NCBI GenBank assembly: GCA_018302705.1
Contig: JAGVZI010000020.1
Location: 1,081-65,080, forward strand
Source: Candidatus Woesearchaeota archaeon
Lineage (GTDB): Archaea > Nanobdellota > Nanobdellia > SCGC-AAA011-G17 > ARS1403
DNA length: 64,000 bases
Reading direction: 5' to 3'
Shown here: piece after piece, positions 1-64,000 of the stretch
How the letters are laid out: every line of letters begins with the position of its first letter
Numbering within the stretch: position 1 is the first letter of the stretch
Notes under the pieces: generated by a model
Told to the model about the DNA's origin: nothing
The model's input: only the letters and a program-made list of their open reading frames with translations
Databases searched by the model: none
Program-made: the position numbers and the translations under genes

Positions 1-546
1 TATCTCCTTGCACTTAAACTCGGAGACCCCATTGAATTTAACGTCTTCAATTGTTATTCCTTCAGGATTCAAACTAAATTTAGAAAAATTATTCAGATGG
101 ATTTCTTTATACCCATTATTCTCTTTTATATATCCATTCTCAACTCTTATAATATCATTATCATGCAAATTCTCCATGGAATTTATATGTTGCACATCCC
201 ACAAGACAACTCTTATAGTTCCGGTCTCGTCCCCAATAACAAAGCTCCCCACTTTTCCAGCCCTCTTCTCATTTTTAAATTCCCTAACGCCGAAATTAAC
301 AATAAGTTTCCCGTTGACATTGGCGTTCCTCATCCCGTTTCTAGCATCTTTAATTTTTATCTCGCCTACGTCCTCAAAGACCTTAACGCCTGCTTCATTT
401 GCTATAATGTGCGCAGCCCCTTCCTTGCTTATTAATCCAGACAGCTGCTCCATCTTATTTTTTATTTTATCCTCAATCTCAAACAAAGTCAAGCCGCTCT
501 CTCTTAGCTTAGAAATAATGGTGTCATAATTCAAGGGTATAATCAT
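1..546 (-). CDS. Replication protein A / SSB-like OB-fold protein, partial (runs off window start)
   Basis: Minus-strand frame from ATG (544-546) reads MIIPLNYDTIISKLRESGLTLFEIEDKIKNKMEQLSGLISKEGAAHIIANEAGV...GKVGSFVIGDETGTIRVVLWD. The GDETG..LWD stretch is a typical archaeal RPA OB-fold. There is no stop before the window edge, so it is absent from the ORF track. Plus-strand ORFs 8..529 and 97..435 are low-complexity antisense artefacts. Confidence 0.55.
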   Translation of the reverse strand, partial: MIIPLNYDTIISKLRESGLTLFEIEDKIKNKMEQLSGLISKEGAAHIIANEAGVKVFEDVGEIKIKDARNGMRNANVNGKLIVNFGVREFKNEKRAGKVGSFVIGDETGTIRVVLWDVQHINSMENLHDNDIIRVENGYIKENNGYKEIHLNNFSKFSLNPEGITIEDVKFNGVSEFKCKEI

Positions 547-577
547 AAAAAAATAAAACTACAACCACTATAAAAAT

Positions 578-1333
578 TTATTGATTATACGGCAGAACAA
601 ATTTCACTGCAACGTCTCCCAAGCCTTTATACATCTCAGCAACATCAAACAGCACATATCCCCTTTCTTCTTTTTCCTCTACTTTGATATTCCACTTAAA
701 GTCCTTGTCATTCCTGCAGTCTTCAAACAAGTTATTTCTCGTCACTCCCTTATCCTCTTCATCCTTAACGCACCCATTTGCTTTCTTTAAAATTTCATTA
801 TAGCTGCTAAAGCTGTAATCCAAAAAATATTCATTGCTTGGCTCAAATCCATACCTAACTCCTTCATAATCAAATTCAATCACGCCATTAAGTTCTATAA
901 CAAGTCTATTATTCTCGTCAATTTTCCACTCGGCATCTATCCCATTAATCCCTCTAGCCTTCAAATATTCATCAAAAAGGGTTTTGAATCTGCTAAAAAA
1001 ATTCTCTTCTAAATTATAAGAAAATAAGCAATCATCTTTCCATATAACATATCCATTTATTTTTCCACACTCCTGCCCATTTAATATTCCCCCATCGTTT
1101 CCAAGTTTTTTTAATGCATTAAAAGAAGAATACTCAATTGCTATATCCAAAAATAATTCAATTTCCCCCTCGTCTAAAGTAGCATTGATGGCAATCTCGG
1201 GAAGTTCTCCGGTGTCAACAATCCTGCTCTCCTCCAGAATTTTTTCTTTGTTCATGCTGACAAATATAATGAACACAAACACAGCAACAACAGTGAAAGT
1301 TGCCAAGAAAAAACTTCCTTTCCTATTCATCCT
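578..1333 (-). CDS. Pilin-like protein with class III (prepilin) signal peptide
   Basis: Internal start gives MNRKG/SFFLATFTVVAVFVFIIFV: a charged N-terminus, then KG, then a hydrophobic helix. It is the last of a tandem series of MNKRG-type genes. Confidence 0.5.
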   Translation of the reverse strand, partial: RMNRKGSFFLATFTVVAVFVFIIFVSMNKEKILEESRIVDTGELPEIAINATLDEGEIELFLDIAIEYSSFNALKKLGNDGGILNGQECGKINGYVIWKDDCLFSYNLEENFFSRFKTLFDEYLKARGINGIDAEWKIDENNRLVIELNGVIEFDYEGVRYGFEPSNEYFLDYSFSSYNEILKKANGCVKDEEDKGVTRNNLFEDCRNDKDFKWNIKVEEKEERGYVLFDVAEMYKGLGDVAVKFVLPYNQ

Positions 1334-1826
1334 CCACCACCAATTCAACAGTAATAAGCCCACCGTTTATGGAAGGAATCATAATCCTCTCCCCTCTGCC
1401 AAGCTCAGATCTGAAAAGCTTCAGCCCGGTTTTTACCCCTCCCTCAGCTTCCTCTCCGGTATCAATCAAGTCCCATCCTTTGGTCGAAGTGATATACTCA
1501 GCCTCGCCGTCGGGATATCGGACCTCCAAGAGATAATTCCTGCCGTTAAAGCCGTAAAAGTTCAATATCTGTCTGCTGGCAGAGCGCAGATCCCTCAAAA
1601 GAAATTTATCCCTGTTTTCGCTTAAGGCAATCATGTCAGCAATTCTCTCCCCTCCAGCATCTGTCCTTAAGTAATTCAGCAAGAATAATCTTTCCTCGTC
1701 GGGAAATTTAACATCTCTATTAGAGTATTTATAGCTGAGAGGATCAAACCCGATGGCAACAACACCTATCATGAGAAATAGCAGAAAATATCCGACTATC
1801 AAATCAGTAATTTCATTGGATTTCAT
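1323..1826 (-). CDS. N-terminally membrane-anchored protein in the pilus locus (FlaF/FlaG-like?)
   Basis: MKSNEITDLIVGYFLLFLMIGVVAIGF: a single N-terminal TM helix followed by a soluble domain. Position within the pilin gene cluster. Confidence 0.35.
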   Translation of the reverse strand: MKSNEITDLIVGYFLLFLMIGVVAIGFDPLSYKYSNRDVKFPDEERLFLLNYLRTDAGGERIADMIALSENRDKFLLRDLRSASRQILNFYGFNGRNYLLEVRYPDGEAEYITSTKGWDLIDTGEEAEGGVKTGLKLFRSELGRGERIMIPSINGGLITVELVVEDE

Positions 1827-1829
1827 TTT

Positions 1830-2228
1830 TTATTTTTTACTATAGCCGACCTCCAGCCTAGCCTCCTTATCATCTACAACAACATATCTGCTAACAACCC
1901 TTTTCTGCTCTAAATTGTCAGTTTCAATCCTCACATCATTCCCCTCGCTCCTGGCCAATTTAACATTGAATGCATATTTGTCGCCCATGCATCTCCTTAA
2001 TATCTCTGCCCCATTTTCTCCATTAATCTTGGAAGCATCCATAACGCCAAAGTCGCCTTCCTTAGAAAAGCACCTCACTACCCTGTTAGCAACTACGCTA
2101 TCCTCGGCGTTGTCCAGCTTGACAAGAAATTTATCCTCGATAGAAATGAATTTGGCAGCAAAACCAATAGCTATCGCAAGTAAAAAAATATACCCTATTA
2201 TAAAGCCAATGTTCTGCATAATTGTCAT
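1830..2228 (-). CDS. N-terminally membrane-anchored protein in the pilus locus
   Basis: MTIMQNIGFIIGYIFLLAIAIGFAAKF. Same architecture as its neighbour; the start overlaps the stop of the upstream gene at 2228. Confidence 0.35.
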   Translation of the reverse strand: MTIMQNIGFIIGYIFLLAIAIGFAAKFISIEDKFLVKLDNAEDSVVANRVVRCFSKEGDFGVMDASKINGENGAEILRRCMGDKYAFNVKLARSEGNDVRIETDNLEQKRVVSRYVVVDDKEARLEVGYSKK

Positions 2229-2611
2229 TAAGAGATCACCACTCTGCTTCCCTCTTTTTTTATATTAATCAGCTCTGTTTTCCCGTTTAATTGCTCTCCG
2301 AAATTATAATTCCCGTCTAAGAATATCTCGCCCCTTCCTTTCATCCCTTCTTCTGACCTGCTCAATCTAATTATACTATCATCGATATCAACATAGTATT
2401 CATCACCAAGGTCATAAGCAAGATTCAAATCACCCTCAACAAGAAAAATGCTGCTAATTGTCAGAGACAGATCCTCCGCCTTTAAGGGATTTAATTTAGA
2501 ATCAGGAATCCCCCTGTAAGCCCAGCCAGAGAGTATTACTATAAGGATTACTAGCACTACGCCTTTGACAAATTCCCAGGAAACAAATTCCTCCTGTCCT
2601 CTTTTATTCAT
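2228..2611 (-). CDS. Pilin-like protein, class III signal peptide
   Basis: MNKRGQEEFVSWEFVKGVVLVILIVILSGWA: MNKRG motif followed by a hydrophobic helix. Confidence 0.6.
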   Translation of the reverse strand: MNKRGQEEFVSWEFVKGVVLVILIVILSGWAYRGIPDSKLNPLKAEDLSLTISSIFLVEGDLNLAYDLGDEYYVDIDDSIIRLSRSEEGMKGRGEIFLDGNYNFGEQLNGKTELINIKKEGSRVVIS

Positions 2612-2650
2612 ACTAAGGATAATTGTGATTTAATTTATAATTGTTTTTAT

Positions 2651-3448
2651 CTATGCTACAGGAATCAAGCTAACAGGTTCACATTGAACAGCACAGTCCG
2701 TTTTAATTAAAGACCCGCTGCTATAGCAATCATACTCAACAGGTTCACCCACATCCCTCGTTATAATCGGAAATTTTACAGTACAAAATCTAGAGCTAAG
2801 TGGATCAATTGCATCCCGGGCCTCATCGCACAATCTTCTGCATTCTTTTCTAGCATCTTCAACGCCGACATTAAAATAGCCCCCTGAACATTTTCCATCT
2901 CTAGTAAAAGCATTGAATATGCAATGTCTCGCTCCCTCGCATTTGCTTCCAATAGAGCCCCCTTCAAATTCTCTCTCGCAAGAATCATCGTTCACAATTA
3001 TCTCTTTCCCGTCAATCTCAAATTTATCAACGCATTTTCCCCTCCCCTCTTTTACTAAACATACTCCATTTTCGCAGTAGCCTCCAGAGCATTCGTCAGT
3101 AGAAGCCCCGCATTTAGTATTATCGCTGCACACTTTTAAAAAATTAAACTCGGTTAGCTTTTCACAGGGAAGATAAAATTCTTTTTCTCCTTTATCATAT
3201 CTGCATATCTGCAAAGGGTCGCTTTTTCTAGAACAGCAAAGAGTTTCCCCGGACTTATCATACTCGCCGCAGATCTTAACAATACTAGGGCTAAATTCAT
3301 TGCTCGAAATCAAATCAAATCCAGCAGGACAGCCTTTGTTCAAAAGGACCTTGCCCCCAATTAATAAAACAATGAAGATAAAGAAGAAGGTCAGTACAAG
3401 ACCAGTAACCTCATTGCTGCTTAAACTTATCTCGCCTCTTTTATTCAT
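2651..3448 (-). CDS. Cysteine-rich pilin-like/secreted protein (class III signal peptide)
   Basis: MNKRGEISLSSNEVTGLVLTFFFIFIVLLIGG, then a 230-aa domain with about 30 Cys (CxxC, CSGGYCENGVC, etc.). Confidence 0.6.
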   Translation of the reverse strand: MNKRGEISLSSNEVTGLVLTFFFIFIVLLIGGKVLLNKGCPAGFDLISSNEFSPSIVKICGEYDKSGETLCCSRKSDPLQICRYDKGEKEFYLPCEKLTEFNFLKVCSDNTKCGASTDECSGGYCENGVCLVKEGRGKCVDKFEIDGKEIIVNDDSCEREFEGGSIGSKCEGARHCIFNAFTRDGKCSGGYFNVGVEDARKECRRLCDEARDAIDPLSSRFCTVKFPIITRDVGEPVEYDCYSSGSLIKTDCAVQCEPVSLIPVA

Positions 3449-3481
3449 GCAATTATCTTGCTTTAAAAAATATATAAATCT

Positions 3482-3673
3482 TTACTTCTCAATCAGCTCA
3501 TTAATATTCTTCCCGGTTTCCTCGGCCCCGGCAGTAGTCGTTTTAATAATCCCCATTAAGCTCCTGAAAACCTCATTAATCTGTTTTCTGAAAACCCACA
3601 CAAGTGTAATCAAAACAATGACTGCAATTATCGCATATACTATCTCATTCCAAGTCAAGCCTTTTTTATTCAT
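3482..3673 (-). CDS. Small pilin-like protein (63 aa)
   Basis: MNKKGLTWNEIVYAIIAVIVLITLVWVF. Confidence 0.55.
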   Translation of the reverse strand: MNKKGLTWNEIVYAIIAVIVLITLVWVFRKQINEVFRSLMGIIKTTTAGAEETGKNINELIEK

Positions 3674-3691
3674 AGAAAAAGAAAAAATAAA

Positions 3692-4048
3692 TCAACAACT
3701 TACACCCAAGCAAGTAATAGATATGGGGGCTTGATTACAACCTGTTGACTCAGGATTGCTTCCAGCAGTTTTTACAATATCAAACTTCTGTGTGCAAAAA
3801 GTAGATCCTCTTTTAGCATCATCAGTATCCAATAATTTTGCTCTTTCACAATAAGCCTGGCAATTCGCCTTGGCCAAATCAACATCGTATCCTGCAGTGC
3901 TGCCGCTGAAAACATTCCTTATCTTCCCAAAGATAGTTGATAATCCTCCAGTAAAGAAAGTAACTATAAGCAGTAATACTATAATCGCAATAATAGCAAG
4001 AACAATCGTATTCATAGAAAGCTCGGTTGCTCCTCTTTTATTCATCAT
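3692..4048 (-). CDS. Pilin-like protein, class III signal peptide
   Basis: MMNKRGATELSMNTIVLAIIAIIVLLLIVTFF. The C-terminal domain has 5 Cys. Confidence 0.6.
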   Translation of the reverse strand: MMNKRGATELSMNTIVLAIIAIIVLLLIVTFFTGGLSTIFGKIRNVFSGSTAGYDVDLAKANCQAYCERAKLLDTDDAKRGSTFCTQKFDIVKTAGSNPESTGCNQAPISITCLGVSC

Positions 4049-4123
4049 ATCACCTTCAATATTAAACTTATATATAAATTATTTGGTTTTTATTTAAACC
4101 TTTCTATTCTAGTCTCAGCTCCC

Positions 4124-5185
4124 CTAAAAGTATTCTAAAGACGTAGTTTTAGAGGCAGGCAAGCACTCTCCTTTTACAAGCATTATAATCCTAATAGCGC
4201 TTCCATCAGATAAAGTAATCATTGCAGACCGGTACAACAAGTCAGGAGCCAGACCATAACCATATACAGTGGATAAACCTTCAATTGAGGCAATGACATT
4301 CCAGCACCCATTTATAGAAAATCGTCCCCTATATTCCTCGCCAAAATATTCTTCAACATGTTTTCCCATGCTATTTATCAAGAAAAGATGTTTCCTTTCA
4401 TTTTCTTTTTCTAACTGACCATCCTTATATAGCCCGCCCAAATCGAGCAGATATTTAATCATCTCGTGGATTTGATAATCCTCGCCAAGGTAACTGAAAT
4501 CATCATTCAGATAGGCAATAATGTCTCGAGCCTCCTCTGGATTAATACCCTTAACATCTTCAAATTCTATATTTGCTATACTTAGTCTTTCCCCCCGCTC
4601 AGTACCACAAAGTTTTTTTTGGGTCACATCAGAAAGTTCACCAGAAAATTCAGCAGCAGTAGCCCTATCTAGAAAATTAATTTTCCTGTCTTTAACATAA
4701 ACAACATCTCCTAATTCATATCTATCATTAACGTTTTCAAATTCCTCGTCAATAAAGAACCCATCAGCCCCCCCATCAAGGTTTAAAAAAGCTAGCCTGG
4801 AAGAAACAGAAAGCGGATACACCCTGGCTTTTCCTTTTTTCTCGGCAAAAATATCCCCGTCCCGGACTCTAACTCCAAAACCTTTTTCTTTTATCGCATT
4901 AAAATTAATTTCTTTAATGCAGTCATCATCGATAACAGCGAAATTATTTCTGAAAAATAAATTAAATTCATCTATTATCTTTTTTTCTTCTTCAGTTAAT
5001 GTGCTCTCTTCTCCAATGGTTTTGCTATAGGCTTTTTTTATCGCCTCAGTATCTGCTATTTTCACAAATCCTTCCTTGACTTCAGCAAAAGAGTCGCTAT
5101 AAACAAAAAAGATTACAATCATAGCTATAAAAATTAAGACCAAGGTGCTAATAGTCCCCCAATGTTCATCTCCTCTCTTGTTCAT
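4124..5185 (-). CDS. Large pilin-like protein (start at internal MNKRG)
   Basis: ORF 4124..5290 contains MNKRGDEHWGTISTLVLIFIAMIVIFFVYS at codon 36. The upstream 35 codons are unlikely to be coding. Confidence 0.5.
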   Translation of the reverse strand: MNKRGDEHWGTISTLVLIFIAMIVIFFVYSDSFAEVKEGFVKIADTEAIKKAYSKTIGEESTLTEEEKKIIDEFNLFFRNNFAVIDDDCIKEINFNAIKEKGFGVRVRDGDIFAEKKGKARVYPLSVSSRLAFLNLDGGADGFFIDEEFENVNDRYELGDVVYVKDRKINFLDRATAAEFSGELSDVTQKKLCGTERGERLSIANIEFEDVKGINPEEARDIIAYLNDDFSYLGEDYQIHEMIKYLLDLGGLYKDGQLEKENERKHLFLINSMGKHVEEYFGEEYRGRFSINGCWNVIASIEGLSTVYGYGLAPDLLYRSAMITLSDGSAIRIIMLVKGECLPASKTTSLEYF

Positions 5186-5333
5186 CTTTCCAAAAACTCC
5201 AGAATAATGTCCACCAGGTCCATAATCTTGTCTCTTAAAAAATAAATAAAAAACAAGATTACAACCAGAGCAATCAAAGCCAGTATCCACATGGCAGTCT
5301 CGCTCAAAGCAAATAATCCTCTTTTATTTTCTT

Positions 5334-6149
5334 TCATCCTATCTCACCGCTGCAAACATTCTCATTTTCATCGAATTCAGAGATCATAATGCCGTCGGGA
5401 TTTTCTGCAAAATAATCCATAAGCCAAGTACCAGTACCTAGAGCTGTACCTCCTAAAAGAGCAGCACTGCCGCATAAAAGAGCGCCGGGTCCAGTTATTA
5501 AGCACACACCAATGACAGCAACGCTTCCTTCAATAGTTCTAGCAATTACACTAGGCTCAGTATTTTCTACAAAGGTGACAGCATACAATTTTCTTTCTCT
5601 AAATAAGGGGTCAGATATACTTGAAATCGGAAAGTTAAAAATAATTCTGTTATTATTAAATCCCTTGAAATAATTCCAATAGGTAGTATCCGTGCTGCCA
5701 ATGTATTCCCTCTGCAGATAATCCTCTAAATCTCTTGCTATTATCTCGGGAACGTCTCCTAAAGGCTCAATCACGTAGCAGTTAAAGCATTGATTATCAC
5801 TCCACTTAATCAAGTTCTTTCCAGCGGGATCCCTTTTTCCCTCGCCCCACATCCAAAAGCACTGTCTCATATTCTCCGCAATCTTTTCCAAGAATTCATC
5901 CTCGTCGAGGTTTTCAAATTCCTTGTAATAAGTATTGCAAAAAACACCCCCGACTCCAAGCTTTTGAAATATTCCCAAAGTCTGGTCAGAAAAATAAACG
6001 CTGATCTGGCAGATCTTCCTCGTAAAGACATCCTCTCTTTCAACGAAGACAACATAAAGAACACCAGCCATCACAGTTAAAATTGCCAGGGATAAAACCA
6101 GTACAAGAACAGCATTCCTCCCAGTTTCCTGTCCGCTCTTATTGAACAC
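5334..6149 (-). CDS. Pilin-like protein, class III signal peptide
   Basis: MFNKSGQETGRNAVLVLVLSLAILTVMAGVLYVVFV. Confidence 0.55.
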   Translation of the reverse strand: MFNKSGQETGRNAVLVLVLSLAILTVMAGVLYVVFVEREDVFTRKICQISVYFSDQTLGIFQKLGVGGVFCNTYYKEFENLDEDEFLEKIAENMRQCFWMWGEGKRDPAGKNLIKWSDNQCFNCYVIEPLGDVPEIIARDLEDYLQREYIGSTDTTYWNYFKGFNNNRIIFNFPISSISDPLFRERKLYAVTFVENTEPSVIARTIEGSVAVIGVCLITGPGALLCGSAALLGGTALGTGTWLMDYFAENPDGIMISEFDENENVCSGEIG

Positions 6150-6240
6150 CTATAATCACCTTCCTCACGAGTAAAATAAACAGGATCGCTAAGAGTAAAA
6201 TCAATATTAACGCAATCACATTTCTAAATCCCATTTTTAT

Positions 6241-8367
6241 TCAAAGTGTGCCTCCAGTGGTCTTCAAAACATTCCTCGCCATAAGTGTCAATATCATCGT
6301 AGTTATTAAAGTAACTAAAATATAAAATATTATGCTCTTAAATAAGTTCTTCCCCAAGCTGCTCTCCTTATTCAACTCATCAACTCCATTTTCAATACCG
6401 TTGGCAAGCACAGTTAGAATATAAGTAATCTGCACTAAATACAAGCCAACAACGAGCTGAAAATAAAACGGCGGGATTACCTCTTCAATAGGAAATATTC
6501 CTTTAATGGTTTCAACACCTACCCCCAATCCAGTGCCGACATCAACTCCGCCAGCGCCTGCAGTTTTTCCGAATACAGTTCCAAGGCTGGCAATAATATT
6601 CGTTATCAGCCCTCCAATGCCGACGACAATCCCCGCAATTAAAGGCGTTATAAAATTAATCTGGCTTCTCATGTCGCTTAAGACGTCAGAAAGCAGATCC
6701 TTCAGCCTCTCATTAACTTTGTGTATCGCACTCATGTAGTTGCTTATGCTCATCAAAGCATGTGCAACAATCTTAGGTCCTCTTTTAGCGCTCTCAATTA
6801 GCACTTCCATGCTGCTGCTTATTACTTTAGAAGGAAAGCTCAATATCGCTCCTCTCTTAACATTAAAAATCGCTTCTCTTAGCCCCATTCCCAATCCTCT
6901 CAAATTATTATTAACCATACTGAAGAATTTCCCGCTCATAGTACCTTCCATGTTCTCAGCCACTTTTGAAAAAGCCGACTCAGCAGGCAGTCCATCTTCA
7001 ATCCTATTCCCCAGCTGAAATAAGCTTCCAGAAAACTCTCTCTCTAATTCCCTCGTCTCTTTCCTAATTTTCACAAGACTTCTGCTTTTCAGTTTATAAT
7101 AAACACTCAAGCTGATAGCAACGCTAAATGGTATTGCCAGGCTCAGGACCAATGCGCTAAATCCAAAAGGTCCGATATATCCCTTCTCGCCGTTTTTATA
7201 TCCGAAAATCCAGTCGCTATTCAATAAGATATTGTCAGGAGAAAGCCAGTGAATCCAAAGCGGGGAAAACCCAATAGCCAGCACAAATAAAAATAAAGGA
7301 ATGGCAAGCACAGCAGGGCTAATAAGCATAGTTCCAATTCTCAAATATTTATAATTCTCAAAAAGATCTTCTTGCAGGGAAAAGCTCTCTCCCTCTCCAG
7401 CAGGTCTTTTAACCAATAATCTATTCCCAATGAAATAAACAAGCACAGGCAAAATTAAGTTGTAAAAAAAAGCAATCCAATACCATTTAATTCCAAGAAA
7501 GGCCCCCATCAAAGGTAGCATTATCAAACCCAAAACAGGGAGGATTATCCCGAGCATGTACAAAGTTGTTATCGGAGATTTCAATTCTTGGGCGTAATGC
7601 AGCATCTTCTCGTAAGTGCCGTCGAGCATCGTCGTCAAAGCCCTTTCAAGAATCTCTAGCCTTCTAGCTTCTTTCGGCTCAAACAAGCTGCTCTCGATTA
7701 AATGGAAAGAATTCACAAAATCTATATTATAATTTTTCCAATTTTCAAGATAAGCATCCAAGGATTCCTGCACAGTATTATACATTCCAGTCTCAATGTT
7801 CCAAAAAACTTTTTTCAAATCGCTTGAGAGGGGGTCTTGAATGTGCTGGGCTGCGAATTTCACAGCATGCTCTAAATTAGAAGTGTGCCTCATATACATA
7901 ACAACGTATAATATGCACAGCACCATTTGGTTTTCAGCCTGTATTCTCCACCTCAGTGCTTTCTGATTTGGATGATCGCTAAGAAATTTCAAAGTTAAAA
8001 TTCCCAGGGCAATAAAAAACACGGGAAAAAATAGCAGAATGCTTTCCATCGCAAGCCCGATTACAAAAATAGCTATCCCAATTAGAATTAATCCAAAAGC
8101 AGAGAAGAAAGCAAGGCTCATCACCCCTTCGGGAGTTGTTTTTAAGCCGGTAGTCTGTATGCTCTCCCATAGTCTCTCGTTGTATTTCTCACTCGGCTTT
8201 ATAGTTAAAATATTTTTGCAGAAATTGCAACTCTTTTCATAAAGGCTCAGCTCTTTCCCAATCTGCTCTTCCTTAAATTTCTTGTACTCTCCTGAAAATC
8301 CCTCGCCGAATTTATTCTCTAGTTTTCTCTTATATTTCTCTAGGATATCCTCGACATCGTTTCTCAT
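6241..8367 (-). CDS. FlaJ/TadC-like polytopic membrane protein (type IV pilus/archaellum platform)
   Basis: 708 aa with many TM helices. It is adjacent to, and co-oriented with, the FlaI-like ATPase and the pilin genes. Confidence 0.55.
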   Translation of the reverse strand: MRNDVEDILEKYKRKLENKFGEGFSGEYKKFKEEQIGKELSLYEKSCNFCKNILTIKPSEKYNERLWESIQTTGLKTTPEGVMSLAFFSAFGLILIGIAIFVIGLAMESILLFFPVFFIALGILTLKFLSDHPNQKALRWRIQAENQMVLCILYVVMYMRHTSNLEHAVKFAAQHIQDPLSSDLKKVFWNIETGMYNTVQESLDAYLENWKNYNIDFVNSFHLIESSLFEPKEARRLEILERALTTMLDGTYEKMLHYAQELKSPITTLYMLGIILPVLGLIMLPLMGAFLGIKWYWIAFFYNLILPVLVYFIGNRLLVKRPAGEGESFSLQEDLFENYKYLRIGTMLISPAVLAIPLFLFVLAIGFSPLWIHWLSPDNILLNSDWIFGYKNGEKGYIGPFGFSALVLSLAIPFSVAISLSVYYKLKSRSLVKIRKETRELEREFSGSLFQLGNRIEDGLPAESAFSKVAENMEGTMSGKFFSMVNNNLRGLGMGLREAIFNVKRGAILSFPSKVISSSMEVLIESAKRGPKIVAHALMSISNYMSAIHKVNERLKDLLSDVLSDMRSQINFITPLIAGIVVGIGGLITNIIASLGTVFGKTAGAGGVDVGTGLGVGVETIKGIFPIEEVIPPFYFQLVVGLYLVQITYILTVLANGIENGVDELNKESSLGKNLFKSIIFYILVTLITTMILTLMARNVLKTTGGTL

Positions 8368-8422
8368 AAACCCTCTTTTTAAAAAACAAAAGAATGCAGA
8401 TATATAAAATATGCGAATTAAA

Positions 8423-10681
8423 TTAAATTCTCTTGGCAGCCCTCTTCAGCCACTCTTCCCATTCAAAATAGATCCTCTTCGGATCCAAATATCCAATTTC
8501 TTTTTTAACTCCCTCGCTAACCCTGTGATAATGATCATTCGCAGCAATTACAAACTTAGCTTCCAAAATATTTTTATTCAATTTAGAGTAATTAACAAGC
8601 GCTTCTTTCATCTTCGCCCTTAATATTATATTGTCCCAGACAGCATCCCAATGCCCGGCCCATTCAGGAATGTTGCTCGCTATATTCTTTATCACTTCGC
8701 TGTTTCCATTTATCAGCTCATCAGTAGCCTGCAAAGAATCTGTTTTGGCATCATATTTCATCAAGTCAACAAAGCCATTTTCTTTCAAAGGATCATCTTC
8801 CCATTTTTTTCTCACTTCAGTTATCTGCACAATTCTCCTCCATTTGCTCAATCCATCAGCGCTTTTAACAGGATTGCATATAACAATCACATCAGTTGCT
8901 TTGAAGCTGGTTTTAGGAACTTGCAGATCATTTACAACCCTATCATAAACACCATAAGGAGAATCGCCATGAATAGTTCCTGCAACTACGTTTGCTAAAG
9001 CTCCAATTCTCATCGCTTCATAAAGTGCTTTACTCTCCAGAGATCTAATCTCTCCGACGATAAGTGCACTATCCCCCATTCTTAATGCAGCCCTAATTCC
9101 TTCTTCAGCACTTACTTCAGTAGCCCCTCCAGCTAATGCGCTTCTAACTTTTAATGGTTGAATATTGTATCCAAGCCCCCTCATAGCATCTACACCAAGT
9201 TCCATTGTGTCTTCGACCGTAATTATTCTGTACTTTCTCATCACCTCAATAAGCAAAGATCCAAGTACACTCGTTTTTCCAGAGCTCCTCGTTCCAGCTA
9301 TAAGTATTGTTCTTGCACCTTCCACAAGAAAACTAATCAGTCCAGCTCCAAGAGGGCTTATCATCCTATTTTCAATGAACAAAGGCAGAGTCCATGGTTC
9401 ATCCCTATGTCTTCTAAAAGCATAAGCCAGTCCTTTAGGATTTAATGGCCTGCCGACGATAGCAACTCTCGCCCTAGCACCAGGAACACTTAATTCAGTA
9501 TCCAAAATTGGATTGGCCTCATCCAAAGGCCTACCGCTTAATATCCTGAATTTAGTCGCCCAGTTCTCAGCATCCTCCGCACTAGGGATAATATTTGTAA
9601 CGCACTCATCATATTTTTGGTGCACAATGAATATAGGGGTGATTCCAATAGGCCCGTTAATAGTTATATCTTGTATTTTCTCATCTTGAAGTAAAACTTC
9701 CAGCAGCCCGAACCCGACAGTGTACCTTACCAATATCGAGGTTAATTCATTTAATTCTTTCAAGCTCAGCTTAACATTCTGCCTGTCAGCAAGCTCCTGC
9801 AGCAGATCCCTGCCAATATTGAAGAAAGTCATCCTCATCCTCTCGGGGTCAATAAATTCCTCTGCCCTTGGCTTGTGCTCTATCAAGACATTCCTTGCCA
9901 TGTCAAGCAGCTCTTGTTTGTCCTCAGTTAATTTAAATTCAGGCGATATTATGTGATACAGATATTTGATGTCCTCGGGTACAGAAAGAATAGTAACATC
10001 TGCATTTCCGATTTTATAGCTGTCTATTTCTTCCCCATCAACAGGAATCCTCGACATCAATCTAGTAAACATAAAATTAGGAGTTATCTCAGCCCGGAAC
10101 AGCTGCCTGTAAATTTCCCGGCCGCCAACTTGGTATCCGTCTAATCTTTTCCTGACGATCCAGATTATTTTTGTCTTATCAAGGAATCCAAAAAATTCAG
10201 TTAATATCTCGATTAAAATCTCGCAAGATTTGATATCGGGCTCATCAACCAGTTTTCCTAAAATAATTTTTTCTTCTCTGATTATCCTCCTTAATTCAAC
10301 ATAAACCCCTACAGGATCCCTGATCAGATTTCTAACCAGGCCCCTGACAACCCCGATTTTGCTGGCTAAATATTTATATCCCTCGTCGGCAGGCATGGCT
10401 AAAAATTTTCCTTGCTTTATAACATGGTTATACAGTCCGGCAATCTCTGCAAGTAATTGCACTTGGCTGTAGCTGTAATTATAATTTCTTTGCTGCACCA
10501 AAACAACCCTGCTAACCCCTGCATTTTCAACTAATTTGTTTATAACATCCTGCATGCACTCCTCGCTGTCCTCAATGCTTGGTATTATCGTCTTTTTAGT
10601 ATAATCAATCCTCAAAACCCTCTCGCTTCCCTCATTAACAATCTCATATTCCCTCTCTTTCTTGTTTTCAAAAAGCGCCAT
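8423..10681 (-). CDS. FlaI/GspE/VirB11-family secretion ATPase with long N-terminal extension
   Basis: Walker A IAGTRSSGKTSVLGSLL. ALIVGEIRS motif typical of FlaI/PilB ATPases. 752 aa. Confidence 0.75.
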   Translation of the reverse strand: MALFENKKEREYEIVNEGSERVLRIDYTKKTIIPSIEDSEECMQDVINKLVENAGVSRVVLVQQRNYNYSYSQVQLLAEIAGLYNHVIKQGKFLAMPADEGYKYLASKIGVVRGLVRNLIRDPVGVYVELRRIIREEKIILGKLVDEPDIKSCEILIEILTEFFGFLDKTKIIWIVRKRLDGYQVGGREIYRQLFRAEITPNFMFTRLMSRIPVDGEEIDSYKIGNADVTILSVPEDIKYLYHIISPEFKLTEDKQELLDMARNVLIEHKPRAEEFIDPERMRMTFFNIGRDLLQELADRQNVKLSLKELNELTSILVRYTVGFGLLEVLLQDEKIQDITINGPIGITPIFIVHQKYDECVTNIIPSAEDAENWATKFRILSGRPLDEANPILDTELSVPGARARVAIVGRPLNPKGLAYAFRRHRDEPWTLPLFIENRMISPLGAGLISFLVEGARTILIAGTRSSGKTSVLGSLLIEVMRKYRIITVEDTMELGVDAMRGLGYNIQPLKVRSALAGGATEVSAEEGIRAALRMGDSALIVGEIRSLESKALYEAMRIGALANVVAGTIHGDSPYGVYDRVVNDLQVPKTSFKATDVIVICNPVKSADGLSKWRRIVQITEVRKKWEDDPLKENGFVDLMKYDAKTDSLQATDELINGNSEVIKNIASNIPEWAGHWDAVWDNIILRAKMKEALVNYSKLNKNILEAKFVIAANDHYHRVSEGVKKEIGYLDPKRIYFEWEEWLKRAAKRI

Positions 10682-10728
10682 CTAAAGGAAAAAGCTGAAG
10701 TTAAATAAAAGGGTTTTGGTGAAGAAAA

Positions 10729-11100
10729 TCAAATCAATGCAAATAATTTATTAGCTATCTCAACAATTTTTTCTTTATGATTGATAATATAGTTTTTTGA
10801 GATGATAAAACCTTCATAAGAAACTCGATTCCTGTTGTCTCTCATTTCTTGTAAAAATCTCCTGTTCTGCTCGCCAAGACTATATTTGCTTGCAACATAA
10901 TCAATTAGTTCTTGATGAGCGCCATCGCCTTTAGCTTTAACACCTTCCTTTAAAGTAATGGCCTCCATCAAATTGTGAATTATGTCATAAAAATCAATTA
11001 AAGTATTTGTTGGATATTCTTCCATATTAGTCTTCTTCAATCTTTCTAAAGTAACTTCAGCCAACTTCTTCAAGGCCTTTGCCTGTTCTCTGTCCTGCAT
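10729..11100 (-). CDS. HEPN-domain protein (toxin partner of MNT)
   Basis: About 120 aa, all-helical, immediately downstream of a nucleotidyltransferase gene in the canonical MNT-HEPN order. The Rx4-6H motif is not clearly intact (RDNRNRVSYEG). Confidence 0.5.
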   Translation of the reverse strand: MQDREQAKALKKLAEVTLERLKKTNMEEYPTNTLIDFYDIIHNLMEAITLKEGVKAKGDGAHQELIDYVASKYSLGEQNRRFLQEMRDNRNRVSYEGFIISKNYIINHKEKIVEIANKLFALI

Positions 11101-11111
11101 AACTCTTGAAA

Positions 11112-11651
11112 TTATTTGTATCCCTCCAAGAAACCACTAAGAACAAAACCATTAATAATGTTGTTCTTTAATTCAACAGGATAAGTTAAAAAATTTTCAT
11201 TGAAATGTAACTGGATTGTCCTTCTTAATTTTTTTTCGAATTTTTCAGTTTTAATATCCTCTTTTTTGCATTCCAAATAAATATCAATATCACTTTGTTC
11301 ATTATCGTCTCCGTGCTCATAGCTACCAAAAACAATAATAGACTTAGGGGACAATTTTTCCTCAAGGTACTCAATCAAGCCAGATTCAAGAAGGGAATAA
11401 ATATTGAATATTCTCTTGTTTTTTCTAAATCTTTTTTCAGGAGTATTAGCTTTATACAAAGGAAACTTTCTTCGTCCTTTTTTCTCCACGCTCCTTAAGA
11501 TTAATCCATCTTTTACCAATCCATCAAGAAGGCTTTTAACAGAAGTATGTGCAAGTTTAATCCTCCTGCTTATGTCAATCAGGTAGTGTTGTTTAGTGGG
11601 TTCATTAAAAAAAATCTCCAGTATTTTCCGTGTATTACTTTTTTGTAACAT
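11112..11651 (-). CDS. Minimal nucleotidyltransferase (MNT) with N-terminal winged helix
   Basis: GSYEHGDDNEQSDIDIYL matches the GSx9-13DxD nucleotidyltransferase motif. The N-terminal ~80 aa look like a wHTH. Confidence 0.7.
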   Translation of the reverse strand: MLQKSNTRKILEIFFNEPTKQHYLIDISRRIKLAHTSVKSLLDGLVKDGLILRSVEKKGRRKFPLYKANTPEKRFRKNKRIFNIYSLLESGLIEYLEEKLSPKSIIVFGSYEHGDDNEQSDIDIYLECKKEDIKTEKFEKKLRRTIQLHFNENFLTYPVELKNNIINGFVLSGFLEGYK

Positions 11652-11697
11652 ATATTACATAATTATAACATATATTACATTTTTGTAATATATAAAC
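11641..11697. promoter_or_regulatory. Direct + inverted repeat operator-like element at the MNT start codon
   Basis: ttttgtaACATATATTACATaattatAACATATATTACAttttTGTAATATATaaac: two direct copies of ACATATATTACA. The second copy forms a 10-bp inverted repeat with TGTAATATAT. Confidence 0.4.
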
Positions 11698-11795
11698 TTT
11701 TCTAAAAGGAAAGGTAAATGGAAAAGTTCGTTGTCCATGTTTCTTAAAATTAAAAAAGGAATATTTTAAATAAAACTTAATATTAACAAATAGAA

Positions 11796-12155
11796 ATGCA
11801 GGAAATCTCAGCCCAGCCGGAGATTATTGGGAGATTAAGGATTAATGAAGCTAGATTGGCGAACATAAGAGAGAGGCTGACTGTAACAGACAACAACATG
11901 GTTGAAGAATTCAGGAGAATGTCGGAGCAGATAAAAGAGCTCAATGCAGAATTGAAGCAGATAAAAAACGAATCATTCAGATTAAGAGAGGCACTAAAGG
12001 ATGTGATCAAAGAGATGAGCTCATTTGCCAGCTCTCAGGAATTAAAAGTCTTAGAAAGATATATTAACACATGGAACCCATTAAACTTCATGACGGAAAA
12101 AGAGGTTCTGTCATTAATAAAGAAAAATGCCGAATCTGCAAGCAAGGATAAATGA
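11796..12155 (+). CDS. Coiled-coil protein
   Basis: 119 aa, heptad-rich (EEFRRMSEQIKELNAELKQIKNESFRLREALKD). Confidence 0.4.
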   Translation: MQEISAQPEIIGRLRINEARLANIRERLTVTDNNMVEEFRRMSEQIKELNAELKQIKNESFRLREALKDVIKEMSSFASSQELKVLERYINTWNPLNFMTEKEVLSLIKKNAESASKDK

Positions 12156-12741
12156 ACTAAAAAAAGCAGGAAAGCCAAATAGCGAGATAATTGAAAATCT
12201 GAAAAAAGAAGGTCACCTTGCCCAGGATATATATGATGCAATGTCCACTAATGAAAGTCTTTATGAATTAACCCCCCCGACGCCATCAGAAGAAATGGGA
12301 TCGGAAAGCATGGATGAAGATGAAGATTCTTATCAGCCAATGTCAGGACTCCCGGAAACAGGAAATTTCATCCCGTCGCAAAAATTCCCAGCGCCGTCTA
12401 AAATCCCCCAGAGGCAGAGCATAGAGGAAATAGAGGAAATAGCTGAATCTATTATAAGTGAAAAAATCGACGAGCTCAGTGTTAACATCAACGATATAAG
12501 TTTGTGGAGGGAGAAAACATCTTCAGAAATAGAAGCAATAAAGCAGGAAATTCTAAGAATAAGAAATCATATGGAAAATCTGCAAGCAACAATGCTCGGA
12601 AAAGTAGAGGATTACAGGAAGTCAATCACAGACGTCAGCATAGAAGTAAAAACCCTCTCAAAAGTCCTGGAAAAAATCCTACAGCCGTTGACAGAGAATG
12701 TAAAAGAATTATCAAGGATTACAGAGAGATTAAAAAAATAA
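12127..12741 (+). CDS. Coiled-coil protein with acidic linker
   Basis: 204 aa. N-terminal small domain, acidic low-complexity middle, C-terminal coiled coil. Confidence 0.4.
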   Translation: MPNLQARINELKKAGKPNSEIIENLKKEGHLAQDIYDAMSTNESLYELTPPTPSEEMGSESMDEDEDSYQPMSGLPETGNFIPSQKFPAPSKIPQRQSIEEIEEIAESIISEKIDELSVNINDISLWREKTSSEIEAIKQEILRIRNHMENLQATMLGKVEDYRKSITDVSIEVKTLSKVLEKILQPLTENVKELSRITERLKK

Positions 12742-12743
12742 AA

Positions 12744-13271
12744 TTAATCTCGTAGGCTTTCAAAGCTCAACAGCCTGACAGCAAAAGAAAATATTATCAG
12801 CACAACTATCGTCGTTAAAACTTTAACGTTGAAAATAGCTTTATGTATAGAAGGCCCAGCTCCTTCTCCTTCTGGTGTCCCCCCCACAAAAAAAGGGCCA
12901 TAAACAACAGTCAGTCCCCCGACAACGATTATTATAGAAAGGATAATTATCGTCCAATAGACAGTGGTGTTTTTAAAGATACTCTCGATAACATCCCCCT
13001 TAAGCCCTCCAAACATAAAAATAAGTAAGACAGAAAATGCAACCATCACCATAATAATAAACCAGGGTGCAATTACAGAAATAAATTCCATCGCGCCAGG
13101 CATAGCAGCAAATAAAGCAGCCATAGCAAATGCAATTATCGCATTAATATTAATGCTATCGCCAAAGAATTTTGTCTTGCTCAGCGCAGCATAAATAATA
13201 GCGTAAATTAAGATAAAAAGGAAGATGGGTATTAAAAACTCCCCCAATCCGCTGTCAAGAAGGCTTACCAT
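12744..13271 (-). CDS. Polytopic membrane protein, paralog 1 of 3
   Basis: Shares the N-terminal pattern ...LPFLLVFAV.F.IL.K...FG(E/D)... with the next two genes. 4-5 TM helices. Confidence 0.5.
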   Translation of the reverse strand: MVSLLDSGLGEFLIPIFLFILIYAIIYAALSKTKFFGDSININAIIAFAMAALFAAMPGAMEFISVIAPWFIIMVMVAFSVLLIFMFGGLKGDVIESIFKNTTVYWTIIILSIIIVVGGLTVVYGPFFVGGTPEGEGAGPSIHKAIFNVKVLTTIVVLIIFSFAVRLLSFESLRD

Positions 13272-13286
13272 CTCTACTTACCCTCT

Positions 13287-13844
13287 TTATTTCTTTCCAC
13301 CAGTTAACCCCTTCACTAGATTCTCAAAGCGATCGCCTAAACTCTTCTTGTCTCCTCCAGGTTCTCTGACAATCAGCCAGATAACTAAAACAAAAACGCC
13401 AACTACTATTAATGTTCCAACATCCTGCTCAGTCATTTCTCCAACAAGGGGGACATCCCAGTCAGCAGCAGCTCCAAGAGCCCATATTACAGAGATAATG
13501 CCTACAACAGCGCCCCAAAATAGCCATCCACCACCCCATTCAGATTTCCCTGAAAAGATTCCAACAACCAAGATGAGCATTAGCAGCACGAGTACTATCA
13601 TTGAAACCCTCGGCAAAAACCCAACTAGCACCTCGACGATGGCTGTAGATGAAACCAAAAACGCAGCTAATATCAAGCTGACAATGGCATCAACGTTTTT
13701 ATTCTCTCCAAATAATCTTATCTTTCTGAGAATCGCAAAGGTAACAGCAAACACCAGCAAGAAGGGAAGAACGACATCAAAGCCCCCGACATCTGCAAAG
13801 CTACCAACAACGTCATTGAAATCAATGTTCTCAAACAAAGCCAT
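13287..13844 (-). CDS. Polytopic membrane protein, paralog 2 of 3
   Basis: MALFENIDFNDVVGSFADVGGFDVVLPFLLVFAVTFAILRKIRLFGENK. Confidence 0.5.
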   Translation of the reverse strand: MALFENIDFNDVVGSFADVGGFDVVLPFLLVFAVTFAILRKIRLFGENKNVDAIVSLILAAFLVSSTAIVEVLVGFLPRVSMIVLVLLMLILVVGIFSGKSEWGGGWLFWGAVVGIISVIWALGAAADWDVPLVGEMTEQDVGTLIVVGVFVLVIWLIVREPGGDKKSLGDRFENLVKGLTGGKK

Positions 13845-13895
13845 TTTATCACCCTTTTTTTATTTTTATTTAGTAAACATTCCTTTCTTATAAAT

Positions 13896-14480
13896 CTATT
13901 CTTTTCCAGCGCTCGGTCTTCCTTCATCTCCCTTAGTTATATATATTATCGCCCAGATCACAACACCAAGCAAGATAAGTGTAGCAACCAGAGTGCCGCT
14001 CCAAAATTCAAGTACGTAATTAAAAGCAAACCCGAGCCAGCTCTGCTTTTCATTCGCAGGAATATTTCCCAAAAACACAGATATAACTCCAACAAACATT
14101 ATTATCATGAGAAACACCATCCATCTCCCGCTTAATTTCTCATATAAAGTATTGTCGGGCTTCATAAATATTCCTATCATCAGCAAGAAGGATAAAGCAA
14201 CAATGATCAACAAGCTAACTTGGGGCAAAGCAGTATTAATAACACCCACTATTTTCGTAGCCGCAACAACAAGCATTGCAAGGACGAAGGCAACAATGGC
14301 ATTCAGGTTCTTTCTCGGATAAGTCTCCTTTCCAATCTTCTCCTCTCCAAGAATCCTTGTCTTCTCTAAGATCCCGAAAACAACTGCAAAAACAAGAAGA
14401 AACGGAAGGATTACATCAAATATTCCAAACTCTCCCAAAAAATCTAGGGCGTTCCTCAAAACAGACATGTAAGAAGACAA
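13896..14480 (-). CDS. Polytopic membrane protein, paralog 3 of 3
   Basis: MSSYMSVLRNALDFLGEFGIFDVILPFLLVFAVVFGILEKTRILGEEK. Confidence 0.5.
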   Translation of the reverse strand: MSSYMSVLRNALDFLGEFGIFDVILPFLLVFAVVFGILEKTRILGEEKIGKETYPRKNLNAIVAFVLAMLVVAATKIVGVINTALPQVSLLIIVALSFLLMIGIFMKPDNTLYEKLSGRWMVFLMIIMFVGVISVFLGNIPANEKQSWLGFAFNYVLEFWSGTLVATLILLGVVIWAIIYITKGDEGRPSAGKE

Positions 14481-14525
14481 AGCTAAATTCTTATTTAAAG
14501 ATTGTGGTTTTCAGTTTTCAACTTT

Positions 14526-14828
14526 TTACTCTTCTGCTTTGATCTCTTCTCTCTCTTCCCCGCTGGCCTCTTCCTCGCTGAAGCTTGGTATCGCAGCCTT
14601 GTTTATGATGAAAATATCGCCGATCGCTTTTACAAGTTGGTGTGGCACAATAACGCCCTTGGCGCTTCCAAGAACCCTTGACAATGCCCCGCTTCTAGTA
14701 GCCTTAACTCTCCATCCAAAAGCCTTCCCAATAGTAACAACACATTCTTCAACGTCGCCAAAATACTCACCTTGATCAGTGAACACCTTCATATCATAGG
14801 TTTCAGTTATCTTTTTAGTCCTTAGCAT
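14526..14828 (-). CDS. PRC-barrel domain protein
   Basis: 100 aa, ...GKAFGWRVKATRSGALSRVLGSAKGVIVPHQLVKAIGDIFIIN. Resembles PRC-barrel proteins. Confidence 0.45.
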   Translation of the reverse strand: MLRTKKITETYDMKVFTDQGEYFGDVEECVVTIGKAFGWRVKATRSGALSRVLGSAKGVIVPHQLVKAIGDIFIINKAAIPSFSEEEASGEEREEIKAEE

Positions 14829-14873
14829 AGTACAACGCGAAATATTTAAAGTATAAATATTTTTCTATAATCC

Positions 14874-15539
14874 ATGCATACTATTCAAAACCTCATAATT
14901 ATAGGAACATCCCATATAGCAGTAGAAAGCATTGATGAAGTGACAACAGCAATAGCAGAATTAAAGCCGGAGATTATCGCATTGGAATTGGATTTAAAAA
15001 GGTTCAAGAGGCTTACTTCAAAAACAAAATATAAGCTAAAGCTATCAGACATAGGGCAAAAAGGCTTTTTAATAAATTTAATCGGCTCTTACATAGAGCG
15101 TTATCTAGGAAAAAAAGTTGGCGTCCTTCCCGGGTCTGAAATGAAAAGGGCAATTCATTTAGCCAGAAAAAACAATATCAAGATAGCATTAATAGACCAG
15201 GACGTAAATATTACATTAAAAAAGCTGAAAGAGAATTTCACATTGAAAGAAAAACTAAGGCTGGTAAAAAGCATTTTCACAGCGCCCTTCACAGCAAAAA
15301 AATTCAGCATCGATCTAAGAAAAGTCCCGGAACAAAAACTTATAAACAAGCTCACATTACAGGTAAAGAAAGATTATCCATCAGTTTACAAAGTCTTGAT
15401 AGAAGAGAGGAATGAAATAATGGCAGCAAGGTTAATTAAGCTGATGCAAGAAAATAAAAAAGTCCTCGCTATCGTGGGAGCAGGCCATGTTTCGGGGATG
15501 GAGAAAATACTAAGATGGAATTTAGCAAAAAAGAGATAA
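14874..15539 (+). CDS. TraB/PrgY/GumN-family protein
   Basis: IIIGTSHIAVESIDEVTTAIAELKPEIIALELD matches the TraB-family N-terminal signature. Confidence 0.65.
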   Translation: MHTIQNLIIIGTSHIAVESIDEVTTAIAELKPEIIALELDLKRFKRLTSKTKYKLKLSDIGQKGFLINLIGSYIERYLGKKVGVLPGSEMKRAIHLARKNNIKIALIDQDVNITLKKLKENFTLKEKLRLVKSIFTAPFTAKKFSIDLRKVPEQKLINKLTLQVKKDYPSVYKVLIEERNEIMAARLIKLMQENKKVLAIVGAGHVSGMEKILRWNLAKKR

Positions 15540-16255
15540 AATATATTCTGGTAGCAGCCATAATCGCAGCCTTTGTATTCAGCTTTAACGAGTGGGGGAT
15601 AGAAAAGTTCAACATCGCAACAGGAATAAAAAACCTATTCATCGCCTTCATCTTCTGCTCAGTAATTTATTTTCTACATTCATTCGCGCAAAAACTCGTC
15701 GCAGATTATTATGAATACAGAATAGAATTCACATTAATAGACATAAAAAGAAGAGTAAGGAAAATCGGAAAAATAGGAAGGGCAGTCACAATACCGATAG
15801 GTCCGATAATAACTCTGCTTCTAGTCTTTATATCGGCCGGTAAATTTATTTTTCTTCTCTTAAATTCATACGAGCATATCTCGCAAAAGGAATTCAGGAT
15901 CGGGAGGCAGTGGGTAAACCTAAAGGAGTTTGAAGAAGCCCAGATAGCATTAGCCGGCCCTCTTTCGCAAATTGTTTTGCTAATAATTTTCAAATTGCTC
16001 TTGCCATTCTCGGTGGTTTTCAACAAGGCAATGTTCATCACATCAGTAATAGCAATCTATCACATGCTCCCTCTTCCCAAAGTAGACGGCTCAAAAATTT
16101 TCTTTGGAAGCAGGTCTCTTTACATTGCTAGTTTAGTTTTCATTGTGACATTCATAATTCTAATATTCCATCTGTCTGTGATTCAAACAATAATCCTGGC
16201 TCTGCTATTTTCTACAATACTGGGTATAATGTATCTTTACAAGAAAACTAAGTAA
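15515..16255 (+). CDS. Site-2-protease (M50)-like membrane protein, HExxH degenerate
   Basis: Polytopic protein with MLPLPKVDGSKIF resembling the M50 NxxPxxxLDG motif. No intact HExxH (LHSFAQK). Confidence 0.35.
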   Translation: MEFSKKEIKYILVAAIIAAFVFSFNEWGIEKFNIATGIKNLFIAFIFCSVIYFLHSFAQKLVADYYEYRIEFTLIDIKRRVRKIGKIGRAVTIPIGPIITLLLVFISAGKFIFLLLNSYEHISQKEFRIGRQWVNLKEFEEAQIALAGPLSQIVLLIIFKLLLPFSVVFNKAMFITSVIAIYHMLPLPKVDGSKIFFGSRSLYIASLVFIVTFIILIFHLSVIQTIILALLFSTILGIMYLYKKTK

Positions 16256-16569
16256 TCAAAAAAGTAGGCTGAAAATCCCCTTTTGCAACAGCCATAAAAC
16301 AAAGATCAGCGAGAATGCAGAATGTACATCGTAAATCACAAGGAACATGTAAATCCCGGACAGCAAATCGATGAGGCTTGCAAAATCTCCCAAAAATAAA
16401 AGTGACTTAATGATAATGTACCCGGCAAAGAAACTAGCAATGCCCAACCCAATATCCCATTGTGCCAAAACAAAGAAAAAGGCAGCAGCCAGATCCAAAA
16501 TCCCAAGTAATTTCAGCATAGTCCTTCCCTAGAAAACATATTTAAAACCTTATCCATTATAGAGCAAAT

Positions 16570-18066
16570 ATGTATTCGATAAAAGATTTCACTCCAAGAA
16601 GTTATCAAAAAGAAATATTTGAGACCACAAAAAGCAAGTCCACATTAGTCTGTCTGCCGACGGGAACTGGAAAAACAATTAATATTATCCTGTTAGCCGT
16701 CCACAGATTAAACACAATCAAGGATTCAAAAATCGCAGTTGTATCCCCGACAAAGCCCTTAAACGCGCAGCACTTAAAAACATTCGCGCAGCAGACCACA
16801 ATACCATCAGAAGAAATAGCTTTGGTAACGGGATTGATAAAACCAGAAGCCAGAAAAGATCTCTACACAAAAAAGGTTATTATTGCAACGCCTCAAACGC
16901 TGAAGGAGGATATCGTAAACAGCAGGTTCTCATTCAAAGATTTCTCATTGTTAGCAATAGATGAAGCGCATCGGGCAATAGGAAATTACGCATATAATTT
17001 TCTTGCAGAAAGATACATGCAAGACTCCATCTCCCCTCTGATTCTGGCATTGACAGCATCGCCAGGTGGAACAAAAACAAAAATAGAAGAGATAAAATCC
17101 AATTTGCATATATGGGCAATAGAGATCAGGACAGAAGAAGACATTAAAGAGCATATCCAAGAAAAGAAAACAATTTGGCTCGAAGTCGAACTCTCGCCAG
17201 AATTAAAGCAGATCCAGTCTTTAATAAAATCCGCATTTAAAAGCAGAGTGAATGATTTGAAAAAGATAGGATTCACAAAACCATCTTCGTTAATATCAAA
17301 AAGGGATTTGCTAATCCTGCAACAGCAGTTAAGAAAAGGTTTAAGCAAAAAAAATCCTTCAACATTCTATGGAATATCTTTGACAGCATCTTTGATAAAA
17401 ATCGACTACGCATTAGAGCTGCTGGAAACACAAGGCTTAATCCCGCTTCAGGAGTTTTGGAACAAGCTTCAGCAAGAGGAAACAAAAGCAGCAAAAGCAA
17501 TTCTAAAAATGGAAGAAATGCAAAGTGCAATTTCTATGACGAATTCACTAATGGGAAAAGATATCAAGCATCCAAAACTCTACATGCTCCGCGGCATAAT
17601 AAGAAATGAGCTGGAAAAGAACCCGAAGGCAAAGTTTATAGTGTTCGCAAATTATAGGAACACAATTAATGAAATAATTGATTTTCTAAAGAAAGAGAAC
17701 AGCATAAAACCAACGAAGTTAATCGGGCAAAAATCAGGACTGACGCAAAAAGAACAAGTTTCAACAATAAAAGATTTCGAAGACGGCACGTATAATGTAA
17801 TGATTGGAACATCAATTCTGGAAGAAGGCCTGGACATAAGCACCGGAGCAAAGCTGGCAATTTTCTATGATATCGTCCCAAGTGAGATAAGGGCAATCCA
17901 AAGAAAGGGGAGGGTAGGAAGAACTCAAGCAGGAAAAATAATTTTTTTAGTGACAAATAACACTCGCGAGCAGGGGTATAAATGGTCTGCCTACCATAAA
18001 GAAAAAACCATGAAAAAAACCTTGCAATTAATGCAAAAAGAAACCCAATCTACATTGATTTCTTAG
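16570..18066 (+). CDS. Hef-like DEAH/SF2 helicase (helicase part only)
   Basis: Walker A LPTGTGKT, DEAH box AIDEAHRA, helicase C motifs (QRKGRVGR). Confidence 0.75.
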   Translation: MYSIKDFTPRSYQKEIFETTKSKSTLVCLPTGTGKTINIILLAVHRLNTIKDSKIAVVSPTKPLNAQHLKTFAQQTTIPSEEIALVTGLIKPEARKDLYTKKVIIATPQTLKEDIVNSRFSFKDFSLLAIDEAHRAIGNYAYNFLAERYMQDSISPLILALTASPGGTKTKIEEIKSNLHIWAIEIRTEEDIKEHIQEKKTIWLEVELSPELKQIQSLIKSAFKSRVNDLKKIGFTKPSSLISKRDLLILQQQLRKGLSKKNPSTFYGISLTASLIKIDYALELLETQGLIPLQEFWNKLQQEETKAAKAILKMEEMQSAISMTNSLMGKDIKHPKLYMLRGIIRNELEKNPKAKFIVFANYRNTINEIIDFLKKENSIKPTKLIGQKSGLTQKEQVSTIKDFEDGTYNVMIGTSILEEGLDISTGAKLAIFYDIVPSEIRAIQRKGRVGRTQAGKIIFLVTNNTREQGYKWSAYHKEKTMKKTLQLMQKETQSTLIS

Positions 18067-18126
18067 CTCCATCATTTTTCAAGGAGGGAACAGAAACTTC
18101 TTAAACCTCGTCTCATAAACAATTTT

Positions 18127-18792
18127 ATGAAAATTCTCTTGGATAATCGCGAAAGAAGCTCGGGGATAAAGAAGGAATTAATCAAGCAGGGGTTGGAAGT
18201 CTTTGAGCAGCAGCTGACATCGGCAGATTTCATAATAAAAACAAAAACTCTCGACGGCAGGATACTAACACTAGGAATAGAAAAGAAGACAATAAATGAT
18301 TTCCTAAACTCAATCATAGACAAGAGGATTATCTCGCAGCTAATTGAAATGAAGCGCCATTTCGATCTTCCTATCTTAATAATAGAAGGCACAGAAAATA
18401 TTTATGCAGTGCGCAACTTCCATCCAAACTCAATCAGGGGCATGCTCGCATCTATTGTAATCGATTTTCAAACGCCAATACTCTACACAAGGAATATAAG
18501 AGATACTGCTAACCTGCTGGCAGTCATAGCAAGAAGATTGGAAAAGCCAAGATCGCTTCCAAGTTTGTTAAAAAAGCGAAAACCATTGACATTAAAACAA
18601 CAGCAGGAATTTTTAATAGAATCCTTGCCAGGCATAGGCCCTCAAATCTCAAGGAGTTTGCTGACAAGATTCGGAACGATTAAAAACCTAGTGAATGCAA
18701 AGGAAGAAGAATTGATGCAAATAGAAAAAATAGGAAAGATAAAGGCAAGCCAGATTAAAAAAGTTTTAGAGGAAAATTACAAAGAAGATTGA
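18127..18792 (+). CDS. XPF/ERCC4-type nuclease with C-terminal (HhH)2
   Basis: LDNRERSS...SADFII...ERK-like ERCC4 motifs. C-terminal LPGIGPQISRSLLTRFGTIKNL...IEKIGKIKASQI helix-hairpin-helix pair. Confidence 0.75.
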   Translation: MKILLDNRERSSGIKKELIKQGLEVFEQQLTSADFIIKTKTLDGRILTLGIEKKTINDFLNSIIDKRIISQLIEMKRHFDLPILIIEGTENIYAVRNFHPNSIRGMLASIVIDFQTPILYTRNIRDTANLLAVIARRLEKPRSLPSLLKKRKPLTLKQQQEFLIESLPGIGPQISRSLLTRFGTIKNLVNAKEEELMQIEKIGKIKASQIKKVLEENYKED

Positions 18793-19202
18793 AGATAGAA
18801 AGAAACAAACTTGAGAAAATTTTAAATATAAGTTCTTTAAAAAAGAGAGTATGGCGAAGCAAAATCCGACAGAAAATTCTCTGGACTTGGAATATAATGC
18901 CTTGCGCGGGCAGCTTAGGATCATAAAAGAAAAGTCTGAAGGACTGCGTCGAGATTTAGATAGCACTCTAAGAAAGATCAATGCACTCTCGAAGAGGGAG
19001 CAAATTTCAGACAACTACAAAAGAGCAGCAGAAAAAGAAACCAATCGGCTTATTGCTAAAATAGAAAAAATCCTGGATATTCTGGATCAAAGCCGCAATA
19101 GTCAATAGATATAGTGCTAAAAATGCATATGTATTCTCTTCATGCATTTCTTGCATAACTTCTTTTCTTTCTCCTCTAACTCTCTTCCGCAATTTTCACA
19201 TT

Positions 19203-19721
19203 TCATGAATATTCCCCAAGAGTTTCATATCTTGCTCCCTTCTCAGTCAGCTCGCTTTTAATTAATTTAAAGCAATCTACTCTAAAGCCTTCATCAATCT
19301 GCAAATTAGAAATCTCCATAAGCTTATTTTTATCCTTCACAGCTTTAATCCTCCCGAGAGTAATATGCGGCTCAAATCTTTTCTCCCTCTCAAACAAGGC
19401 TATCAAAGCATCATCAATGTTCTCCTTTAACTTAATAATCTTTCTTTTAGGCATGATGCCTATCCAGACAACGCGAATAAAATTCTCTATTTTCGGAAAA
19501 AACTCAATCTTGTCAAGTTTTAATTTAAAAGGCTTAAACCTGACATTAGACAAATCCTTTTTCACCCTCTCTAATTTAGATTCAGAAACGTCCCCTAAAA
19601 ATTTTAATGTAAGATGATAGTCATTTGGCACGATTATTTTAGCAATGCTTTCATGAAAATTTATCTTTCTTAAATCCTCTTTGATTTTCTCCGGCAGTTC
19701 AATTGCTATAAAGCACCTCAT
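19203..19721 (-). CDS. 2'-5' RNA ligase LigT (2H phosphoesterase)
   Basis: Two HxTx motifs (HLTLKF, HITLGR). The likely start is the internal MRCFIAIELPE. The upstream 67 codons of ORF 19203..19922 are Leu-rich junk. Confidence 0.65.
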   Translation of the reverse strand: MRCFIAIELPEKIKEDLRKINFHESIAKIIVPNDYHLTLKFLGDVSESKLERVKKDLSNVRFKPFKLKLDKIEFFPKIENFIRVVWIGIMPKRKIIKLKENIDDALIALFEREKRFEPHITLGRIKAVKDKNKLMEISNLQIDEGFRVDCFKLIKSELTEKGARYETLGEYS

Positions 19722-19723
19722 CC

Positions 19724-20836
19724 TTGTCAGTAATACAAAGGCTTTTAAATCCTTTACTTTCAATTCTGCCAATGACAGACCCAAGGATAAAGGAAGTCGC
19801 AAGAATTCTAGTAGAATACTCAAATGAGATAAAGAAAAATGACAAGGTAGTAATAGAAGCATCCCCGGAAGCAGCGCCTCTAGTAAAAGAGATCTACAAG
19901 ATTTGCATCCAAAAAGGGGCATATCCGCGAGTTAACATGGGAGTCCCGGGATTAACAAAAATTTATTATGATCATGCATCAAAAGAGCAACTGGACCATT
20001 TTCCAGAATTGACAATGCACGAAATAGAACATAGTGATGCATTTTTCTCAATAGGAGCCCCGTCAAATACAAGAGAATTGACAAATGTAGATCCAAAAAA
20101 AATAGCTTTAAGATCAAAGATTACAAAGCCAATTTCAGATGGAATATTAGAGAAACGCTGGGTTGTCTTCTACTACCCAAATAACGCTCAGGCTCAAGAG
20201 GCAGACATGTCTCTGGAAGAATTCGAAGACTTTGTTTTCTCAGCCACGATACAGGATTGGAAAAAAATCTCAAGAGAGCAGGATAAGCTGAAAGAAATCC
20301 TCGACAAGGGAAAGGAAGTTAGAGTCATAGGAAAAAATACAGATATAATGTTTTCAATAAAGGGAAGAAAGGCGGAAAAAGGGGACGGAAAAAATAACAT
20401 GCCATGCGGAGAAGTTTTCATAGCGCCACTGGAAAAAACAACACAAGGCCATATAGAATTTTCATTCCCGGCAATAAGGGTAGGAAGAGAAGTTGATGGG
20501 ATAAAACTAAAATTTAAAGACGGAAAAGTAATAGAAGCATCAGCAGTAAAAGGAGAAAAATATCTTAAAGAATGTTTGGAAATGGACAACGGAGCAAAAT
20601 ACCTTGGAGAATTCGGGATCGGATTTAACAGGAACATTCAGAGATTTGTCAAGAACATTTTATTCGACGAGAAAATTTCAGGGACAATCCATCTGGCGCT
20701 GGGCAGGGCATACAAAGAAGGCGGAGGAACAAACGAATCAGCATTGCATTGGGACATGATAAAGGATTTAAGGCAGGAAGGAAAAGTCATTGTCGACGGT
20801 AAAACTATCCAAGAGAATGGAAAATTTTTAATCTAA
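19724..20836 (+). CDS. M29-family aminopeptidase (AmpS/aminopeptidase T-like)
   Basis: About 370 aa; resembles M29 thermophilic aminopeptidases. The true start may be the internal MTDPRIKEV. Confidence 0.55.
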   Translation: MSVIQRLLNPLLSILPMTDPRIKEVARILVEYSNEIKKNDKVVIEASPEAAPLVKEIYKICIQKGAYPRVNMGVPGLTKIYYDHASKEQLDHFPELTMHEIEHSDAFFSIGAPSNTRELTNVDPKKIALRSKITKPISDGILEKRWVVFYYPNNAQAQEADMSLEEFEDFVFSATIQDWKKISREQDKLKEILDKGKEVRVIGKNTDIMFSIKGRKAEKGDGKNNMPCGEVFIAPLEKTTQGHIEFSFPAIRVGREVDGIKLKFKDGKVIEASAVKGEKYLKECLEMDNGAKYLGEFGIGFNRNIQRFVKNILFDEKISGTIHLALGRAYKEGGGTNESALHWDMIKDLRQEGKVIVDGKTIQENGKFLI

Positions 20837-21478
20837 AACAATTAATTCTTTTGAAAGGTTTGTTAATACTTCAACTTTGTTTCCTTTTAACAGCACTGTG
20901 TCTTCAATTCTAACTCCTTTATTTTTACTATACCATCCGGGCTCGATTGTAACTACGTCATTGTCTTTAAAATTATATTTAGATTTAGCAGAAATCCAAG
21001 GAGGTTGATGTATCCTCTTCCCAACTCCATGTCCCAAGCTATGCCTGAACTTTTTCCTATCATTTCCATATCCATCCCTTATCATCGCATCCAACTCAAA
21101 ACAATTCATTCCTATTTTAATTTCTCTCAAAGCGGTTTCATGTAAATTCAAAATCAATTGATATAATTCCAAATCCTTCCTACTAGGTTTCCCCTTATAC
21201 AACATTCTTGTAACATCGCTGCAATAATTATCGTACTTAACTCCAAAATCCACGATGATAAATTTGTCCAATCTGGTTTCATTTGATTTGTGATGTATCT
21301 CCAAAAAATTATTCCCAGAAACTATCAGCGGTGGAAATGCAAGTTTACAATTTTTCTCTTTTGCTTTTTTCCTCAAATATTCAGCAATTTCAATTTCAGT
21401 TCCAAAATTAAAATTGTCAAAGCATTCTTTCAAAATTTCGCAGCTAGTCTTACAAGCTTCTCTTATATTATCAATCAT
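20828..21478 (-). CDS. M24-family peptidase (prolidase-like catalytic domain only)
   Basis: HSLGHGVGKRIHQPP matches the M24 HxxGHxxGxxxH metal-binding motif. 216 aa, no N-terminal domain. Confidence 0.6.
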   Translation of the reverse strand: MIDNIREACKTSCEILKECFDNFNFGTEIEIAEYLRKKAKEKNCKLAFPPLIVSGNNFLEIHHKSNETRLDKFIIVDFGVKYDNYCSDVTRMLYKGKPSRKDLELYQLILNLHETALREIKIGMNCFELDAMIRDGYGNDRKKFRHSLGHGVGKRIHQPPWISAKSKYNFKDNDVVTIEPGWYSKNKGVRIEDTVLLKGNKVEVLTNLSKELIVLD

Positions 21479-22845
21479 TAGGATGTAGGGGCGGTGATTT
21501 TGCAGTTTCTAATCAGAATAGGGGGGGTTAAAGTGGGGATTCTAGCCTCCCAACTTCGTAAATATCGTGCTTTATTCCCGACGCAGTCTACATTTTTAAG
21601 AAGTCTTAAAATATTCTCGCTGATCCTTATATTTTTCAGACTCCCAATAACTTTCCCGTTTTTGATTAAAAATGTCCCGTCTCTGGGGATTGTAGAAAAA
21701 TCTCCGCTATGATAATTTGCAAATCTTGTATACCACACATTTGTAACATAAATTCCGTTTTTAACTTCTTTGATCATCTCAGGGAGGCTTAATCTCCCTC
21801 TTTCAACAACAATGTTCCACGGGCCGGGGCTGATTAATCCTGCATTTCCAGTGCTCTCAACTTTGTATTTTCTGGCAGTAGAAGTATTATGCAAGTATTG
21901 CTTAAAAATTCCCTTCTCAATTAAAACATTCCTCCTTGTTGCAACGCCCTCGTCGTCTGCTTTAGTAGAATTAACCCCTCCGTCCAATCTTCCGTCGTCA
22001 TAGAGAGTAATATCCGGGCTTCCAACTTTCTTCCCTTGTCTGCCTGCAAAGAAACTCAAGCCTGCTTCGACAGAAAAAATAGAAGCACCCTCTCCAACAA
22101 TATTAAGAAGGGGGATTATCGCCATCGGCCCGAAGATAATATCGTAATTTCCTTTACTTCCCTTAGAAGGATTCCTGCTATCCTTGGCAATCTTCCCGGC
22201 GGTTTTTCCAGCTTCCTCGACATTAAACTTTTTCAAGCTCGTGCTTAATGAATTCATGTGCCCGCTCTCATCTTCTTCTATAAGGCTTCTGATAGAAAAA
22301 TAAAGCTCGCTTCTTTTTTCATTGAACATAATCTCATTAGAGGTCAAAACAGTGCTTTTCACGTCATGAACCTCTAAGATACCATTTGTTCTCCTGGCTC
22401 CTTCTTTGAGGGCTGCATTAATCCCTCTTTCAGCATAATCAACCTCGTCGATATTAATCGCTTTGGGGTCATAAGTGTTCCCGATTTCTTTATACTTGAA
22501 TTTTTTTTCATTAATCCCGTAATAATCTTTTTTCGGTTGCATTAGTTTCAAGAATTCAAAAATTTTCCTGACAAGTTTGTCCATGCCTTTCTTATTCGGC
22601 TCAAGAAAATCTCCCCTCTCATTAGAAAGCCCGCTTTCCCCAATAAGGTCATGGCAGTTAGTAGTTAAAATTTTTTTATCCTTTACAACAAATATCCCTA
22701 TATTTCTTAGCTCCTCCACTCCGGTTTTAACAATTTTATTATTGGCAAATTTTATCTGCCTAGAGTGGTTTGCAGAAAAGGTCAAGACAGCATCGTCTAT
22801 TTTTTTCTGTTTCAATTTTTTCATCAAATATTCTAAAGTTTCCAT
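21478..22845 (-). CDS. TldD/PmbA-family metallopeptidase
   Basis: 455 aa; resembles TldD/PmbA-family proteins (Gly-rich C-terminal half, GxC motif). Adjacent to a paralog. Confidence 0.65.
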   Translation of the reverse strand: METLEYLMKKLKQKKIDDAVLTFSANHSRQIKFANNKIVKTGVEELRNIGIFVVKDKKILTTNCHDLIGESGLSNERGDFLEPNKKGMDKLVRKIFEFLKLMQPKKDYYGINEKKFKYKEIGNTYDPKAINIDEVDYAERGINAALKEGARRTNGILEVHDVKSTVLTSNEIMFNEKRSELYFSIRSLIEEDESGHMNSLSTSLKKFNVEEAGKTAGKIAKDSRNPSKGSKGNYDIIFGPMAIIPLLNIVGEGASIFSVEAGLSFFAGRQGKKVGSPDITLYDDGRLDGGVNSTKADDEGVATRRNVLIEKGIFKQYLHNTSTARKYKVESTGNAGLISPGPWNIVVERGRLSLPEMIKEVKNGIYVTNVWYTRFANYHSGDFSTIPRDGTFLIKNGKVIGSLKNIRISENILRLLKNVDCVGNKARYLRSWEARIPTLTPPILIRNCKITAPTS

Positions 22846-22846
22846 T

Positions 22847-24247
22847 TTAACCTAACTTTATATCCTTGATTCTTATGCTCGGACCTCCAAGGAATGCCGG
22901 CACGCCTTGCATAGGCTCACCTTTTCCGCACGTTCCAGTATGGTACTCAATATTTTTGCCAACAGCATCAATGCTATTCCATAAAGCAGGTGTCGTCAAT
23001 TCCAACACGGGTTTTATAACAGGGTATCTTATCTTTCCATTCTTAATAAGATAGGCATCACCGCCAACATATTTCTGTTGAAATCTTTTGTCATCAATGT
23101 TCCATTCAGTATAGTCTCGAATATAAACTCCTAATTTTATGTCTTCAATTAATTCCTCTTCGGAATACTCTCCCGGCAGCAAAAAAGTATTGGCCATTCT
23201 TATAATGGCTTCCTTGTCAAAGTCTTCAGCCCTGGCAGCCCCGTTGCTTTTAACATTCATCTCAGCAGCAGTCTCTCGATTATGCAAGAATTCATTTATC
23301 TTCCCGTCTTTAATCAAAAATCTTCTTCTTGCTTTAACTCCCTCGTCGTCATAAAGATAAAATCCAGCGCTATTCTCCAAAGTAGGATCATCGACGACGT
23401 TTACAATCTCGCTTCCAAGACGATTTCCAATCATGTTCTTATGTATAAAGCTCTCGCCAGCCTGTGCAGCTTCTCTTCCAAATATCCTGTCAGCCTCAAA
23501 GGGATGCCCTACGCTTTCATGCACCATTATCCCGGTTACTTCAGGTCCGACGACGACATCAATTTTTTCTCTTGGAGGTTTTCTCGCGTGCTTCAAATTT
23601 TTTTCAATCGCCTTATACTCATCTAAAATATACTTAGGCAGATTCCATTTCTTAACATGCTCATATCCTCCTGAATTGCAGAGCTGCCAATACTTCTGCG
23701 AACTCTTCCCGTTTATTTTCAGTGTAAGGAAAAATGTAAAATTAGCCCTCGGTATTTCAGAGATAATCCTCGTGCCTTCAGTAGTCAAAAGGGACTTTTT
23801 AGAAATATCAGAGCTCAAACTTAGATATCTCCCGATGGCATTTCTCGCACCAGAGTCTGTTTCATGTAGCAGCTCAATCTTGTCGCTCAGCTTGATGTCT
23901 TTAAATTTTACCTTCTGCATTACTTTATATATCTTCTTATAAGGCAGTTCCTCGGAAAGCCTTACTTTTTCGCTTAACCTATTCCCGTTACGGACTACTC
24001 TAATGGCCTTCATTATATTCTTTTTAATTGAATCTTTTTCAAACCTATTTATAGAAACGAACCCAAGTGAATTGTTTAGCAGAAAGCGTACCCCCATGCC
24101 GATAGAATGATCAAATCCGCTCACTTCAGCAGTTCCATTTTTCAAAATCAACCCCTCTTCTTCATGCTCTTCAAGCCTTACCTCCCCATATTGCACATTA
24201 TTCTTCTCTAAAAATTTTAAAGCAAAATCCGCATATCCATCATACAT
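22847..24247 (-). CDS. TldD/PmbA-family metallopeptidase (paralog)
   Basis: 466 aa. HESVGHPFEADRIF matches the TldD HExxxH motif. Confidence 0.7.
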   Translation of the reverse strand: MYDGYADFALKFLEKNNVQYGEVRLEEHEEEGLILKNGTAEVSGFDHSIGMGVRFLLNNSLGFVSINRFEKDSIKKNIMKAIRVVRNGNRLSEKVRLSEELPYKKIYKVMQKVKFKDIKLSDKIELLHETDSGARNAIGRYLSLSSDISKKSLLTTEGTRIISEIPRANFTFFLTLKINGKSSQKYWQLCNSGGYEHVKKWNLPKYILDEYKAIEKNLKHARKPPREKIDVVVGPEVTGIMVHESVGHPFEADRIFGREAAQAGESFIHKNMIGNRLGSEIVNVVDDPTLENSAGFYLYDDEGVKARRRFLIKDGKINEFLHNRETAAEMNVKSNGAARAEDFDKEAIIRMANTFLLPGEYSEEELIEDIKLGVYIRDYTEWNIDDKRFQQKYVGGDAYLIKNGKIRYPVIKPVLELTTPALWNSIDAVGKNIEYHTGTCGKGEPMQGVPAFLGGPSIRIKDIKLG

Positions 24248-24279
24248 AGGATAAAAGTATCTTGAAGGATTAATAAAGA

Positions 24280-25296
24280 TTATGGATAAGCTTCTTTCAG
24301 CAGTTTTTCTTTCTTCTCAAATTTTCTTCTAACCGGTTCTAATATAGTATTCAATTCTCTACTCACGCTTTGTTTTAAATCCATGGGGTGTAATTTCTTG
24401 ACCGCAAAATCCTTTTTCAATTCGCTAAAATTATTATAATTAATATCGCCACCAAATCTCTTTGCCCTTTCAATTTTCAATTTTCCTTTATAGGGAAACA
24501 AAAAATATTCGCAAAAAGCTAATACTCCATTATCCTTGACTTCGCCTTCTTTGCAATATGCGCTATTCACTTTTCTTGCAACTTCTTTCTCATCATCAAG
24601 CAAATCTATTTTACTTTTAGCATCGCTTGCACTCATCTTCCCTCCAGTTAATCCCGGTAATAGGGGAGTCATCACCTCAACCCGGGATTTATAACTAAGC
24701 TTAGGCAGATATTCTCTAGCCATCACAAGAATTTTTCTCTGGTCCATCCCTCCATATTGGACATCAACATCCAAATATTGCTCATCAAGAGCCTGCATTA
24801 TAGGGTAGATTAAAGTGCTGACTTTCGGATTTTCTATTCGACAAACCTCAGAAGCAGAATGTAATGCTCTTTTAGTCGTCAGCTCAGTACTCATTCTCAG
24901 CACATCAGAGATATATTCGCTAGTTAACTGGAAATCGCTTCCTCTAATGAACCCCAACCCAGAAGTATCTATCTTTAAACTCTCAAAAACCCCTTTCACA
25001 ATCTCCTCATAATATATGCTTCTAGCATCAAGCAAATGCCAAGGGCTTTTTCTATCATCCAGATGAGCATGCAAATTAGCAATCAAGAATTTAAATTTAA
25101 ATCCTGCTTTCAAAAAATCTCCAATTTTCAAAATAGGGATTAAATGACCGGCATGCAATCTCCCGGTCGGGGCGTATCCAACATAAGCAATAGGGGATTT
25201 TTTTTCTTCTAGCAATTTCCTAAGCTCTTCTCTCGTTAGAATCTCAGCAGTATTTCTCGCAACCAGATCAAATCTTTCTTTCGAGTTCATAATCAA
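24280..25296 (-). CDS. tyrS: Tyrosyl-tRNA synthetase (class I, archaeal type)
   Basis: HIGH motif HAGHLIPILK, KMSKS-like KMSASD, about 338 aa. TrpRS is not fully excluded. Confidence 0.6.
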   Translation of the reverse strand: MIMNSKERFDLVARNTAEILTREELRKLLEEKKSPIAYVGYAPTGRLHAGHLIPILKIGDFLKAGFKFKFLIANLHAHLDDRKSPWHLLDARSIYYEEIVKGVFESLKIDTSGLGFIRGSDFQLTSEYISDVLRMSTELTTKRALHSASEVCRIENPKVSTLIYPIMQALDEQYLDVDVQYGGMDQRKILVMAREYLPKLSYKSRVEVMTPLLPGLTGGKMSASDAKSKIDLLDDEKEVARKVNSAYCKEGEVKDNGVLAFCEYFLFPYKGKLKIERAKRFGGDINYNNFSELKKDFAVKKLHPMDLKQSVSRELNTILEPVRRKFEKKEKLLKEAYP

Positions 25297-25337
25297 AACA
25301 AAAACACCTTTAAATATAAAATTATCCTTTCTAGATA

Positions 25338-25682
25338 ATGCAAGACCGGAATTTATTCAAGATTTCTTTGATAATGTCCACTATAGGAACATTCCTCATT
25401 CTCTTATTGTCAGAATATTCAGAAGTCGAATTAACAAATATAGGGGACCTTAACAAAAATCAACTTGAAATGAAAGTGAAAGTAAGTGGGACAGTAATCT
25501 CTGCAAGGGAAACCCCCGGGCTTTATATCCTGAGTATAAGGGATTCAACGGCAACAATCCCTATAGTAATCTTCAAGGAAGATCCGTTATCGATAGGAAG
25601 GAATGCACAAATAGAAGTTACTGGAAAACTTACAGAATACAAAAATGAGTTGGAAATAATCGCTGAGATAATAAGAATATGA
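25338..25682 (+). CDS. Membrane-anchored OB-fold protein
   Basis: N-terminal TM helix followed by an OB-fold-like domain (VKVSGTVISARETPGLYILSIRDSTATIPIV). Confidence 0.35.
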   Translation: MQDRNLFKISLIMSTIGTFLILLLSEYSEVELTNIGDLNKNQLEMKVKVSGTVISARETPGLYILSIRDSTATIPIVIFKEDPLSIGRNAQIEVTGKLTEYKNELEIIAEIIRI

Positions 25683-26875
25683 TAGTAGAAATAATCATTG
25701 CAGTATTAGTTGGAATAATCGGCGGTGTATTCAGCGGGCTTACGCCGGGGATCCATACAAACTTATTAGTTACATTATTATTCTCGGCGTCTCCCTTTTT
25801 GCTAACATTCACAACCCCGTTAGTTATCTCTACCCTAATAGTTTCAATGGCTATAACACATACATTTCTCAATGTTCTTCCAGCAGTTTATCTTGGCGCC
25901 CCAGATAGCGAAGGAAAAATATTGTCCGTCCTTCCAGGTCACAGGATGTTGCTGCAAGGAAAAGGATATGAAGCAGTTACTCTAACAGTTCTGGGAAGCT
26001 TTCTTGCAATTATCATCGGCATATTATTAACTCCCTTATTGCTGAAATTTCTTCCAGGTTTATATTCATCAATAAAGAATTACATCGGATATCTCCTAGT
26101 AATAATCTCCATATACATGGTTCTGAGGGAAAGAAAAAAGTTCTGGGCGTTTTTTATTTTCATATTGGCAGGAATCTTTGGATTAGGCGTTTTAAACCTA
26201 AATATCAAAGAGCCCCTCTTCCCTTTGTTAAGTAGCCTATTCGGGGTTGCAGGTTTATTGATCAGCTTAAAAGACAATGTAAAAATCCCAAAGCAGATAA
26301 TAGAAAAGATAACGATACCAAAAAAAGAAGTTGCAAAGGCAATGAGCAGCGCAGGCATCGTCGGAACTTTCGTAAGTTTAATGCCCGGCCTAGGTCCAGC
26401 GCAAGCAGCAATTATCGGTAGCCAATTAATAAAATTAACAGATAAAGGTTTTTTAATTCTCGTTGGCTCTCTGGAAACTCTCGGCATGATAACAAGTTTC
26501 ATCGCAATATTCTCCATTCAAAAAGCAAGGAATGGAGCTGTAGTCGTAATAAGCAGGCTGATGGAAACTATAACTCAGAAGGATTTGATCTTATTTTTAA
26601 TCGTCGCATTTATTGCAGGATTAATCGCAGTATTTCTTAGCTTAAGTTTTGCAAAAATTTTCTCCTCACTAATCACAAAAGTAAATTATCAAAAATTATG
26701 CATTGCAATAATAATCCTGATAGTTGGAATGGCCCTCTGGTTGTCCTCTTATCTTGGGCTTTTTGTTTTAATCATCGGGAGTTTTATCGGTATGCTTCCT
26801 TCATTGGTAGGAATCGGAAAAAATCATTTGATGGGCTGTTTATTATTGCCAATTATTTTATTCTTCTTATTATAG
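25679..26875 (+). CDS. TctA-like (DUF112) polytopic membrane transporter
   Basis: 398 aa, two halves each containing an LTPGIHTNL / LMPGLGPAQAA-type motif. Confidence 0.4.
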   Translation: MIVEIIIAVLVGIIGGVFSGLTPGIHTNLLVTLLFSASPFLLTFTTPLVISTLIVSMAITHTFLNVLPAVYLGAPDSEGKILSVLPGHRMLLQGKGYEAVTLTVLGSFLAIIIGILLTPLLLKFLPGLYSSIKNYIGYLLVIISIYMVLRERKKFWAFFIFILAGIFGLGVLNLNIKEPLFPLLSSLFGVAGLLISLKDNVKIPKQIIEKITIPKKEVAKAMSSAGIVGTFVSLMPGLGPAQAAIIGSQLIKLTDKGFLILVGSLETLGMITSFIAIFSIQKARNGAVVVISRLMETITQKDLILFLIVAFIAGLIAVFLSLSFAKIFSSLITKVNYQKLCIAIIILIVGMALWLSSYLGLFVLIIGSFIGMLPSLVGIGKNHLMGCLLLPIILFFLL

Positions 26876-26910
26876 AAAGATTTAAAAAATTGGATATTTA
26901 GTGAACCATT

Positions 26911-27330
26911 ATGAGTTTAGTATCAAAATTAAAAACAACTGGCAAAGTAATAGCCCATCCATTAATGGGAGTTTTACCTGAACAAGAATGGTTGGGCAAG
27001 AGAGTTTCTTGGTACAACCATTATTATGCCGTGGCTTCCAATGCTGTGCCAGAAATCTTAACAGGATTGGTAATGTCTTCATTAAATCAAAGCGAAGAAA
27101 GTTTGATGTTGGGATTATACCTCGGGGTAGAAGGTGCAACAAGGCTCTCACAATTAAGAGGGGATCCAATTAACCTCTTCATAGGATGGAGCAAACCAAG
27201 AGGATCCTATGTTTTAGAAGTGCCTTGGGGTTTAGCAAAGAGAACAAGTCTGGCAATTTATAGCTTATCGCAAGATATAGCTAATTACTATAACGGAGAT
27301 AATAGAACTTTAAAAGTTGATAAATCCTAG
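26911..27330 (+). CDS. Hypothetical protein
   Basis: 139-aa ORF in an intergenic position, no recognisable motifs. Confidence 0.3.
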   Translation: MSLVSKLKTTGKVIAHPLMGVLPEQEWLGKRVSWYNHYYAVASNAVPEILTGLVMSSLNQSEESLMLGLYLGVEGATRLSQLRGDPINLFIGWSKPRGSYVLEVPWGLAKRTSLAIYSLSQDIANYYNGDNRTLKVDKS

Positions 27331-30300
27331 AACCACTTCCCCAAACCCATCTGTTTCTCTTTTTCTTGTAAAAACACACTCTCGATCATGTTCTTAGTCA
27401 GCTCAAGTGTTTGCCTTAAGTAAACAGGAAGTTCATATTTATCAACCAAGCTCATGGCAGGCTCAACATATTTGACAATGCTTCCCTCTGCAATTGTAAA
27501 TATTATCCTTCCATGGCATTTGCTGCAAACACCTGCAAGAGGAACCCTTCTAAATTTCAGATTGCAATCAACGCACCTAAACTGCTGCTGGCTAAACTTT
27601 CTTAGATTTCCACGAATATCTCTCATGAAGTGTCTTTCAATTACGAGTCTTGCAACATCGTTTTCGTCAACAGCCCTTATTTTTTCAGCCAGGCTCATTT
27701 GTCCAAATACTTTTTCTTTCATCGTCGGTAATTTCTTGTAGCTGCTGCACAAAACACCCATATTAATATCACTAACCTCATGAGTAAATCCATAATCTTC
27801 ATATTGTTTCTCGGTTCCAAGCCTTTTATTGAGCTGGGGAATTCCTACTTCCCGAGCATCTTTAAATTTTTCAGCAGCCTCGTAAAATTCTAGGGGATAT
27901 CTCCATCCGACATCCATGTCAAACACCATATCATCCACTTCAGCAGGAATTAATCTTGTTGTCAAAACTAATGGAGCATCCTGCCTAGCACCCCTATGCC
28001 CGGGCAGTAATTTTCTGGAGAAATTCAGTAAAGCATCCATCAGCAAAACAACGCAGGCCTCGTCTCCATCGCAGTCTCTTCTCATAATTGAATGCAACAA
28101 TGGATGTGCTAAAAATCCCTGAAGTTTGCTAAACCCGATTATCCTGCAAACAACGCCGGCAGAAGTATGTGGGCTCATTGCCAACACTAAATGCCCGATC
28201 AGCTCTTTCTCATTCTTCAGTCCATAAAACCTCTCCACTCCATAAAATCTCTCTAATAAATTATCTACAAATCTGCTAACTCTAAATAAGACTTCATCAG
28301 CGCCGTCGTCAAAGCTACCATCGCAACTAGGCAAAATAATATCCTGCGGCATAATTTCAACTAGCTGATCTTCTGTTTTTAATTCATTTCCATTAACATC
28401 GTTTTCATACCCTAAAATTCTCAACCACTCAACACCAACCCCGATTTCTCTCGGCTTGAAATGGGTAATGCACATCTCAGTCATATCGTATCTGATTGTC
28501 CCGTCCCTGTTAACATACACATCCTCGGCAGCCCTCAAAATCCCTTTAGCTAGGTTCTCAGGAATATGCTCAGAATTGCTCGTCCCCCTCACACCTTTAA
28601 TCAAATCCGGATAATTTCGTAAATTTAGCCTCTGCAAAACATTTCTAAAATGCTCCTGCACATCTAGCTTCTCACTGCTATAATGTTTCAGCTCGCCATG
28701 TATTTCGCATCTTTCAGGATAATATTTCCTGCATTCATCACAATACCCGACCTTATTAGTTTTGCTCAAGCACTTCTCACATTCCGGATAGATTCTTCTC
28801 TCATTGCATTTCTCACAAAAATAAATGCTAAAATCTGATTTAATATATCCCTTCTCCAGCGCACTCTGCAGGCTTCTCATCTTCCCACCCTGTTCCCCGA
28901 CAGGGAAAAGACAATGCGGATTTCCAACTAATTTCCTTATCTTCCCCTTCTCAGGTCTGCCCATTCTGGCGCCGATATAAAAGCCGCTTTTATCCCTTAG
29001 ACTTACCAAACTTATTCTATTAACAGCATCGAGAACGTTTTCATTATTATCGGGATTCAATGATTTTAGCTTTTCGTCATCATCCAAAAACCCGAGGTTC
29101 GCAGCAAGTCCGATGGCATCGTCCTGCTCAATAAGGATATACTCATTATCGACGACAACATGCGGCAAACCAATCAGCTCCAAAGTTCTCTTGGGGTCCT
29201 CGACTAAATTCTCTTTTTCAAATGGGAGAATTATCTTCTCTATCTTATTATTATCCCTCTTGACGATCATTTTTTTAGAAAGCCAGTCAACTAATTTTGA
29301 AAATTCTTCATAGGTTATATCATTCCAATGATAGGTATATCTTGGATGCAGAGGAACCCCGAGGTTGATAGATAATTTAACAGCAGAATCTCCGCTCAAT
29401 TTCAAGTCCCCTTTAAATAATTTCTTTAGAACTTCCTTATCTATCTCCAACTCATCATTCAATTCAATCAAGCCCTTCCCCTTAACTTTGTTTTCAAATT
29501 CAAGCAGCCACCATTCCTCGCAATACCCTGGCTTAACTAGCTTGTGACCTCGATTAAAAAAATCACCATAATTGATTAAGATGTCTCCTAGGAATAAAAT
29601 CTCCTCCACGTCTTTAGCAAATTTTCTGGCATCCATCTCATTATCAAGGAATAAAACATTTCCATTTTTCAATTTGACAATCGGTCCCTCGATACTGTCG
29701 CAAACACTTAGTGTAGTTGATTTTCCAGGTCGTTCCATTTTCAGCTGCGTTCCATTTGCTATAAAGCCGTCAAGAACACCCATTGTGGCTGGATGCAATG
29801 AAGTGGAACTCAATCCGCTGATTCTGCTCCGGCCATATCTCAATCTTAACCCTCCTTTTCTCATGGGGTGCCCTAGGACAGGCCTTCCAGCAACGATGTC
29901 TTTTAAATAATTATAATCAGGTAAAATCTCGCCGCCGCCGCTTTTCTCTCCTTTGCTTCTGATTTTTTTTTGCAGCTCAACAAAATCCTCCATCCACTTC
30001 CAGTCTTTCATCTCAAAATCCTTATACCAGTTGCTAAACTTTTTCCAAAACTTTCCGCCCTTCTGTGTTAGTCCTTCGCCAATAACCAAACATATCCCGT
30101 TGCTCAAGTAATTGCTCGCAAATCTGTCTAGATCCTTGTAATTGCTAACATCAACTGTCTCGCTGGCATCTCCGCATATCTGCACAGGCAGATGTCTGAT
30201 CATGAACTCGATCTCCTCTTCGCTGGGAAAATATTGTAAGTTAGCAATCCTCTCGTGAAAATCTCTCAGCTCCATAACATATCTTTTAACTTCAATATCA

Positions 30301-30860
30301 TCTGCATCATATTCAGCATACCCCTTCTTCCTTCTTACATAATCAGCCAAAGCAACAAATACGCAAGTGGCTGTAGTTCCTGCGCTTCTTATCGGCCCAG
30401 AAAAAAATAGTGCAAAATACTCCTTTCCATTGTCTCTCCTTTTCTTAAGCTCTAGTCTAACAAACCCCTCGAGGGGAGATGCAACAACGCCAACAGTTAT
30501 ATACGCCAGTCCAACCCTCAATCCAACTTCCATCGCTTCTCTTGTGTCTTTAAATTTGCAAAATTTTTCCATTGCAGTCTCTTCAGCAACCTTAAATGCA
30601 ACCCTCCAGTCCTGCATCCCGAATTCATTCTCTAATTCCTGCAACCTTTCAGTCACTCCAGCATCCTTAATCTGTGGAGCAACAGTCCCTATCAATCCCT
30701 CTACCCTCTCTGCCATGTTCGCTGCCAGGATAATCTCGACATCGTCGCTAGGATCAAGTCCTTTTCCTCTCGCTGTTTTCGCTACATTATATGCCCTGCT
30801 AATCTCTTTCTCCAGAAGTTCAAAATAATTAACTATTTGTCTGCTTGCTTTCATCTCCAA
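27327..30860 (-). CDS. polC: DNA polymerase II (PolD) large subunit DP2
   Basis: 1177 aa, directly downstream of DP1 in the same orientation. Cys-cluster motifs. Confidence 0.85.
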   Translation of the reverse strand: MEMKASRQIVNYFELLEKEISRAYNVAKTARGKGLDPSDDVEIILAANMAERVEGLIGTVAPQIKDAGVTERLQELENEFGMQDWRVAFKVAEETAMEKFCKFKDTREAMEVGLRVGLAYITVGVVASPLEGFVRLELKKRRDNGKEYFALFFSGPIRSAGTTATCVFVALADYVRRKKGYAEYDADDIEVKRYVMELRDFHERIANLQYFPSEEEIEFMIRHLPVQICGDASETVDVSNYKDLDRFASNYLSNGICLVIGEGLTQKGGKFWKKFSNWYKDFEMKDWKWMEDFVELQKKIRSKGEKSGGGEILPDYNYLKDIVAGRPVLGHPMRKGGLRLRYGRSRISGLSSTSLHPATMGVLDGFIANGTQLKMERPGKSTTLSVCDSIEGPIVKLKNGNVLFLDNEMDARKFAKDVEEILFLGDILINYGDFFNRGHKLVKPGYCEEWWLLEFENKVKGKGLIELNDELEIDKEVLKKLFKGDLKLSGDSAVKLSINLGVPLHPRYTYHWNDITYEEFSKLVDWLSKKMIVKRDNNKIEKIILPFEKENLVEDPKRTLELIGLPHVVVDNEYILIEQDDAIGLAANLGFLDDDEKLKSLNPDNNENVLDAVNRISLVSLRDKSGFYIGARMGRPEKGKIRKLVGNPHCLFPVGEQGGKMRSLQSALEKGYIKSDFSIYFCEKCNERRIYPECEKCLSKTNKVGYCDECRKYYPERCEIHGELKHYSSEKLDVQEHFRNVLQRLNLRNYPDLIKGVRGTSNSEHIPENLAKGILRAAEDVYVNRDGTIRYDMTEMCITHFKPREIGVGVEWLRILGYENDVNGNELKTEDQLVEIMPQDIILPSCDGSFDDGADEVLFRVSRFVDNLLERFYGVERFYGLKNEKELIGHLVLAMSPHTSAGVVCRIIGFSKLQGFLAHPLLHSIMRRDCDGDEACVVLLMDALLNFSRKLLPGHRGARQDAPLVLTTRLIPAEVDDMVFDMDVGWRYPLEFYEAAEKFKDAREVGIPQLNKRLGTEKQYEDYGFTHEVSDINMGVLCSSYKKLPTMKEKVFGQMSLAEKIRAVDENDVARLVIERHFMRDIRGNLRKFSQQQFRCVDCNLKFRRVPLAGVCSKCHGRIIFTIAEGSIVKYVEPAMSLVDKYELPVYLRQTLELTKNMIESVFLQEKEKQMGLGKWF

Positions 30861-32430
30861 AGTACGTTATCTTGCTTTCCATTGTGTGTAGGTTGATTAT
30901 TATTGCTCTTGAAGGCTCAGGCTCAATCCCTCTTCTCTCCATATAATCTGTCTGGGAAGCCCAGCAGCCGCAATTTAGCATAACAACATTGTTATGATTG
31001 ACAACGCTGCATCTATGCACATGTCCGGAAATAAAAAAGTCGGGCACTTTATTTAGTATTAAATTATCTTTGCTTCCAGCAAGGTAGGAAGTAGAAGTGT
31101 GTGTAGGAGCCAAATGCCTTTTCTTCAATAGGAGTTTCATTATAAGATCTGCTCTAGTAACCCCCCCTTTTAATCTTATGTCGTCGACAGTATCAGCATA
31201 ATAAGTAAAGCTTCCTCCGTGATATATCAAAACATCAAAGCCGGAAAAATCTTTAGTAGCCCCGATATTGACCAGGGCAGGATTGCTCACAGAAAAAACA
31301 TTTTCCCTCTCCAAGAGGTCGCCGAGGAGCCCTTTGTCTAGAGGCGGCTGTGGTTCATCCAGTCTTACAGCATCATGATTCCCGGGGCACAAGATAATCT
31401 TAATTCTCTCGGGAATTCTCTTGAGCAGCTCATCTAATTTTCTGTATTGCTGATAATAATCTTTTATTTTTAGGTCGTTCTCTTGCCCAGGATAAACCCC
31501 GATGCCCTCGATTAAATCCCCGACAAGAAACAGATACTTTATTTTATCCACTATGCCGCCATTGCCGCCGTTTTCCAATTCCCCGACCCCATTCACCCAG
31601 TCTAAGAATCTGTTAAAATCCTCCTCCAAAAAATTCTTACTGCCAACATGCAGATCAGATATAAAGACAGCATATTCCTCAGCAGGGCTTTTCTTTAATT
31701 CTTTACCAACGGGAATGTCGGGGAAAAAAATTTTATTGGCAAAAACAAATCCGTTATCAATATTCCCGCTGATGCCGATAACCTCGTCCAGCACAATCTC
31801 CCTGGCAGCATCTCTCAATTCATTTTTGTTTCTATTAATCAGCACATTAATTTTCCCGCTCAAATCCTCGAGCTCAAGCAACAGGTTATTGTTCTTAGTT
31901 AATCTCTTATCATTAACGATCCCAATTAAAGCAACACTCTCCTTATTTTTATTGACAATCCTGCTAATAGAGGCTGCATCTTTCAGTTCAATCCTATTGC
32001 ATAAAATCTCTTTCAATATCCTGTATCTATTATTAAAAATGGCAACAAAATCCTCGACACCCACCTTCTTGGGTTTTTCATTATATGATTGTAAAACAAC
32101 AACTCCCCCCTCGCTATCCTCCCGTTCTAGAAAATTCTCGGCTTCCTTATTATTGAATTCAGTTCTTTCAAAAAGCACGTCCAAAAAAGCATTGTAATCA
32201 TCGGCTAATCTCTTTTTTTCAAATAACACCCGGGCATCATCAAAGCCTATCCAATTTAACTCCTTTTTCTTATCCTCCTCAATGCACCTCACTAAATCCT
32301 CGTTTATGACGACAACAGCCCCGCTCATATTCTCAACAAGGTTCTCTTTATCAATGAGATTTATCTTATCTAATAACTCGGGACTAATCAAAAACCCGCT
32401 GTCAGTAAAATATTTCAGCTCCTTGTTCAT
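30829..32430 (-). CDS. polB: DNA polymerase II (PolD) small subunit DP1 (calcineurin-like phosphoesterase)
   Basis: MPP motifs (LCPGNHD, GHVH). 533 aa, immediately downstream of orc1/cdc6. Confidence 0.85.
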   Translation of the reverse strand: MNKELKYFTDSGFLISPELLDKINLIDKENLVENMSGAVVVINEDLVRCIEEDKKKELNWIGFDDARVLFEKKRLADDYNAFLDVLFERTEFNNKEAENFLEREDSEGGVVVLQSYNEKPKKVGVEDFVAIFNNRYRILKEILCNRIELKDAASISRIVNKNKESVALIGIVNDKRLTKNNNLLLELEDLSGKINVLINRNKNELRDAAREIVLDEVIGISGNIDNGFVFANKIFFPDIPVGKELKKSPAEEYAVFISDLHVGSKNFLEEDFNRFLDWVNGVGELENGGNGGIVDKIKYLFLVGDLIEGIGVYPGQENDLKIKDYYQQYRKLDELLKRIPERIKIILCPGNHDAVRLDEPQPPLDKGLLGDLLERENVFSVSNPALVNIGATKDFSGFDVLIYHGGSFTYYADTVDDIRLKGGVTRADLIMKLLLKKRHLAPTHTSTSYLAGSKDNLILNKVPDFFISGHVHRCSVVNHNNVVMLNCGCWASQTDYMERRGIEPEPSRAIIINLHTMESKITYFGDESKQTNS

Positions 32431-32433
32431 CTT

Positions 32434-33657
32434 TCATATTCCCAGGCTGCCCTCTAAGGTTTTCTTGAGCTCGTCGACAGAACTATTTGGTATTGCAAGC
32501 GAAATCTCTCTGGTTCTTCCATATCTTCCCTTGCTGATAACCCTTGCATTAATTATTCCGAACATGTCAAGCTCGGCGATAATATCGCTTACTCTTCTCT
32601 GTGTTAGGGGTTTAAGCCCGCATAATTTGCACTTGTCCTTATACACATCATAAGCATCTCCAGTAAATGCTCTATCTTTCAAATCTAGATTAAATATACT
32701 GTACAAGACTATCTGCCCCTGCTTTGGCTGTGTCTTTACAATATCAACTACCCTGTCTCTTTCAATCTTCTCCTCTGCTTCATCCAAAAATTTTATCGTG
32801 ACTTTCGATTTATTTTTCCTCTCAGCTACCTCTCCAGCAACCCTTATTAATTCTAAAGCCCTTCTCGCATCACCATGCTCCCTTGCAGCATATGCAGCGC
32901 ATTTTTCAATCACTCCCTCTTCTATAACCTCTTTCTTGAAGGCAAGCTGCACCCTTTCTTTTAATATATCTTGCAACTGAACCGCGTTATAAGGCGGGAA
33001 TACCAGCTCTTCCTCGCTCAAGCTGCTCTTAACCCTAGGATCTAAATTATCAGCAAACACAAGATCATTGCTAATGCCTATAAAAGAAATCTCGGCTTTT
33101 TTCAATTCACTATTTATTCTGGTTAAATTATACAAGATTCCATCCCCCATCTTATGCACCAATTGATCAATCTCATCCAATATAAGAACAATCATCTTTT
33201 CATCTTCGTCAATTTTCTCAAGGAATACTTTATAGATTTCATCAGTCGGCAATCCTGTAGCAGGGACCTTGGCGCCAAAACTATTGGCAAGTTGAGCAAG
33301 TAATCTATACTCTGTATCCGCAACCCTTTTCATCTTGCAATTCAAATAAACAATTTGCAAGTTTATATTCTTCTTCCTGGCAGTTTTCATCAGCTGGTCC
33401 GCAACATACTGGCTAACAACTGTCTTGCCGGTTCCAGTCCTTCCATAAAGAAATATGTTGCTTGGCTTCTCCATCCTTAAAGCAGGCGCAAGTATCCCTG
33501 CAATCTGCTGAATCTGCTCATCCCTATGCGGTATAGTATCCGGAGTATAATTTCCTTGTAATGCTTTTTTATTGACAAAAAGTGGGTCTTTCCTCATATA
33601 ATTCTCAAAAAATCCGCTTAATTGCTTAGGTCTGCTTCCCATAAATTCTGAAAACAC
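32434..33657 (-). CDS. cdc6: Orc1/Cdc6 replication initiator
   Basis: AAA+ Walker A LYGRTGTGKT, C-terminal winged helix, 407 aa. Confidence 0.9.
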   Translation of the reverse strand: MFSEFMGSRPKQLSGFFENYMRKDPLFVNKKALQGNYTPDTIPHRDEQIQQIAGILAPALRMEKPSNIFLYGRTGTGKTVVSQYVADQLMKTARKKNINLQIVYLNCKMKRVADTEYRLLAQLANSFGAKVPATGLPTDEIYKVFLEKIDEDEKMIVLILDEIDQLVHKMGDGILYNLTRINSELKKAEISFIGISNDLVFADNLDPRVKSSLSEEELVFPPYNAVQLQDILKERVQLAFKKEVIEEGVIEKCAAYAAREHGDARRALELIRVAGEVAERKNKSKVTIKFLDEAEEKIERDRVVDIVKTQPKQGQIVLYSIFNLDLKDRAFTGDAYDVYKDKCKLCGLKPLTQRRVSDIIAELDMFGIINARVISKGRYGRTREISLAIPNSSVDELKKTLEGSLGI

Positions 33658-34187
33658 AACTTATATTTAAACAATTCTCCAAAAGAAGTCAGACCCACAC
33701 CTTTATTGCACATGCAACCTTCTTTGCGATTATTCTCGAGGTTGGCATATATCATTACTAAGCAGATGAAACCATCTTAGCTAAACAACTCATAAGTTAT
33801 AACACTGTAAAATATATATTAAATAAAATATAATAAAAGATATATATTATCTAAAACGGAAAACCTTAAAAATAAAATAAAAAATAGCGTCGATAAACCA
33901 TTTCTAAAATAAACTATTCTAATATAAATATAATTAAAACATTCTAGCAAAAACACAATTGTTAAATCAAACTAGTCCAAAATCAAATTTCCTCAGGAGG
34001 AACCCCAAAAAACACAAATAATAAGGCTTAAAATCAAGGAATTTTAGCAATAATCTCCATCGGCAATTGGGGTGTAGGGGTAACTATTATTTAACCCCCA
34101 TCTAACAAAAAGACAATAAAATCTAATTTCCATAACAATAATTACAAATAAGAAAAATTTATAAACAATCCTTAATTCTCATCACCA
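33658..34187. other. Candidate replication origin (oriC) adjacent to orc1/cdc6
   Basis: A 530-bp non-coding AT-rich stretch with a strongly AT-rich putative unwinding element (33800-33960). It contains a perfect palindrome TTCCTCAGGAGGAA followed by CCCC (33989-34006), and inverted G-strings (GGGGTGTAGGGG ... ACCCCC) at 34067-34100. Its position upstream of cdc6-DP1-DP2 matches Pyrococcus. Confidence 0.55.
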
Positions 34188-34451
34188 ATGCCAGAAGAAG
34201 ATAAAAAATACTCTAAGCAGTTACTAGGGAAAACAGTTGTAAGTAAGACAGGAAAGCGCTTCGGAGAAGTTGGTGATATTATATTTGAAACTCGCACAGG
34301 AGAATTAATCCAGATACTTCTTAAAAATCCAACAACGTACACAAGAGATTTAGAGCTGGAATCCACTAAAAATGGCGAGCTCCTTATTCCATTCTCAGCG
34401 GTCATAGCCATGGGAGATTTTGTTGTTGTGGCAGAAGAAGACATTATTTAA
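34188..34451 (+). CDS. PRC-barrel domain protein
   Basis: 87 aa, LLGKTVVSKTGKRFGEVGDIIFETRTGELIQILL. Confidence 0.5.
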   Translation: MPEEDKKYSKQLLGKTVVSKTGKRFGEVGDIIFETRTGELIQILLKNPTTYTRDLELESTKNGELLIPFSAVIAMGDFVVVAEEDII

Positions 34452-34545
34452 AAAATAAAAATCAATAAATTTTAAAACCTTATTTTCTATAATATTTAAC
34501 GATAGCTTTAAAATATAACTATAAAAATATAAGCTTCTAAAAAAC

Positions 34546-36426
34546 ATGCTAAACTTCAAAACAACAGCAGACCTGCAGATATCTAAAAAAATAGCAGAGC
34601 AGATCATCGGCCAGGATCAAGGTCTGCAATTAATTAAAAAAGCAGCCCAGCACCGTCGTCATGTGCTTTTAATAGGTCACTCAGGGACAGGAAAATCCCT
34701 TTTAGGTCAAGCCTTAGCAGAACTGCTTCCAACAAAAGGAGAATTGCAAGATATTCTCTGCTATCCAAATGAAAAAGACCCGAATAATCCAATAATAAAA
34801 ACATTCCCGGCAGAAGAAGGGGAAAAGACAATAGTCAAATTAAGAAACAGTCTGGAAAACAGCTTATCATCAAGGCGCTTTTATTTGCTAATTTTAGGCT
34901 CAACTTTTTTATTCTTCCTCGGCTATTTTTTATGGTCTGCATTTAAAACATCTCCCTATGGTCCGATAGCAATTGTCCAAGGGCTTTCAACAGTTATTTG
35001 GATTCTCTTCATCGGCTTCTTGTTATTGTCAAGAGCGCCAGGAATGTTAAAAACACTAACAGGTTTAGCAATGGTGCCAAAGCCATTAATAACGCATAAG
35101 AAAGACGACCCAGCGCCATTTATCGAAGCTACGGGTGCACATTCAGGAGCATTACTCGGCGATATACTTCACGACCCCTTGCAGTCTGGGGGTCTAGGCA
35201 CTCCCCCTCATGAAAGAATTGTGCCGGGAATGATCCACAGGGCTAACGGCGGGGTTTTATTTATTGATGAAATCGCAACACTATCCCCAAAATCCCAGCA
35301 AGAATTATTAACTGTTTTGCAAGAAAAAAAATATCCGATAACAGGGCAGTCAGAGCATTCATCTGGAGCAATGACCCGGACCCAGCCGGTCCCGTCTGAT
35401 TTTGTTTTAGTGGCAGCAGGCAATGAAGAAACAATAGCTAAAATGCATCCAGCCCTCCGTTCTAGAATCCGCGGTTATGGTTATGAGATCCATATAAATC
35501 ATCACATGGATGATAACTTAGAAAATCAATTAAAAATTGCGCAATTCATCGCTCAAGAAGTTATCAAAGACGGCAAGATTCCGCATTTTTCAAATGCAGC
35601 AGCAGAGGAGATAATTAATGAAGCAAAGCGCAGGTCAGGCACTTCAGGAAAATTAACGCTGCATTTGCGCGAGCTAGGCGGCTTAGTAAGGGCAGCAGGG
35701 GATTTAGCAAAAGAAGAAGGAAAAGGAATAACAGAAAGAACTCATGTAATCAGGGCAAAATTATTAGCTCGCCCCTTAGAGCAGCAATTGGCAGATAAAT
35801 ACATTGAGGAAAAGAAAAAATATGAAGTAATAATCACTAAAGGAAAGATCATTGGCAGAGTAAATGGGTTGGCAGTGATAGGCACAGAAACCTCGTTATC
35901 AGGAATTGTTCTTCCAATAGAATCAGAAATAACCCCCGGAGGCTCTCGAGGGACAGAGATTGTAGCAACAGGTCAGCTGGGGAAAATCGCAAAAGAGGCA
36001 GTCAAAAATGTTTCTGCAATTATCTTGAAGTATTTTGGCAAGGACTTAAAAGAAAAGCACGATATCTTTGTTCAATTTTTATATACTTACACAGGAGTAG
36101 AAGGGGATTCAGCATCAATAGCAGTAGCAACAGCAATAGTCTCAGCCTTCACAAAAGCCCCAGTAAAGCAAGATTATGCAATGACAGGTTCTTTATCAGT
36201 ACGTGGAGAAGTTCTGGCAGTTGGAGGAGTAACCCAAAAAGCAGAAGCAGCAATCGGAGCAGGCATCACTAATCTAATAATTCCAAAAGCAAATCTTAAT
36301 GATGTTATCTTGTCAGAGGAAAATAGAAAGAAAATAAAAATCATTCCAGTAGAAAGGATTGAAGAGGTTTTAAAAGAAGCATTGGACTGGAAAGGAAAAG
36401 AAAATATCTTGAAGAAATTAAAGTAA
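34546..36426 (+). CDS. lonB: Archaeal membrane-bound Lon protease (LonB)
   Basis: Walker A GHSGTGKS, a TM insertion inside the AAA+ domain, Ser-Lys dyad region GDSASIA. Confidence 0.9.
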
Positions 36427-36431
36427 GGGTT

Positions 36432-36689
36432 TTATTTTTTGTTCCATATCTCAAATAACTCTCTGCTTATCTTCCACCTCTTTCTAATCCCTCTTGAATT
36501 TTTGCCAATTACTTCATCAACCCATCCAACATTTTTCATCTCAAGCAGCAGCTGTAATGTAAACTCCTTATCTCTCCTCAACTCTCTCGCAATTTCTTTG
36601 GTAAACATCCCTCTTCCAGAGTTTTCATAAAGAATGCTTAAAATATCCTCCTTCAGCAAATTTATTGTATTATTAGATAACCTTACCAT
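36432..36689 (-). CDS. Small winged-helix transcription regulator
   Basis: 85 aa, MFTKEIARELRRDKEFTLQLLLEMKNVGWVDE. Confidence 0.45.
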   Translation of the reverse strand: MVRLSNNTINLLKEDILSILYENSGRGMFTKEIARELRRDKEFTLQLLLEMKNVGWVDEVIGKNSRGIRKRWKISRELFEIWNKK

Positions 36690-36804
36690 AACCCCTTTAA
36701 AACAGACGTATATTTAAGTTTTGCTAAGTTAGGCGTTTAACCAAAATGTCCGGTTTTAACGGTTTTCAGCAATGTTTAATAATCACCTTTAATTTTCAAG
36801 GGCA

Positions 36805-38469
36805 ATGAAGACGCAAATAATTAATTTATTAAAAAAACATACAAAATTAAAAGAGGTAATTCTAGAAATCCCCCCCTCTCCAGAGCTAGGCGATTATGCA
36901 TTTCCCTGCTTTCAGTTAGCAAAGAAAGAAAAGAAAAACCCAGCAGAAATAGCAGCAAATTTAGCAGCAAAAATTAAACTAATAAAAGGGGTAGAAAAAG
37001 TTCAGCCAACAGGCCCCTACTTAAACTTCTTCCTCGACAAGAGCATTAACTCAGAATTTATTTTATCATCTATTTTAAAGCCAAAAAAGCCCAAGAGAGG
37101 TAAAAATAAAAAGAAAATTGTGATAGAGTCTCCAGGACCAAACACAAACAAACCCTTGCACCTCGGCCATCTAAGAAACATGGTTTTAGGAATCTCAATC
37201 AAAAATCTCCAGGAAGCAGCCGGAAATAAGGCAATTCTCGTTGACATTATCAATGACCGCGGGATTCATATAGCAAAATCAGTACTTGCATACAGCTTGT
37301 ATGGCAATAACAAAAAGCCGGATAAAAAGCCAGACCACTTCATCGGGGATTTCTATGTTTTATTCTCAAAAAAAGCAGCAGAAAATCCAGAGCTGGAAAA
37401 TGAAGCCCATAAGCTGCTGCAGAAATATGAGGCAAAAGACAAAGCAACTCTCTCTTTATTTAAAAGGATGAATGTATGGGCAATCCAAGGCTTTAATCAA
37501 ACCTACAAGAGGGTTGGTATTAAAATTCAGAAAGCATATTTGGAAAGCCAGAATTATGAAAGGGGGAGGGAAATCGTCCTTAATGGCTTGAAGAAAGGGG
37601 TATTTCAAAAAAACAAAGAAGGAAGTATCATAGTAAATCTAGAAGGAGAAGGCCTAGGTGAGAAAGTCCTTCTAAGGGCAGACGGCACCTCAATATACAT
37701 TACTCAGGATATTTACATAGCAATTAAGCGTTATAATGATTTTCACATGGACAAGATGCTTTACATCGTCGGCTCAGAGCAGATCTATCATTTCAAAGTA
37801 CTATTCAAAACACTGGAATTGCTGGGCTATAAGTTCGCAAGAAATTATTTCCACCTGCCTTACGGCATGGTTTATCTTCCCGAAGGAAAGATAAAGTCGA
37901 GGGAGGGGAAAATTGTCGACGCTGATTCTCTTCTTGATCAAATGCACACCCTAGCTGAAAAAGAAATCCGGAAGCGCTATAAAACTCTTTCAAAAAAGGA
38001 AATACAAAAAAGGTCAGAAATAATTGCCCAATCAGCAATAAAATTCTTCCTCTTAAAATATGATCCATTAAAAGATTTCACATTCTTTCCAGAGAAATCA
38101 ATCTCTTTCGAGGGAGACACGGGCCCATATATTCAGTATACATCCGCAAGGGCATCCTCAATACTAAGAAAGGCAAGAACATTCAAGCCAGCATTTAATT
38201 TCACAGAAGAGGTTGAGCAGAAAATAATAAATCACCTCTCGAGATTTCAAGAAACAGTAGGAGAGGCAGCAGGAAAATACTCCCCACATTTAATTGCCCA
38301 TTATTCCCTGGATCTAGCCCATCTATTCAATGAATTTTATCACAAGTATCCTGTCTTGACTGCAGAAAAAGCAATTAAAGAATCAAGGTTAACATTAGTA
38401 AAGGCAACAAATAACATCCTCAAGGCGTCTCTCGAATTGATGGGGATTAAGCCACTAGAAAAGATGTAA
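36805..38469 (+). CDS. argS: Arginyl-tRNA synthetase
   Basis: HIGH motif (PLHLGHLRN), DALR-type anticodon-binding C-terminus, 554 aa. Confidence 0.85.
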   Translation: MKTQIINLLKKHTKLKEVILEIPPSPELGDYAFPCFQLAKKEKKNPAEIAANLAAKIKLIKGVEKVQPTGPYLNFFLDKSINSEFILSSILKPKKPKRGKNKKKIVIESPGPNTNKPLHLGHLRNMVLGISIKNLQEAAGNKAILVDIINDRGIHIAKSVLAYSLYGNNKKPDKKPDHFIGDFYVLFSKKAAENPELENEAHKLLQKYEAKDKATLSLFKRMNVWAIQGFNQTYKRVGIKIQKAYLESQNYERGREIVLNGLKKGVFQKNKEGSIIVNLEGEGLGEKVLLRADGTSIYITQDIYIAIKRYNDFHMDKMLYIVGSEQIYHFKVLFKTLELLGYKFARNYFHLPYGMVYLPEGKIKSREGKIVDADSLLDQMHTLAEKEIRKRYKTLSKKEIQKRSEIIAQSAIKFFLLKYDPLKDFTFFPEKSISFEGDTGPYIQYTSARASSILRKARTFKPAFNFTEEVEQKIINHLSRFQETVGEAAGKYSPHLIAHYSLDLAHLFNEFYHKYPVLTAEKAIKESRLTLVKATNNILKASLELMGIKPLEKM

Positions 38470-38528
38470 AATTAAATAGAAAATTAAGTTTAGTAAAGCT
38501 TATATAAGTTATCTATCACCTCCAAATC

Positions 38529-38963
38529 ATGCCAATTGTAGGATTCCACTTGGAAAAAACACTTGCAGAAAGAACCAAGAAGCTGCAAAAAGGAATGAAA
38601 GCAACCCACAATATCACAATTACATCTATTCAAAATGAAGACATTGAGATGGGGAAATCCACAAAGAAACCAGGTTTAAAATTTAGCTTCGAATACGAAG
38701 TAGATTATCAGCCTAATATAGGCAAAGTATCTATAGAAGGAAGTGTTCTTTATCTTGACGATGAGAAAACAGTAAAAGCCATTCTGGATAACTGGAAAAA
38801 GAACAAAAATGTAAATCAGGAAGTTACTGCTCAAGTCCTAAATACAGCAATTGTCCGTTGCACAATAAAGGCATTAAATATGGCGCAAGAAGTTAATCTC
38901 CCGCCGCACATGCCAATTCCAACAGTAACCCCTAGGGGTAGAGAACAAGATTATATAGGGTAA
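38529..38963 (+). CDS. Hypothetical protein
   Basis: 144 aa, no recognisable motif. Confidence 0.35.
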   Translation: MPIVGFHLEKTLAERTKKLQKGMKATHNITITSIQNEDIEMGKSTKKPGLKFSFEYEVDYQPNIGKVSIEGSVLYLDDEKTVKAILDNWKKNKNVNQEVTAQVLNTAIVRCTIKALNMAQEVNLPPHMPIPTVTPRGREQDYIG

Positions 38964-39144
38964 AGAGACCTCTTTAAAGGTCCCTACTAGAAACAGTTTT
39001 TCTGTTATTTGCCTTTGCTCTTTCAGCAGCTTTCTTTATCAAGCCAACAACATCACGGCTTAAAGCTTCTGCAAAATCACCAGAGACATTGCATCCCTGA
39101 GCGTGCTCTTTTATTCTAGACCTTACAACAATCGTATCAGCCAT
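38873..39144 (-). CDS. Small DUF1931-like (histone-fold-like) protein, possibly frameshifted at an A4 run
   Basis: GGAGTG SD-like site lies 6 nt upstream of the ATG. The first 49 aa (MADTIVVRSRIKEHAQGCNVSGDFAEALSRDVVGLIKKAAERAKANNRK) resemble ~56-aa archaeal DUF1931 proteins. With one extra A, the frame would end ...TVSSRDL*. As given, the frame continues into antisense sequence of the neighbouring gene. This ORF is not in the supplied track. Confidence 0.35.
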
Positions 39145-39254
39145 TTTTTCACACTCCTATTATTTTTTATATTTTATTAAACTAGAGTCAACTAGCCATA
39201 TTTATAAAATTTGTGGTTCCAAGCCCCACAAACCCAAAATTCTGCATTTGGCTA

Positions 39255-39345
39255 TTATTTTAAACAAACCAACAAACAATTCAACACAACTTCAACACTT
39301 AAACACATAAAAATATATAAAGTTCAACACATAACTTTAAAACTT
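39255..39345. promoter_or_regulatory. Reiterated TTCAACAC heptamer/octamer array flanking a TATA-like box
   Basis: Four perfect TTCAACAC copies (39270, 39281, 39313, 39334), plus a degenerate copy and AAATATATAAAG between them. Confidence 0.45.
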
Positions 39346-39372
39346 CAACACATCCGCTACTACTTGAAAAAA

Positions 39373-39942
39373 ATGAATCCAGATGAAATATTCAAGGAAA
39401 ACGTAATTAATTCTTTTAAAAAAGCCCGTAAAGACATGCTAGAGCTACAAAATTCACTGGTTTCACTAAAACAAGAGATTGACCAATTAAGAGCCAATTT
39501 AGAGCCTAAAAGTTCCACAGGAAATGAAGGGGTCTTCAACAAACAAACAAACCAACAAACAAACAAACAATTAAACAAACAAACAATTATTCAACAATCA
39601 AACACACTATCAAAGCTAAACGAGGACCTCGAAGCCCATTTTAATACCCTCACAAAGCAGGAGTTCCTGGTTTTCCTCTCACTTTACCAGTTAGAAGAAG
39701 AGTTAAGCACAGTTAAGTTCTCAGATCTAGCCAACCATTTAAACCTCTCAGAAAGCTCTATCCGTGGCTATATCAACCGTTTAATCCAAAAAGGCTCTCC
39801 AATTCTCAGAAAAAGAGTCAATAACAAGGTAATTAACCTCTCACTTTCATCGGATTTTCGTAATTTAAACCTAAAAAAGCGCCTCACAGACATCTATTAT
39901 CAATCAGATGCCTCTCAGAAACGGCTTTTTGATAGGTATTAA
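39373..39942 (+). CDS. Coiled-coil + C-terminal winged-helix protein (island paralog A)
   Basis: Start at MNPDEIFKEN. A coiled coil, then the NKQTNQQTNKQLNKQT low-complexity region, then wHTH (LTKQEFLVFLSLYQLEEE...SIRGYINRLIQKGSPILRK). Paralogous to 40209..40814. Confidence 0.55.
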   Translation: MNPDEIFKENVINSFKKARKDMLELQNSLVSLKQEIDQLRANLEPKSSTGNEGVFNKQTNQQTNKQLNKQTIIQQSNTLSKLNEDLEAHFNTLTKQEFLVFLSLYQLEEELSTVKFSDLANHLNLSESSIRGYINRLIQKGSPILRKRVNNKVINLSLSSDFRNLNLKKRLTDIYYQSDASQKRLFDRY

Positions 39943-40208
39943 TCCTTTATAGCTACGTCCACTATCCCCCCTCACTCATATTCTCTTTATTTTTCTCTCC
40001 CCCTCTCATTAATCAGTTTTTTAGATAATCCGATTTTGAAATATTTTGGAAGTATTTTGAAATATATTGGAGCATGCAATTACTCTTTTTTCCGAAAAGG
40101 GTCATCCGTCTTCGTCCGTAGTGTCCGTAGGAACATCCTACAACATCCTACGACACTTTAAAGTATGAAGAAAAATTTATAAATAAAAGGGTATTTCACA
40201 GATACAAG

Positions 40209-40814
40209 ATGCTTAAATGGTTGTTTAAAAAACATTTTAAGGAAGAGTTAAATTCTCATTTTGACAAATTGCATTTAAACTTATCTAGGGCATTTCTGAA
40301 CATCAAGGATGATATAAATAGCATCCACAAGCATCTGAATGAAAAGAGTTCAAAACTATATGAGGTCGAAAAAAGATTAATCGCTCTAGAACACAGGTTG
40401 GAGTATTCTTCAGAACAGGGGTTGGGGAAAGGAAGGATTGCACAAATAGCGCAAAGAGGAGAGATTGAACTGGAGGATGAAAGTCAAGGTGAGATCTCAT
40501 TAATTGAGCATTCTGGTTTGACAGAAACCCAAAAAATAATTCTAGTGGCAATTTACGAGCTTGAAAAGCAGCACAACAGCCCGATATCTTTTAAGTCTCT
40601 TGCAACCTTTCTTTATCCAGGGAAAAATTATAGCTCAATAAGGACAACCATCTCAGATTACCTAGACATCCTGGCAACCTACGGTTTTGTTAAAAAAGAG
40701 AAGGTGAAAAGGGAAACCATTACAATCACCACAAAAAAGGGCAAAGAATTAGCTAAAGAAGTATTAAAACAGAAAAAACAAAGGGAAAGAAGAAAAGTAA
40801 CAGAAGAGATTTAA
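40209..40814 (+). CDS. Coiled-coil + C-terminal winged-helix protein (island paralog B)
   Basis: LIALEHRLEY coiled coil, then wHTH (TETQKIILVAIYELEKQHNSPISFKSLATFL...DYLDILATYGFVKKEK) and a basic tail. Confidence 0.55.
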   Translation: MLKWLFKKHFKEELNSHFDKLHLNLSRAFLNIKDDINSIHKHLNEKSSKLYEVEKRLIALEHRLEYSSEQGLGKGRIAQIAQRGEIELEDESQGEISLIEHSGLTETQKIILVAIYELEKQHNSPISFKSLATFLYPGKNYSSIRTTISDYLDILATYGFVKKEKVKRETITITTKKGKELAKEVLKQKKQRERRKVTEEI

Positions 40815-40959
40815 ATTAATTATCAAAGATTAATAAAATCTATTAAATGTTTTAATCAAAGACTAAAACATTTTATCTTAAAACCTCCTCTCAAAAACTA
40901 AAATATTTAAGAATTTAGCCACAACAAGCTATATAAACCCGCTTTACCCAAAAAGAGCT

Positions 40960-41169
40960 ATGAAAACAGAAAAAAGTATCAAAAAGGTTGGATCAATATG
41001 GGGATTAATAACATTAGTCCTCGCTAAATTAGTAGCCCCGATGCCTACAACAAACAGATGGCTATATAAAATGGGTGAATCTACTAGCAACCTGAGAAAT
41101 TATGGGTTCTCGAACTTAGATTTGAACAGATTAGATAGGTCATTATTGTACTCTTTAACAAGTTATTAA
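40960..41169 (+). CDS. Small hypothetical protein
   Basis: 69-aa ORF preceded 22 nt upstream by a TATA/BRE-like motif shared with the integrase gene. Confidence 0.3.
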   Translation: MKTEKSIKKVGSIWGLITLVLAKLVAPMPTTNRWLYKMGESTSNLRNYGFSNLDLNRLDRSLLYSLTSY

Positions 41170-41369
41170 AAACCTGGTTTTTAGCAAGTTTATCCATAAT
41201 ATCCATGATTAGCGGTTTTTAGATTAAATTAAAAATTTTAACAGCAGAATATTACGAGCAAAACTTAAAATTTTTTAGAAAATCATTCTTATTCTAGCAC
41301 AAATACCCATCCAATTTGAAATAAGTTTCAGCCAAAAAGTTTAAAAATAGTAAAAGTAAAGAAAAAAGG

Positions 41370-41735
41370 ATGAAACATTCAATTGAAGATATAGGAACCC
41401 TAGTTGAAATGGGTATAAACAAGCAACAAGCCTTAGCTACTCTGGCTTTATTTCCAGATTTAGATGATGCCATGCTTGTAATTAACGCATATAGGCATCC
41501 GCCAGAAGGATTTAAAAGATATGTTGGAGATTATTCTAATTATTTAGCTACATTAAGGGATGCTTCTAGGGGGGTTACAGGAGACAGAACCGCTCACGAT
41601 CAAGAAGTAGCAGAAAGAACAGCTATGGTCCCAGAAGAGGTATTAACTAGATCCGCCTATAGGAAGGATAAGCCATCTAGCTCAAGCCATTATTGGGAAC
41701 ACGAAACTACAAGGCAACTTGATTTAGGTTCTTAA
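41370..41735 (+). CDS. Hypothetical protein
   Basis: 121-aa ORF within the island. Confidence 0.35.
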   Translation: MKHSIEDIGTLVEMGINKQQALATLALFPDLDDAMLVINAYRHPPEGFKRYVGDYSNYLATLRDASRGVTGDRTAHDQEVAERTAMVPEEVLTRSAYRKDKPSSSSHYWEHETTRQLDLGS

Positions 41736-41935
41736 AAGTTTCTATCTTTTCTTATTTATTTTGTTTTAACTAAAATTACCCTAAAAATGTAACACTCTTC
41801 CTAATCTATTGAATAAAAGGTTACAAAACATGCCAAAAACATAATATATCTACCAACTATAACCTAAATTTAGAATTTTGCCACTACAAGCCTTATACAC
41901 AAACTATATAAACTAATTCGTCTAATGCTAATTAG

Positions 41936-42784
41936 ATGAAAAATGAAGAGGTGTTGGAAAAAGTTGAAAGAGAGTTGAAATTATTAGGTCATAGTCCAAG
42001 AACTATAAATTCCTACTTAACTTATCTAAATGAATTATTCAAATTTACTGGGAAAATACACTCAAGAATCCTGTTCGAAGATATTAAGAAATTCTTAGAG
42101 CATTTAAGCATCGAAAAAAACTACTCTGGATCTAGTTTAAACCTTGCAAGGTCTGCAATCTCTTTCTATTATGAAAAAATGTTGGAAAAATACACAGTTA
42201 GCAAGATAAGAGTTAAGAAAGTGGGCAAAAAACTCCCAAATGTGCTAACAAAACAAGAAGTAAAAAGAATAATCGATGCAGCTTCCAATTTAAGGGATAA
42301 ATTAATCATTCAAATGATGTATTCTTGCGGCCTAAGAGTTTCTGAAGCTGTAAACATAAAGTTAGAAGATTTAGATACCTCTAGACTAACAGGAATAGTA
42401 AGGTCTGGGAAAGGAAATAAAGATAGGGTAATACAATTAAATCCTCCTTTAGTAAACAGTATAGAATCTTATGTTAAAACTAAAAAATTACCTTCTATGT
42501 TCTTGTTTTCTAAATCAAATGGAACCCCCTATACTATTAGGACCTTTCAGATAATAATAAAAAAATTAGCGGAAAAGGCGGGAATAACAAAAAGAGTTCA
42601 TTCTCACATATTTAGACACGCATTTGGTACCCATTTAGTTGAAAAGGGGATAGATATAGTAAGAGTTCAAGGGATGATGGGGCACTCAAATTTAGAAACT
42701 ACAAAATTATACATAAACTTATCAAAAGAACAGTTTAAAGGCGTTGGAAACCTTTTAGATGATTTGGATAAAGATGAAAACTGA
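41936..42784 (+). CDS. Tyrosine recombinase / integrase (XerC/D-like)
   Basis: N-terminal SAM-like core-binding domain. Catalytic box RVHSHIFRHAFGTHLVEKGIDIVRVQGMMGHSNLETTKLYINL, which includes RHxF...H and the catalytic Tyr. Confidence 0.85.
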   Translation: MKNEEVLEKVERELKLLGHSPRTINSYLTYLNELFKFTGKIHSRILFEDIKKFLEHLSIEKNYSGSSLNLARSAISFYYEKMLEKYTVSKIRVKKVGKKLPNVLTKQEVKRIIDAASNLRDKLIIQMMYSCGLRVSEAVNIKLEDLDTSRLTGIVRSGKGNKDRVIQLNPPLVNSIESYVKTKKLPSMFLFSKSNGTPYTIRTFQIIIKKLAEKAGITKRVHSHIFRHAFGTHLVEKGIDIVRVQGMMGHSNLETTKLYINLSKEQFKGVGNLLDDLDKDEN

Positions 42785-43289
42785 AAATATTATTTGTGCA
42801 TATGAATATGAAATTATAGATTGGATTAAAGAAAATTATAAGTTAATAGGTTATGATAAGCTATTAGAAGAAAATAAAAATAAAATCCCAGATTTAGTTA
42901 TGTTAAAAAATGGTAAAAAGGCAAACGTAGAAGTTGAAATTTACTCTAGTTCATTTGTTAAACATAAACATAATCCTAGTAAAATAGATGAAGTTCTTTG
43001 CTTAATCAATGATTCTAAACTGTCTATAAAAACGATTAAAATCAAACAACTTAAATTATGGTATCATTTACAAGGAAATGAGCTAGTTGACTTTTTTAAA
43101 GCCCTGCCAGATACCAATTTAATAGACCACAGATGCAATCAAACAATTTATCATCACCAAAAGGAATGGCTCAATCTTTCCGAAAAAGAGGAAAGAAGAA
43201 TTAGAGAAAATTTGGAAGCACAATCAAGATTTCTAAATACTGGAGATCCAAAGGAATTGAAAGAAAAAGCGGGTGATGTTTTTGACTAA
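42759..43289 (+). CDS. Hypothetical protein, possible PD-(D/E)xK nuclease fold
   Basis: IPDLVMLKNGKKANVEVEIYSS resembles a D...(E/D)xK-type core. Weak evidence. Confidence 0.3.
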   Translation: MIWIKMKTENIICAYEYEIIDWIKENYKLIGYDKLLEENKNKIPDLVMLKNGKKANVEVEIYSSSFVKHKHNPSKIDEVLCLINDSKLSIKTIKIKQLKLWYHLQGNELVDFFKALPDTNLIDHRCNQTIYHHQKEWLNLSEKEERRIRENLEAQSRFLNTGDPKELKEKAGDVFD

Positions 43290-43734
43290 AGCAATGAATA
43301 TTTCATCAGAAACTAGTAGGTGTAAAAGATGCAATAAGATAAAGAAATTCCATGCAAAAGGGTTGTGTAATGTTTGTTATAAGAATTATGGAACAAGATT
43401 AATCATCTGTAAACAATGTAAAGAAAAAAAGAATCATATGGCAAAGGGCTATTGTGGAAATTGTTATAGGAAACGATTCTATTATGATAACACTAAAGCA
43501 AGCAACTTAAGGAGGTATTATGGAGATCTTTCTTTAGAACGATGGAAGGAGATCACTAAAGAATGTGTTTCTTGTAGTTTTAACAAAATTGTTGATGTAC
43601 ATCATATTGATGAAAATAATAAAAATAATTCTAAGAGTAATTTAATTGGTTTATGTCCAAATTGTCATAAATTAATCCATATGGGCCAATATAGGCAGGA
43701 GATAATTAGCAATCTAATACGCCAAAGGATATAA
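43273..43734 (+). CDS. HNH endonuclease with N-terminal Zn-ribbon repeats
   Basis: Three CxxC...CxxC knuckles, then VDVHHIDENNKNN...LCPNCHKLIH (the HNH motif). Confidence 0.8.
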   Translation: MMFLTKAMNISSETSRCKRCNKIKKFHAKGLCNVCYKNYGTRLIICKQCKEKKNHMAKGYCGNCYRKRFYYDNTKASNLRRYYGDLSLERWKEITKECVSCSFNKIVDVHHIDENNKNNSKSNLIGLCPNCHKLIHMGQYRQEIISNLIRQRI

Positions 43735-43791
43735 CTTTCAAACTCCGGGACAAAAAACATTGAAAGCTATGGGCACTAACAGACAAAATAA

Positions 43792-43929
43792 CGCCGAACA
43801 TTGATTATAGACGCTTATGATTTAAGAGTTATCCAAGAATTGTTAGCTCATGAAAATTTAGAAACTACACAAATTTACACAAAAGTTTCAACAAAAACAT
43901 TGAAAGGGGTAAAAAGCCCAAGAGATTAA
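43792..43929 (+). pseudogene. Integrase C-terminal fragment (45 aa, no start codon)
   Basis: [45 protein letters not shown] is homologous to the C-terminus of the integrase at 41936..42784 (NLETTKLYINLSKEQFKGV). A stop lies immediately upstream. Confidence 0.6.
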
Positions 43930-43940
43930 AAATGAAAGAA

Positions 43941-44117
43941 TTATCTATTTCTCCAATTTACATCATGCTTAGTATAAATGTTTGGAACATTTCTTCTTAA
44001 CCATATCATAAATGCTATTATCCCTATAATTAAAAATACAACCAATGCAAATAGAATCCACATTCTAAACTCGGTGATATTATTTCCAAAAAGACTATCA
44101 CTAAAAAACGCTCTCAT
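43941..44117 (-). CDS. Small single-TM protein
   Basis: MRAFFSDSLFGNNITEFRMWILFALVVFLIIGIIAFMIWLRRNVPNIYTKHDVNWRNR. More protein-like than the overlapping plus ORF 43978..44193. Confidence 0.3.
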   Translation of the reverse strand: MRAFFSDSLFGNNITEFRMWILFALVVFLIIGIIAFMIWLRRNVPNIYTKHDVNWRNR

Positions 44118-44324
44118 TAAAATTACTCCAATTAAGATACTTCCACCAGCAGAGATTATAGGATGCCTTCTACAAAACCAATTTAATTTTTGAAAAGTAG
44201 ATGGTTTCCTGAAATGGGTTTTATTATGGAATTTTCTTCTATGTCTTCCATGCCCTCTAACCCTACTAAATCATATGTTTCCAAAGCTTAAAAATTAACT
44301 ATACCTCGTTAATGTTACAATACA

Positions 44325-44400
44325 GGGGCATTAGCATAGCTTTATAAATAATTTTGGAAGATTAAATCCTTAGCATAGTTTACTTAGCATAGTTTAAGTA
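44325..44400. promoter_or_regulatory. Three direct repeats TTAGCATAGYTT upstream of the Zn-ribbon gene
   Basis: ATTAGCATAGCTTT (44330), TTAGCATAGTTTAC (44370), TTAGCATAGTTTAAG (44384). ATG at 44409. Confidence 0.4.
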
Positions 44401-44408
44401 GGTATAAA

Positions 44409-44744
44409 ATGAAAGAATTTAATCCAGATGATTACGAAAACACTGGCAGAAGAAATTCTGGAAGAGCGGGTAGAAGAAAGCCAAGCAGAAGAAATTCTGA
44501 TCGAAAGGATTTCAGGCCTAGGTTCTCAGAAGATCGGTCAATGCATAAAGCAACATGTGATTCATGCGGCGAAAGCTGTGAAGTTCCTTTCAAACCAACC
44601 AAAGGCAAGCCAATTTACTGTGATGCATGTTTTAAAAAGAATAAGAATTCCGGGCCCGAGAACAGGACTAATCAATCTTCAAGGGAGTTAGCTCAAATAA
44701 ATGAAAAACTCGACAGGATATTAGAGGCATTAAAGGTAAATTAA
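44409..44744 (+). CDS. Arg/Ser-rich basic protein with C4 zinc ribbon
   Basis: N-terminal GRRNSGRAGRRKPSRRNSDRK. CDSCGESCEV...CDACF zinc ribbon. C-terminal helix. Confidence 0.45.
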   Translation: MKEFNPDDYENTGRRNSGRAGRRKPSRRNSDRKDFRPRFSEDRSMHKATCDSCGESCEVPFKPTKGKPIYCDACFKKNKNSGPENRTNQSSRELAQINEKLDRILEALKVN

Positions 44745-44791
44745 ATTTTGTATAAAAACCCTTAAAAACCGTTTATTCTTAAATATTTCAG

Positions 44792-45457
44792 GTGATAAGG
44801 AGTCCAAAAACGAAACCGATCAAATTATCTTCAAGCAGTATAAACCTATTCTTAGAATGTCCAAGATGCTTCTATCTGCAAATTGTTAAAGGAATTAAAC
44901 GACCTCAAGGACCTTTCCCCTCTTTGCCTTCAGGAATGGATAAAATATTGAAAGAGCATTTTGACAGGTTTATGGAAAAAGATGAATTGCCTCCAGAGAT
45001 AAAAGGAAAATGCGAAGGCTGCAAATTATTTTTTGATAAAAAACTGCTTGAAATCTGGAGAAATAACAGGAAAGGAATTGAATATACTGATCCTAAAACA
45101 GGAATCTTATTGCATGGAGCTATTGACAATCTTTTAGTTAAAGATGGAAAATTAATTGTCCTAGATTATAAAACAAGGGGCTTTCCAGTTAAAGAAGATA
45201 CTCATGAGGATTATCAATCTCAAATGGATCTTTATAACTTTTTGTTAAATAAAAATGGATATGAAACAGAAAATTATACTTATTTATTATTTTATTATCC
45301 TAAAGAAGTCTTAGAAACTGGAGAAGTTATTTTTGATACAGAACTTGTTAAAATGAAGATCAATGTAAAAGATGGAGAAAAAGCTTTTAATGATGCTGTT
45401 GCTTTGATTAAAGGAGAAGAGCCAGAAGAAAAGTGTGAGTGGTGTGAGGGGAAGTGA
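44792..45457 (+). CDS. Cas4-like / RecB-family PD-(D/E)xK nuclease with 4-Cys cluster (standalone)
   Basis: N-terminal CPRCFY and C-terminal CEWCEG cysteine pairs, in the Cas4/DUF83 1+3 / 2+2 Fe-S arrangement. GAIDNL...VLDYK (D..DxK) core, QxxxY (YQSQMDLY) motif. Confidence 0.6.
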   Translation: MIRSPKTKPIKLSSSSINLFLECPRCFYLQIVKGIKRPQGPFPSLPSGMDKILKEHFDRFMEKDELPPEIKGKCEGCKLFFDKKLLEIWRNNRKGIEYTDPKTGILLHGAIDNLLVKDGKLIVLDYKTRGFPVKEDTHEDYQSQMDLYNFLLNKNGYETENYTYLLFYYPKEVLETGEVIFDTELVKMKINVKDGEKAFNDAVALIKGEEPEEKCEWCEGK

Positions 45458-45532
45458 GATAGACATCAAAACAAATCTTCATGAACTAAAAGAAAAAAAA
45501 TAAGAAAATTCTGCTCACAAACTTATTATAAG

Positions 45533-45844
45533 TTAAAAAATTTTCGTTTTCTCAATCTCTTCTTCGGGATTAAGAGGTTTATAGTCATTAAAATGTTTAA
45601 TGCAAAATTCAATTAATTTATTTGCTAATATCAAGTTTTTATCCACTTCATCCCTTCTTGTTTTACTATCAGCCTTAAACAAATAAATATCTAATAATTC
45701 ATGGTCGTCTGTATAAATCTCCCAATTATTTCTATTCAGAAGAGCTAAAGTTTGTCCATCAGAATTAACATAATCAATATAGTGAGTTTTGTTTTTATGT
45801 TTAACTTCAAATGTTTTTTGAATCGTTGTTTGTTCAATTTTCAT
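45533..45844 (-). CDS. Hypothetical protein
   Basis: 103-aa ORF on the opposite strand within the island. Confidence 0.35.
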   Translation of the reverse strand: MKIEQTTIQKTFEVKHKNKTHYIDYVNSDGQTLALLNRNNWEIYTDDHELLDIYLFKADSKTRRDEVDKNLILANKLIEFCIKHFNDYKPLNPEEEIEKTKIF

Positions 45845-45874
45845 AAAATAAATAAACCAAGGGGATATTTAAAG

Positions 45875-46759
45875 ATGATCATAAAAACACTTAAAAACAA
45901 GCATCTTTATTCAATTATCAAGATGGAATACAAGCCCTACTGTAAGAAAATTGATAGATCAATGATGGATTGGGGGTTCACAATCCCTAAAAATTATGTA
46001 AAAGATTTTGAAGCCGAAATCAGCCTAGATCCTGGAAAATCACGTAGAATCGAGATCCTTTGGGAGAAGAAGAGGTATCCTGCAAAGTTATGTAATGTTA
46101 AAAGGAAGGATTATCCAAAGGTCTATCAATTGAGATGGGATAATAGTCAAGGATTCCTCAATAAATTAAGAAAGACATTTATACAAAGCTATATTGTCTT
46201 CAAAAGCCAAAAGGAATTATTTGATACTCAAAAAAGAGAAGGGCATTTCAGAACAAAAGAGCATCAAGAAGCAATTGTTTTTTCTCCTGTAAATTCTGAA
46301 TTAATACACGCAGAGACTTTCATTAGGGTTGAAAATGAATGGAACTCATTATTTAGGAGGTTAACAGAAGAGAACGTATTTGGATGGATTTTTGATAAAA
46401 ATAAAAAATATTTAATCTCTAGAAGTACAAACTGGATTAAAGCTAGTGAATTTAAGGAACATATTAATGCTACAAATGTAATTTATTATTTAGCAAATAC
46501 AAAAAAAGGATTGATATATGTTGGGAAAGCCGGGGTTTTAGGAAAGAGAGTTAAACCAAAGAAAAGCCACCAAGACATGCCCGACGATTGGGATCTTTTT
46601 AAATATGATATAATAAAACCAGAATATTGTAATCTTTTAGGGAGAATAGAAGATCACACAATTAGGACTCTTGCCGCAATACTAGAGAATGATAAAGGTT
46701 ATCCAACATTGAAGCTCCAAGGGTATAAATTAGTAAATAAAAATTGGAAAAAATTATAA
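45875..46759 (+). CDS. GIY-YIG nuclease with N-terminal putative DNA-recognition domain
   Basis: C-terminal VIYYLANTKKGLIYVGKAG...R...E(RIEDH)...N(VNKNW) matches GIY-(x9)-YVG, Arg, Glu, Asn of GIY-YIG. The start is set at the internal ATG after the GGGGAT SD-like site; track ORF 45752..46759 overlaps the minus-strand gene. Confidence 0.55.
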   Translation: MIIKTLKNKHLYSIIKMEYKPYCKKIDRSMMDWGFTIPKNYVKDFEAEISLDPGKSRRIEILWEKKRYPAKLCNVKRKDYPKVYQLRWDNSQGFLNKLRKTFIQSYIVFKSQKELFDTQKREGHFRTKEHQEAIVFSPVNSELIHAETFIRVENEWNSLFRRLTEENVFGWIFDKNKKYLISRSTNWIKASEFKEHINATNVIYYLANTKKGLIYVGKAGVLGKRVKPKKSHQDMPDDWDLFKYDIIKPEYCNLLGRIEDHTIRTLAAILENDKGYPTLKLQGYKLVNKNWKKL

Positions 46760-47023
46760 GTAATATATGATAATGAAAAGAAAAACAGAGATTAAGTCGG
46801 CAGATCAAAAAGATAATGGAAAATTTATTTCGTTCTGGGAAGAAATGAAGAAAAAAAGAAAAGAGCAAGGAAAATAGTTTTTTTAAAGTCAGAGCTGCTC
46901 AGAACCTCAACACTCTTCTGCGTTAATCTCTCTCCAGGCCTGTCAAACCAAGGCAAGTCTTTGATTTTCATTAAGAAAAGAAAAATAAATGAACGCTTTT
47001 TTAATATCATATCCTAAATATTT

Positions 47024-47230
47024 TTATTCCTTATTGAATCCAAGCATCCTCATTATTCTTCGTTCTAAGTTTTCCTCGGGGTTTTCTGGGGCATAAATTC
47101 TAATTCGCTCATGACCATCTACTTCCACCCCATGTACTTGCCTTTTTGTAGAGCCTCTCTCGCTGATTACAACGCCAATATGCCTTCCATCCGGCAAAGT
47201 ATACTCATAAGCATATTCCATGTCGCCCAA
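47024..47230 (-). CDS. Small hypothetical protein
   Basis: 68 aa, MGDMEYAYEYTLPDGRHIGVVISERGSTKRQVHGVEVDGHERIRIY. Confidence 0.3.
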   Translation of the reverse strand: MGDMEYAYEYTLPDGRHIGVVISERGSTKRQVHGVEVDGHERIRIYAPENPEENLERRIMRMLGFNKE

Positions 47231-47317
47231 CCACAGGCTTCTTATATATAAAACTATCTTGGATTATTATCTTAGTTTGTCAAAAATTTTTTAAATCTGT
47301 ATGTTTATAATCATGGC

Positions 47318-47653
47318 ATGCATAAACCATTGGAGTTCATTTTGGAAGCAACATCCATGAACACAGGGAAAGTATCAGAAGGGAGGTTGCTAATCGCTGT
47401 TAGAGTAACATCTGTAAAATCCTTGAACCCAGAATGCTGTGATGGGTACATAGAAAGTCTAAGAAAACTTTATGAGTTAAGGGCGATAAACCCCCCTGAA
47501 TCATTTACCCCCAGATATGGGAGCAGGTTAAAAGTTTATGTTAGTATCACTCAAAGCGCAAACCTTCCAAAGGGGATATTCTATCCCCGCAAGATGGAGC
47601 TCCTGGATGAAAGTGGGAGGATCCTGTCTGTCTATGAAGAATGCTCGTTATAA
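47318..47653 (+). CDS. Hypothetical protein
   Basis: 111 aa. Confidence 0.3.
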   Translation: MHKPLEFILEATSMNTGKVSEGRLLIAVRVTSVKSLNPECCDGYIESLRKLYELRAINPPESFTPRYGSRLKVYVSITQSANLPKGIFYPRKMELLDESGRILSVYEECSL

Positions 47654-47702
47654 AAACTTAAAAAGATAATATTTTGAAATTTTTCTAAAAAGAAAAAAAT
47701 GG

Positions 47703-47897
47703 CTATTTCCTAGCCATATTTATTGCCCATAATGCAGCCAAACCTACCAAAACATAGACAATTCTCTCTAGCCAGGAAACCGATCCGAGAATAAGGTTCA
47801 CCAAATTAAAGTCGAGAGCGCCAATCAATCCCCAGTTTATTCCACCAATAATTACTAAGACTAAAGCAATCCAATCCCAAACACTTTTTTCGGCCAT
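47703..47897 (-). CDS. Small two-TM membrane protein
   Basis: 64 aa, hydrophobic. Confidence 0.35.
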   Translation of the reverse strand: MAEKSVWDWIALVLVIIGGINWGLIGALDFNLVNLILGSVSWLERIVYVLVGLAALWAINMARK

Positions 47898-47935
47898 TTT
47901 TTCTTCACCTCCTTTTTTTTATTTAAGTCTAAAAT

Positions 47936-48337
47936 TTAAATGAGCTCCTTAATTACCAATATAATCAGTAGCACCCAGATCAAAATCGACAGCCAGGCTT
48001 TTCTTGCAATGTTTTTTTCTTTCAATAGTTTTCTGCCTAGTTGCAATACCTCTTTAGAGTAAACAGCCATGCCCGCAGCACTAATCAAAACAACGAATAA
48101 GATAACTCCAAAAATCTGTACAATACTAATCTCTTGCAATAGCTGATAAAAAACAATACCCGCAAGTACTAAAGAAACAACAACGAAAGCTTTAGGATTC
48201 TTCCATACAACCTCGATAATATCAATCCATCTCTCGGGGTTCTTCAAAATAACCAGAATCTTTATCAAACTAACAACCACTACGACCCAAGCAAAGATTT
48301 CTATCGGAGTCATTCTAGCTAAGATATAGGGGTTCAA
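47936..48337 (-). CDS. Membrane protein (4 TM)
   Basis: 133 aa, hydrophobic. Confidence 0.4.
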   Translation of the reverse strand: MNPYILARMTPIEIFAWVVVVVSLIKILVILKNPERWIDIIEVVWKNPKAFVVVSLVLAGIVFYQLLQEISIVQIFGVILFVVLISAAGMAVYSKEVLQLGRKLLKEKNIARKAWLSILIWVLLIILVIKELI

Positions 48338-48429
48338 GCACTATATAAATATTCCTACACCCTGCCTGCTCACTCGTTTACTTTACATACACATCAAACA
48401 AGGAGAACAAAAGGATATAGTTGGAATGA

Positions 48430-48615
48430 GCAGGAGAGAAATCCGGGATAGAAAAAGAAATTTGTCCCAATGCTTTACGACATTCATTTGCAGTGCATCT
48501 ATCAGAAGATGGAAGGGACATAAGATCCATACAAAGATTACCGGGTTACACAGATTTATCGACGACGCATAGACCTACCTACAGAGGGCAGCTAAAGAAA
48601 GCGAAGATCCTCTAG
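48430..48615 (+). pseudogene. Integrase C-terminal fragment (61 codons, no start codon)
   Basis: ...NALRHSFAVHLSEDGRDIRSIQRLPGYTDLSTTHRPTYRGQLKKAKIL* has the RHxFA..HL...GxDxxxIQ..LGH...TT..Y box II of tyrosine recombinases. TGA lies immediately upstream and there is no N-terminal part. Confidence 0.6.
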
Positions 48616-48841
48616 AAGCCTAGGATTATCTTAAAAATTCGACGAAAATATTTAATCTACCGACGATAAATTTATATACTTCCTAGTCTTCTCAATATCA
48701 ATCCCAATTAACTTCGGGAAAGAGAGGTGAGAGAATGGTTGTTGGCATTTGCCGGTAACCTTCTTTCTAGTTTCAGATGACATACCTGCCACGTGCGCAC
48801 AGCATTTATAAACAAAAAGTAAGTCTTTATCCTCGATAAAA

Positions 48842-49105
48842 ATGAAAAGTCTAAGTAAAGAACATAAAAGGAAATTAAGCATATCTCAAAGAAAGAGGTT
48901 TTCTTTAAATAGATTTCCTGAAGAAGTTAAAAAGAAAATAAGCGAGGCTAAAAAAATTAGGTGTTATGAAGAAACAGAAGAGGGGAGAATACAATATTTC
49001 AAAAAATTGGGTTATCAAACTTTAATTAATTGGGAGAAAGAACTAAAAAAACCAGAAATTGTTTTAGAAAAAATAAACAATTTTAAATATAATCTTCATC
49101 CATAA
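48842..49105 (+). CDS. Small basic protein
   Basis: 87 aa, Lys/Arg-rich. Confidence 0.3.
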   Translation: MKSLSKEHKRKLSISQRKRFSLNRFPEEVKKKISEAKKIRCYEETEEGRIQYFKKLGYQTLINWEKELKKPEIVLEKINNFKYNLHP

Positions 49106-49402
49106 AAAAGGAGGTGAACTAAAATGGGCAAGGTTTTAGTCAAGAACGTTATAAAAAGAAAAGCCGGATATCTATACTATTGATTTTAATCTGCGGGTTA
49201 AATCGGGAAAGTGGACGGCAAAGGTAATCTAAAACTGCTTAGGTAGTTTGGACCTTAGATGTCTGCGAAGCAAAGATGTCCCGAGGCGGAAGAAGAAAGA
49301 AAGCCTCAAAAAGGAGAAGGTGACTTCTTCTTTTTTTCTTTTTGTTTCAATTTTCTAGCTAAATATTTATATACAAGTTATTCTCTGCTAATTAGCTAAA
49401 AG

Positions 49403-49495
49403 ATGGTGACCTACCTTTGCAAATACTGCGGCTCAACTTCAGCGTCGCAAAAAACCTGCTGCGATGAAGACATGGTGTTAGTTGCAACCAAATAA
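49403..49495 (+). CDS. Tiny 30-aa Cys-rich peptide (zinc-knuckle-like)
   Basis: MVTYLCKYCGSTSASQKTCCDEDMVLVATK: CxxC + CC. Below the track length cut-off. Confidence 0.25.
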   Translation: MVTYLCKYCGSTSASQKTCCDEDMVLVATK

Positions 49496-49515
49496 GTCTA
49501 TGTAATTTCACAAAA

Positions 49516-49752
49516 ATGGAAGAGAAAAATTTAGTCTTGTTCAGATTGGAAGGTTGCCCCTATTGCAAAAGGGCAGAAGATGAATTGAAAAAGAAAGGCA
49601 TTAAATACAGAAAAATAGAGGTCATGCCTGAAAAATCAAAACGTGAAATTCTAAAAAAGGTTTCAGGCCAGGATTCTGTTCCAGTCCTAGTTGAAGTCAT
49701 CGGTGCAAAAAACCAAGATGATGACATCATCGAATGGTTAAAGTCTGAATAG
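49516..49752 (+). CDS. Glutaredoxin-like protein
   Basis: CPYC active-site motif (LFRLEGCPYCKRAEDELKKKGIKY), 78 aa. Confidence 0.7.
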   Translation: MEEKNLVLFRLEGCPYCKRAEDELKKKGIKYRKIEVMPEKSKREILKKVSGQDSVPVLVEVIGAKNQDDDIIEWLKSE

Positions 49753-49766
49753 TTATTCTCCTAATG

Positions 49767-49997
49767 TTATTCTTCTAATAAATCAGGCAATTCCCTTCCA
49801 TTGGTTCTTTCCCACATCCTAGTTTGAGCGCTTCCAAAATCAAGGCACCCATCACTCCCTATTATTTTATAAGACCTAACATTAAGTTTTTCCAGGTTAG
49901 AACGCCCGTCCTCGTCATGAGTTGTATAGGTATAATGTACCTCTCCGGCATGATCAACTAACTCATATACGTCATATAGTTTTTCCGTCATTCTCAA
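49767..49997 (-). CDS. Small hypothetical protein
   Basis: 76 aa. Confidence 0.3.
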   Translation of the reverse strand: MRMTEKLYDVYELVDHAGEVHYTYTTHDEDGRSNLEKLNVRSYKIIGSDGCLDFGSAQTRMWERTNGRELPDLLEE

Positions 49998-50005
49998 ATA
50001 AAAAA

Positions 50006-50281
50006 TTAAAGCAGATCCTTTATCCTTCCTATGTGGTCCGCAATTTTATTCCCCGTATCTGTCAACTGTATCACTTTAATCCTTCCCTGCTTCTCAAAGC
50101 CGACCAAGCCGGCTTTTTCCATCTCCTGCAGAATTTTCACAGTATGGGAGTAAGTGCAGTCAACTTCCTTTGCTAAAACACTGCCGTATCTATTTCTTAA
50201 ATTCTTCTTCAAAGCCACCAATATCATCGCAGGCTTTCTTCTAAAAAATACCTCAAAGATTTCCTTCTTTTGCTTTGTCAT
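50006..50281 (-). CDS. Winged-helix transcription regulator (ArsR/MarR-like)
   Basis: 91 aa, SVLAKEVDCTYSHTVKILQEMEKAGLVGFEKQGRIKVIQLTDTG. Confidence 0.5.
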   Translation of the reverse strand: MTKQKKEIFEVFFRRKPAMILVALKKNLRNRYGSVLAKEVDCTYSHTVKILQEMEKAGLVGFEKQGRIKVIQLTDTGNKIADHIGRIKDLL

Positions 50282-50445
50282 TTAGTTTCCCCCTAACCAC
50301 CTCTCCAACACTCATGTTTTAACGTATATTTAAATACTTATCGTTCAAATTTTAATTTTTTCAACCCCTTTATTCTAGAATATGGGTTCTAAAAATTTAT
50401 AAGCTTAACCATAAGTTTTAAATTAACCTTTTAATTAGCTATCTT

Positions 50446-51726
50446 ATGCTAGATATAAGGTTTTTAAAAGAAAATCCGAAATTAGTTAAGGAAAACATAA
50501 GGAAAAAATATCAGGAAGGCAAATTAGTTCTCGTCGATAAAATAATAGAAAATTACTCAAGGGTCTTGAAGTTAAAGAAAGAAGCAGAAGAGTTGCGCCA
50601 TAGAAGGAACAAGCTTTCAATGGAGATAAACGCTTTAGTTAAAAGAAAAGTTGATGCATCTCCAATTATAAAAGAAGTAAAAGGAATCCCTGGAAAAATA
50701 AAAGACCTTGAAGATAAGAAGCACGAGCTTGAGTTGGAAATGAACCTCCGGCTCATACAAATTCCAAACATAATGCATCCGTCCGTGCCTAAAGGAAAGG
50801 ATCATCTGCAGAACAAAGTGATAAAGAAGCAAGGCAAGGTTCCAAAGTTTAATTTTCAAGTGAGAAACCATGTTGAGCTCGGCGAGCATCTCGGAATTTT
50901 GGATTTTGACTCCTCAGCAGAAACTTCTGGGAATGGATTCTATTATTTGAAAGGGAAATTAGCCCTGCTGAATCAGGCCCTGATTAGGTTCATTATTGAT
51001 TTCATGCAGTTAAAAAAGTACCAGTACATTGAAACCCCATTAATGATAAATAAAAAAGTGGCTGCAGCAGCAGGAGATTTAGACGCGTTCGAAAAAGCGC
51101 TATACAAGATTGAAGCAGAAGATCTGTATCTGGTTCCGACAGCAGAGCACTCATTATTGGGGATGCATTCAAATAAAACATTTTCAGATGAGGATCTTCC
51201 AAGAAAATATTTCTCATACTCAATGTGCTTCAGGAAAGAAATCGGAAGCCATGGAATAAATGAAAAAGGTTTGTGGAGAACTCATCAGTTCAATAAAGTT
51301 GAGCAGTTTATTTTTTGCAGGCCAGACGAGTCTTGGAAGATGTATGAGGAATTAAGAAAGAATACAGAGCAGATTTTTCAGAAATTAAAGCTACCTTATA
51401 GAATCCTGGAGTCGTGCTCAGGAGATTTAGGAAATTGGAAGGCAAAATCAGAAGATCTGGAAGTTTACAGGCCGACGACAAAGCAGTACGAGGAAGTTAC
51501 TTCATTAAGCAACTGCGCTGATTTCCAAGCAAGGGATTTGAATATAAAATTTGTTAACAAAAAAGGAGAGAAGCAGGTAGTGCACACATTAAACAACACG
51601 GCAATAGCAACATCTCGCGCTTTAGTCGCAATAATGGAAAGCTATCAGACAAAGAATGGAGAGATAAAAGTTCCGGCTGTGCTGCAGAAATATACGGGGT
51701 TCAAAGATATAGAAAAGCATAAATAA
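50446..51726 (+). CDS. serS: Seryl-tRNA synthetase
   Basis: N-terminal coiled-coil arm plus class II core; resembles seryl-tRNA synthetases. 426 aa. Confidence 0.85.
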   Translation: MLDIRFLKENPKLVKENIRKKYQEGKLVLVDKIIENYSRVLKLKKEAEELRHRRNKLSMEINALVKRKVDASPIIKEVKGIPGKIKDLEDKKHELELEMNLRLIQIPNIMHPSVPKGKDHLQNKVIKKQGKVPKFNFQVRNHVELGEHLGILDFDSSAETSGNGFYYLKGKLALLNQALIRFIIDFMQLKKYQYIETPLMINKKVAAAAGDLDAFEKALYKIEAEDLYLVPTAEHSLLGMHSNKTFSDEDLPRKYFSYSMCFRKEIGSHGINEKGLWRTHQFNKVEQFIFCRPDESWKMYEELRKNTEQIFQKLKLPYRILESCSGDLGNWKAKSEDLEVYRPTTKQYEEVTSLSNCADFQARDLNIKFVNKKGEKQVVHTLNNTAIATSRALVAIMESYQTKNGEIKVPAVLQKYTGFKDIEKHK

Positions 51727-51752
51727 ATCCTGCACAATAGAAATCTATTTTA

Positions 51753-52064
51753 ATGTTGAAGATTAACCAATGTGCTATGGCAAAGAAACCAAAAGATCAA
51801 GTTGAAAAGGAAATAGAAACCGGCGACAGGGACGAGGATATCTATACAGGGGAGGGGAGGGAAGTAGCAGAAGACGAAGAGGTAATTACAAATGCAGAGG
51901 AAGGATTTATGGAAGGGTATGAAGGGGATGCAAGGGCAGTAAAGTGTGCAAAATGCGGCGTCATGTTAGAGGAAGATTTCATCGAGGAAGAAATAGATGA
52001 TGAAGAATATCGTTTTTGCTCAGAAAGGTGCGCGGAAACTTTTAAAAAGCCAAAAAAACGCTAG
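51753..52064 (+). CDS. Acidic zinc-ribbon protein
   Basis: CAKCGV...RFCSERC, Glu/Asp-rich. Confidence 0.4.
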   Translation: MLKINQCAMAKKPKDQVEKEIETGDRDEDIYTGEGREVAEDEEVITNAEEGFMEGYEGDARAVKCAKCGVMLEEDFIEEEIDDEEYRFCSERCAETFKKPKKR

Positions 52065-52070
52065 TTCTTT

Positions 52071-52673
52071 ATGAAAATACTCGCAGCTTCTGATCTTCAT
52101 GGGGATATTAATCTAGCTAAAAGATTGGCGGAGAAAGCAGAAAAGGAAAAAGTAGACATGGTTTTCTTATGCGGTGATTTAACTCTCAATGAAGTTTCAA
52201 CAGAGGGCCTTATAGGTCCGTTTAAAGAAAAAGGTTTGAAAGTAGGCATTATCCCTGGGAATCATGAGTCGCCTGCAACTTCAAATTTCTTGGTTGAAAT
52301 GTATAAACTGATTAATCTTCATGGCTACTCGTATTATATGAATCGGGTTGGGATGTTTGGTTGTGGCTCAGCTAACATGGGCTTGTTCCAATTATCAGAA
52401 GAGGAAATATTTGATTCTCTTGAAAAGGGTCATAGCTACATCGAAGGCACTCAGAAAAAAATAATGGTAACACATGTTCATCCCTCAGGAAGTTTAATAG
52501 AAAGATTTACTCATTTTTTCCCGGGAAGCGGAGCAGTAAGAGATGCAATTGAAAGATTCCAGCCAGACCTAGCTTTATGCGGCCATGTTCATGAAGCAGA
52601 GGGCATTGAGGAAAAGATTGGCAAGACAAAATTGATTAACGTAGGAAGACACGGAAAAATTATTGAGATATAG
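52071..52673 (+). CDS. Calcineurin-like metallophosphoesterase
   Basis: SDLHGD...GDL...GNHE...HVH...GHVH motifs. Confidence 0.75.
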   Translation: MKILAASDLHGDINLAKRLAEKAEKEKVDMVFLCGDLTLNEVSTEGLIGPFKEKGLKVGIIPGNHESPATSNFLVEMYKLINLHGYSYYMNRVGMFGCGSANMGLFQLSEEEIFDSLEKGHSYIEGTQKKIMVTHVHPSGSLIERFTHFFPGSGAVRDAIERFQPDLALCGHVHEAEGIEEKIGKTKLINVGRHGKIIEI

Positions 52674-52700
52674 ATATAATGAAACGGGTTCTATTTTAAG

Positions 52701-54890
52701 ATGGTGGAATTAATTATTTCAGAGAAACCAAGTCAGGCGCAGAAAATAGCTGAAGCATTATCAGATACAAAGCCTAAGAAAATCGTCGATAACAAGGTTT
52801 CTTATTACGAGCTGACGCATAAAGGAAAAAAAATATTTGTGGGGTGTGCAGTCGGGCATCTTTTCAATTTAAGAGAGAAAAACAAGAAAGGCTGGACATA
52901 TCCAGTATTTGATACAGAATGGGCCCCGAGCTATGAATTAAATAAGAATTCAGGTTTCACAAAAAAATACATAGAGATTTTATCAAAACTTACAAAGAGT
53001 AGCAATGAATTTGTAGTCGCATGCGATTATGATTTGGAAGGAAGCCTGATCGGCTACAATGTTCTGAGATTTATTGCAAACAAAAAAGATGGAAAAAGGA
53101 TGAAGTTTTCCACACTGACAAAAGAAGAGCTTCAAGAGTCTTATGAACGTGCATCAAAGCATCTGGATTTTCCGTTGATAGAATCAGGAGAAGCAAGGCA
53201 TATAATCGACTTTTATTTCGGCATTAATCTTTCAAGAGCTTTAACCCTGTCAATTAAGAATGCAACAAATAGATTCAAGATTTTATCCTCTGGAAGAGTT
53301 CAAGGACCAACATTGAAAATTCTTGCTGAGAGAGAACTTGAAATTCAGAAATTTAAGCCCAAGCTGTATTGGGAGTTAGAAGCCCTCGGGGATATTTATT
53401 CGAAACACAAGAAGGATAAATTCTGGGATGGGAAGGAAGTAAAAAAGGTTTACGAAAAAATAAAAAATGAAAAATCCGCAGTTGTAAAAAAAGTAATTAA
53501 AAAAATTCAAAGCCAATCGCCGCCCAATCCGTTTGATTTAACCGCACTTCAATTAGAAGCATACAGGCTTTTTAAAATAAACCCAAAAGATTCTCTGGCC
53601 ATAGCTCAAACCCTCTACACTAAAGCTTATATTTCATATCCAAGAACAAGCTCGAACCAGTTTCCCCCGCAAATAAATATTCGGTTGATAATCCATAAAC
53701 TTTCAGCTCAGAAGGAGTACGCAAAACTTTGTCAGGAGTTGCTTGCAAGAAAAGAACTGAAGCCTAATAATGGCAAGAAAACAGACCCGGCTCATCCGGC
53801 AATATCCCCAACAGGAATAGAGCCAAGAAAACTTTCAGACAGGGAAAATAAAATCTACGACTTAATTGTTCGCAGAACTCTTGCAACACTTGCAGATCCA
53901 GCCAAAAGAGAGTCGGTTTCCATTGATTTAGACATTAAGAAAGAGCCGTTTATATCAACAGGCATAAGGACCATCGATCCAGGATGGCACAGGTTTTATG
54001 GAAGATATGCAAACTTCGACGAGATAAATCTCCCGGATATGAAAGAAGGCGATCTTGTTAAAATTAAAAAAATAAATCTCCTCAGCAAAGAGACTCAGCC
54101 GCCAAAGCGGTATACGCCCGCATCTACAATTAAGGAGCTCGAGCAAAAAAATCTCGGGACAAAAGCAACAAGGGCGAGTATAATCGATGCATTATATCAG
54201 AGAAATTACATTGTAGGTCAATCAATCCAGGTTACAACCCTTGGATTAAAAACAGTTCAAACCCTCGAGAAGTACTGCCCGGAAATACTCGACGAGGAAA
54301 TGACCCGCAAATTGGAACAGGATATGGAAGAGATAAGGGAGAAAAAAGAAACAAAAGAAAAAGTTATACACGATGCTGAAAAACACCTGTCAAAGGTATT
54401 AAAACATTTTAAGGAAAATGAATTAAAAATTGGAAAAGAGCTGTCAGAGGCAAACATTGAAACCCTCGAGCAGGAATCTAGAATAGGGCAGTGCCCGGAA
54501 TGTAAAGAAGGGACCTTATCAATAAAGAGGGGGAAATTTGGGTTATTCATCGCATGTGATCGATATAAAGAAGGGTGTAAAACAACGTTTTCGCTTCCAA
54601 GCAATGCATTAGTAAAGCCGACAGGAAAAATATGCAAGGAATGTAATTACCCGGAAATCTTAGTGATAAGAAGGGGAAAGAGGCCGCAGTCTGTGTGTTT
54701 AAATGTGGACTGCAAGACAAAAGCAGTTCCTCAAGAGGTTTTGAAAGAAAAAAGAAAATGCCCCAAATGCAGCAGCCAGCTGATCATCAGGAAAAGTTTA
54801 TATGGTTCGTTTTTTTCTTGTCCCAATTATCCAAAATGCAAACATATAGAATCCCTACAAAACAAAAATGAAAGCCCAAAAATTTCTTAA
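52701..54890 (+). CDS. topA: DNA topoisomerase IA (topo I/III) with C-terminal zinc ribbons
   Basis: TOPRIM N-terminus, active-site region ISYPRTSS, C-terminal CxxC...CxxC repeats. Confidence 0.85.
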   Translation: MVELIISEKPSQAQKIAEALSDTKPKKIVDNKVSYYELTHKGKKIFVGCAVGHLFNLREKNKKGWTYPVFDTEWAPSYELNKNSGFTKKYIEILSKLTKSSNEFVVACDYDLEGSLIGYNVLRFIANKKDGKRMKFSTLTKEELQESYERASKHLDFPLIESGEARHIIDFYFGINLSRALTLSIKNATNRFKILSSGRVQGPTLKILAERELEIQKFKPKLYWELEALGDIYSKHKKDKFWDGKEVKKVYEKIKNEKSAVVKKVIKKIQSQSPPNPFDLTALQLEAYRLFKINPKDSLAIAQTLYTKAYISYPRTSSNQFPPQINIRLIIHKLSAQKEYAKLCQELLARKELKPNNGKKTDPAHPAISPTGIEPRKLSDRENKIYDLIVRRTLATLADPAKRESVSIDLDIKKEPFISTGIRTIDPGWHRFYGRYANFDEINLPDMKEGDLVKIKKINLLSKETQPPKRYTPASTIKELEQKNLGTKATRASIIDALYQRNYIVGQSIQVTTLGLKTVQTLEKYCPEILDEEMTRKLEQDMEEIREKKETKEKVIHDAEKHLSKVLKHFKENELKIGKELSEANIETLEQESRIGQCPECKEGTLSIKRGKFGLFIACDRYKEGCKTTFSLPSNALVKPTGKICKECNYPEILVIRRGKRPQSVCLNVDCKTKAVPQEVLKEKRKCPKCSSQLIIRKSLYGSFFSCPNYPKCKHIESLQNKNESPKIS

Positions 54891-55611
54891 GTTTCTAAGC
54901 AATTCTTTTGCAGGTCTCCTTTTCACACTAGCTTTTTTCCTGCTCTTCGCGTCTATATTCCTTTCCAGTTTGCTTGATAACCTTCATGTTTTAGAATCAT
55001 CTTTGCAGGAGGAGTTATCAGATAAAAATTTTATCCTCGAGCAGATCGCAAAAGAATCGAACTTAACTCAGCAGCAAGTAATAGGAATATGCAAGCAGGA
55101 TCCAAGTCAGTCGGAATGCGAGCAGATAGAAAATACTGAGCTGGCAACTAAGCCTGTAATAGACGAGATAAATAAACAGCTGTCCCCTTATAAATCATTA
55201 ATAGGGAATTCAAAATTTCTGGCGTTGTTGCCCTTTGCTCTCAGCATCTTATTTTATTTTTTAGGCACAGTCTCTATCTACGCATCTTTATTCAAGGTTT
55301 CAATTAATGCTTTAATCTCCTCGATATTTGGATATATCGCCTTTAGTTCATTGCCCAAATTTATTCCCGGAGTAGTTGATCAGGCATTCAATATAATCTC
55401 GGCAGATATCTCAAATGAGCTTCCTGTTGGTTTTAAAGAGAGCATCGTCACTGTAATGAGCAGCTGGTTGAAAAACCCCATAGCTAATGTAAACAAATTA
55501 TTCTTCTATATAATAGTGGTTTCTATTCTCACTTCAATCGTTTTTTATTTTCTCAAAAAGGGGCACATCTCATCCCCCGCAGTAACTGAAAATGAAAAAT
55601 CACGGCCTTAA
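54868..55611 (+). CDS. Hypothetical membrane protein
   Basis: 247 aa, several TM helices. Confidence 0.4.
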   Translation: MKAQKFLKFLSNSFAGLLFTLAFFLLFASIFLSSLLDNLHVLESSLQEELSDKNFILEQIAKESNLTQQQVIGICKQDPSQSECEQIENTELATKPVIDEINKQLSPYKSLIGNSKFLALLPFALSILFYFLGTVSIYASLFKVSINALISSIFGYIAFSSLPKFIPGVVDQAFNIISADISNELPVGFKESIVTVMSSWLKNPIANVNKLFFYIIVVSILTSIVFYFLKKGHISSPAVTENEKSRP

Positions 55612-55653
55612 TTAACCATAATGTTTATATTCTTAAATGCATAATTCTGATAT

Positions 55654-56193
55654 ATGTATAGAAAAAGAGATTTCTCTGAAGTGCTTTCGTCTGAACTAGT
55701 ATCTGCGACAGGAGGGATTATCGCAGGAACCTTATTGGCAATATTCACAGATAAGCTTTTTTTGCTTCCGGGTTTATTTATCTTCCTCCCGGGGTTTCTC
55801 CAGTTAAAAGGAGCAATCGCAGGTTCATTAGCTGCAAGGCTTGGAACAGAGCTTCATACAAGAAGGATAAGGCCTGGAAAAAAATCAAGGTTGATTACTG
55901 AAAATAAATTAGCCTCCTTTATCCTAATATTTTTTGTTAGCCTGGTATTAGGCGTGACAGCTTATTTATTAACATTTTTTTTATTCAATCAAAATTATCC
56001 GAGGCTTTTGCTTATCCCTTTATTAGCCGCAGTAATCTCCTCTATATTTTTATTCCCTCTAACAACGAAGCTGACTCTCTGGATGTATAAGCATCATCAC
56101 GATCCCGACAATGTAATCGGACCTTATGTAACTACATTAGGAGATATAGAAAGTATATTATCGATATTGTTTGCAATAATTGTATTGACATGA
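55654..56193 (+). CDS. MgtE-type (SLC41-like) divalent cation transporter TM domain protein
   Basis: LPGFLQLKGAIAGSLAARLGTEL resembles the MgtE TM motif. Tandem with a paralog. Confidence 0.45.
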   Translation: MYRKRDFSEVLSSELVSATGGIIAGTLLAIFTDKLFLLPGLFIFLPGFLQLKGAIAGSLAARLGTELHTRRIRPGKKSRLITENKLASFILIFFVSLVLGVTAYLLTFFLFNQNYPRLLLIPLLAAVISSIFLFPLTTKLTLWMYKHHHDPDNVIGPYVTTLGDIESILSILFAIIVLT

Positions 56194-56747
56194 ATCTTGA
56201 AACAAGAATTATAAAGGAAAGCTTGGGAATATTAATTTTGGCTTCAATAATTAGCACTCTCGGAGGGATAGGGTTAGAAATGGTCCAGAAGAAAATCCTA
56301 ACAACCCTGCCTCTGTTAATCCTGTTCCCGGCGCTTAATAACATGGTTGGAGGTTTTGGCATTGCTTTCTCTTCCAGGTACACAACTCTGTTGCAGCAGA
56401 AAAAACTTGGAAAGAAAAAATTCATGAATAAAGCATTAAGGGAGCATTTTATATTAATTCTAAAGGTCTCTGCCATCGCTGCCTTCTATATTTCAACTCT
56501 TTCTTTAGTCGTAGCTTCATTGAAGGAATTCACATTCAACCCGTTTTTATACCTTAAAATCCTTGCAGTAACAATAATAACAACAATATCCTTGGTTTCA
56601 TTAATCGCCGTGATCTCGGTACTGGCTGGAAGATATTTCATAAAGAAAAAAGAAGATCCAGATAATCTGTTAATCCCGATTACAACCTCTATCGCAGACC
56701 TCGGCTCTATGATAATCTTTTCTTTACTTATTTTTATCCTCTTCTAA
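56190..56747 (+). CDS. MgtE-type TM domain protein (paralog)
   Basis: FPALNNMVGGFGIAFSSRYTTLL. Overlaps the upstream gene by 4 nt. Confidence 0.45.
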   Translation: MNLETRIIKESLGILILASIISTLGGIGLEMVQKKILTTLPLLILFPALNNMVGGFGIAFSSRYTTLLQQKKLGKKKFMNKALREHFILILKVSAIAAFYISTLSLVVASLKEFTFNPFLYLKILAVTIITTISLVSLIAVISVLAGRYFIKKKEDPDNLLIPITTSIADLGSMIIFSLLIFILF

Positions 56748-57350
56748 TCTGAATACCCCGTTATTCTTAATCTCGAAATTTACCTGGCCATTATTATTTT
56801 CAAACCTTAGCCGTCTAGGAAATTTTTCAAGCCTTATTATCCTCTTGCTCAACTTTTTAATAAGCACCCCTCCAATCATCTCTATCTCATCTTTTTTTAT
56901 ATTATTATAAACCTGGGTGGTTATTATCACAGGGGTTTTTCTGCTCAATTCATCTAGGATTTTAAGCTGCCTCCATACCCACATATTATACACTCTCGGT
57001 TTCTCCCTCACTTTTGCCCTGTAAAAATGGCTTATAGTATCAACTATTATCAGGGAGATATTTTTCATCTCGGGTAAGGACATAACTATCTTGTTCTGCT
57101 CAGAAAACCTTTTTGGCTTAAATAAGATAATTCCCCCTAATACTCTTTGAAATCCATCTCCGGATAGCTGCTTAATTCTTTCTGAATTAAAACTATTTTC
57201 AGTATCAATGTAAACAACTTTTCTGTTTTCCCTGGCCTGTTCAATAGCAGCAAGTTTTGCAAATGTAGTCTTCCCAGTGCTGGCCTCCCCATAAATGCAA
57301 GTTATTTCGTTTTCATAATGCTGAAACAAATTGCATCCGCTGTTAATCAT
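56724..57350 (-). CDS. RadB/KaiC-like RecA-superfamily ATPase
   Basis: Walker A GEASTGKTTFA, Walker B LIIVDTISHF, 208 aa. Confidence 0.6.
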   Translation of the reverse strand: MINSGCNLFQHYENEITCIYGEASTGKTTFAKLAAIEQARENRKVVYIDTENSFNSERIKQLSGDGFQRVLGGIILFKPKRFSEQNKIVMSLPEMKNISLIIVDTISHFYRAKVREKPRVYNMWVWRQLKILDELSRKTPVIITTQVYNNIKKDEIEMIGGVLIKKLSKRIIRLEKFPRRLRFENNNGQVNFEIKNNGVFRLEEDKNK

Positions 57351-57466
57351 ACGCTAAAGTAGAGGATAAGACTTAATAACCTTATCTTAAATAAAAAATT
57401 TTGTGCAAAAATCTAATTATTGTGCAAACCCACCGGTAGCGAAAGATTTATAAATCATGTATATAC

Positions 57467-57853
57467 ATGAAATGTATACACATAGGATATACTAAAATCA
57501 AGATGTCAGACATATTTAATGCAAAGGTATTGTGCGATGGGTGCAATACAAGAATGGAGAAGACAAGCATTCTAAGAAATGGATTCAATGTACGAGCTTT
57601 AGAATGCCCGGGGTGCGGAAAAAATTATTTGCATCCAGAAGACGAATATAAATTAGAGCAATTCTCAAAACTTAGGAACAAGCATTTTCAGGTAAAGTTA
57701 AGGATAGTAGGCAATTCCTATACAGTCTCGATTCCTCGCGAGATAATTGATTATCAAGATGAAATACAAAAAAGATTAAATAAGATGCTTTTTATGGCAT
57801 TAGAAGAGCCTGAAAAGCTAAGTATCTTTTTCAGAAAGAGGGTATTTGAATAA
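57467..57853 (+). CDS. Zinc-ribbon protein
   Basis: CDGCNT...CPGCG. Confidence 0.4.
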
Positions 57854-57855
57854 AA

Positions 57856-60141
57856 ATGACAGAAAAAAAAGAAGCTCAATTAAAGGTAATGGAAGCCCTG
57901 CAGGAAGAGGCATACAAGGGGATAGTTAGGATTGATAGTAGTACGATGAGCCTTCTAGGTGTTCGTCCCGGGGATGTTATAGAAATTGAAGGCTCAAGAA
58001 TTACAGTGGGTGTTGTTGATCGCGCATACCCCTCAGATATTGGTCAGTCAATAATCAGGATGGATGGTATTCTAAGGAGGAATGCAAAAACAGGTATTGG
58101 AGAAAGTGTCAAGGTCAGGCCTGCCGAAGTTAAAGAGGCAAAATCTATTATAATTGCTCCAGCTCAAAAGGGGATAATGGTTCAAGCTCATCCAGATGTT
58201 TTCAAGCGCGGTTTATTGGGCAGGGCAGTTGTTAAAGGTGACATAGTTGCATTGGGGGGCACAAGAAGGAGGAGAAGAACTTTAGCAGAATCGCCTTTCT
58301 TCGATGACATATTCAATTTTGAAGACACATTATTTGATAATTTTGGTTTTTCATCTCTGAAATTCATTGTTGTTGACGCAATTCCCAAGCAGCCTTTGAT
58401 AGTTACAGAAACAACTGAAATAAAAGTAAATCCGAAGGCAGTTGATATTGTAGAAGAATCATTTCCAGAAGTTACTTATGAAGACATTGGCGGGTTAAAA
58501 GAAGAAATTAAAAAAATTAGAGAGATGATTGAGCTGCCATTAAGGCATCCAGAGATTTTTAAAAGACTAGGAATTGAACCTCCTGCAGGTGTTTTGTTGC
58601 ACGGTCCTCCAGGATGCGGAAAAACTTTGCTGGCAAAAGCAGTTGCAAATGAATCAGATGCGCATTTCATTTTAGTTAATGGTCCTGAGATTATGAATAA
58701 ATATTATGGAGAGTCAGAAAAAAGAATTAGGCAACTATTTGAAGATGCGGAAAAAAATGCACCTGCAATTATTTTCATCGACGAGATAGATGCAATCGCT
58801 CCAAAGAGGGAAGATGTTCATGGAGAATTGGAGAGGCGGGTTGTAGCCCAATTATTGTCGATGATGGACGGTTTAAAGAACAGAGGGAAAGTTGTAGTCA
58901 TAGCAGCAACTAACAGGCCCAATGCAATAGACCCAGCACTAAGGCGTCCTGGAAGGTTTGACAGGGAAATTCCAATTTCTGTTCCAAACAAGAAAGGGAG
59001 ATTGAATATTTTAAAAATCCATACAAGAAACATGCCGATGGCAGAAGATGTAAAATTGGAAAAATTAGCAGAAGTAACTCATGGTTTTGTAGGAGCAGAT
59101 GTTTCAGCACTAGCAAAAGAAGCAGCCATGAATGTTCTGAGAAGATTGCTTCCAGATATAAAACTGCAGGAGAAAGAGCCAATTCCAAAAGAACTTTTAG
59201 AAAAATTAATAGTGACAAAAGAAGATTTCCAAGAAGCCTTGAAGATTGTAAGGCCTTCTGCGATGAGAGAAATTTTAGTAGAAATACCGAATGTAAGATG
59301 GAATCAAGTAGGGGGTTTAGAATTAACAAAGCAGGAGCTAAAAGAGGCAGTTGAATGGCCGTTGAAATATCAGAATGCATTCAAGAATCTAAGTATAAAG
59401 CCTCCAAGAGGAATCTTGCTTTACGGTCCTCCAGGATGCGGAAAAACTTTGCTGGCAAAAGCAGTTGCAAACGAGTCGCAGGCAAACTTCATTTTAATCA
59501 AAGGGCCAGAATTATTGAACAAATTCGTCGGAGAAAGCGAACGGGGAGTTAGGAAAGTTTTTGAAAAAGCAAGGCAATTAAATCCTGCAATAATATTTTT
59601 CGATGAAGTGGATTCCCTTGTCCCGCGGCGTGGAGGCTATGACAATTCAGGAGTTACTGAAAGAGTTGTGAATACTTTGCTCTCAGAGATGGACGGCCTT
59701 GAAGAATTAAATGATGTAATTGTGATGGCAGCGACCAACAGGCCAGATATGCTCGACCCAGCATTATTAAGGCCAGGAAGATTTGACAGGATGATTTTAG
59801 TTTCTGTTCCGGATGAAAAATCTAGATTAGAAATTTTTAATATTAATACAAAGGATATGCCAATAGCTACAGATGTTGATTTAGCAAAGCTTGCAAAAGA
59901 AGCTAAGTTATACACGGGGGCAGACATTGAAAATGTTTGCAAGGAAGCAGGAATTTTAGCATTAAGAGAAAACATAAAGGCAAGAGAGATCACAATGAAG
60001 CACTTTGAAGAAGCTCTGAAAAAAACAAGAGCGAGTGTAACAGAAGATGACTTGGAAGCATACAAGCTAATTGAAGAGCGCTTCTTTAAATCTGCAAGGG
60101 GAGCAGCAATAAGAAAAGAAATACCAACTTATTTTGGTTAA
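57856..60141 (+). CDS. cdc48: Cdc48/VCP-like AAA+ ATPase
   Basis: N-domain, two AAA modules each with GPPGCGKT Walker A and DEID/DEVD Walker B, 761 aa. Confidence 0.9.
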
Positions 60142-60462
60142 CATTAAAAAGTAGTAATAAAACCGAAATGTTTAAAAAACCTTTTTACAATAATTTTTAA
60201 CAATAAAGGCTAAAAAATGAAAACAGAAACACAAGTTAAAGAATATAAATTTAAAGGAAATCCAACAATTCTTGTTCCTAGAGTAGGAAACCTTGTCTAC
60301 GATGAAAGAGGTCAGGAAATCTTGGCAATTCATAATGAAAGGTTTAGAGGCATTTCTCATATAGAAGACAAACATAATTACAAGGAAGGGTAGCCTTTAT
60401 CATATTCAAATGTCCCAAGAGTTCTTAGCTATGCTCAGTTATTAAGGGAAAGATTCCAGGAC

Positions 60463-60945
60463 ATGCATGTTTTAAGTCCGGAGGAAGTAGTTCAATATTG
60501 GGATGCAATTCCAGAAAGAGATTCTACTTATGCAGACACTAATTCAGTTCCAGTTTATCCTAATGAAGGCTGCAATGAAGGCTTAAGGCAGAGAGTTTTA
60601 GCTATACTGGGAAAGCAAAAAACAGAAACACTTTTAGCAGTCTCAGGATTAGGTGTTGAAAGAGCAGATAATCATCAAGGATTTACTTTTACAGAAAAAG
60701 AAGCTACTAGGGCAGAAGAAGCTCCTTACTTGCAAAGAGATGGAAAAGTTAGGTATGACGGAACAAGATTAGTTAATTCTGAAGAAGGAGTTTCTATCTG
60801 GGTTCCAGAAAGCCAATCCGGCCTTCGTAGGCTTTACCGTTACGGGTCTGGCAGGCTCAATGCCTGGGACGATGCCCTGCTTGACTCGGATGGGTCTGGT
60901 CGGGTACAAGTTTTATACGACCCGCAGGGTCGCGCCGAAAAATAA
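60463..60945 (+). CDS. Hypothetical ORF whose 3' 130 nt are anomalously GC-rich
   Basis: ORF in the track. The coding status of the 3' part is doubtful (see finding). Confidence 0.25.
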   Translation: MHVLSPEEVVQYWDAIPERDSTYADTNSVPVYPNEGCNEGLRQRVLAILGKQKTETLLAVSGLGVERADNHQGFTFTEKEATRAEEAPYLQRDGKVRYDGTRLVNSEEGVSIWVPESQSGLRRLYRYGSGRLNAWDDALLDSDGSGRVQVLYDPQGRAEK

Positions 60946-60998
60946 GGTTTATTTAATTATCTTCTTATTATTAATTAATATTATCAATCTCATCAGAT

Positions 60999-61883
60999 CT
61001 AATCCAACTTAGTCATCACAATAGGCTTGTCAGCAACCATCACAGTGTGCTCTGCCTGGCTTACTTTCATTCCATCTTCTTCAACTAATTCAGGATACCG
61101 ACGGATAATCCCTTGTTGCTCCAGTACTCTGAAGCTGTTATTTATTCTAAACTCATCAAACTTTCCCTTCACCCATTCTTTTGAAATGGGCAACCCCTTG
61201 TAATTTTCATAAATATAATCTAGCACCTCTCTGCCTATCCTCACACTTTTCAATTCTTCTATCCTGTATATCCCGCTTAACCTTCCTTCATTAACTTTGC
61301 CAGCACCCGTAGTTGCAAAAGGCTCAACAGCAAAAACCTGCCCGTCTTCTAATTCAGTTTCGCTTTTATTATCGTAGTTCGGAATAATAATCCCGGCATG
61401 TAAATTCCATTGCTCAACCTCATGCCCGCTTAAGTTTCTTATAGGGTTAAAACCATAACCGACAATAACCTCTTCGATAGCGTTCCCAATTTCTCCAAGT
61501 TTTATACCGGGCCTCATTAAGTTAATCGCTTCCCTCAATGCATCTTTGCTAGCCCTTATTAATTCTAAATCCTCATCGGTATCAATGCTTACACTTAGAG
61601 CATTGTCTCCGATAAAGCCATTAACATGCACGCCAACATCTATTTTAGCCAGGTCTCCGTGCTTAAATTTCTCCTCGCTGTCATTTAGAGCATAGCAGTG
61701 AGCAGCTTTGTTATTAAGGGAGATCTGCACAGGAAAAGCTAATCCCGCCCCTTGCTGATGCACAAAATCTTCTGTTTTTTTAGTAACATCTCTTAACAAA
61801 ACACCTTCCTTAATTAATTTCTTGCCAAACAACAGCGCTTCAGCAGCAATCTTTCCTGCTTTCTTGTAATCCTGCAAATTCAT
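60999..61883 (-). CDS. map: Methionine aminopeptidase, type 2 (archaeal)
   Basis: 294 aa; resembles archaeal type-2 methionine aminopeptidases (H..D..D..H..E..E metal ligands spread across the M24 fold). N-terminus MNLQDYKKAGKIAAEAL. Confidence 0.75.
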   Translation of the reverse strand: MNLQDYKKAGKIAAEALLFGKKLIKEGVLLRDVTKKTEDFVHQQGAGLAFPVQISLNNKAAHCYALNDSEEKFKHGDLAKIDVGVHVNGFIGDNALSVSIDTDEDLELIRASKDALREAINLMRPGIKLGEIGNAIEEVIVGYGFNPIRNLSGHEVEQWNLHAGIIIPNYDNKSETELEDGQVFAVEPFATTGAGKVNEGRLSGIYRIEELKSVRIGREVLDYIYENYKGLPISKEWVKGKFDEFRINNSFRVLEQQGIIRRYPELVEEDGMKVSQAEHTVMVADKPIVMTKLD

Positions 61884-61943
61884 AACCCTGCTTTTGCAAT
61901 AACATATTTAAACTTATCTTTAGAACAAATCAATATTATAAAT

Positions 61944-64000
61944 ATGAAAGGCTTCATCCTCTATCCGACTTACAGAATATTCAATGGCAGGCCTCATGTT
62001 CTGCTATTTGGAAAATTAGAAAACGGGCAATCTTTTCTTACAGTAAATTCTTTCAGGCCATATTTCTATATAAAAGAGGCTGATCTTCCCTCGCTCCCAA
62101 AAGAACATGAATACACCCGGACAGATTTAAAAAATTTTAATGAAGAAAAATTAATCAAGGTTTATACAGAAATCCCGTCAGAGGTTCCGCAGATTAGAAG
62201 GTATCTCGAGGAGCATGGAGTTGAATGCTATGAAGCAGATATAAGATTCCCATACCGCTTTCTTATAGACAATAATATAATGTCCGCGATAGAAATCCAG
62301 GAAGAAGATTACGAGCAGAATGAGTATCTGGATCGGATTTACAACGAGCCCGCAATAATCCCGGCGCAATTCAAGCCAGTTTTAAAAATTTTCTCAATAG
62401 ATATAGAAACCTCAATAGATGGGAAAAAACTTTACTCAATTTCAATATATTCCGAGGAATTTCAAAAAGCATTGATTGTCAGTAAAAAGAAAATCAAAAG
62501 CGCTATCGTCTTCAAAGATGAAGAATCGCTATTGGAGAAATTCAAGGAAGTAATAATTGAAGAAGATCCTGATATTATAACTGGCTGGAGCGTAATTGAT
62601 TTTGATCTAAATTTCCTGAGAGAAAAATTCAAGCAGCACAAGATTCCATTCGTACTCGGGAGAACAGACCAGCAGTGTAAATTAAAATTAGAGTCGGATT
62701 TCTTCAAGACTTCAAAGTCAGATTTTCAGGGCAGGTTGGTGTTGGACGCGATTGGCTTGTTGAAAGGGTCTTTCATCCAGCTTGAAAATTATAAGCTCAG
62801 CACGGCAGCTGCTCATTTCTTGAAACAGGGAAAGCTTATCGATGATTACAATAAAGCAGAAGAGATAGAATCCATGTACAAGAAAAATCCAGAAAAGCTT
62901 GTTGAATACAACATGAAGGATGCGCAGCTTGTGCTTGATATAATTAAAAAAACAAGGGTTTTAGATCTATCAATCCATCGCTCGCTTTTGACCGGAATGC
63001 CGCTAGACCGGGTCAGTGCCTCTATTGCTTCATTTGATTCCCTCTACTTAAGAAAATTAAAAGAAAGAAATTATGCAGCGCAGTCAGCAAGCTTTAGGAA
63101 CAAAGAAACAAGAATCACTGGCGGTTATGTCATGGATTCAATCCCGGGAATTTATGAAAACATAATCATTTTAGATTTTAAATCTCTCTATCCTTCGATT
63201 ATAAGGACATTTAACATAGACCCATTAACCTTCGTCGGAAAGAAACCCGGAAAAAATTTAATCATAGCTCCTAATCGAGCAGCATTCAAAAAAGAGAAAG
63301 GGATTTTGCCGGATATAATCGCAGAATTGATGGAGGAAAGGGAGAGGGTAAAAAAGGAAAAGGATGAGCTCACTTCCCATGCCATTAAGATTTTATTAAA
63401 CTCTTTTTTTGGCGTGATGGCGAATCCTTCTTTCAGATTTTTTAACACAGATATGGCAAATGCAATTACCCACTTTGGGCAGTTTTTAATAAAAATGACT
63501 GCAGAAGAAATAAGGAAAAAGGGGTATGAGGTTATTTATCAAGATACAGACAGCATATTTGTAAAATCATGTATTGAAAAATATGAAGATGCAGAAATTG
63601 AAGGAAGAAAAATCACAGTAGTTATGAATCTTTTTTTTGAAAAATATATTGGCAACACTTATGGAACAAGGAATCACTTAGAGTTAGAATTTGAAAAAGT
63701 CTACAAGATGTTCATAATGCCAAAGATCAGAAGTGAGGAAGCAGGAGCCAAAAAAAGATATGCCGGGTTAAGAGTTGTGAATGGAGAGGAGAAAATAGAA
63801 TTTACGGGAATGGAATCGAGAAGAAGAGATTGGACAGAGGTGTCAAAAAAATTTCAGCACGAATTACTAGACAGGATATTCCACAAAAAGGAAATTTCAG
63901 ATTATGTTAAAAAGTTCATAAAAGAAGTAAAGGAAGGAAAATATGATGATATGCTAATCTATCGCAAAGGCTTGAGAAAAAATGTAGAACAATATACTAA
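61944..64000 (+). CDS. polB: Family B DNA polymerase, partial (runs off window end)
   Basis: Starts MKGFILYPTYRIFNGRPHVLLFGKLENG. Motif A DFKSLYPSII (~63176). Motif C YQDTDSIF (~63540). No stop within the window. Confidence 0.85.
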   Translation, partial: MKGFILYPTYRIFNGRPHVLLFGKLENGQSFLTVNSFRPYFYIKEADLPSLPKEHEYTRTDLKNFNEEKLIKVYTEIPSEVPQIRRYLEEHGVECYEADIRFPYRFLIDNNIMSAIEIQEEDYEQNEYLDRIYNEPAIIPAQFKPVLKIFSIDIETSIDGKKLYSISIYSEEFQKALIVSKKKIKSAIVFKDEESLLEKFKEVIIEEDPDIITGWSVIDFDLNFLREKFKQHKIPFVLGRTDQQCKLKLESDFFKTSKSDFQGRLVLDAIGLLKGSFIQLENYKLSTAAAHFLKQGKLIDDYNKAEEIESMYKKNPEKLVEYNMKDAQLVLDIIKKTRVLDLSIHRSLLTGMPLDRVSASIASFDSLYLRKLKERNYAAQSASFRNKETRITGGYVMDSIPGIYENIIILDFKSLYPSIIRTFNIDPLTFVGKKPGKNLIIAPNRAAFKKEKGILPDIIAELMEERERVKKEKDELTSHAIKILLNSFFGVMANPSFRFFNTDMANAITHFGQFLIKMTAEEIRKKGYEVIYQDTDSIFVKSCIEKYEDAEIEGRKITVVMNLFFEKYIGNTYGTRNHLELEFEKVYKMFIMPKIRSEEAGAKKRYAGLRVVNGEEKIEFTGMESRRRDWTEVSKKFQHELLDRIFHKKEISDYVKKFIKEVKEGKYDDMLIYRKGLRKNVEQYT

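Follow-up and report, generated by a model that had tools for sequence, protein, structure and literature searches.

A candidate modification-dependent restriction cassette with a B3-like–GIY-YIG nuclease in a variable slot of a Woesearchaeota chromosome

In the 64-kb stretch of Woesearchaeota (DPANN) chromosome analysed here, hereafter the window, the interval from a Cas4-like gene to a RadC-N-like mini-ORF is best explained, with moderate confidence, as a variable defence hotspot, i.e. a slot occupied by a restriction nuclease cassette that stands alone and probably depends on modification, and of which the Cas4-like gene is an unrelated neighbour. The cassette would comprise two genes, namely a small partner gene served by a conserved promoter of its own and, divergent from it, a single-chain restriction-type endonuclease combining a B3-like and a GIY-YIG domain. 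The three ORFs singled out in the preliminary description of this DNA (a Cas4-like nuclease, an opposite-strand ORF and a GIY-YIG protein) exist as described, and the features of the locus are as follows:

43801..43929, plus strand: C-terminal remnant of a second tyrosine integrase (88% identity over 42 aa)
44409..44744, plus strand: zf_Tbcl_2 protein (CxxC-x17-CxxC) with an Arg-rich N-terminus (Pfam PF23477, 2.4e-17; TIGR04272, 6.5e-17)
44792..45457, plus strand: Cas4-like PD-(D/E)XK nuclease, 221 aa (profile matches and invariant motifs)
45533..45844, minus strand: small partner protein, 103 aa, pI 5.8 (recurrent linkage to restriction nuclease genes)
45866..45880, minus strand: conserved promoter-like motif GATCATCTTTAAATA, a TATA box preceded by the palindrome ATGATCAT
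45923..46759, plus strand: B3-like–GIY-YIG nuclease, 278 aa from M17 (ORF open from 45875, 294 aa)
45932..46339, plus strand: predicted B3-like DNA-binding pseudobarrel, about residues 20-155 of the 294-aa ORF (Foldseek)
46466..46756, plus strand: predicted C-terminal GIY-YIG catalytic domain, residues 198-294 in the numbering of the 294-aa ORF
46825..47010, minus strand: RadC-N-terminal-like mini-ORF (IKDLPWFDRPGERL), 71% identical to a 57-aa ORF of the Woesearchaeota locus L025

The ORF at 45875/45923-46759 is predicted to encode a true GIY-YIG nuclease. The signature residues of this superfamily are the GIY Tyr, the Tyr-x-Gly of YIG, an Arg, a metal-binding Glu and a C-terminal Asn; all occur here, in the expected order and over a span of about 90 aa, with VIYYLANTKKGLIYVGKA corresponding to IYY-x9-YVG. 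In the 294-aa numbering, Y204, Y215-V-G217, R225, E259 and N288 do not vary among 41 close relatives; in 57 distant ones, Y204, Y215, G217, E259 and N288 are likewise invariant, and R225 is kept in at least 90%. The protein itself has no direct match in Pfam (E<=0.1), NCBIfam, PADLOC or PHROG, and phmmer returned nothing from the PDB. PF01541 is matched by 48 of the 57 family members (best 1.2e-8), with P0253 above the gathering score, and the family profile reaches the solved structures of T4 EndoII (1.2e-3), I-TevI (3.8e-3) and UvrC (0.015) over the GIY...YIG...R segment. The GIY-YIG call draws on these motifs, on the PF01541 matches of the relatives and on the profile matches to solved structures. 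In the AF2 model of the whole protein (pLDDT 78), the catalytic domain adopts a beta-beta-alpha-beta-alpha-alpha topology (E200-208, E213-221, H222-225, E241-247, H255-269, H289-292; pLDDT 65-90), in keeping with the superfamily's beta-beta-alpha-beta-alpha fold of a three-stranded sheet between helices, and the top 50 whole-model Foldseek matches include no GIY-YIG chain. Regarding the gene start, 45923 is likelier than 45875 because the relatives, 266-283 aa long, begin at the equivalent of M17; besides, the ATG at 45875 falls within the promoter-like motif that is conserved upstream of the divergent ORF. The ORF of about 295 aa reported at first is thus present, whereas the protein probably has 278 aa.

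The N-terminal domain of the nuclease had been presented as novel, with a B3-like fold among those put forward; the latter suggestion is the one that the model supports, and the novelty of the fold is not. The B3 pseudobarrel is seven-stranded and open, with two helices, and both the predicted model and the Foldseek matches place the domain in this fold. The region is modelled at pLDDT 87-96, with a disordered insert at residues 115-128, and in the comparison with the PDB the top 10 matches are all B3 domains, as are 14 of the 50 matches listed (B3-type). The best is the ARF1 DBD (3.7e-4, prob 1.0), and others are the LlaJI.R1 N-domain (6c5d; 3.3e-3, TM(target) 0.47), VAL1 (0.59), LEC2 (0.55), FUS3 (0.57), MpARF2 and BfiI. 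Neither the window protein nor any of 57 relatives matches the Pfam B3 or EcoRII-N families, and the predicted kinship to B3 holds at the fold level only. The same N-domain is fused to AAA_5 proteins of the McrB type, some of which also carry EVE or MrcB_N, and also heads an HNH protein as well as a protein with a weak, sub-threshold match to the FokI cleavage domain. The McrB-like P0261, which carries this shared N-domain, gave a sequence match to E. coli McrB and none to the LlaJI.R1 N-domain. Rather than being a new fold, the domain forms a family, as yet uncurated, within a DNA-binding fold already known from restriction enzymes, and B3 domains serve as recognition modules in EcoRII, BfiI, LlaJI.R1 and defence sensors (PMC7680126, PMC12065111, PMC4081073).

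The opposite-strand gene between the two nucleases had been passed over as an ORFan spacer, a view contradicted by the recurrent linkage of its family to restriction nuclease genes. It is divergent from and adjoins DpnI in five independent contexts (DpnI at 1e-62 to 1e-69), adjoins a BglII-like REase in one, and adjoins the B3-GIY-YIG gene in the window and in L008, where the orientation differs; it also occurs with no adjacent nuclease in L041, L043 and L044, and accompanies the GIY-YIG gene in only 2/20 loci of the latter's family. Its homologs form 13 clusters, every one from DPANN, and the family counts 32 metagenome loci. Scans of Pfam, NCBIfam, PADLOC and PHROG yielded no family match, and the AF2 model (pLDDT 72.6), a beta-hairpin followed by a long helix, has no fold match better than E 0.1 in the PDB and BFVD. 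An R-M controller (C) protein with an Xre-type HTH was considered and set aside, given this hairpin-and-helix model and no HTH family or fold match. Upstream of the partner gene, the ATGATCAT-TTTAAATA element stands about 22 nt from the ATG, and GATCATCTTTAAATA is kept in the window, L028, L031, L040, L047, L008 and L041, the surrounding intergenic DNA not being kept. The motif has one exact copy in the window, and at 3 mismatches it is found 14 times for 8.4 expected, which is near chance. Similarity on the nuclease side of the partner loci ends about 50 nt upstream of the partner ATG, and GATCATCTTTAAATA lies where the conserved portion of the cassette ends. The partner protein may regulate or modulate the nuclease.

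Two of the DpnI contexts of the partner gene, L031 and L028, have flanking genes in common with the window and carry DpnI in place of B3-GIY-YIG. In L031, the flanks of the slot are represented by orthologs of the Cas4-like gene (73%), the zf gene (55%), a glutaredoxin gene (70%) and the ORF at 50006-50281 (93%). L028 shares with the window three ORFs at 38.5-40.8 kb, the ORF at 47703-47897 (64%) and an integrase matching the remnant at 43801-43929 (88%), this remnant resembling the C-terminus of the integrase that directly adjoins the pair of partner gene and DpnI in L028, L037 and L038. One nuclease has been replaced by another beside a retained partner gene and shared flanking genes. Alternative restriction cassettes at one locus, including DpnI with a small ORF of undefined role (dpnC/dpnD), have a precedent in pneumococcal DpnI/DpnII/DpnIII, where unrelated restriction systems are also swapped between common flanks and where the DpnI cassette likewise holds a second small gene, dpnD (PMC4471560). 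In contrast to the pneumococcal cassettes, the slot described here retains the small gene and its promoter while the nuclease is swapped (DpnI vs B3-GIY-YIG), and its hosts are DPANN archaea.

The neighbourhoods of the B3-GIY-YIG family were surveyed over 19 loci and 129 neighbouring ORFs. Type I R-M genes are found there (Methylase_S in 4 loci, HsdR-type in 3-4, N6_Mtase in 2), together with other methylases (D12 in 3, Eco57I-type in 3, N6_N4 in 2), DpnII in 2, HincII in 1 and NERD in 2. Such R-M-rich surroundings support a defence role, in agreement with the host defence function entertained from the outset. Since the neighbouring R-M systems all differ and are self-sufficient, no cognate methylase is assigned to the family, which, over the 19 loci and from the motifs of the window, shows a reader-plus-nuclease architecture free of a cognate methyltransferase. 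The methylase motifs [DNS]PP[YFWH] and PCQ are absent from all window ORFs of at least 120 aa. Cleavage of modified DNA is favoured because the family has no constant methyltransferase, the window has no methylase motif and the same partner cassette carries DpnI; we infer that B3-GIY-YIG is probably modification-dependent, and its presumed specificity would be for DNA bearing a foreign modification, cleaved in a Type IV or Type IIM-like manner, rather than for unmodified sites. As counter-evidence, Dam-like, N6_N4 and Type I methylases adjoin the family in several loci; therefore, GATC m6A at least is not the target in those loci.

That the protein is instead a classical sequence-specific enzyme, Type IIS/IIE-like, whose B3 domain reads an unmodified site and whose GIY-YIG domain cuts nearby, the host being protected by a methyltransferase encoded elsewhere or by site avoidance, appears unlikely. 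In Type II systems, the R and M genes usually lie side by side; here, PADLOC gave no match, the 64-kb window holds no methyltransferase motif and no cognate methyltransferase adjoins the nuclease gene in the Eco29kI/Hpy188I manner. At least 12 of the 19 family loci encode a methyltransferase no more than 3.5 kb away, but these enzymes are of differing classes and for the most part components of separate, complete systems (Type I, DpnII with a Dam-like enzyme, Eco57I-type). On the side of a classical enzyme, LlaJI.R1-N and BfiI rank among the top fold matches, and the window is depleted in GTAC, ACGT and CGCG. Against it, the recognition domain keeps 54-74% identity from archaea to bacteria, a level seldom seen in the specificity domains of Type II enzymes, and DpnI occupies the cassette position in related genomes. 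A further point on the side of a classical enzyme is that all the solved B3 domains of restriction enzymes bind unmodified specific sites, the characterised EcoRII-N, BfiI-C and LlaJI.R1-N being such readers (PMC7680126, PMC12065111, PMC4081073).

The family comprises 211 word-indexed relatives of 54-74% identity and, out of 1.8 billion, 392 cluster representatives at E<=1e-3. In those relatives that share only the GIY-YIG domain and have other N-termini, a scan for a winged helix of the DpnI type found none. The distribution is patchy, over 18 genomes (5 DPANN, 7 CPR, 6 other bacteria), and this spread across domains, the high sequence identity (48-72%), the varying genomic contexts and the fact that GIY-YIG is a classic fold of homing endonucleases (PMC1564403) would all suit a free-standing, selfish homing-type enzyme spreading by the cutting of empty sites, whose presence in an island would reflect mobility instead of defence. 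Such an origin is nonetheless improbable: the gene is intergenic on a chromosome, with neither intron nor intein context, the order of an N-terminal reader and a C-terminal GIY-YIG domain is the reverse of that of I-TevI-type enzymes, McrB-like restriction GTPases and HNH proteins have the same N-domain, and the neighbours are R-M systems, not conserved target genes. Besides, no relative occurs in the 2.9 million viral contigs of IMG/VR, and the window is otherwise a piece of archaeal chromosome whose ORFs include PolD, Orc1/Cdc6 and tRNA synthetases, which also goes against the viral origin envisaged in the preliminary description.

On this chromosome, the gene order is stable, at the places shown, among 22 contigs of the same population; tRNA and Rfam scans of the window gave no matches, so that it lacks a tRNA integration site. 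A conserved landmark marks the slot on its far side, namely the RadC-N-like mini-ORF, whose 57-aa counterpart in L025 (weak PF20582 match) lies 5 kb downstream of the Cas4-like ortholog and whose place is taken in L026 by a full-length RadC gene. On the near side, the zf_Tbcl_2 gene, which has an ortholog of 81% identity directly 5' of the Cas4-like ortholog in L025, is the syntenic upstream companion of the Cas4-like gene and lies outside the nuclease cassette. The Cas4-like protein matches Pfam PDDEXK_1 (2e-12, 48 bits for a cut-off of 22), the PADLOC Cas4 models (1.7e-10) and phrog_31195 (3e-34), and scores 31.1 bits against Cas4 TIGR00372, under the equivalog cut-off of 65; both nuclease assignments made at first reading withstood the profile searches, the GIY-YIG one by way of its relatives and the family profile. 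The motifs, among them the four cysteines, DxK and QxxxY first noticed, are invariant among 19 relatives, namely D112, D125-Y-K127 (DxK), Q144...Y148 (QxxxY) and four cysteines (C23, C26, C215, C218), laid out as CxxC...CxxC, i.e. 2+2, a third CxxC pair (C74/C77) not being conserved; the four could ligate a metal or an Fe-S cluster. The canonical layout in Cas4 is 1+3. Compared with Cas4 (TIGR00372) and AddB-type Fe-S PD-(D/E)XK exonucleases, the window protein has the same D, DxK and QxxxY motifs and cysteines at both termini; it differs from Cas4 in its sub-cut-off score, its 2+2 cysteines, its conservation as a DPANN-wide gene and its setting, since, as previously noticed, no CRISPR array lies within the 64-kb window and no cas gene is found among the ORFs scanned there, nor among the scanned neighbours of the Cas4-like gene in L025-L027.

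With more than 3300 relatives, the best 120 of which (65-84% identity) are named Woesearchaeota, Nanoarchaeota or Pacearchaeota, the Cas4-like gene is the ortholog of a DPANN-wide conserved gene bordering the variable slot. Its 3' cargo varies in every genome examined (L025, L026, L027, L031, L041), and it holds its position beside the zf_Tbcl_2 gene whatever lies downstream; it is probably a housekeeping recombination or repair exonuclease, unrelated to the cassette. The two nucleases had first been read as a possible module, either viral, for anti-restriction or recombination, or a two-nuclease defence pair, and their cooperation now seems very unlikely. A PDDEXK_1 protein (36% identical to that of the window) is encoded 8 bp after the GIY-YIG gene in L019, a gammaproteobacterial locus, with a NERD protein next in line, and in L020 a NERD homolog lies directly 3' of the GIY-YIG gene; the Cas4-like family has a phage relative (phrog_31195), and defence-type cargo lies 3' of the Cas4-like gene in 6/6 DPANN contexts seen. 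However, the window protein is orthologous to the DPANN-wide gene and not to the L019 protein, a neighbour of Cas4-like type occurs in only 2/20 GIY-YIG loci and the GIY-YIG gene in only 1/6 close Cas4-like contexts, while in the window, which is chromosomal and not viral, an opposite-strand gene with its own promoter separates the two. The genes of 229 and 248 aa found 5' of family members in L003 and L005 were checked as Cas4-like homologs and proved unrelated to that of the window and to each other. It is more improbable still that a repair or structure-specific nuclease (UvrC/Cho/SLX1-like) is recruited by the B3-like domain to damaged or mismatched DNA, as the family is sporadic and horizontally transferred, unlike a core gene, has R-M-rich neighbourhoods and shares its N-domain with restriction GTPases, even though the N-terminal domain of UvrC is among the matches of the GIY-YIG profile and RadC-N-like and Cas4-like repair-type genes lie nearby.

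For a stand-alone, modification-dependent nuclease, the association of a reader with a GIY-YIG domain has precedents in the wH-GIY-YIG enzymes Ahi29725I/Apa233I (bioRxiv 10.1101/2023.06.07.544091) and in CMoRE (PMC12923530). Ahi29725I/Apa233I are, like the window protein, single chains of about 280 aa with an N-terminal reader, a C-terminal GIY-YIG domain and no cognate methylase; they are functional analogues of DpnI, whose cassette position in related genomes is occupied here by the window gene. The readers differ, a B3-like pseudobarrel with no PF17726 match standing against a winged helix of the DpnI type, and Dam-like methylases adjoin some members of the window family. CMoRE is also a stand-alone defence nuclease that combines GIY-YIG with a sensing domain and has no methylase, but its GIY-YIG domain is N-terminal and its sensing fold is different, and the sequence matches of the window family to solved chains are limited to EndoII, I-TevI and UvrC. 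With BfiI, EcoRII and LlaJI.R1, the window protein shares a B3-like pseudobarrel as a separable recognition module attached to an unrelated catalytic or motor module, and its N-domain is related in sequence to those of McrB-like AAA_5 proteins, which have the architecture of LlaJI.R1; its catalytic partner is GIY-YIG instead of PLD, PD-(D/E)XK or McrBC, and no methylase is adjacent. A literature search found no paper describing the B3 plus GIY-YIG architecture.

Mechanistically, the N-terminal B3-like pseudobarrel would bind DNA and be joined by a helical linker to a minimal GIY-YIG domain, which would cut with one metal ion, the GIY tyrosine acting as general base. To our knowledge, no B3 domain reads a modified base. 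It is tempting, and rather speculative, to go further and to combine two ideas, namely that the B3-like domain of this family senses a modified base or sequence context, as the first such B3 and in a new single-chain Type IV class, and that the 103-aa DPANN-specific protein is a new regulator or modulator of unassigned fold, serving the unrelated DpnI, BglII-like and B3-GIY-YIG nucleases interchangeably through ATGATCAT-TATA, as an archaeal analogue of C-protein control; this joint proposal is possible, though doubtful.

None of these findings overturns current concepts, and the attractive but unsupported reading of the locus as a pair of Cas4 and GIY-YIG is corrected. Restriction enzymes built from modular readers and cutters are raw material for new reagents in DNA analysis, and a compact B3-GIY-YIG of 278 aa whose specificity is conserved would be a new candidate; should it prove modification-dependent, a new reader fold would be added. 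Regarding the organisms themselves, the locus offers a clean natural case of unrelated nucleases exchanged beside a retained small gene, seen on DPANN chromosomes, in a group of archaea about whose defence biology little is known, and it brings to light one defence gene common to DPANN archaea and CPR bacteria.

In the window, the GIY-YIG protein is a single 278-aa chain in which a B3-like DNA-binding module and a linker precede an intact GIY-YIG catalytic core. The start at 45923 is the likelier one, since relatives begin at the equivalent of M17 of the 294-aa frame open from 45875 (to which residue numbers refer); the alternative ATG at 45875 falls within the promoter motif of the neighbouring gene. 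Direct sequence searches of Pfam, NCBIfam, PADLOC, PHROG and PDB returned no match, while 211 word-indexed relatives (54-74% identity, 266-283 aa) were retrieved and a profile search of 1.8 billion proteins gave 392 cluster representatives. Among 57 relatives, the most distant at about 20% identity, columns including Y204, Y215, G217, E259 and N288 are invariant and R225 is kept in more than 90%, which corresponds, as read from the alignment, to the exact GIY-YIG catalytic set. The family profile aligns the GIY...YIG...R segment to T4 endonuclease II (1.2e-3), I-TevI (3.8e-3) and UvrC (0.015); with this set kept and PF01541 matched by 48 of the 57 (best 1.2e-8), the GIY-YIG assignment of the preliminary description withstood profile searches. 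NCBI names the relatives only "GIY-YIG nuclease family protein", and literature searches found no description of a B3-plus-GIY-YIG enzyme.

Regarding the N-terminal domain, the AlphaFold2 model (41 sequences) has a mean pLDDT of 78, with residues 20-100 at 87-96. Independently of that model, in a profile search of the whole library (E 1e-9 to 1e-12), this domain recurs at the N-terminus of McrB-type AAA_5 proteins, some also with EVE or MrcB_N reader domains and matching the architecture of LlaJI.R1, of one HNH protein, and of a carrier whose C-terminal part weakly, below threshold, resembles the FokI cleavage domain. Since, besides, EcoRII, BfiI, LlaJI.R1 and Menshen sensors use B3 domains for recognition (PMC4081073, PMC7680126, PMC12065111), it is a reusable DNA-reading module of restriction enzymes and no new fold, which fits the DNA recognition first suggested for it but not its novelty. 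The proteins P0224, P0233, P0244 and P0254 combine it with EVE or MrcB_N modified-base readers in one polypeptide, ahead of the McrB-type AAA_5 motor in P0224 and P0233, and are multi-reader restriction proteins.

Counting one genome per species, B3-GIY-YIG genes occupy 18 loci (5 DPANN, 7 CPR bacteria, 6 other bacteria; 48-72% identity), and none turned up in 2.9 million viral contigs. Around 19 such loci, 129 ORFs lie no more than 3.5 kb away, and the recurrent ones are Type I S/R/M subunits, D12, Eco57I-type and N6_N4 methylases, DpnII, HincII and NERD, the restriction-modification genes belonging to differing, self-sufficient systems. No methylase is constant across the 19 loci, no C5-methylase motif occurs in the neighbouring methylases and no DNA-methylase motif in window ORFs of at least 120 aa. 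Such a pattern marks a stand-alone defence nuclease rather than a Type II pair. A sequence-specific enzyme whose methylase is encoded remotely is unlikely, and a selfish homing-type gene more unlikely still. TspO/MBR membrane-protein genes lie near B3-GIY-YIG in three loci (L009 5447-5911, L012 5242-5637, L022 9407-9892) and near a Cas4-like ortholog (L027 11687-12148).

The 64-kb window is archaeal chromosome, with PolD DP2, topoisomerase, Orc1/Cdc6, CDC48, Lon and several tRNA synthetases elsewhere in it; tRNA and Rfam scans of it gave no match. Between ArgRS (36805-38469) and SerRS (50446-51726), a low-G+C stretch (0.26-0.32 vs. 0.37 for the window) holds an HNH protein, a zf_Tbcl_2 gene and the following features, the closest relatives of the Cas4-like, partner and GIY-YIG ORFs all being from Woesearchaeota or Nanoarchaeota (L numbers denote comparison loci from other contigs).

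41936-42784, XerA-type recombinase (NCBIfam XerA, 231 bits, cut-off 220)
43801-43929, + strand, tyrosine integrase C-terminal remnant, 88% identical to the integrase C-terminus in L028, L037 and L038
44792-45457, + strand, Cas4-like gene
45533-45844, - strand, partner gene, 103 aa
45866-45880, - strand, promoter motif GATCATCTTTAAATA, at the equivalent position in L028, L031, L040, L047, L008 and L041
45923-46759, + strand, B3-GIY-YIG gene
46825-47010, - strand, RadC-N-terminal-like mini-ORF, 61 aa, IKDLPWFDRPGERL, resembling the N-terminal part of RadC only
48493-48615, + strand, second tyrosine integrase C-terminal remnant, a short ORF

The two integrase remnants suggest earlier integration or excision events at the slot; in L028, L037 and L038 the integrase matching the first is the immediate neighbour of the paired partner and DpnI genes. 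When window 36805-45844 is set against L028, ORF 38529 through the partner gene form a segment whose orientation with respect to ArgRS is flipped, consistent with recombinase-mediated rearrangement. At 41936-43734, the XerA-type recombinase, a 176-aa ORF without family and an HNH protein (153 aa, CxxC pairs at the N-terminus) follow one another with overlapping stops and starts, a trio kept in population contigs L068-L070. A perfect 14-nt tandem duplication, CTTAGCATAGTTTA, lies in two copies at 44369-44396, just 5' of the zf_Tbcl_2 gene. Window-wide, the palindromes GTAC, ACGT and CGCG are strongly depleted (0.25, 0.20 and 0.37 of an expectation from mononucleotide composition only), which may mark past or present restriction pressure.

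The Cas4-like protein matches PDDEXK_1 (2e-12), PADLOC Cas4 models (1.7e-10) and phage family phrog_31195 (3e-34). The nuclease motifs initially noticed are indeed present, D112, D125-x-K127, Q144-xxx-Y148 and four Cys being invariant among relatives; the Cys follow CxxC...CxxC vs. C...CxxCx5C for Cas4, so that the canonical arrangement was not borne out. A true Cas4 was rejected by the curated test (31 bits vs. cut-off 65), and the whole window contains no CRISPR array, as had been stated. The family exceeds 3300 relatives; the best 120 clusters show 65-84% identity, their named members being Woesearchaeota, Nanoarchaeota and Pacearchaeota. In the woesearchaeal L025, the zf_Tbcl_2 and Cas4-like genes are ordered as in the window (both 81% identity), with a XerA-like gene 5 kb 5' of the pair, and the RadC-like mini-ORF is likewise conserved (11835-12008); L026 has a full-length RadC (8866-9543) in the corresponding place, 3' of the Cas4-like gene. 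Downstream genes differ in every context examined: small ORFs, DUF3800, DUF5655 and an N6_N4 methylase (L025); MazG, a SLFN-like helicase and RadC (L026); a methylase plus others (L027); a PLD nuclease, then the partner ORF and DpnI (L031); the partner ORF, then a NucS_C-like nuclease (L041). The Cas4-like gene is therefore the conserved edge of a variable, defence-gene-rich slot and no specific GIY-YIG partner. The two nucleases acting as a pair, as formerly proposed, is improbable, its sole support coming from a gammaproteobacterium (L019 5811-8158), where B3-GIY-YIG, a 36%-identical PDDEXK_1 gene 8 bp 3' and an overlapping NERD gene are packed operon-like. In Yonathbacteria (L020 5992-7588), a NERD homolog lies directly 3' of B3-GIY-YIG; both arrangements may represent an operonic bacterial variant of the family.

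For the partner ORF, NCBI has a 100%-identical protein from a Candidatus Woesearchaeota archaeon, and its family counts only 13 homolog clusters, all DPANN, to which 32 metagenome loci add more remote members. A family member stands head-to-head with a DpnI gene (PF06044 + PF17726, 1e-62 to 1e-69), 50-80 bp apart, in five genomic contexts unrelated to one another; once its neighbour is a BglII-family enzyme and a methylase lies close by, and in L056 and L060 it lies near a methylase and a 197-aa ORF without assignment. It accompanies B3-GIY-YIG in the window and in the nanoarchaeal L008, and has no nuclease neighbour in L041, L043 and L044. Among the matches listed from 22 population contigs with the identical partner gene, GIY-YIG adjoins it wherever the flank is long enough to tell. 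Two DpnI loci have flanking genes in common with the window, order and orientation not being fully kept: L031 (Cas4-like 73%, zf gene, glutaredoxin 70%, ORF 50006-50281 93%) and L028 (three ORFs at 38.5-40.8 kb, ORF 47703-47897 at 64%, and the integrase matching 43801-43929). Thus, in a shared neighbourhood and beside a retained partner gene, DpnI in related genomes is replaced by B3-GIY-YIG in the window.

About 22 nt 5' of the partner ATG, GATCATCTTTAAATA, present once in the window, is conserved in all these contexts and the remaining intergenic DNA is not; it comprises the palindrome ATGATCAT followed by a TATA box, a predicted promoter element. GATC, the recognition sequence of DpnI, the partner's commonest neighbour, lies inside this palindrome, directly adjoining the TATA box, which may reflect operator function, a promoter that responds to methylation, or chance. 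The modelled partner protein (pLDDT 73: beta-hairpin, strand, long helix) has no fold match in PDB or BFVD. Distant relatives (L044, L052, L056, L057, L064, L065), and likewise L008 (4837-5930), lie amid repeated winged-helix/HEPN-like pairs and PIN genes, surroundings that look like toxin-antitoxin-type DPANN islands.

Taken with the absence of a methylase and the defence-island contexts, the protein is very probably a B3-like-GIY-YIG restriction-type defence nuclease, a repair nuclease, for all the alignment to UvrC, being highly improbable. The B3 module would bind DNA and the GIY-YIG domain would cut it through one-metal chemistry in which the GIY tyrosine serves as the base, the scheme used by Eco29kI, Hpy188I and I-TevI (PMC4081073). 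Because no methylase is present and a methyl-dependent enzyme holds the position elsewhere, DNA with foreign modification would be the most likely target, modification dependence itself being a tentative, nearly balanced call; wH-GIY-YIG enzymes (bioRxiv 10.1101/2023.06.07.544091) and CMoRE (PMC12923530) are characterised precedents for such cutting. Dam-type GATC methylation would not be the target, at least where Dam-like methylases adjoin (L005, L013, L014), and the partner protein might regulate or modulate the nuclease. As a whole, a stand-alone, probably modification-dependent restriction nuclease cassette is the reasonably likely reading, so that the original observation is confirmed and its interpretation holds in part. 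What is new is that two modules already known from restriction enzymes are joined here, in a cassette that has its partner gene in common with DpnI; the cassette occupies a defence hotspot, and a conserved Cas4-like gene forms the border of that hotspot.
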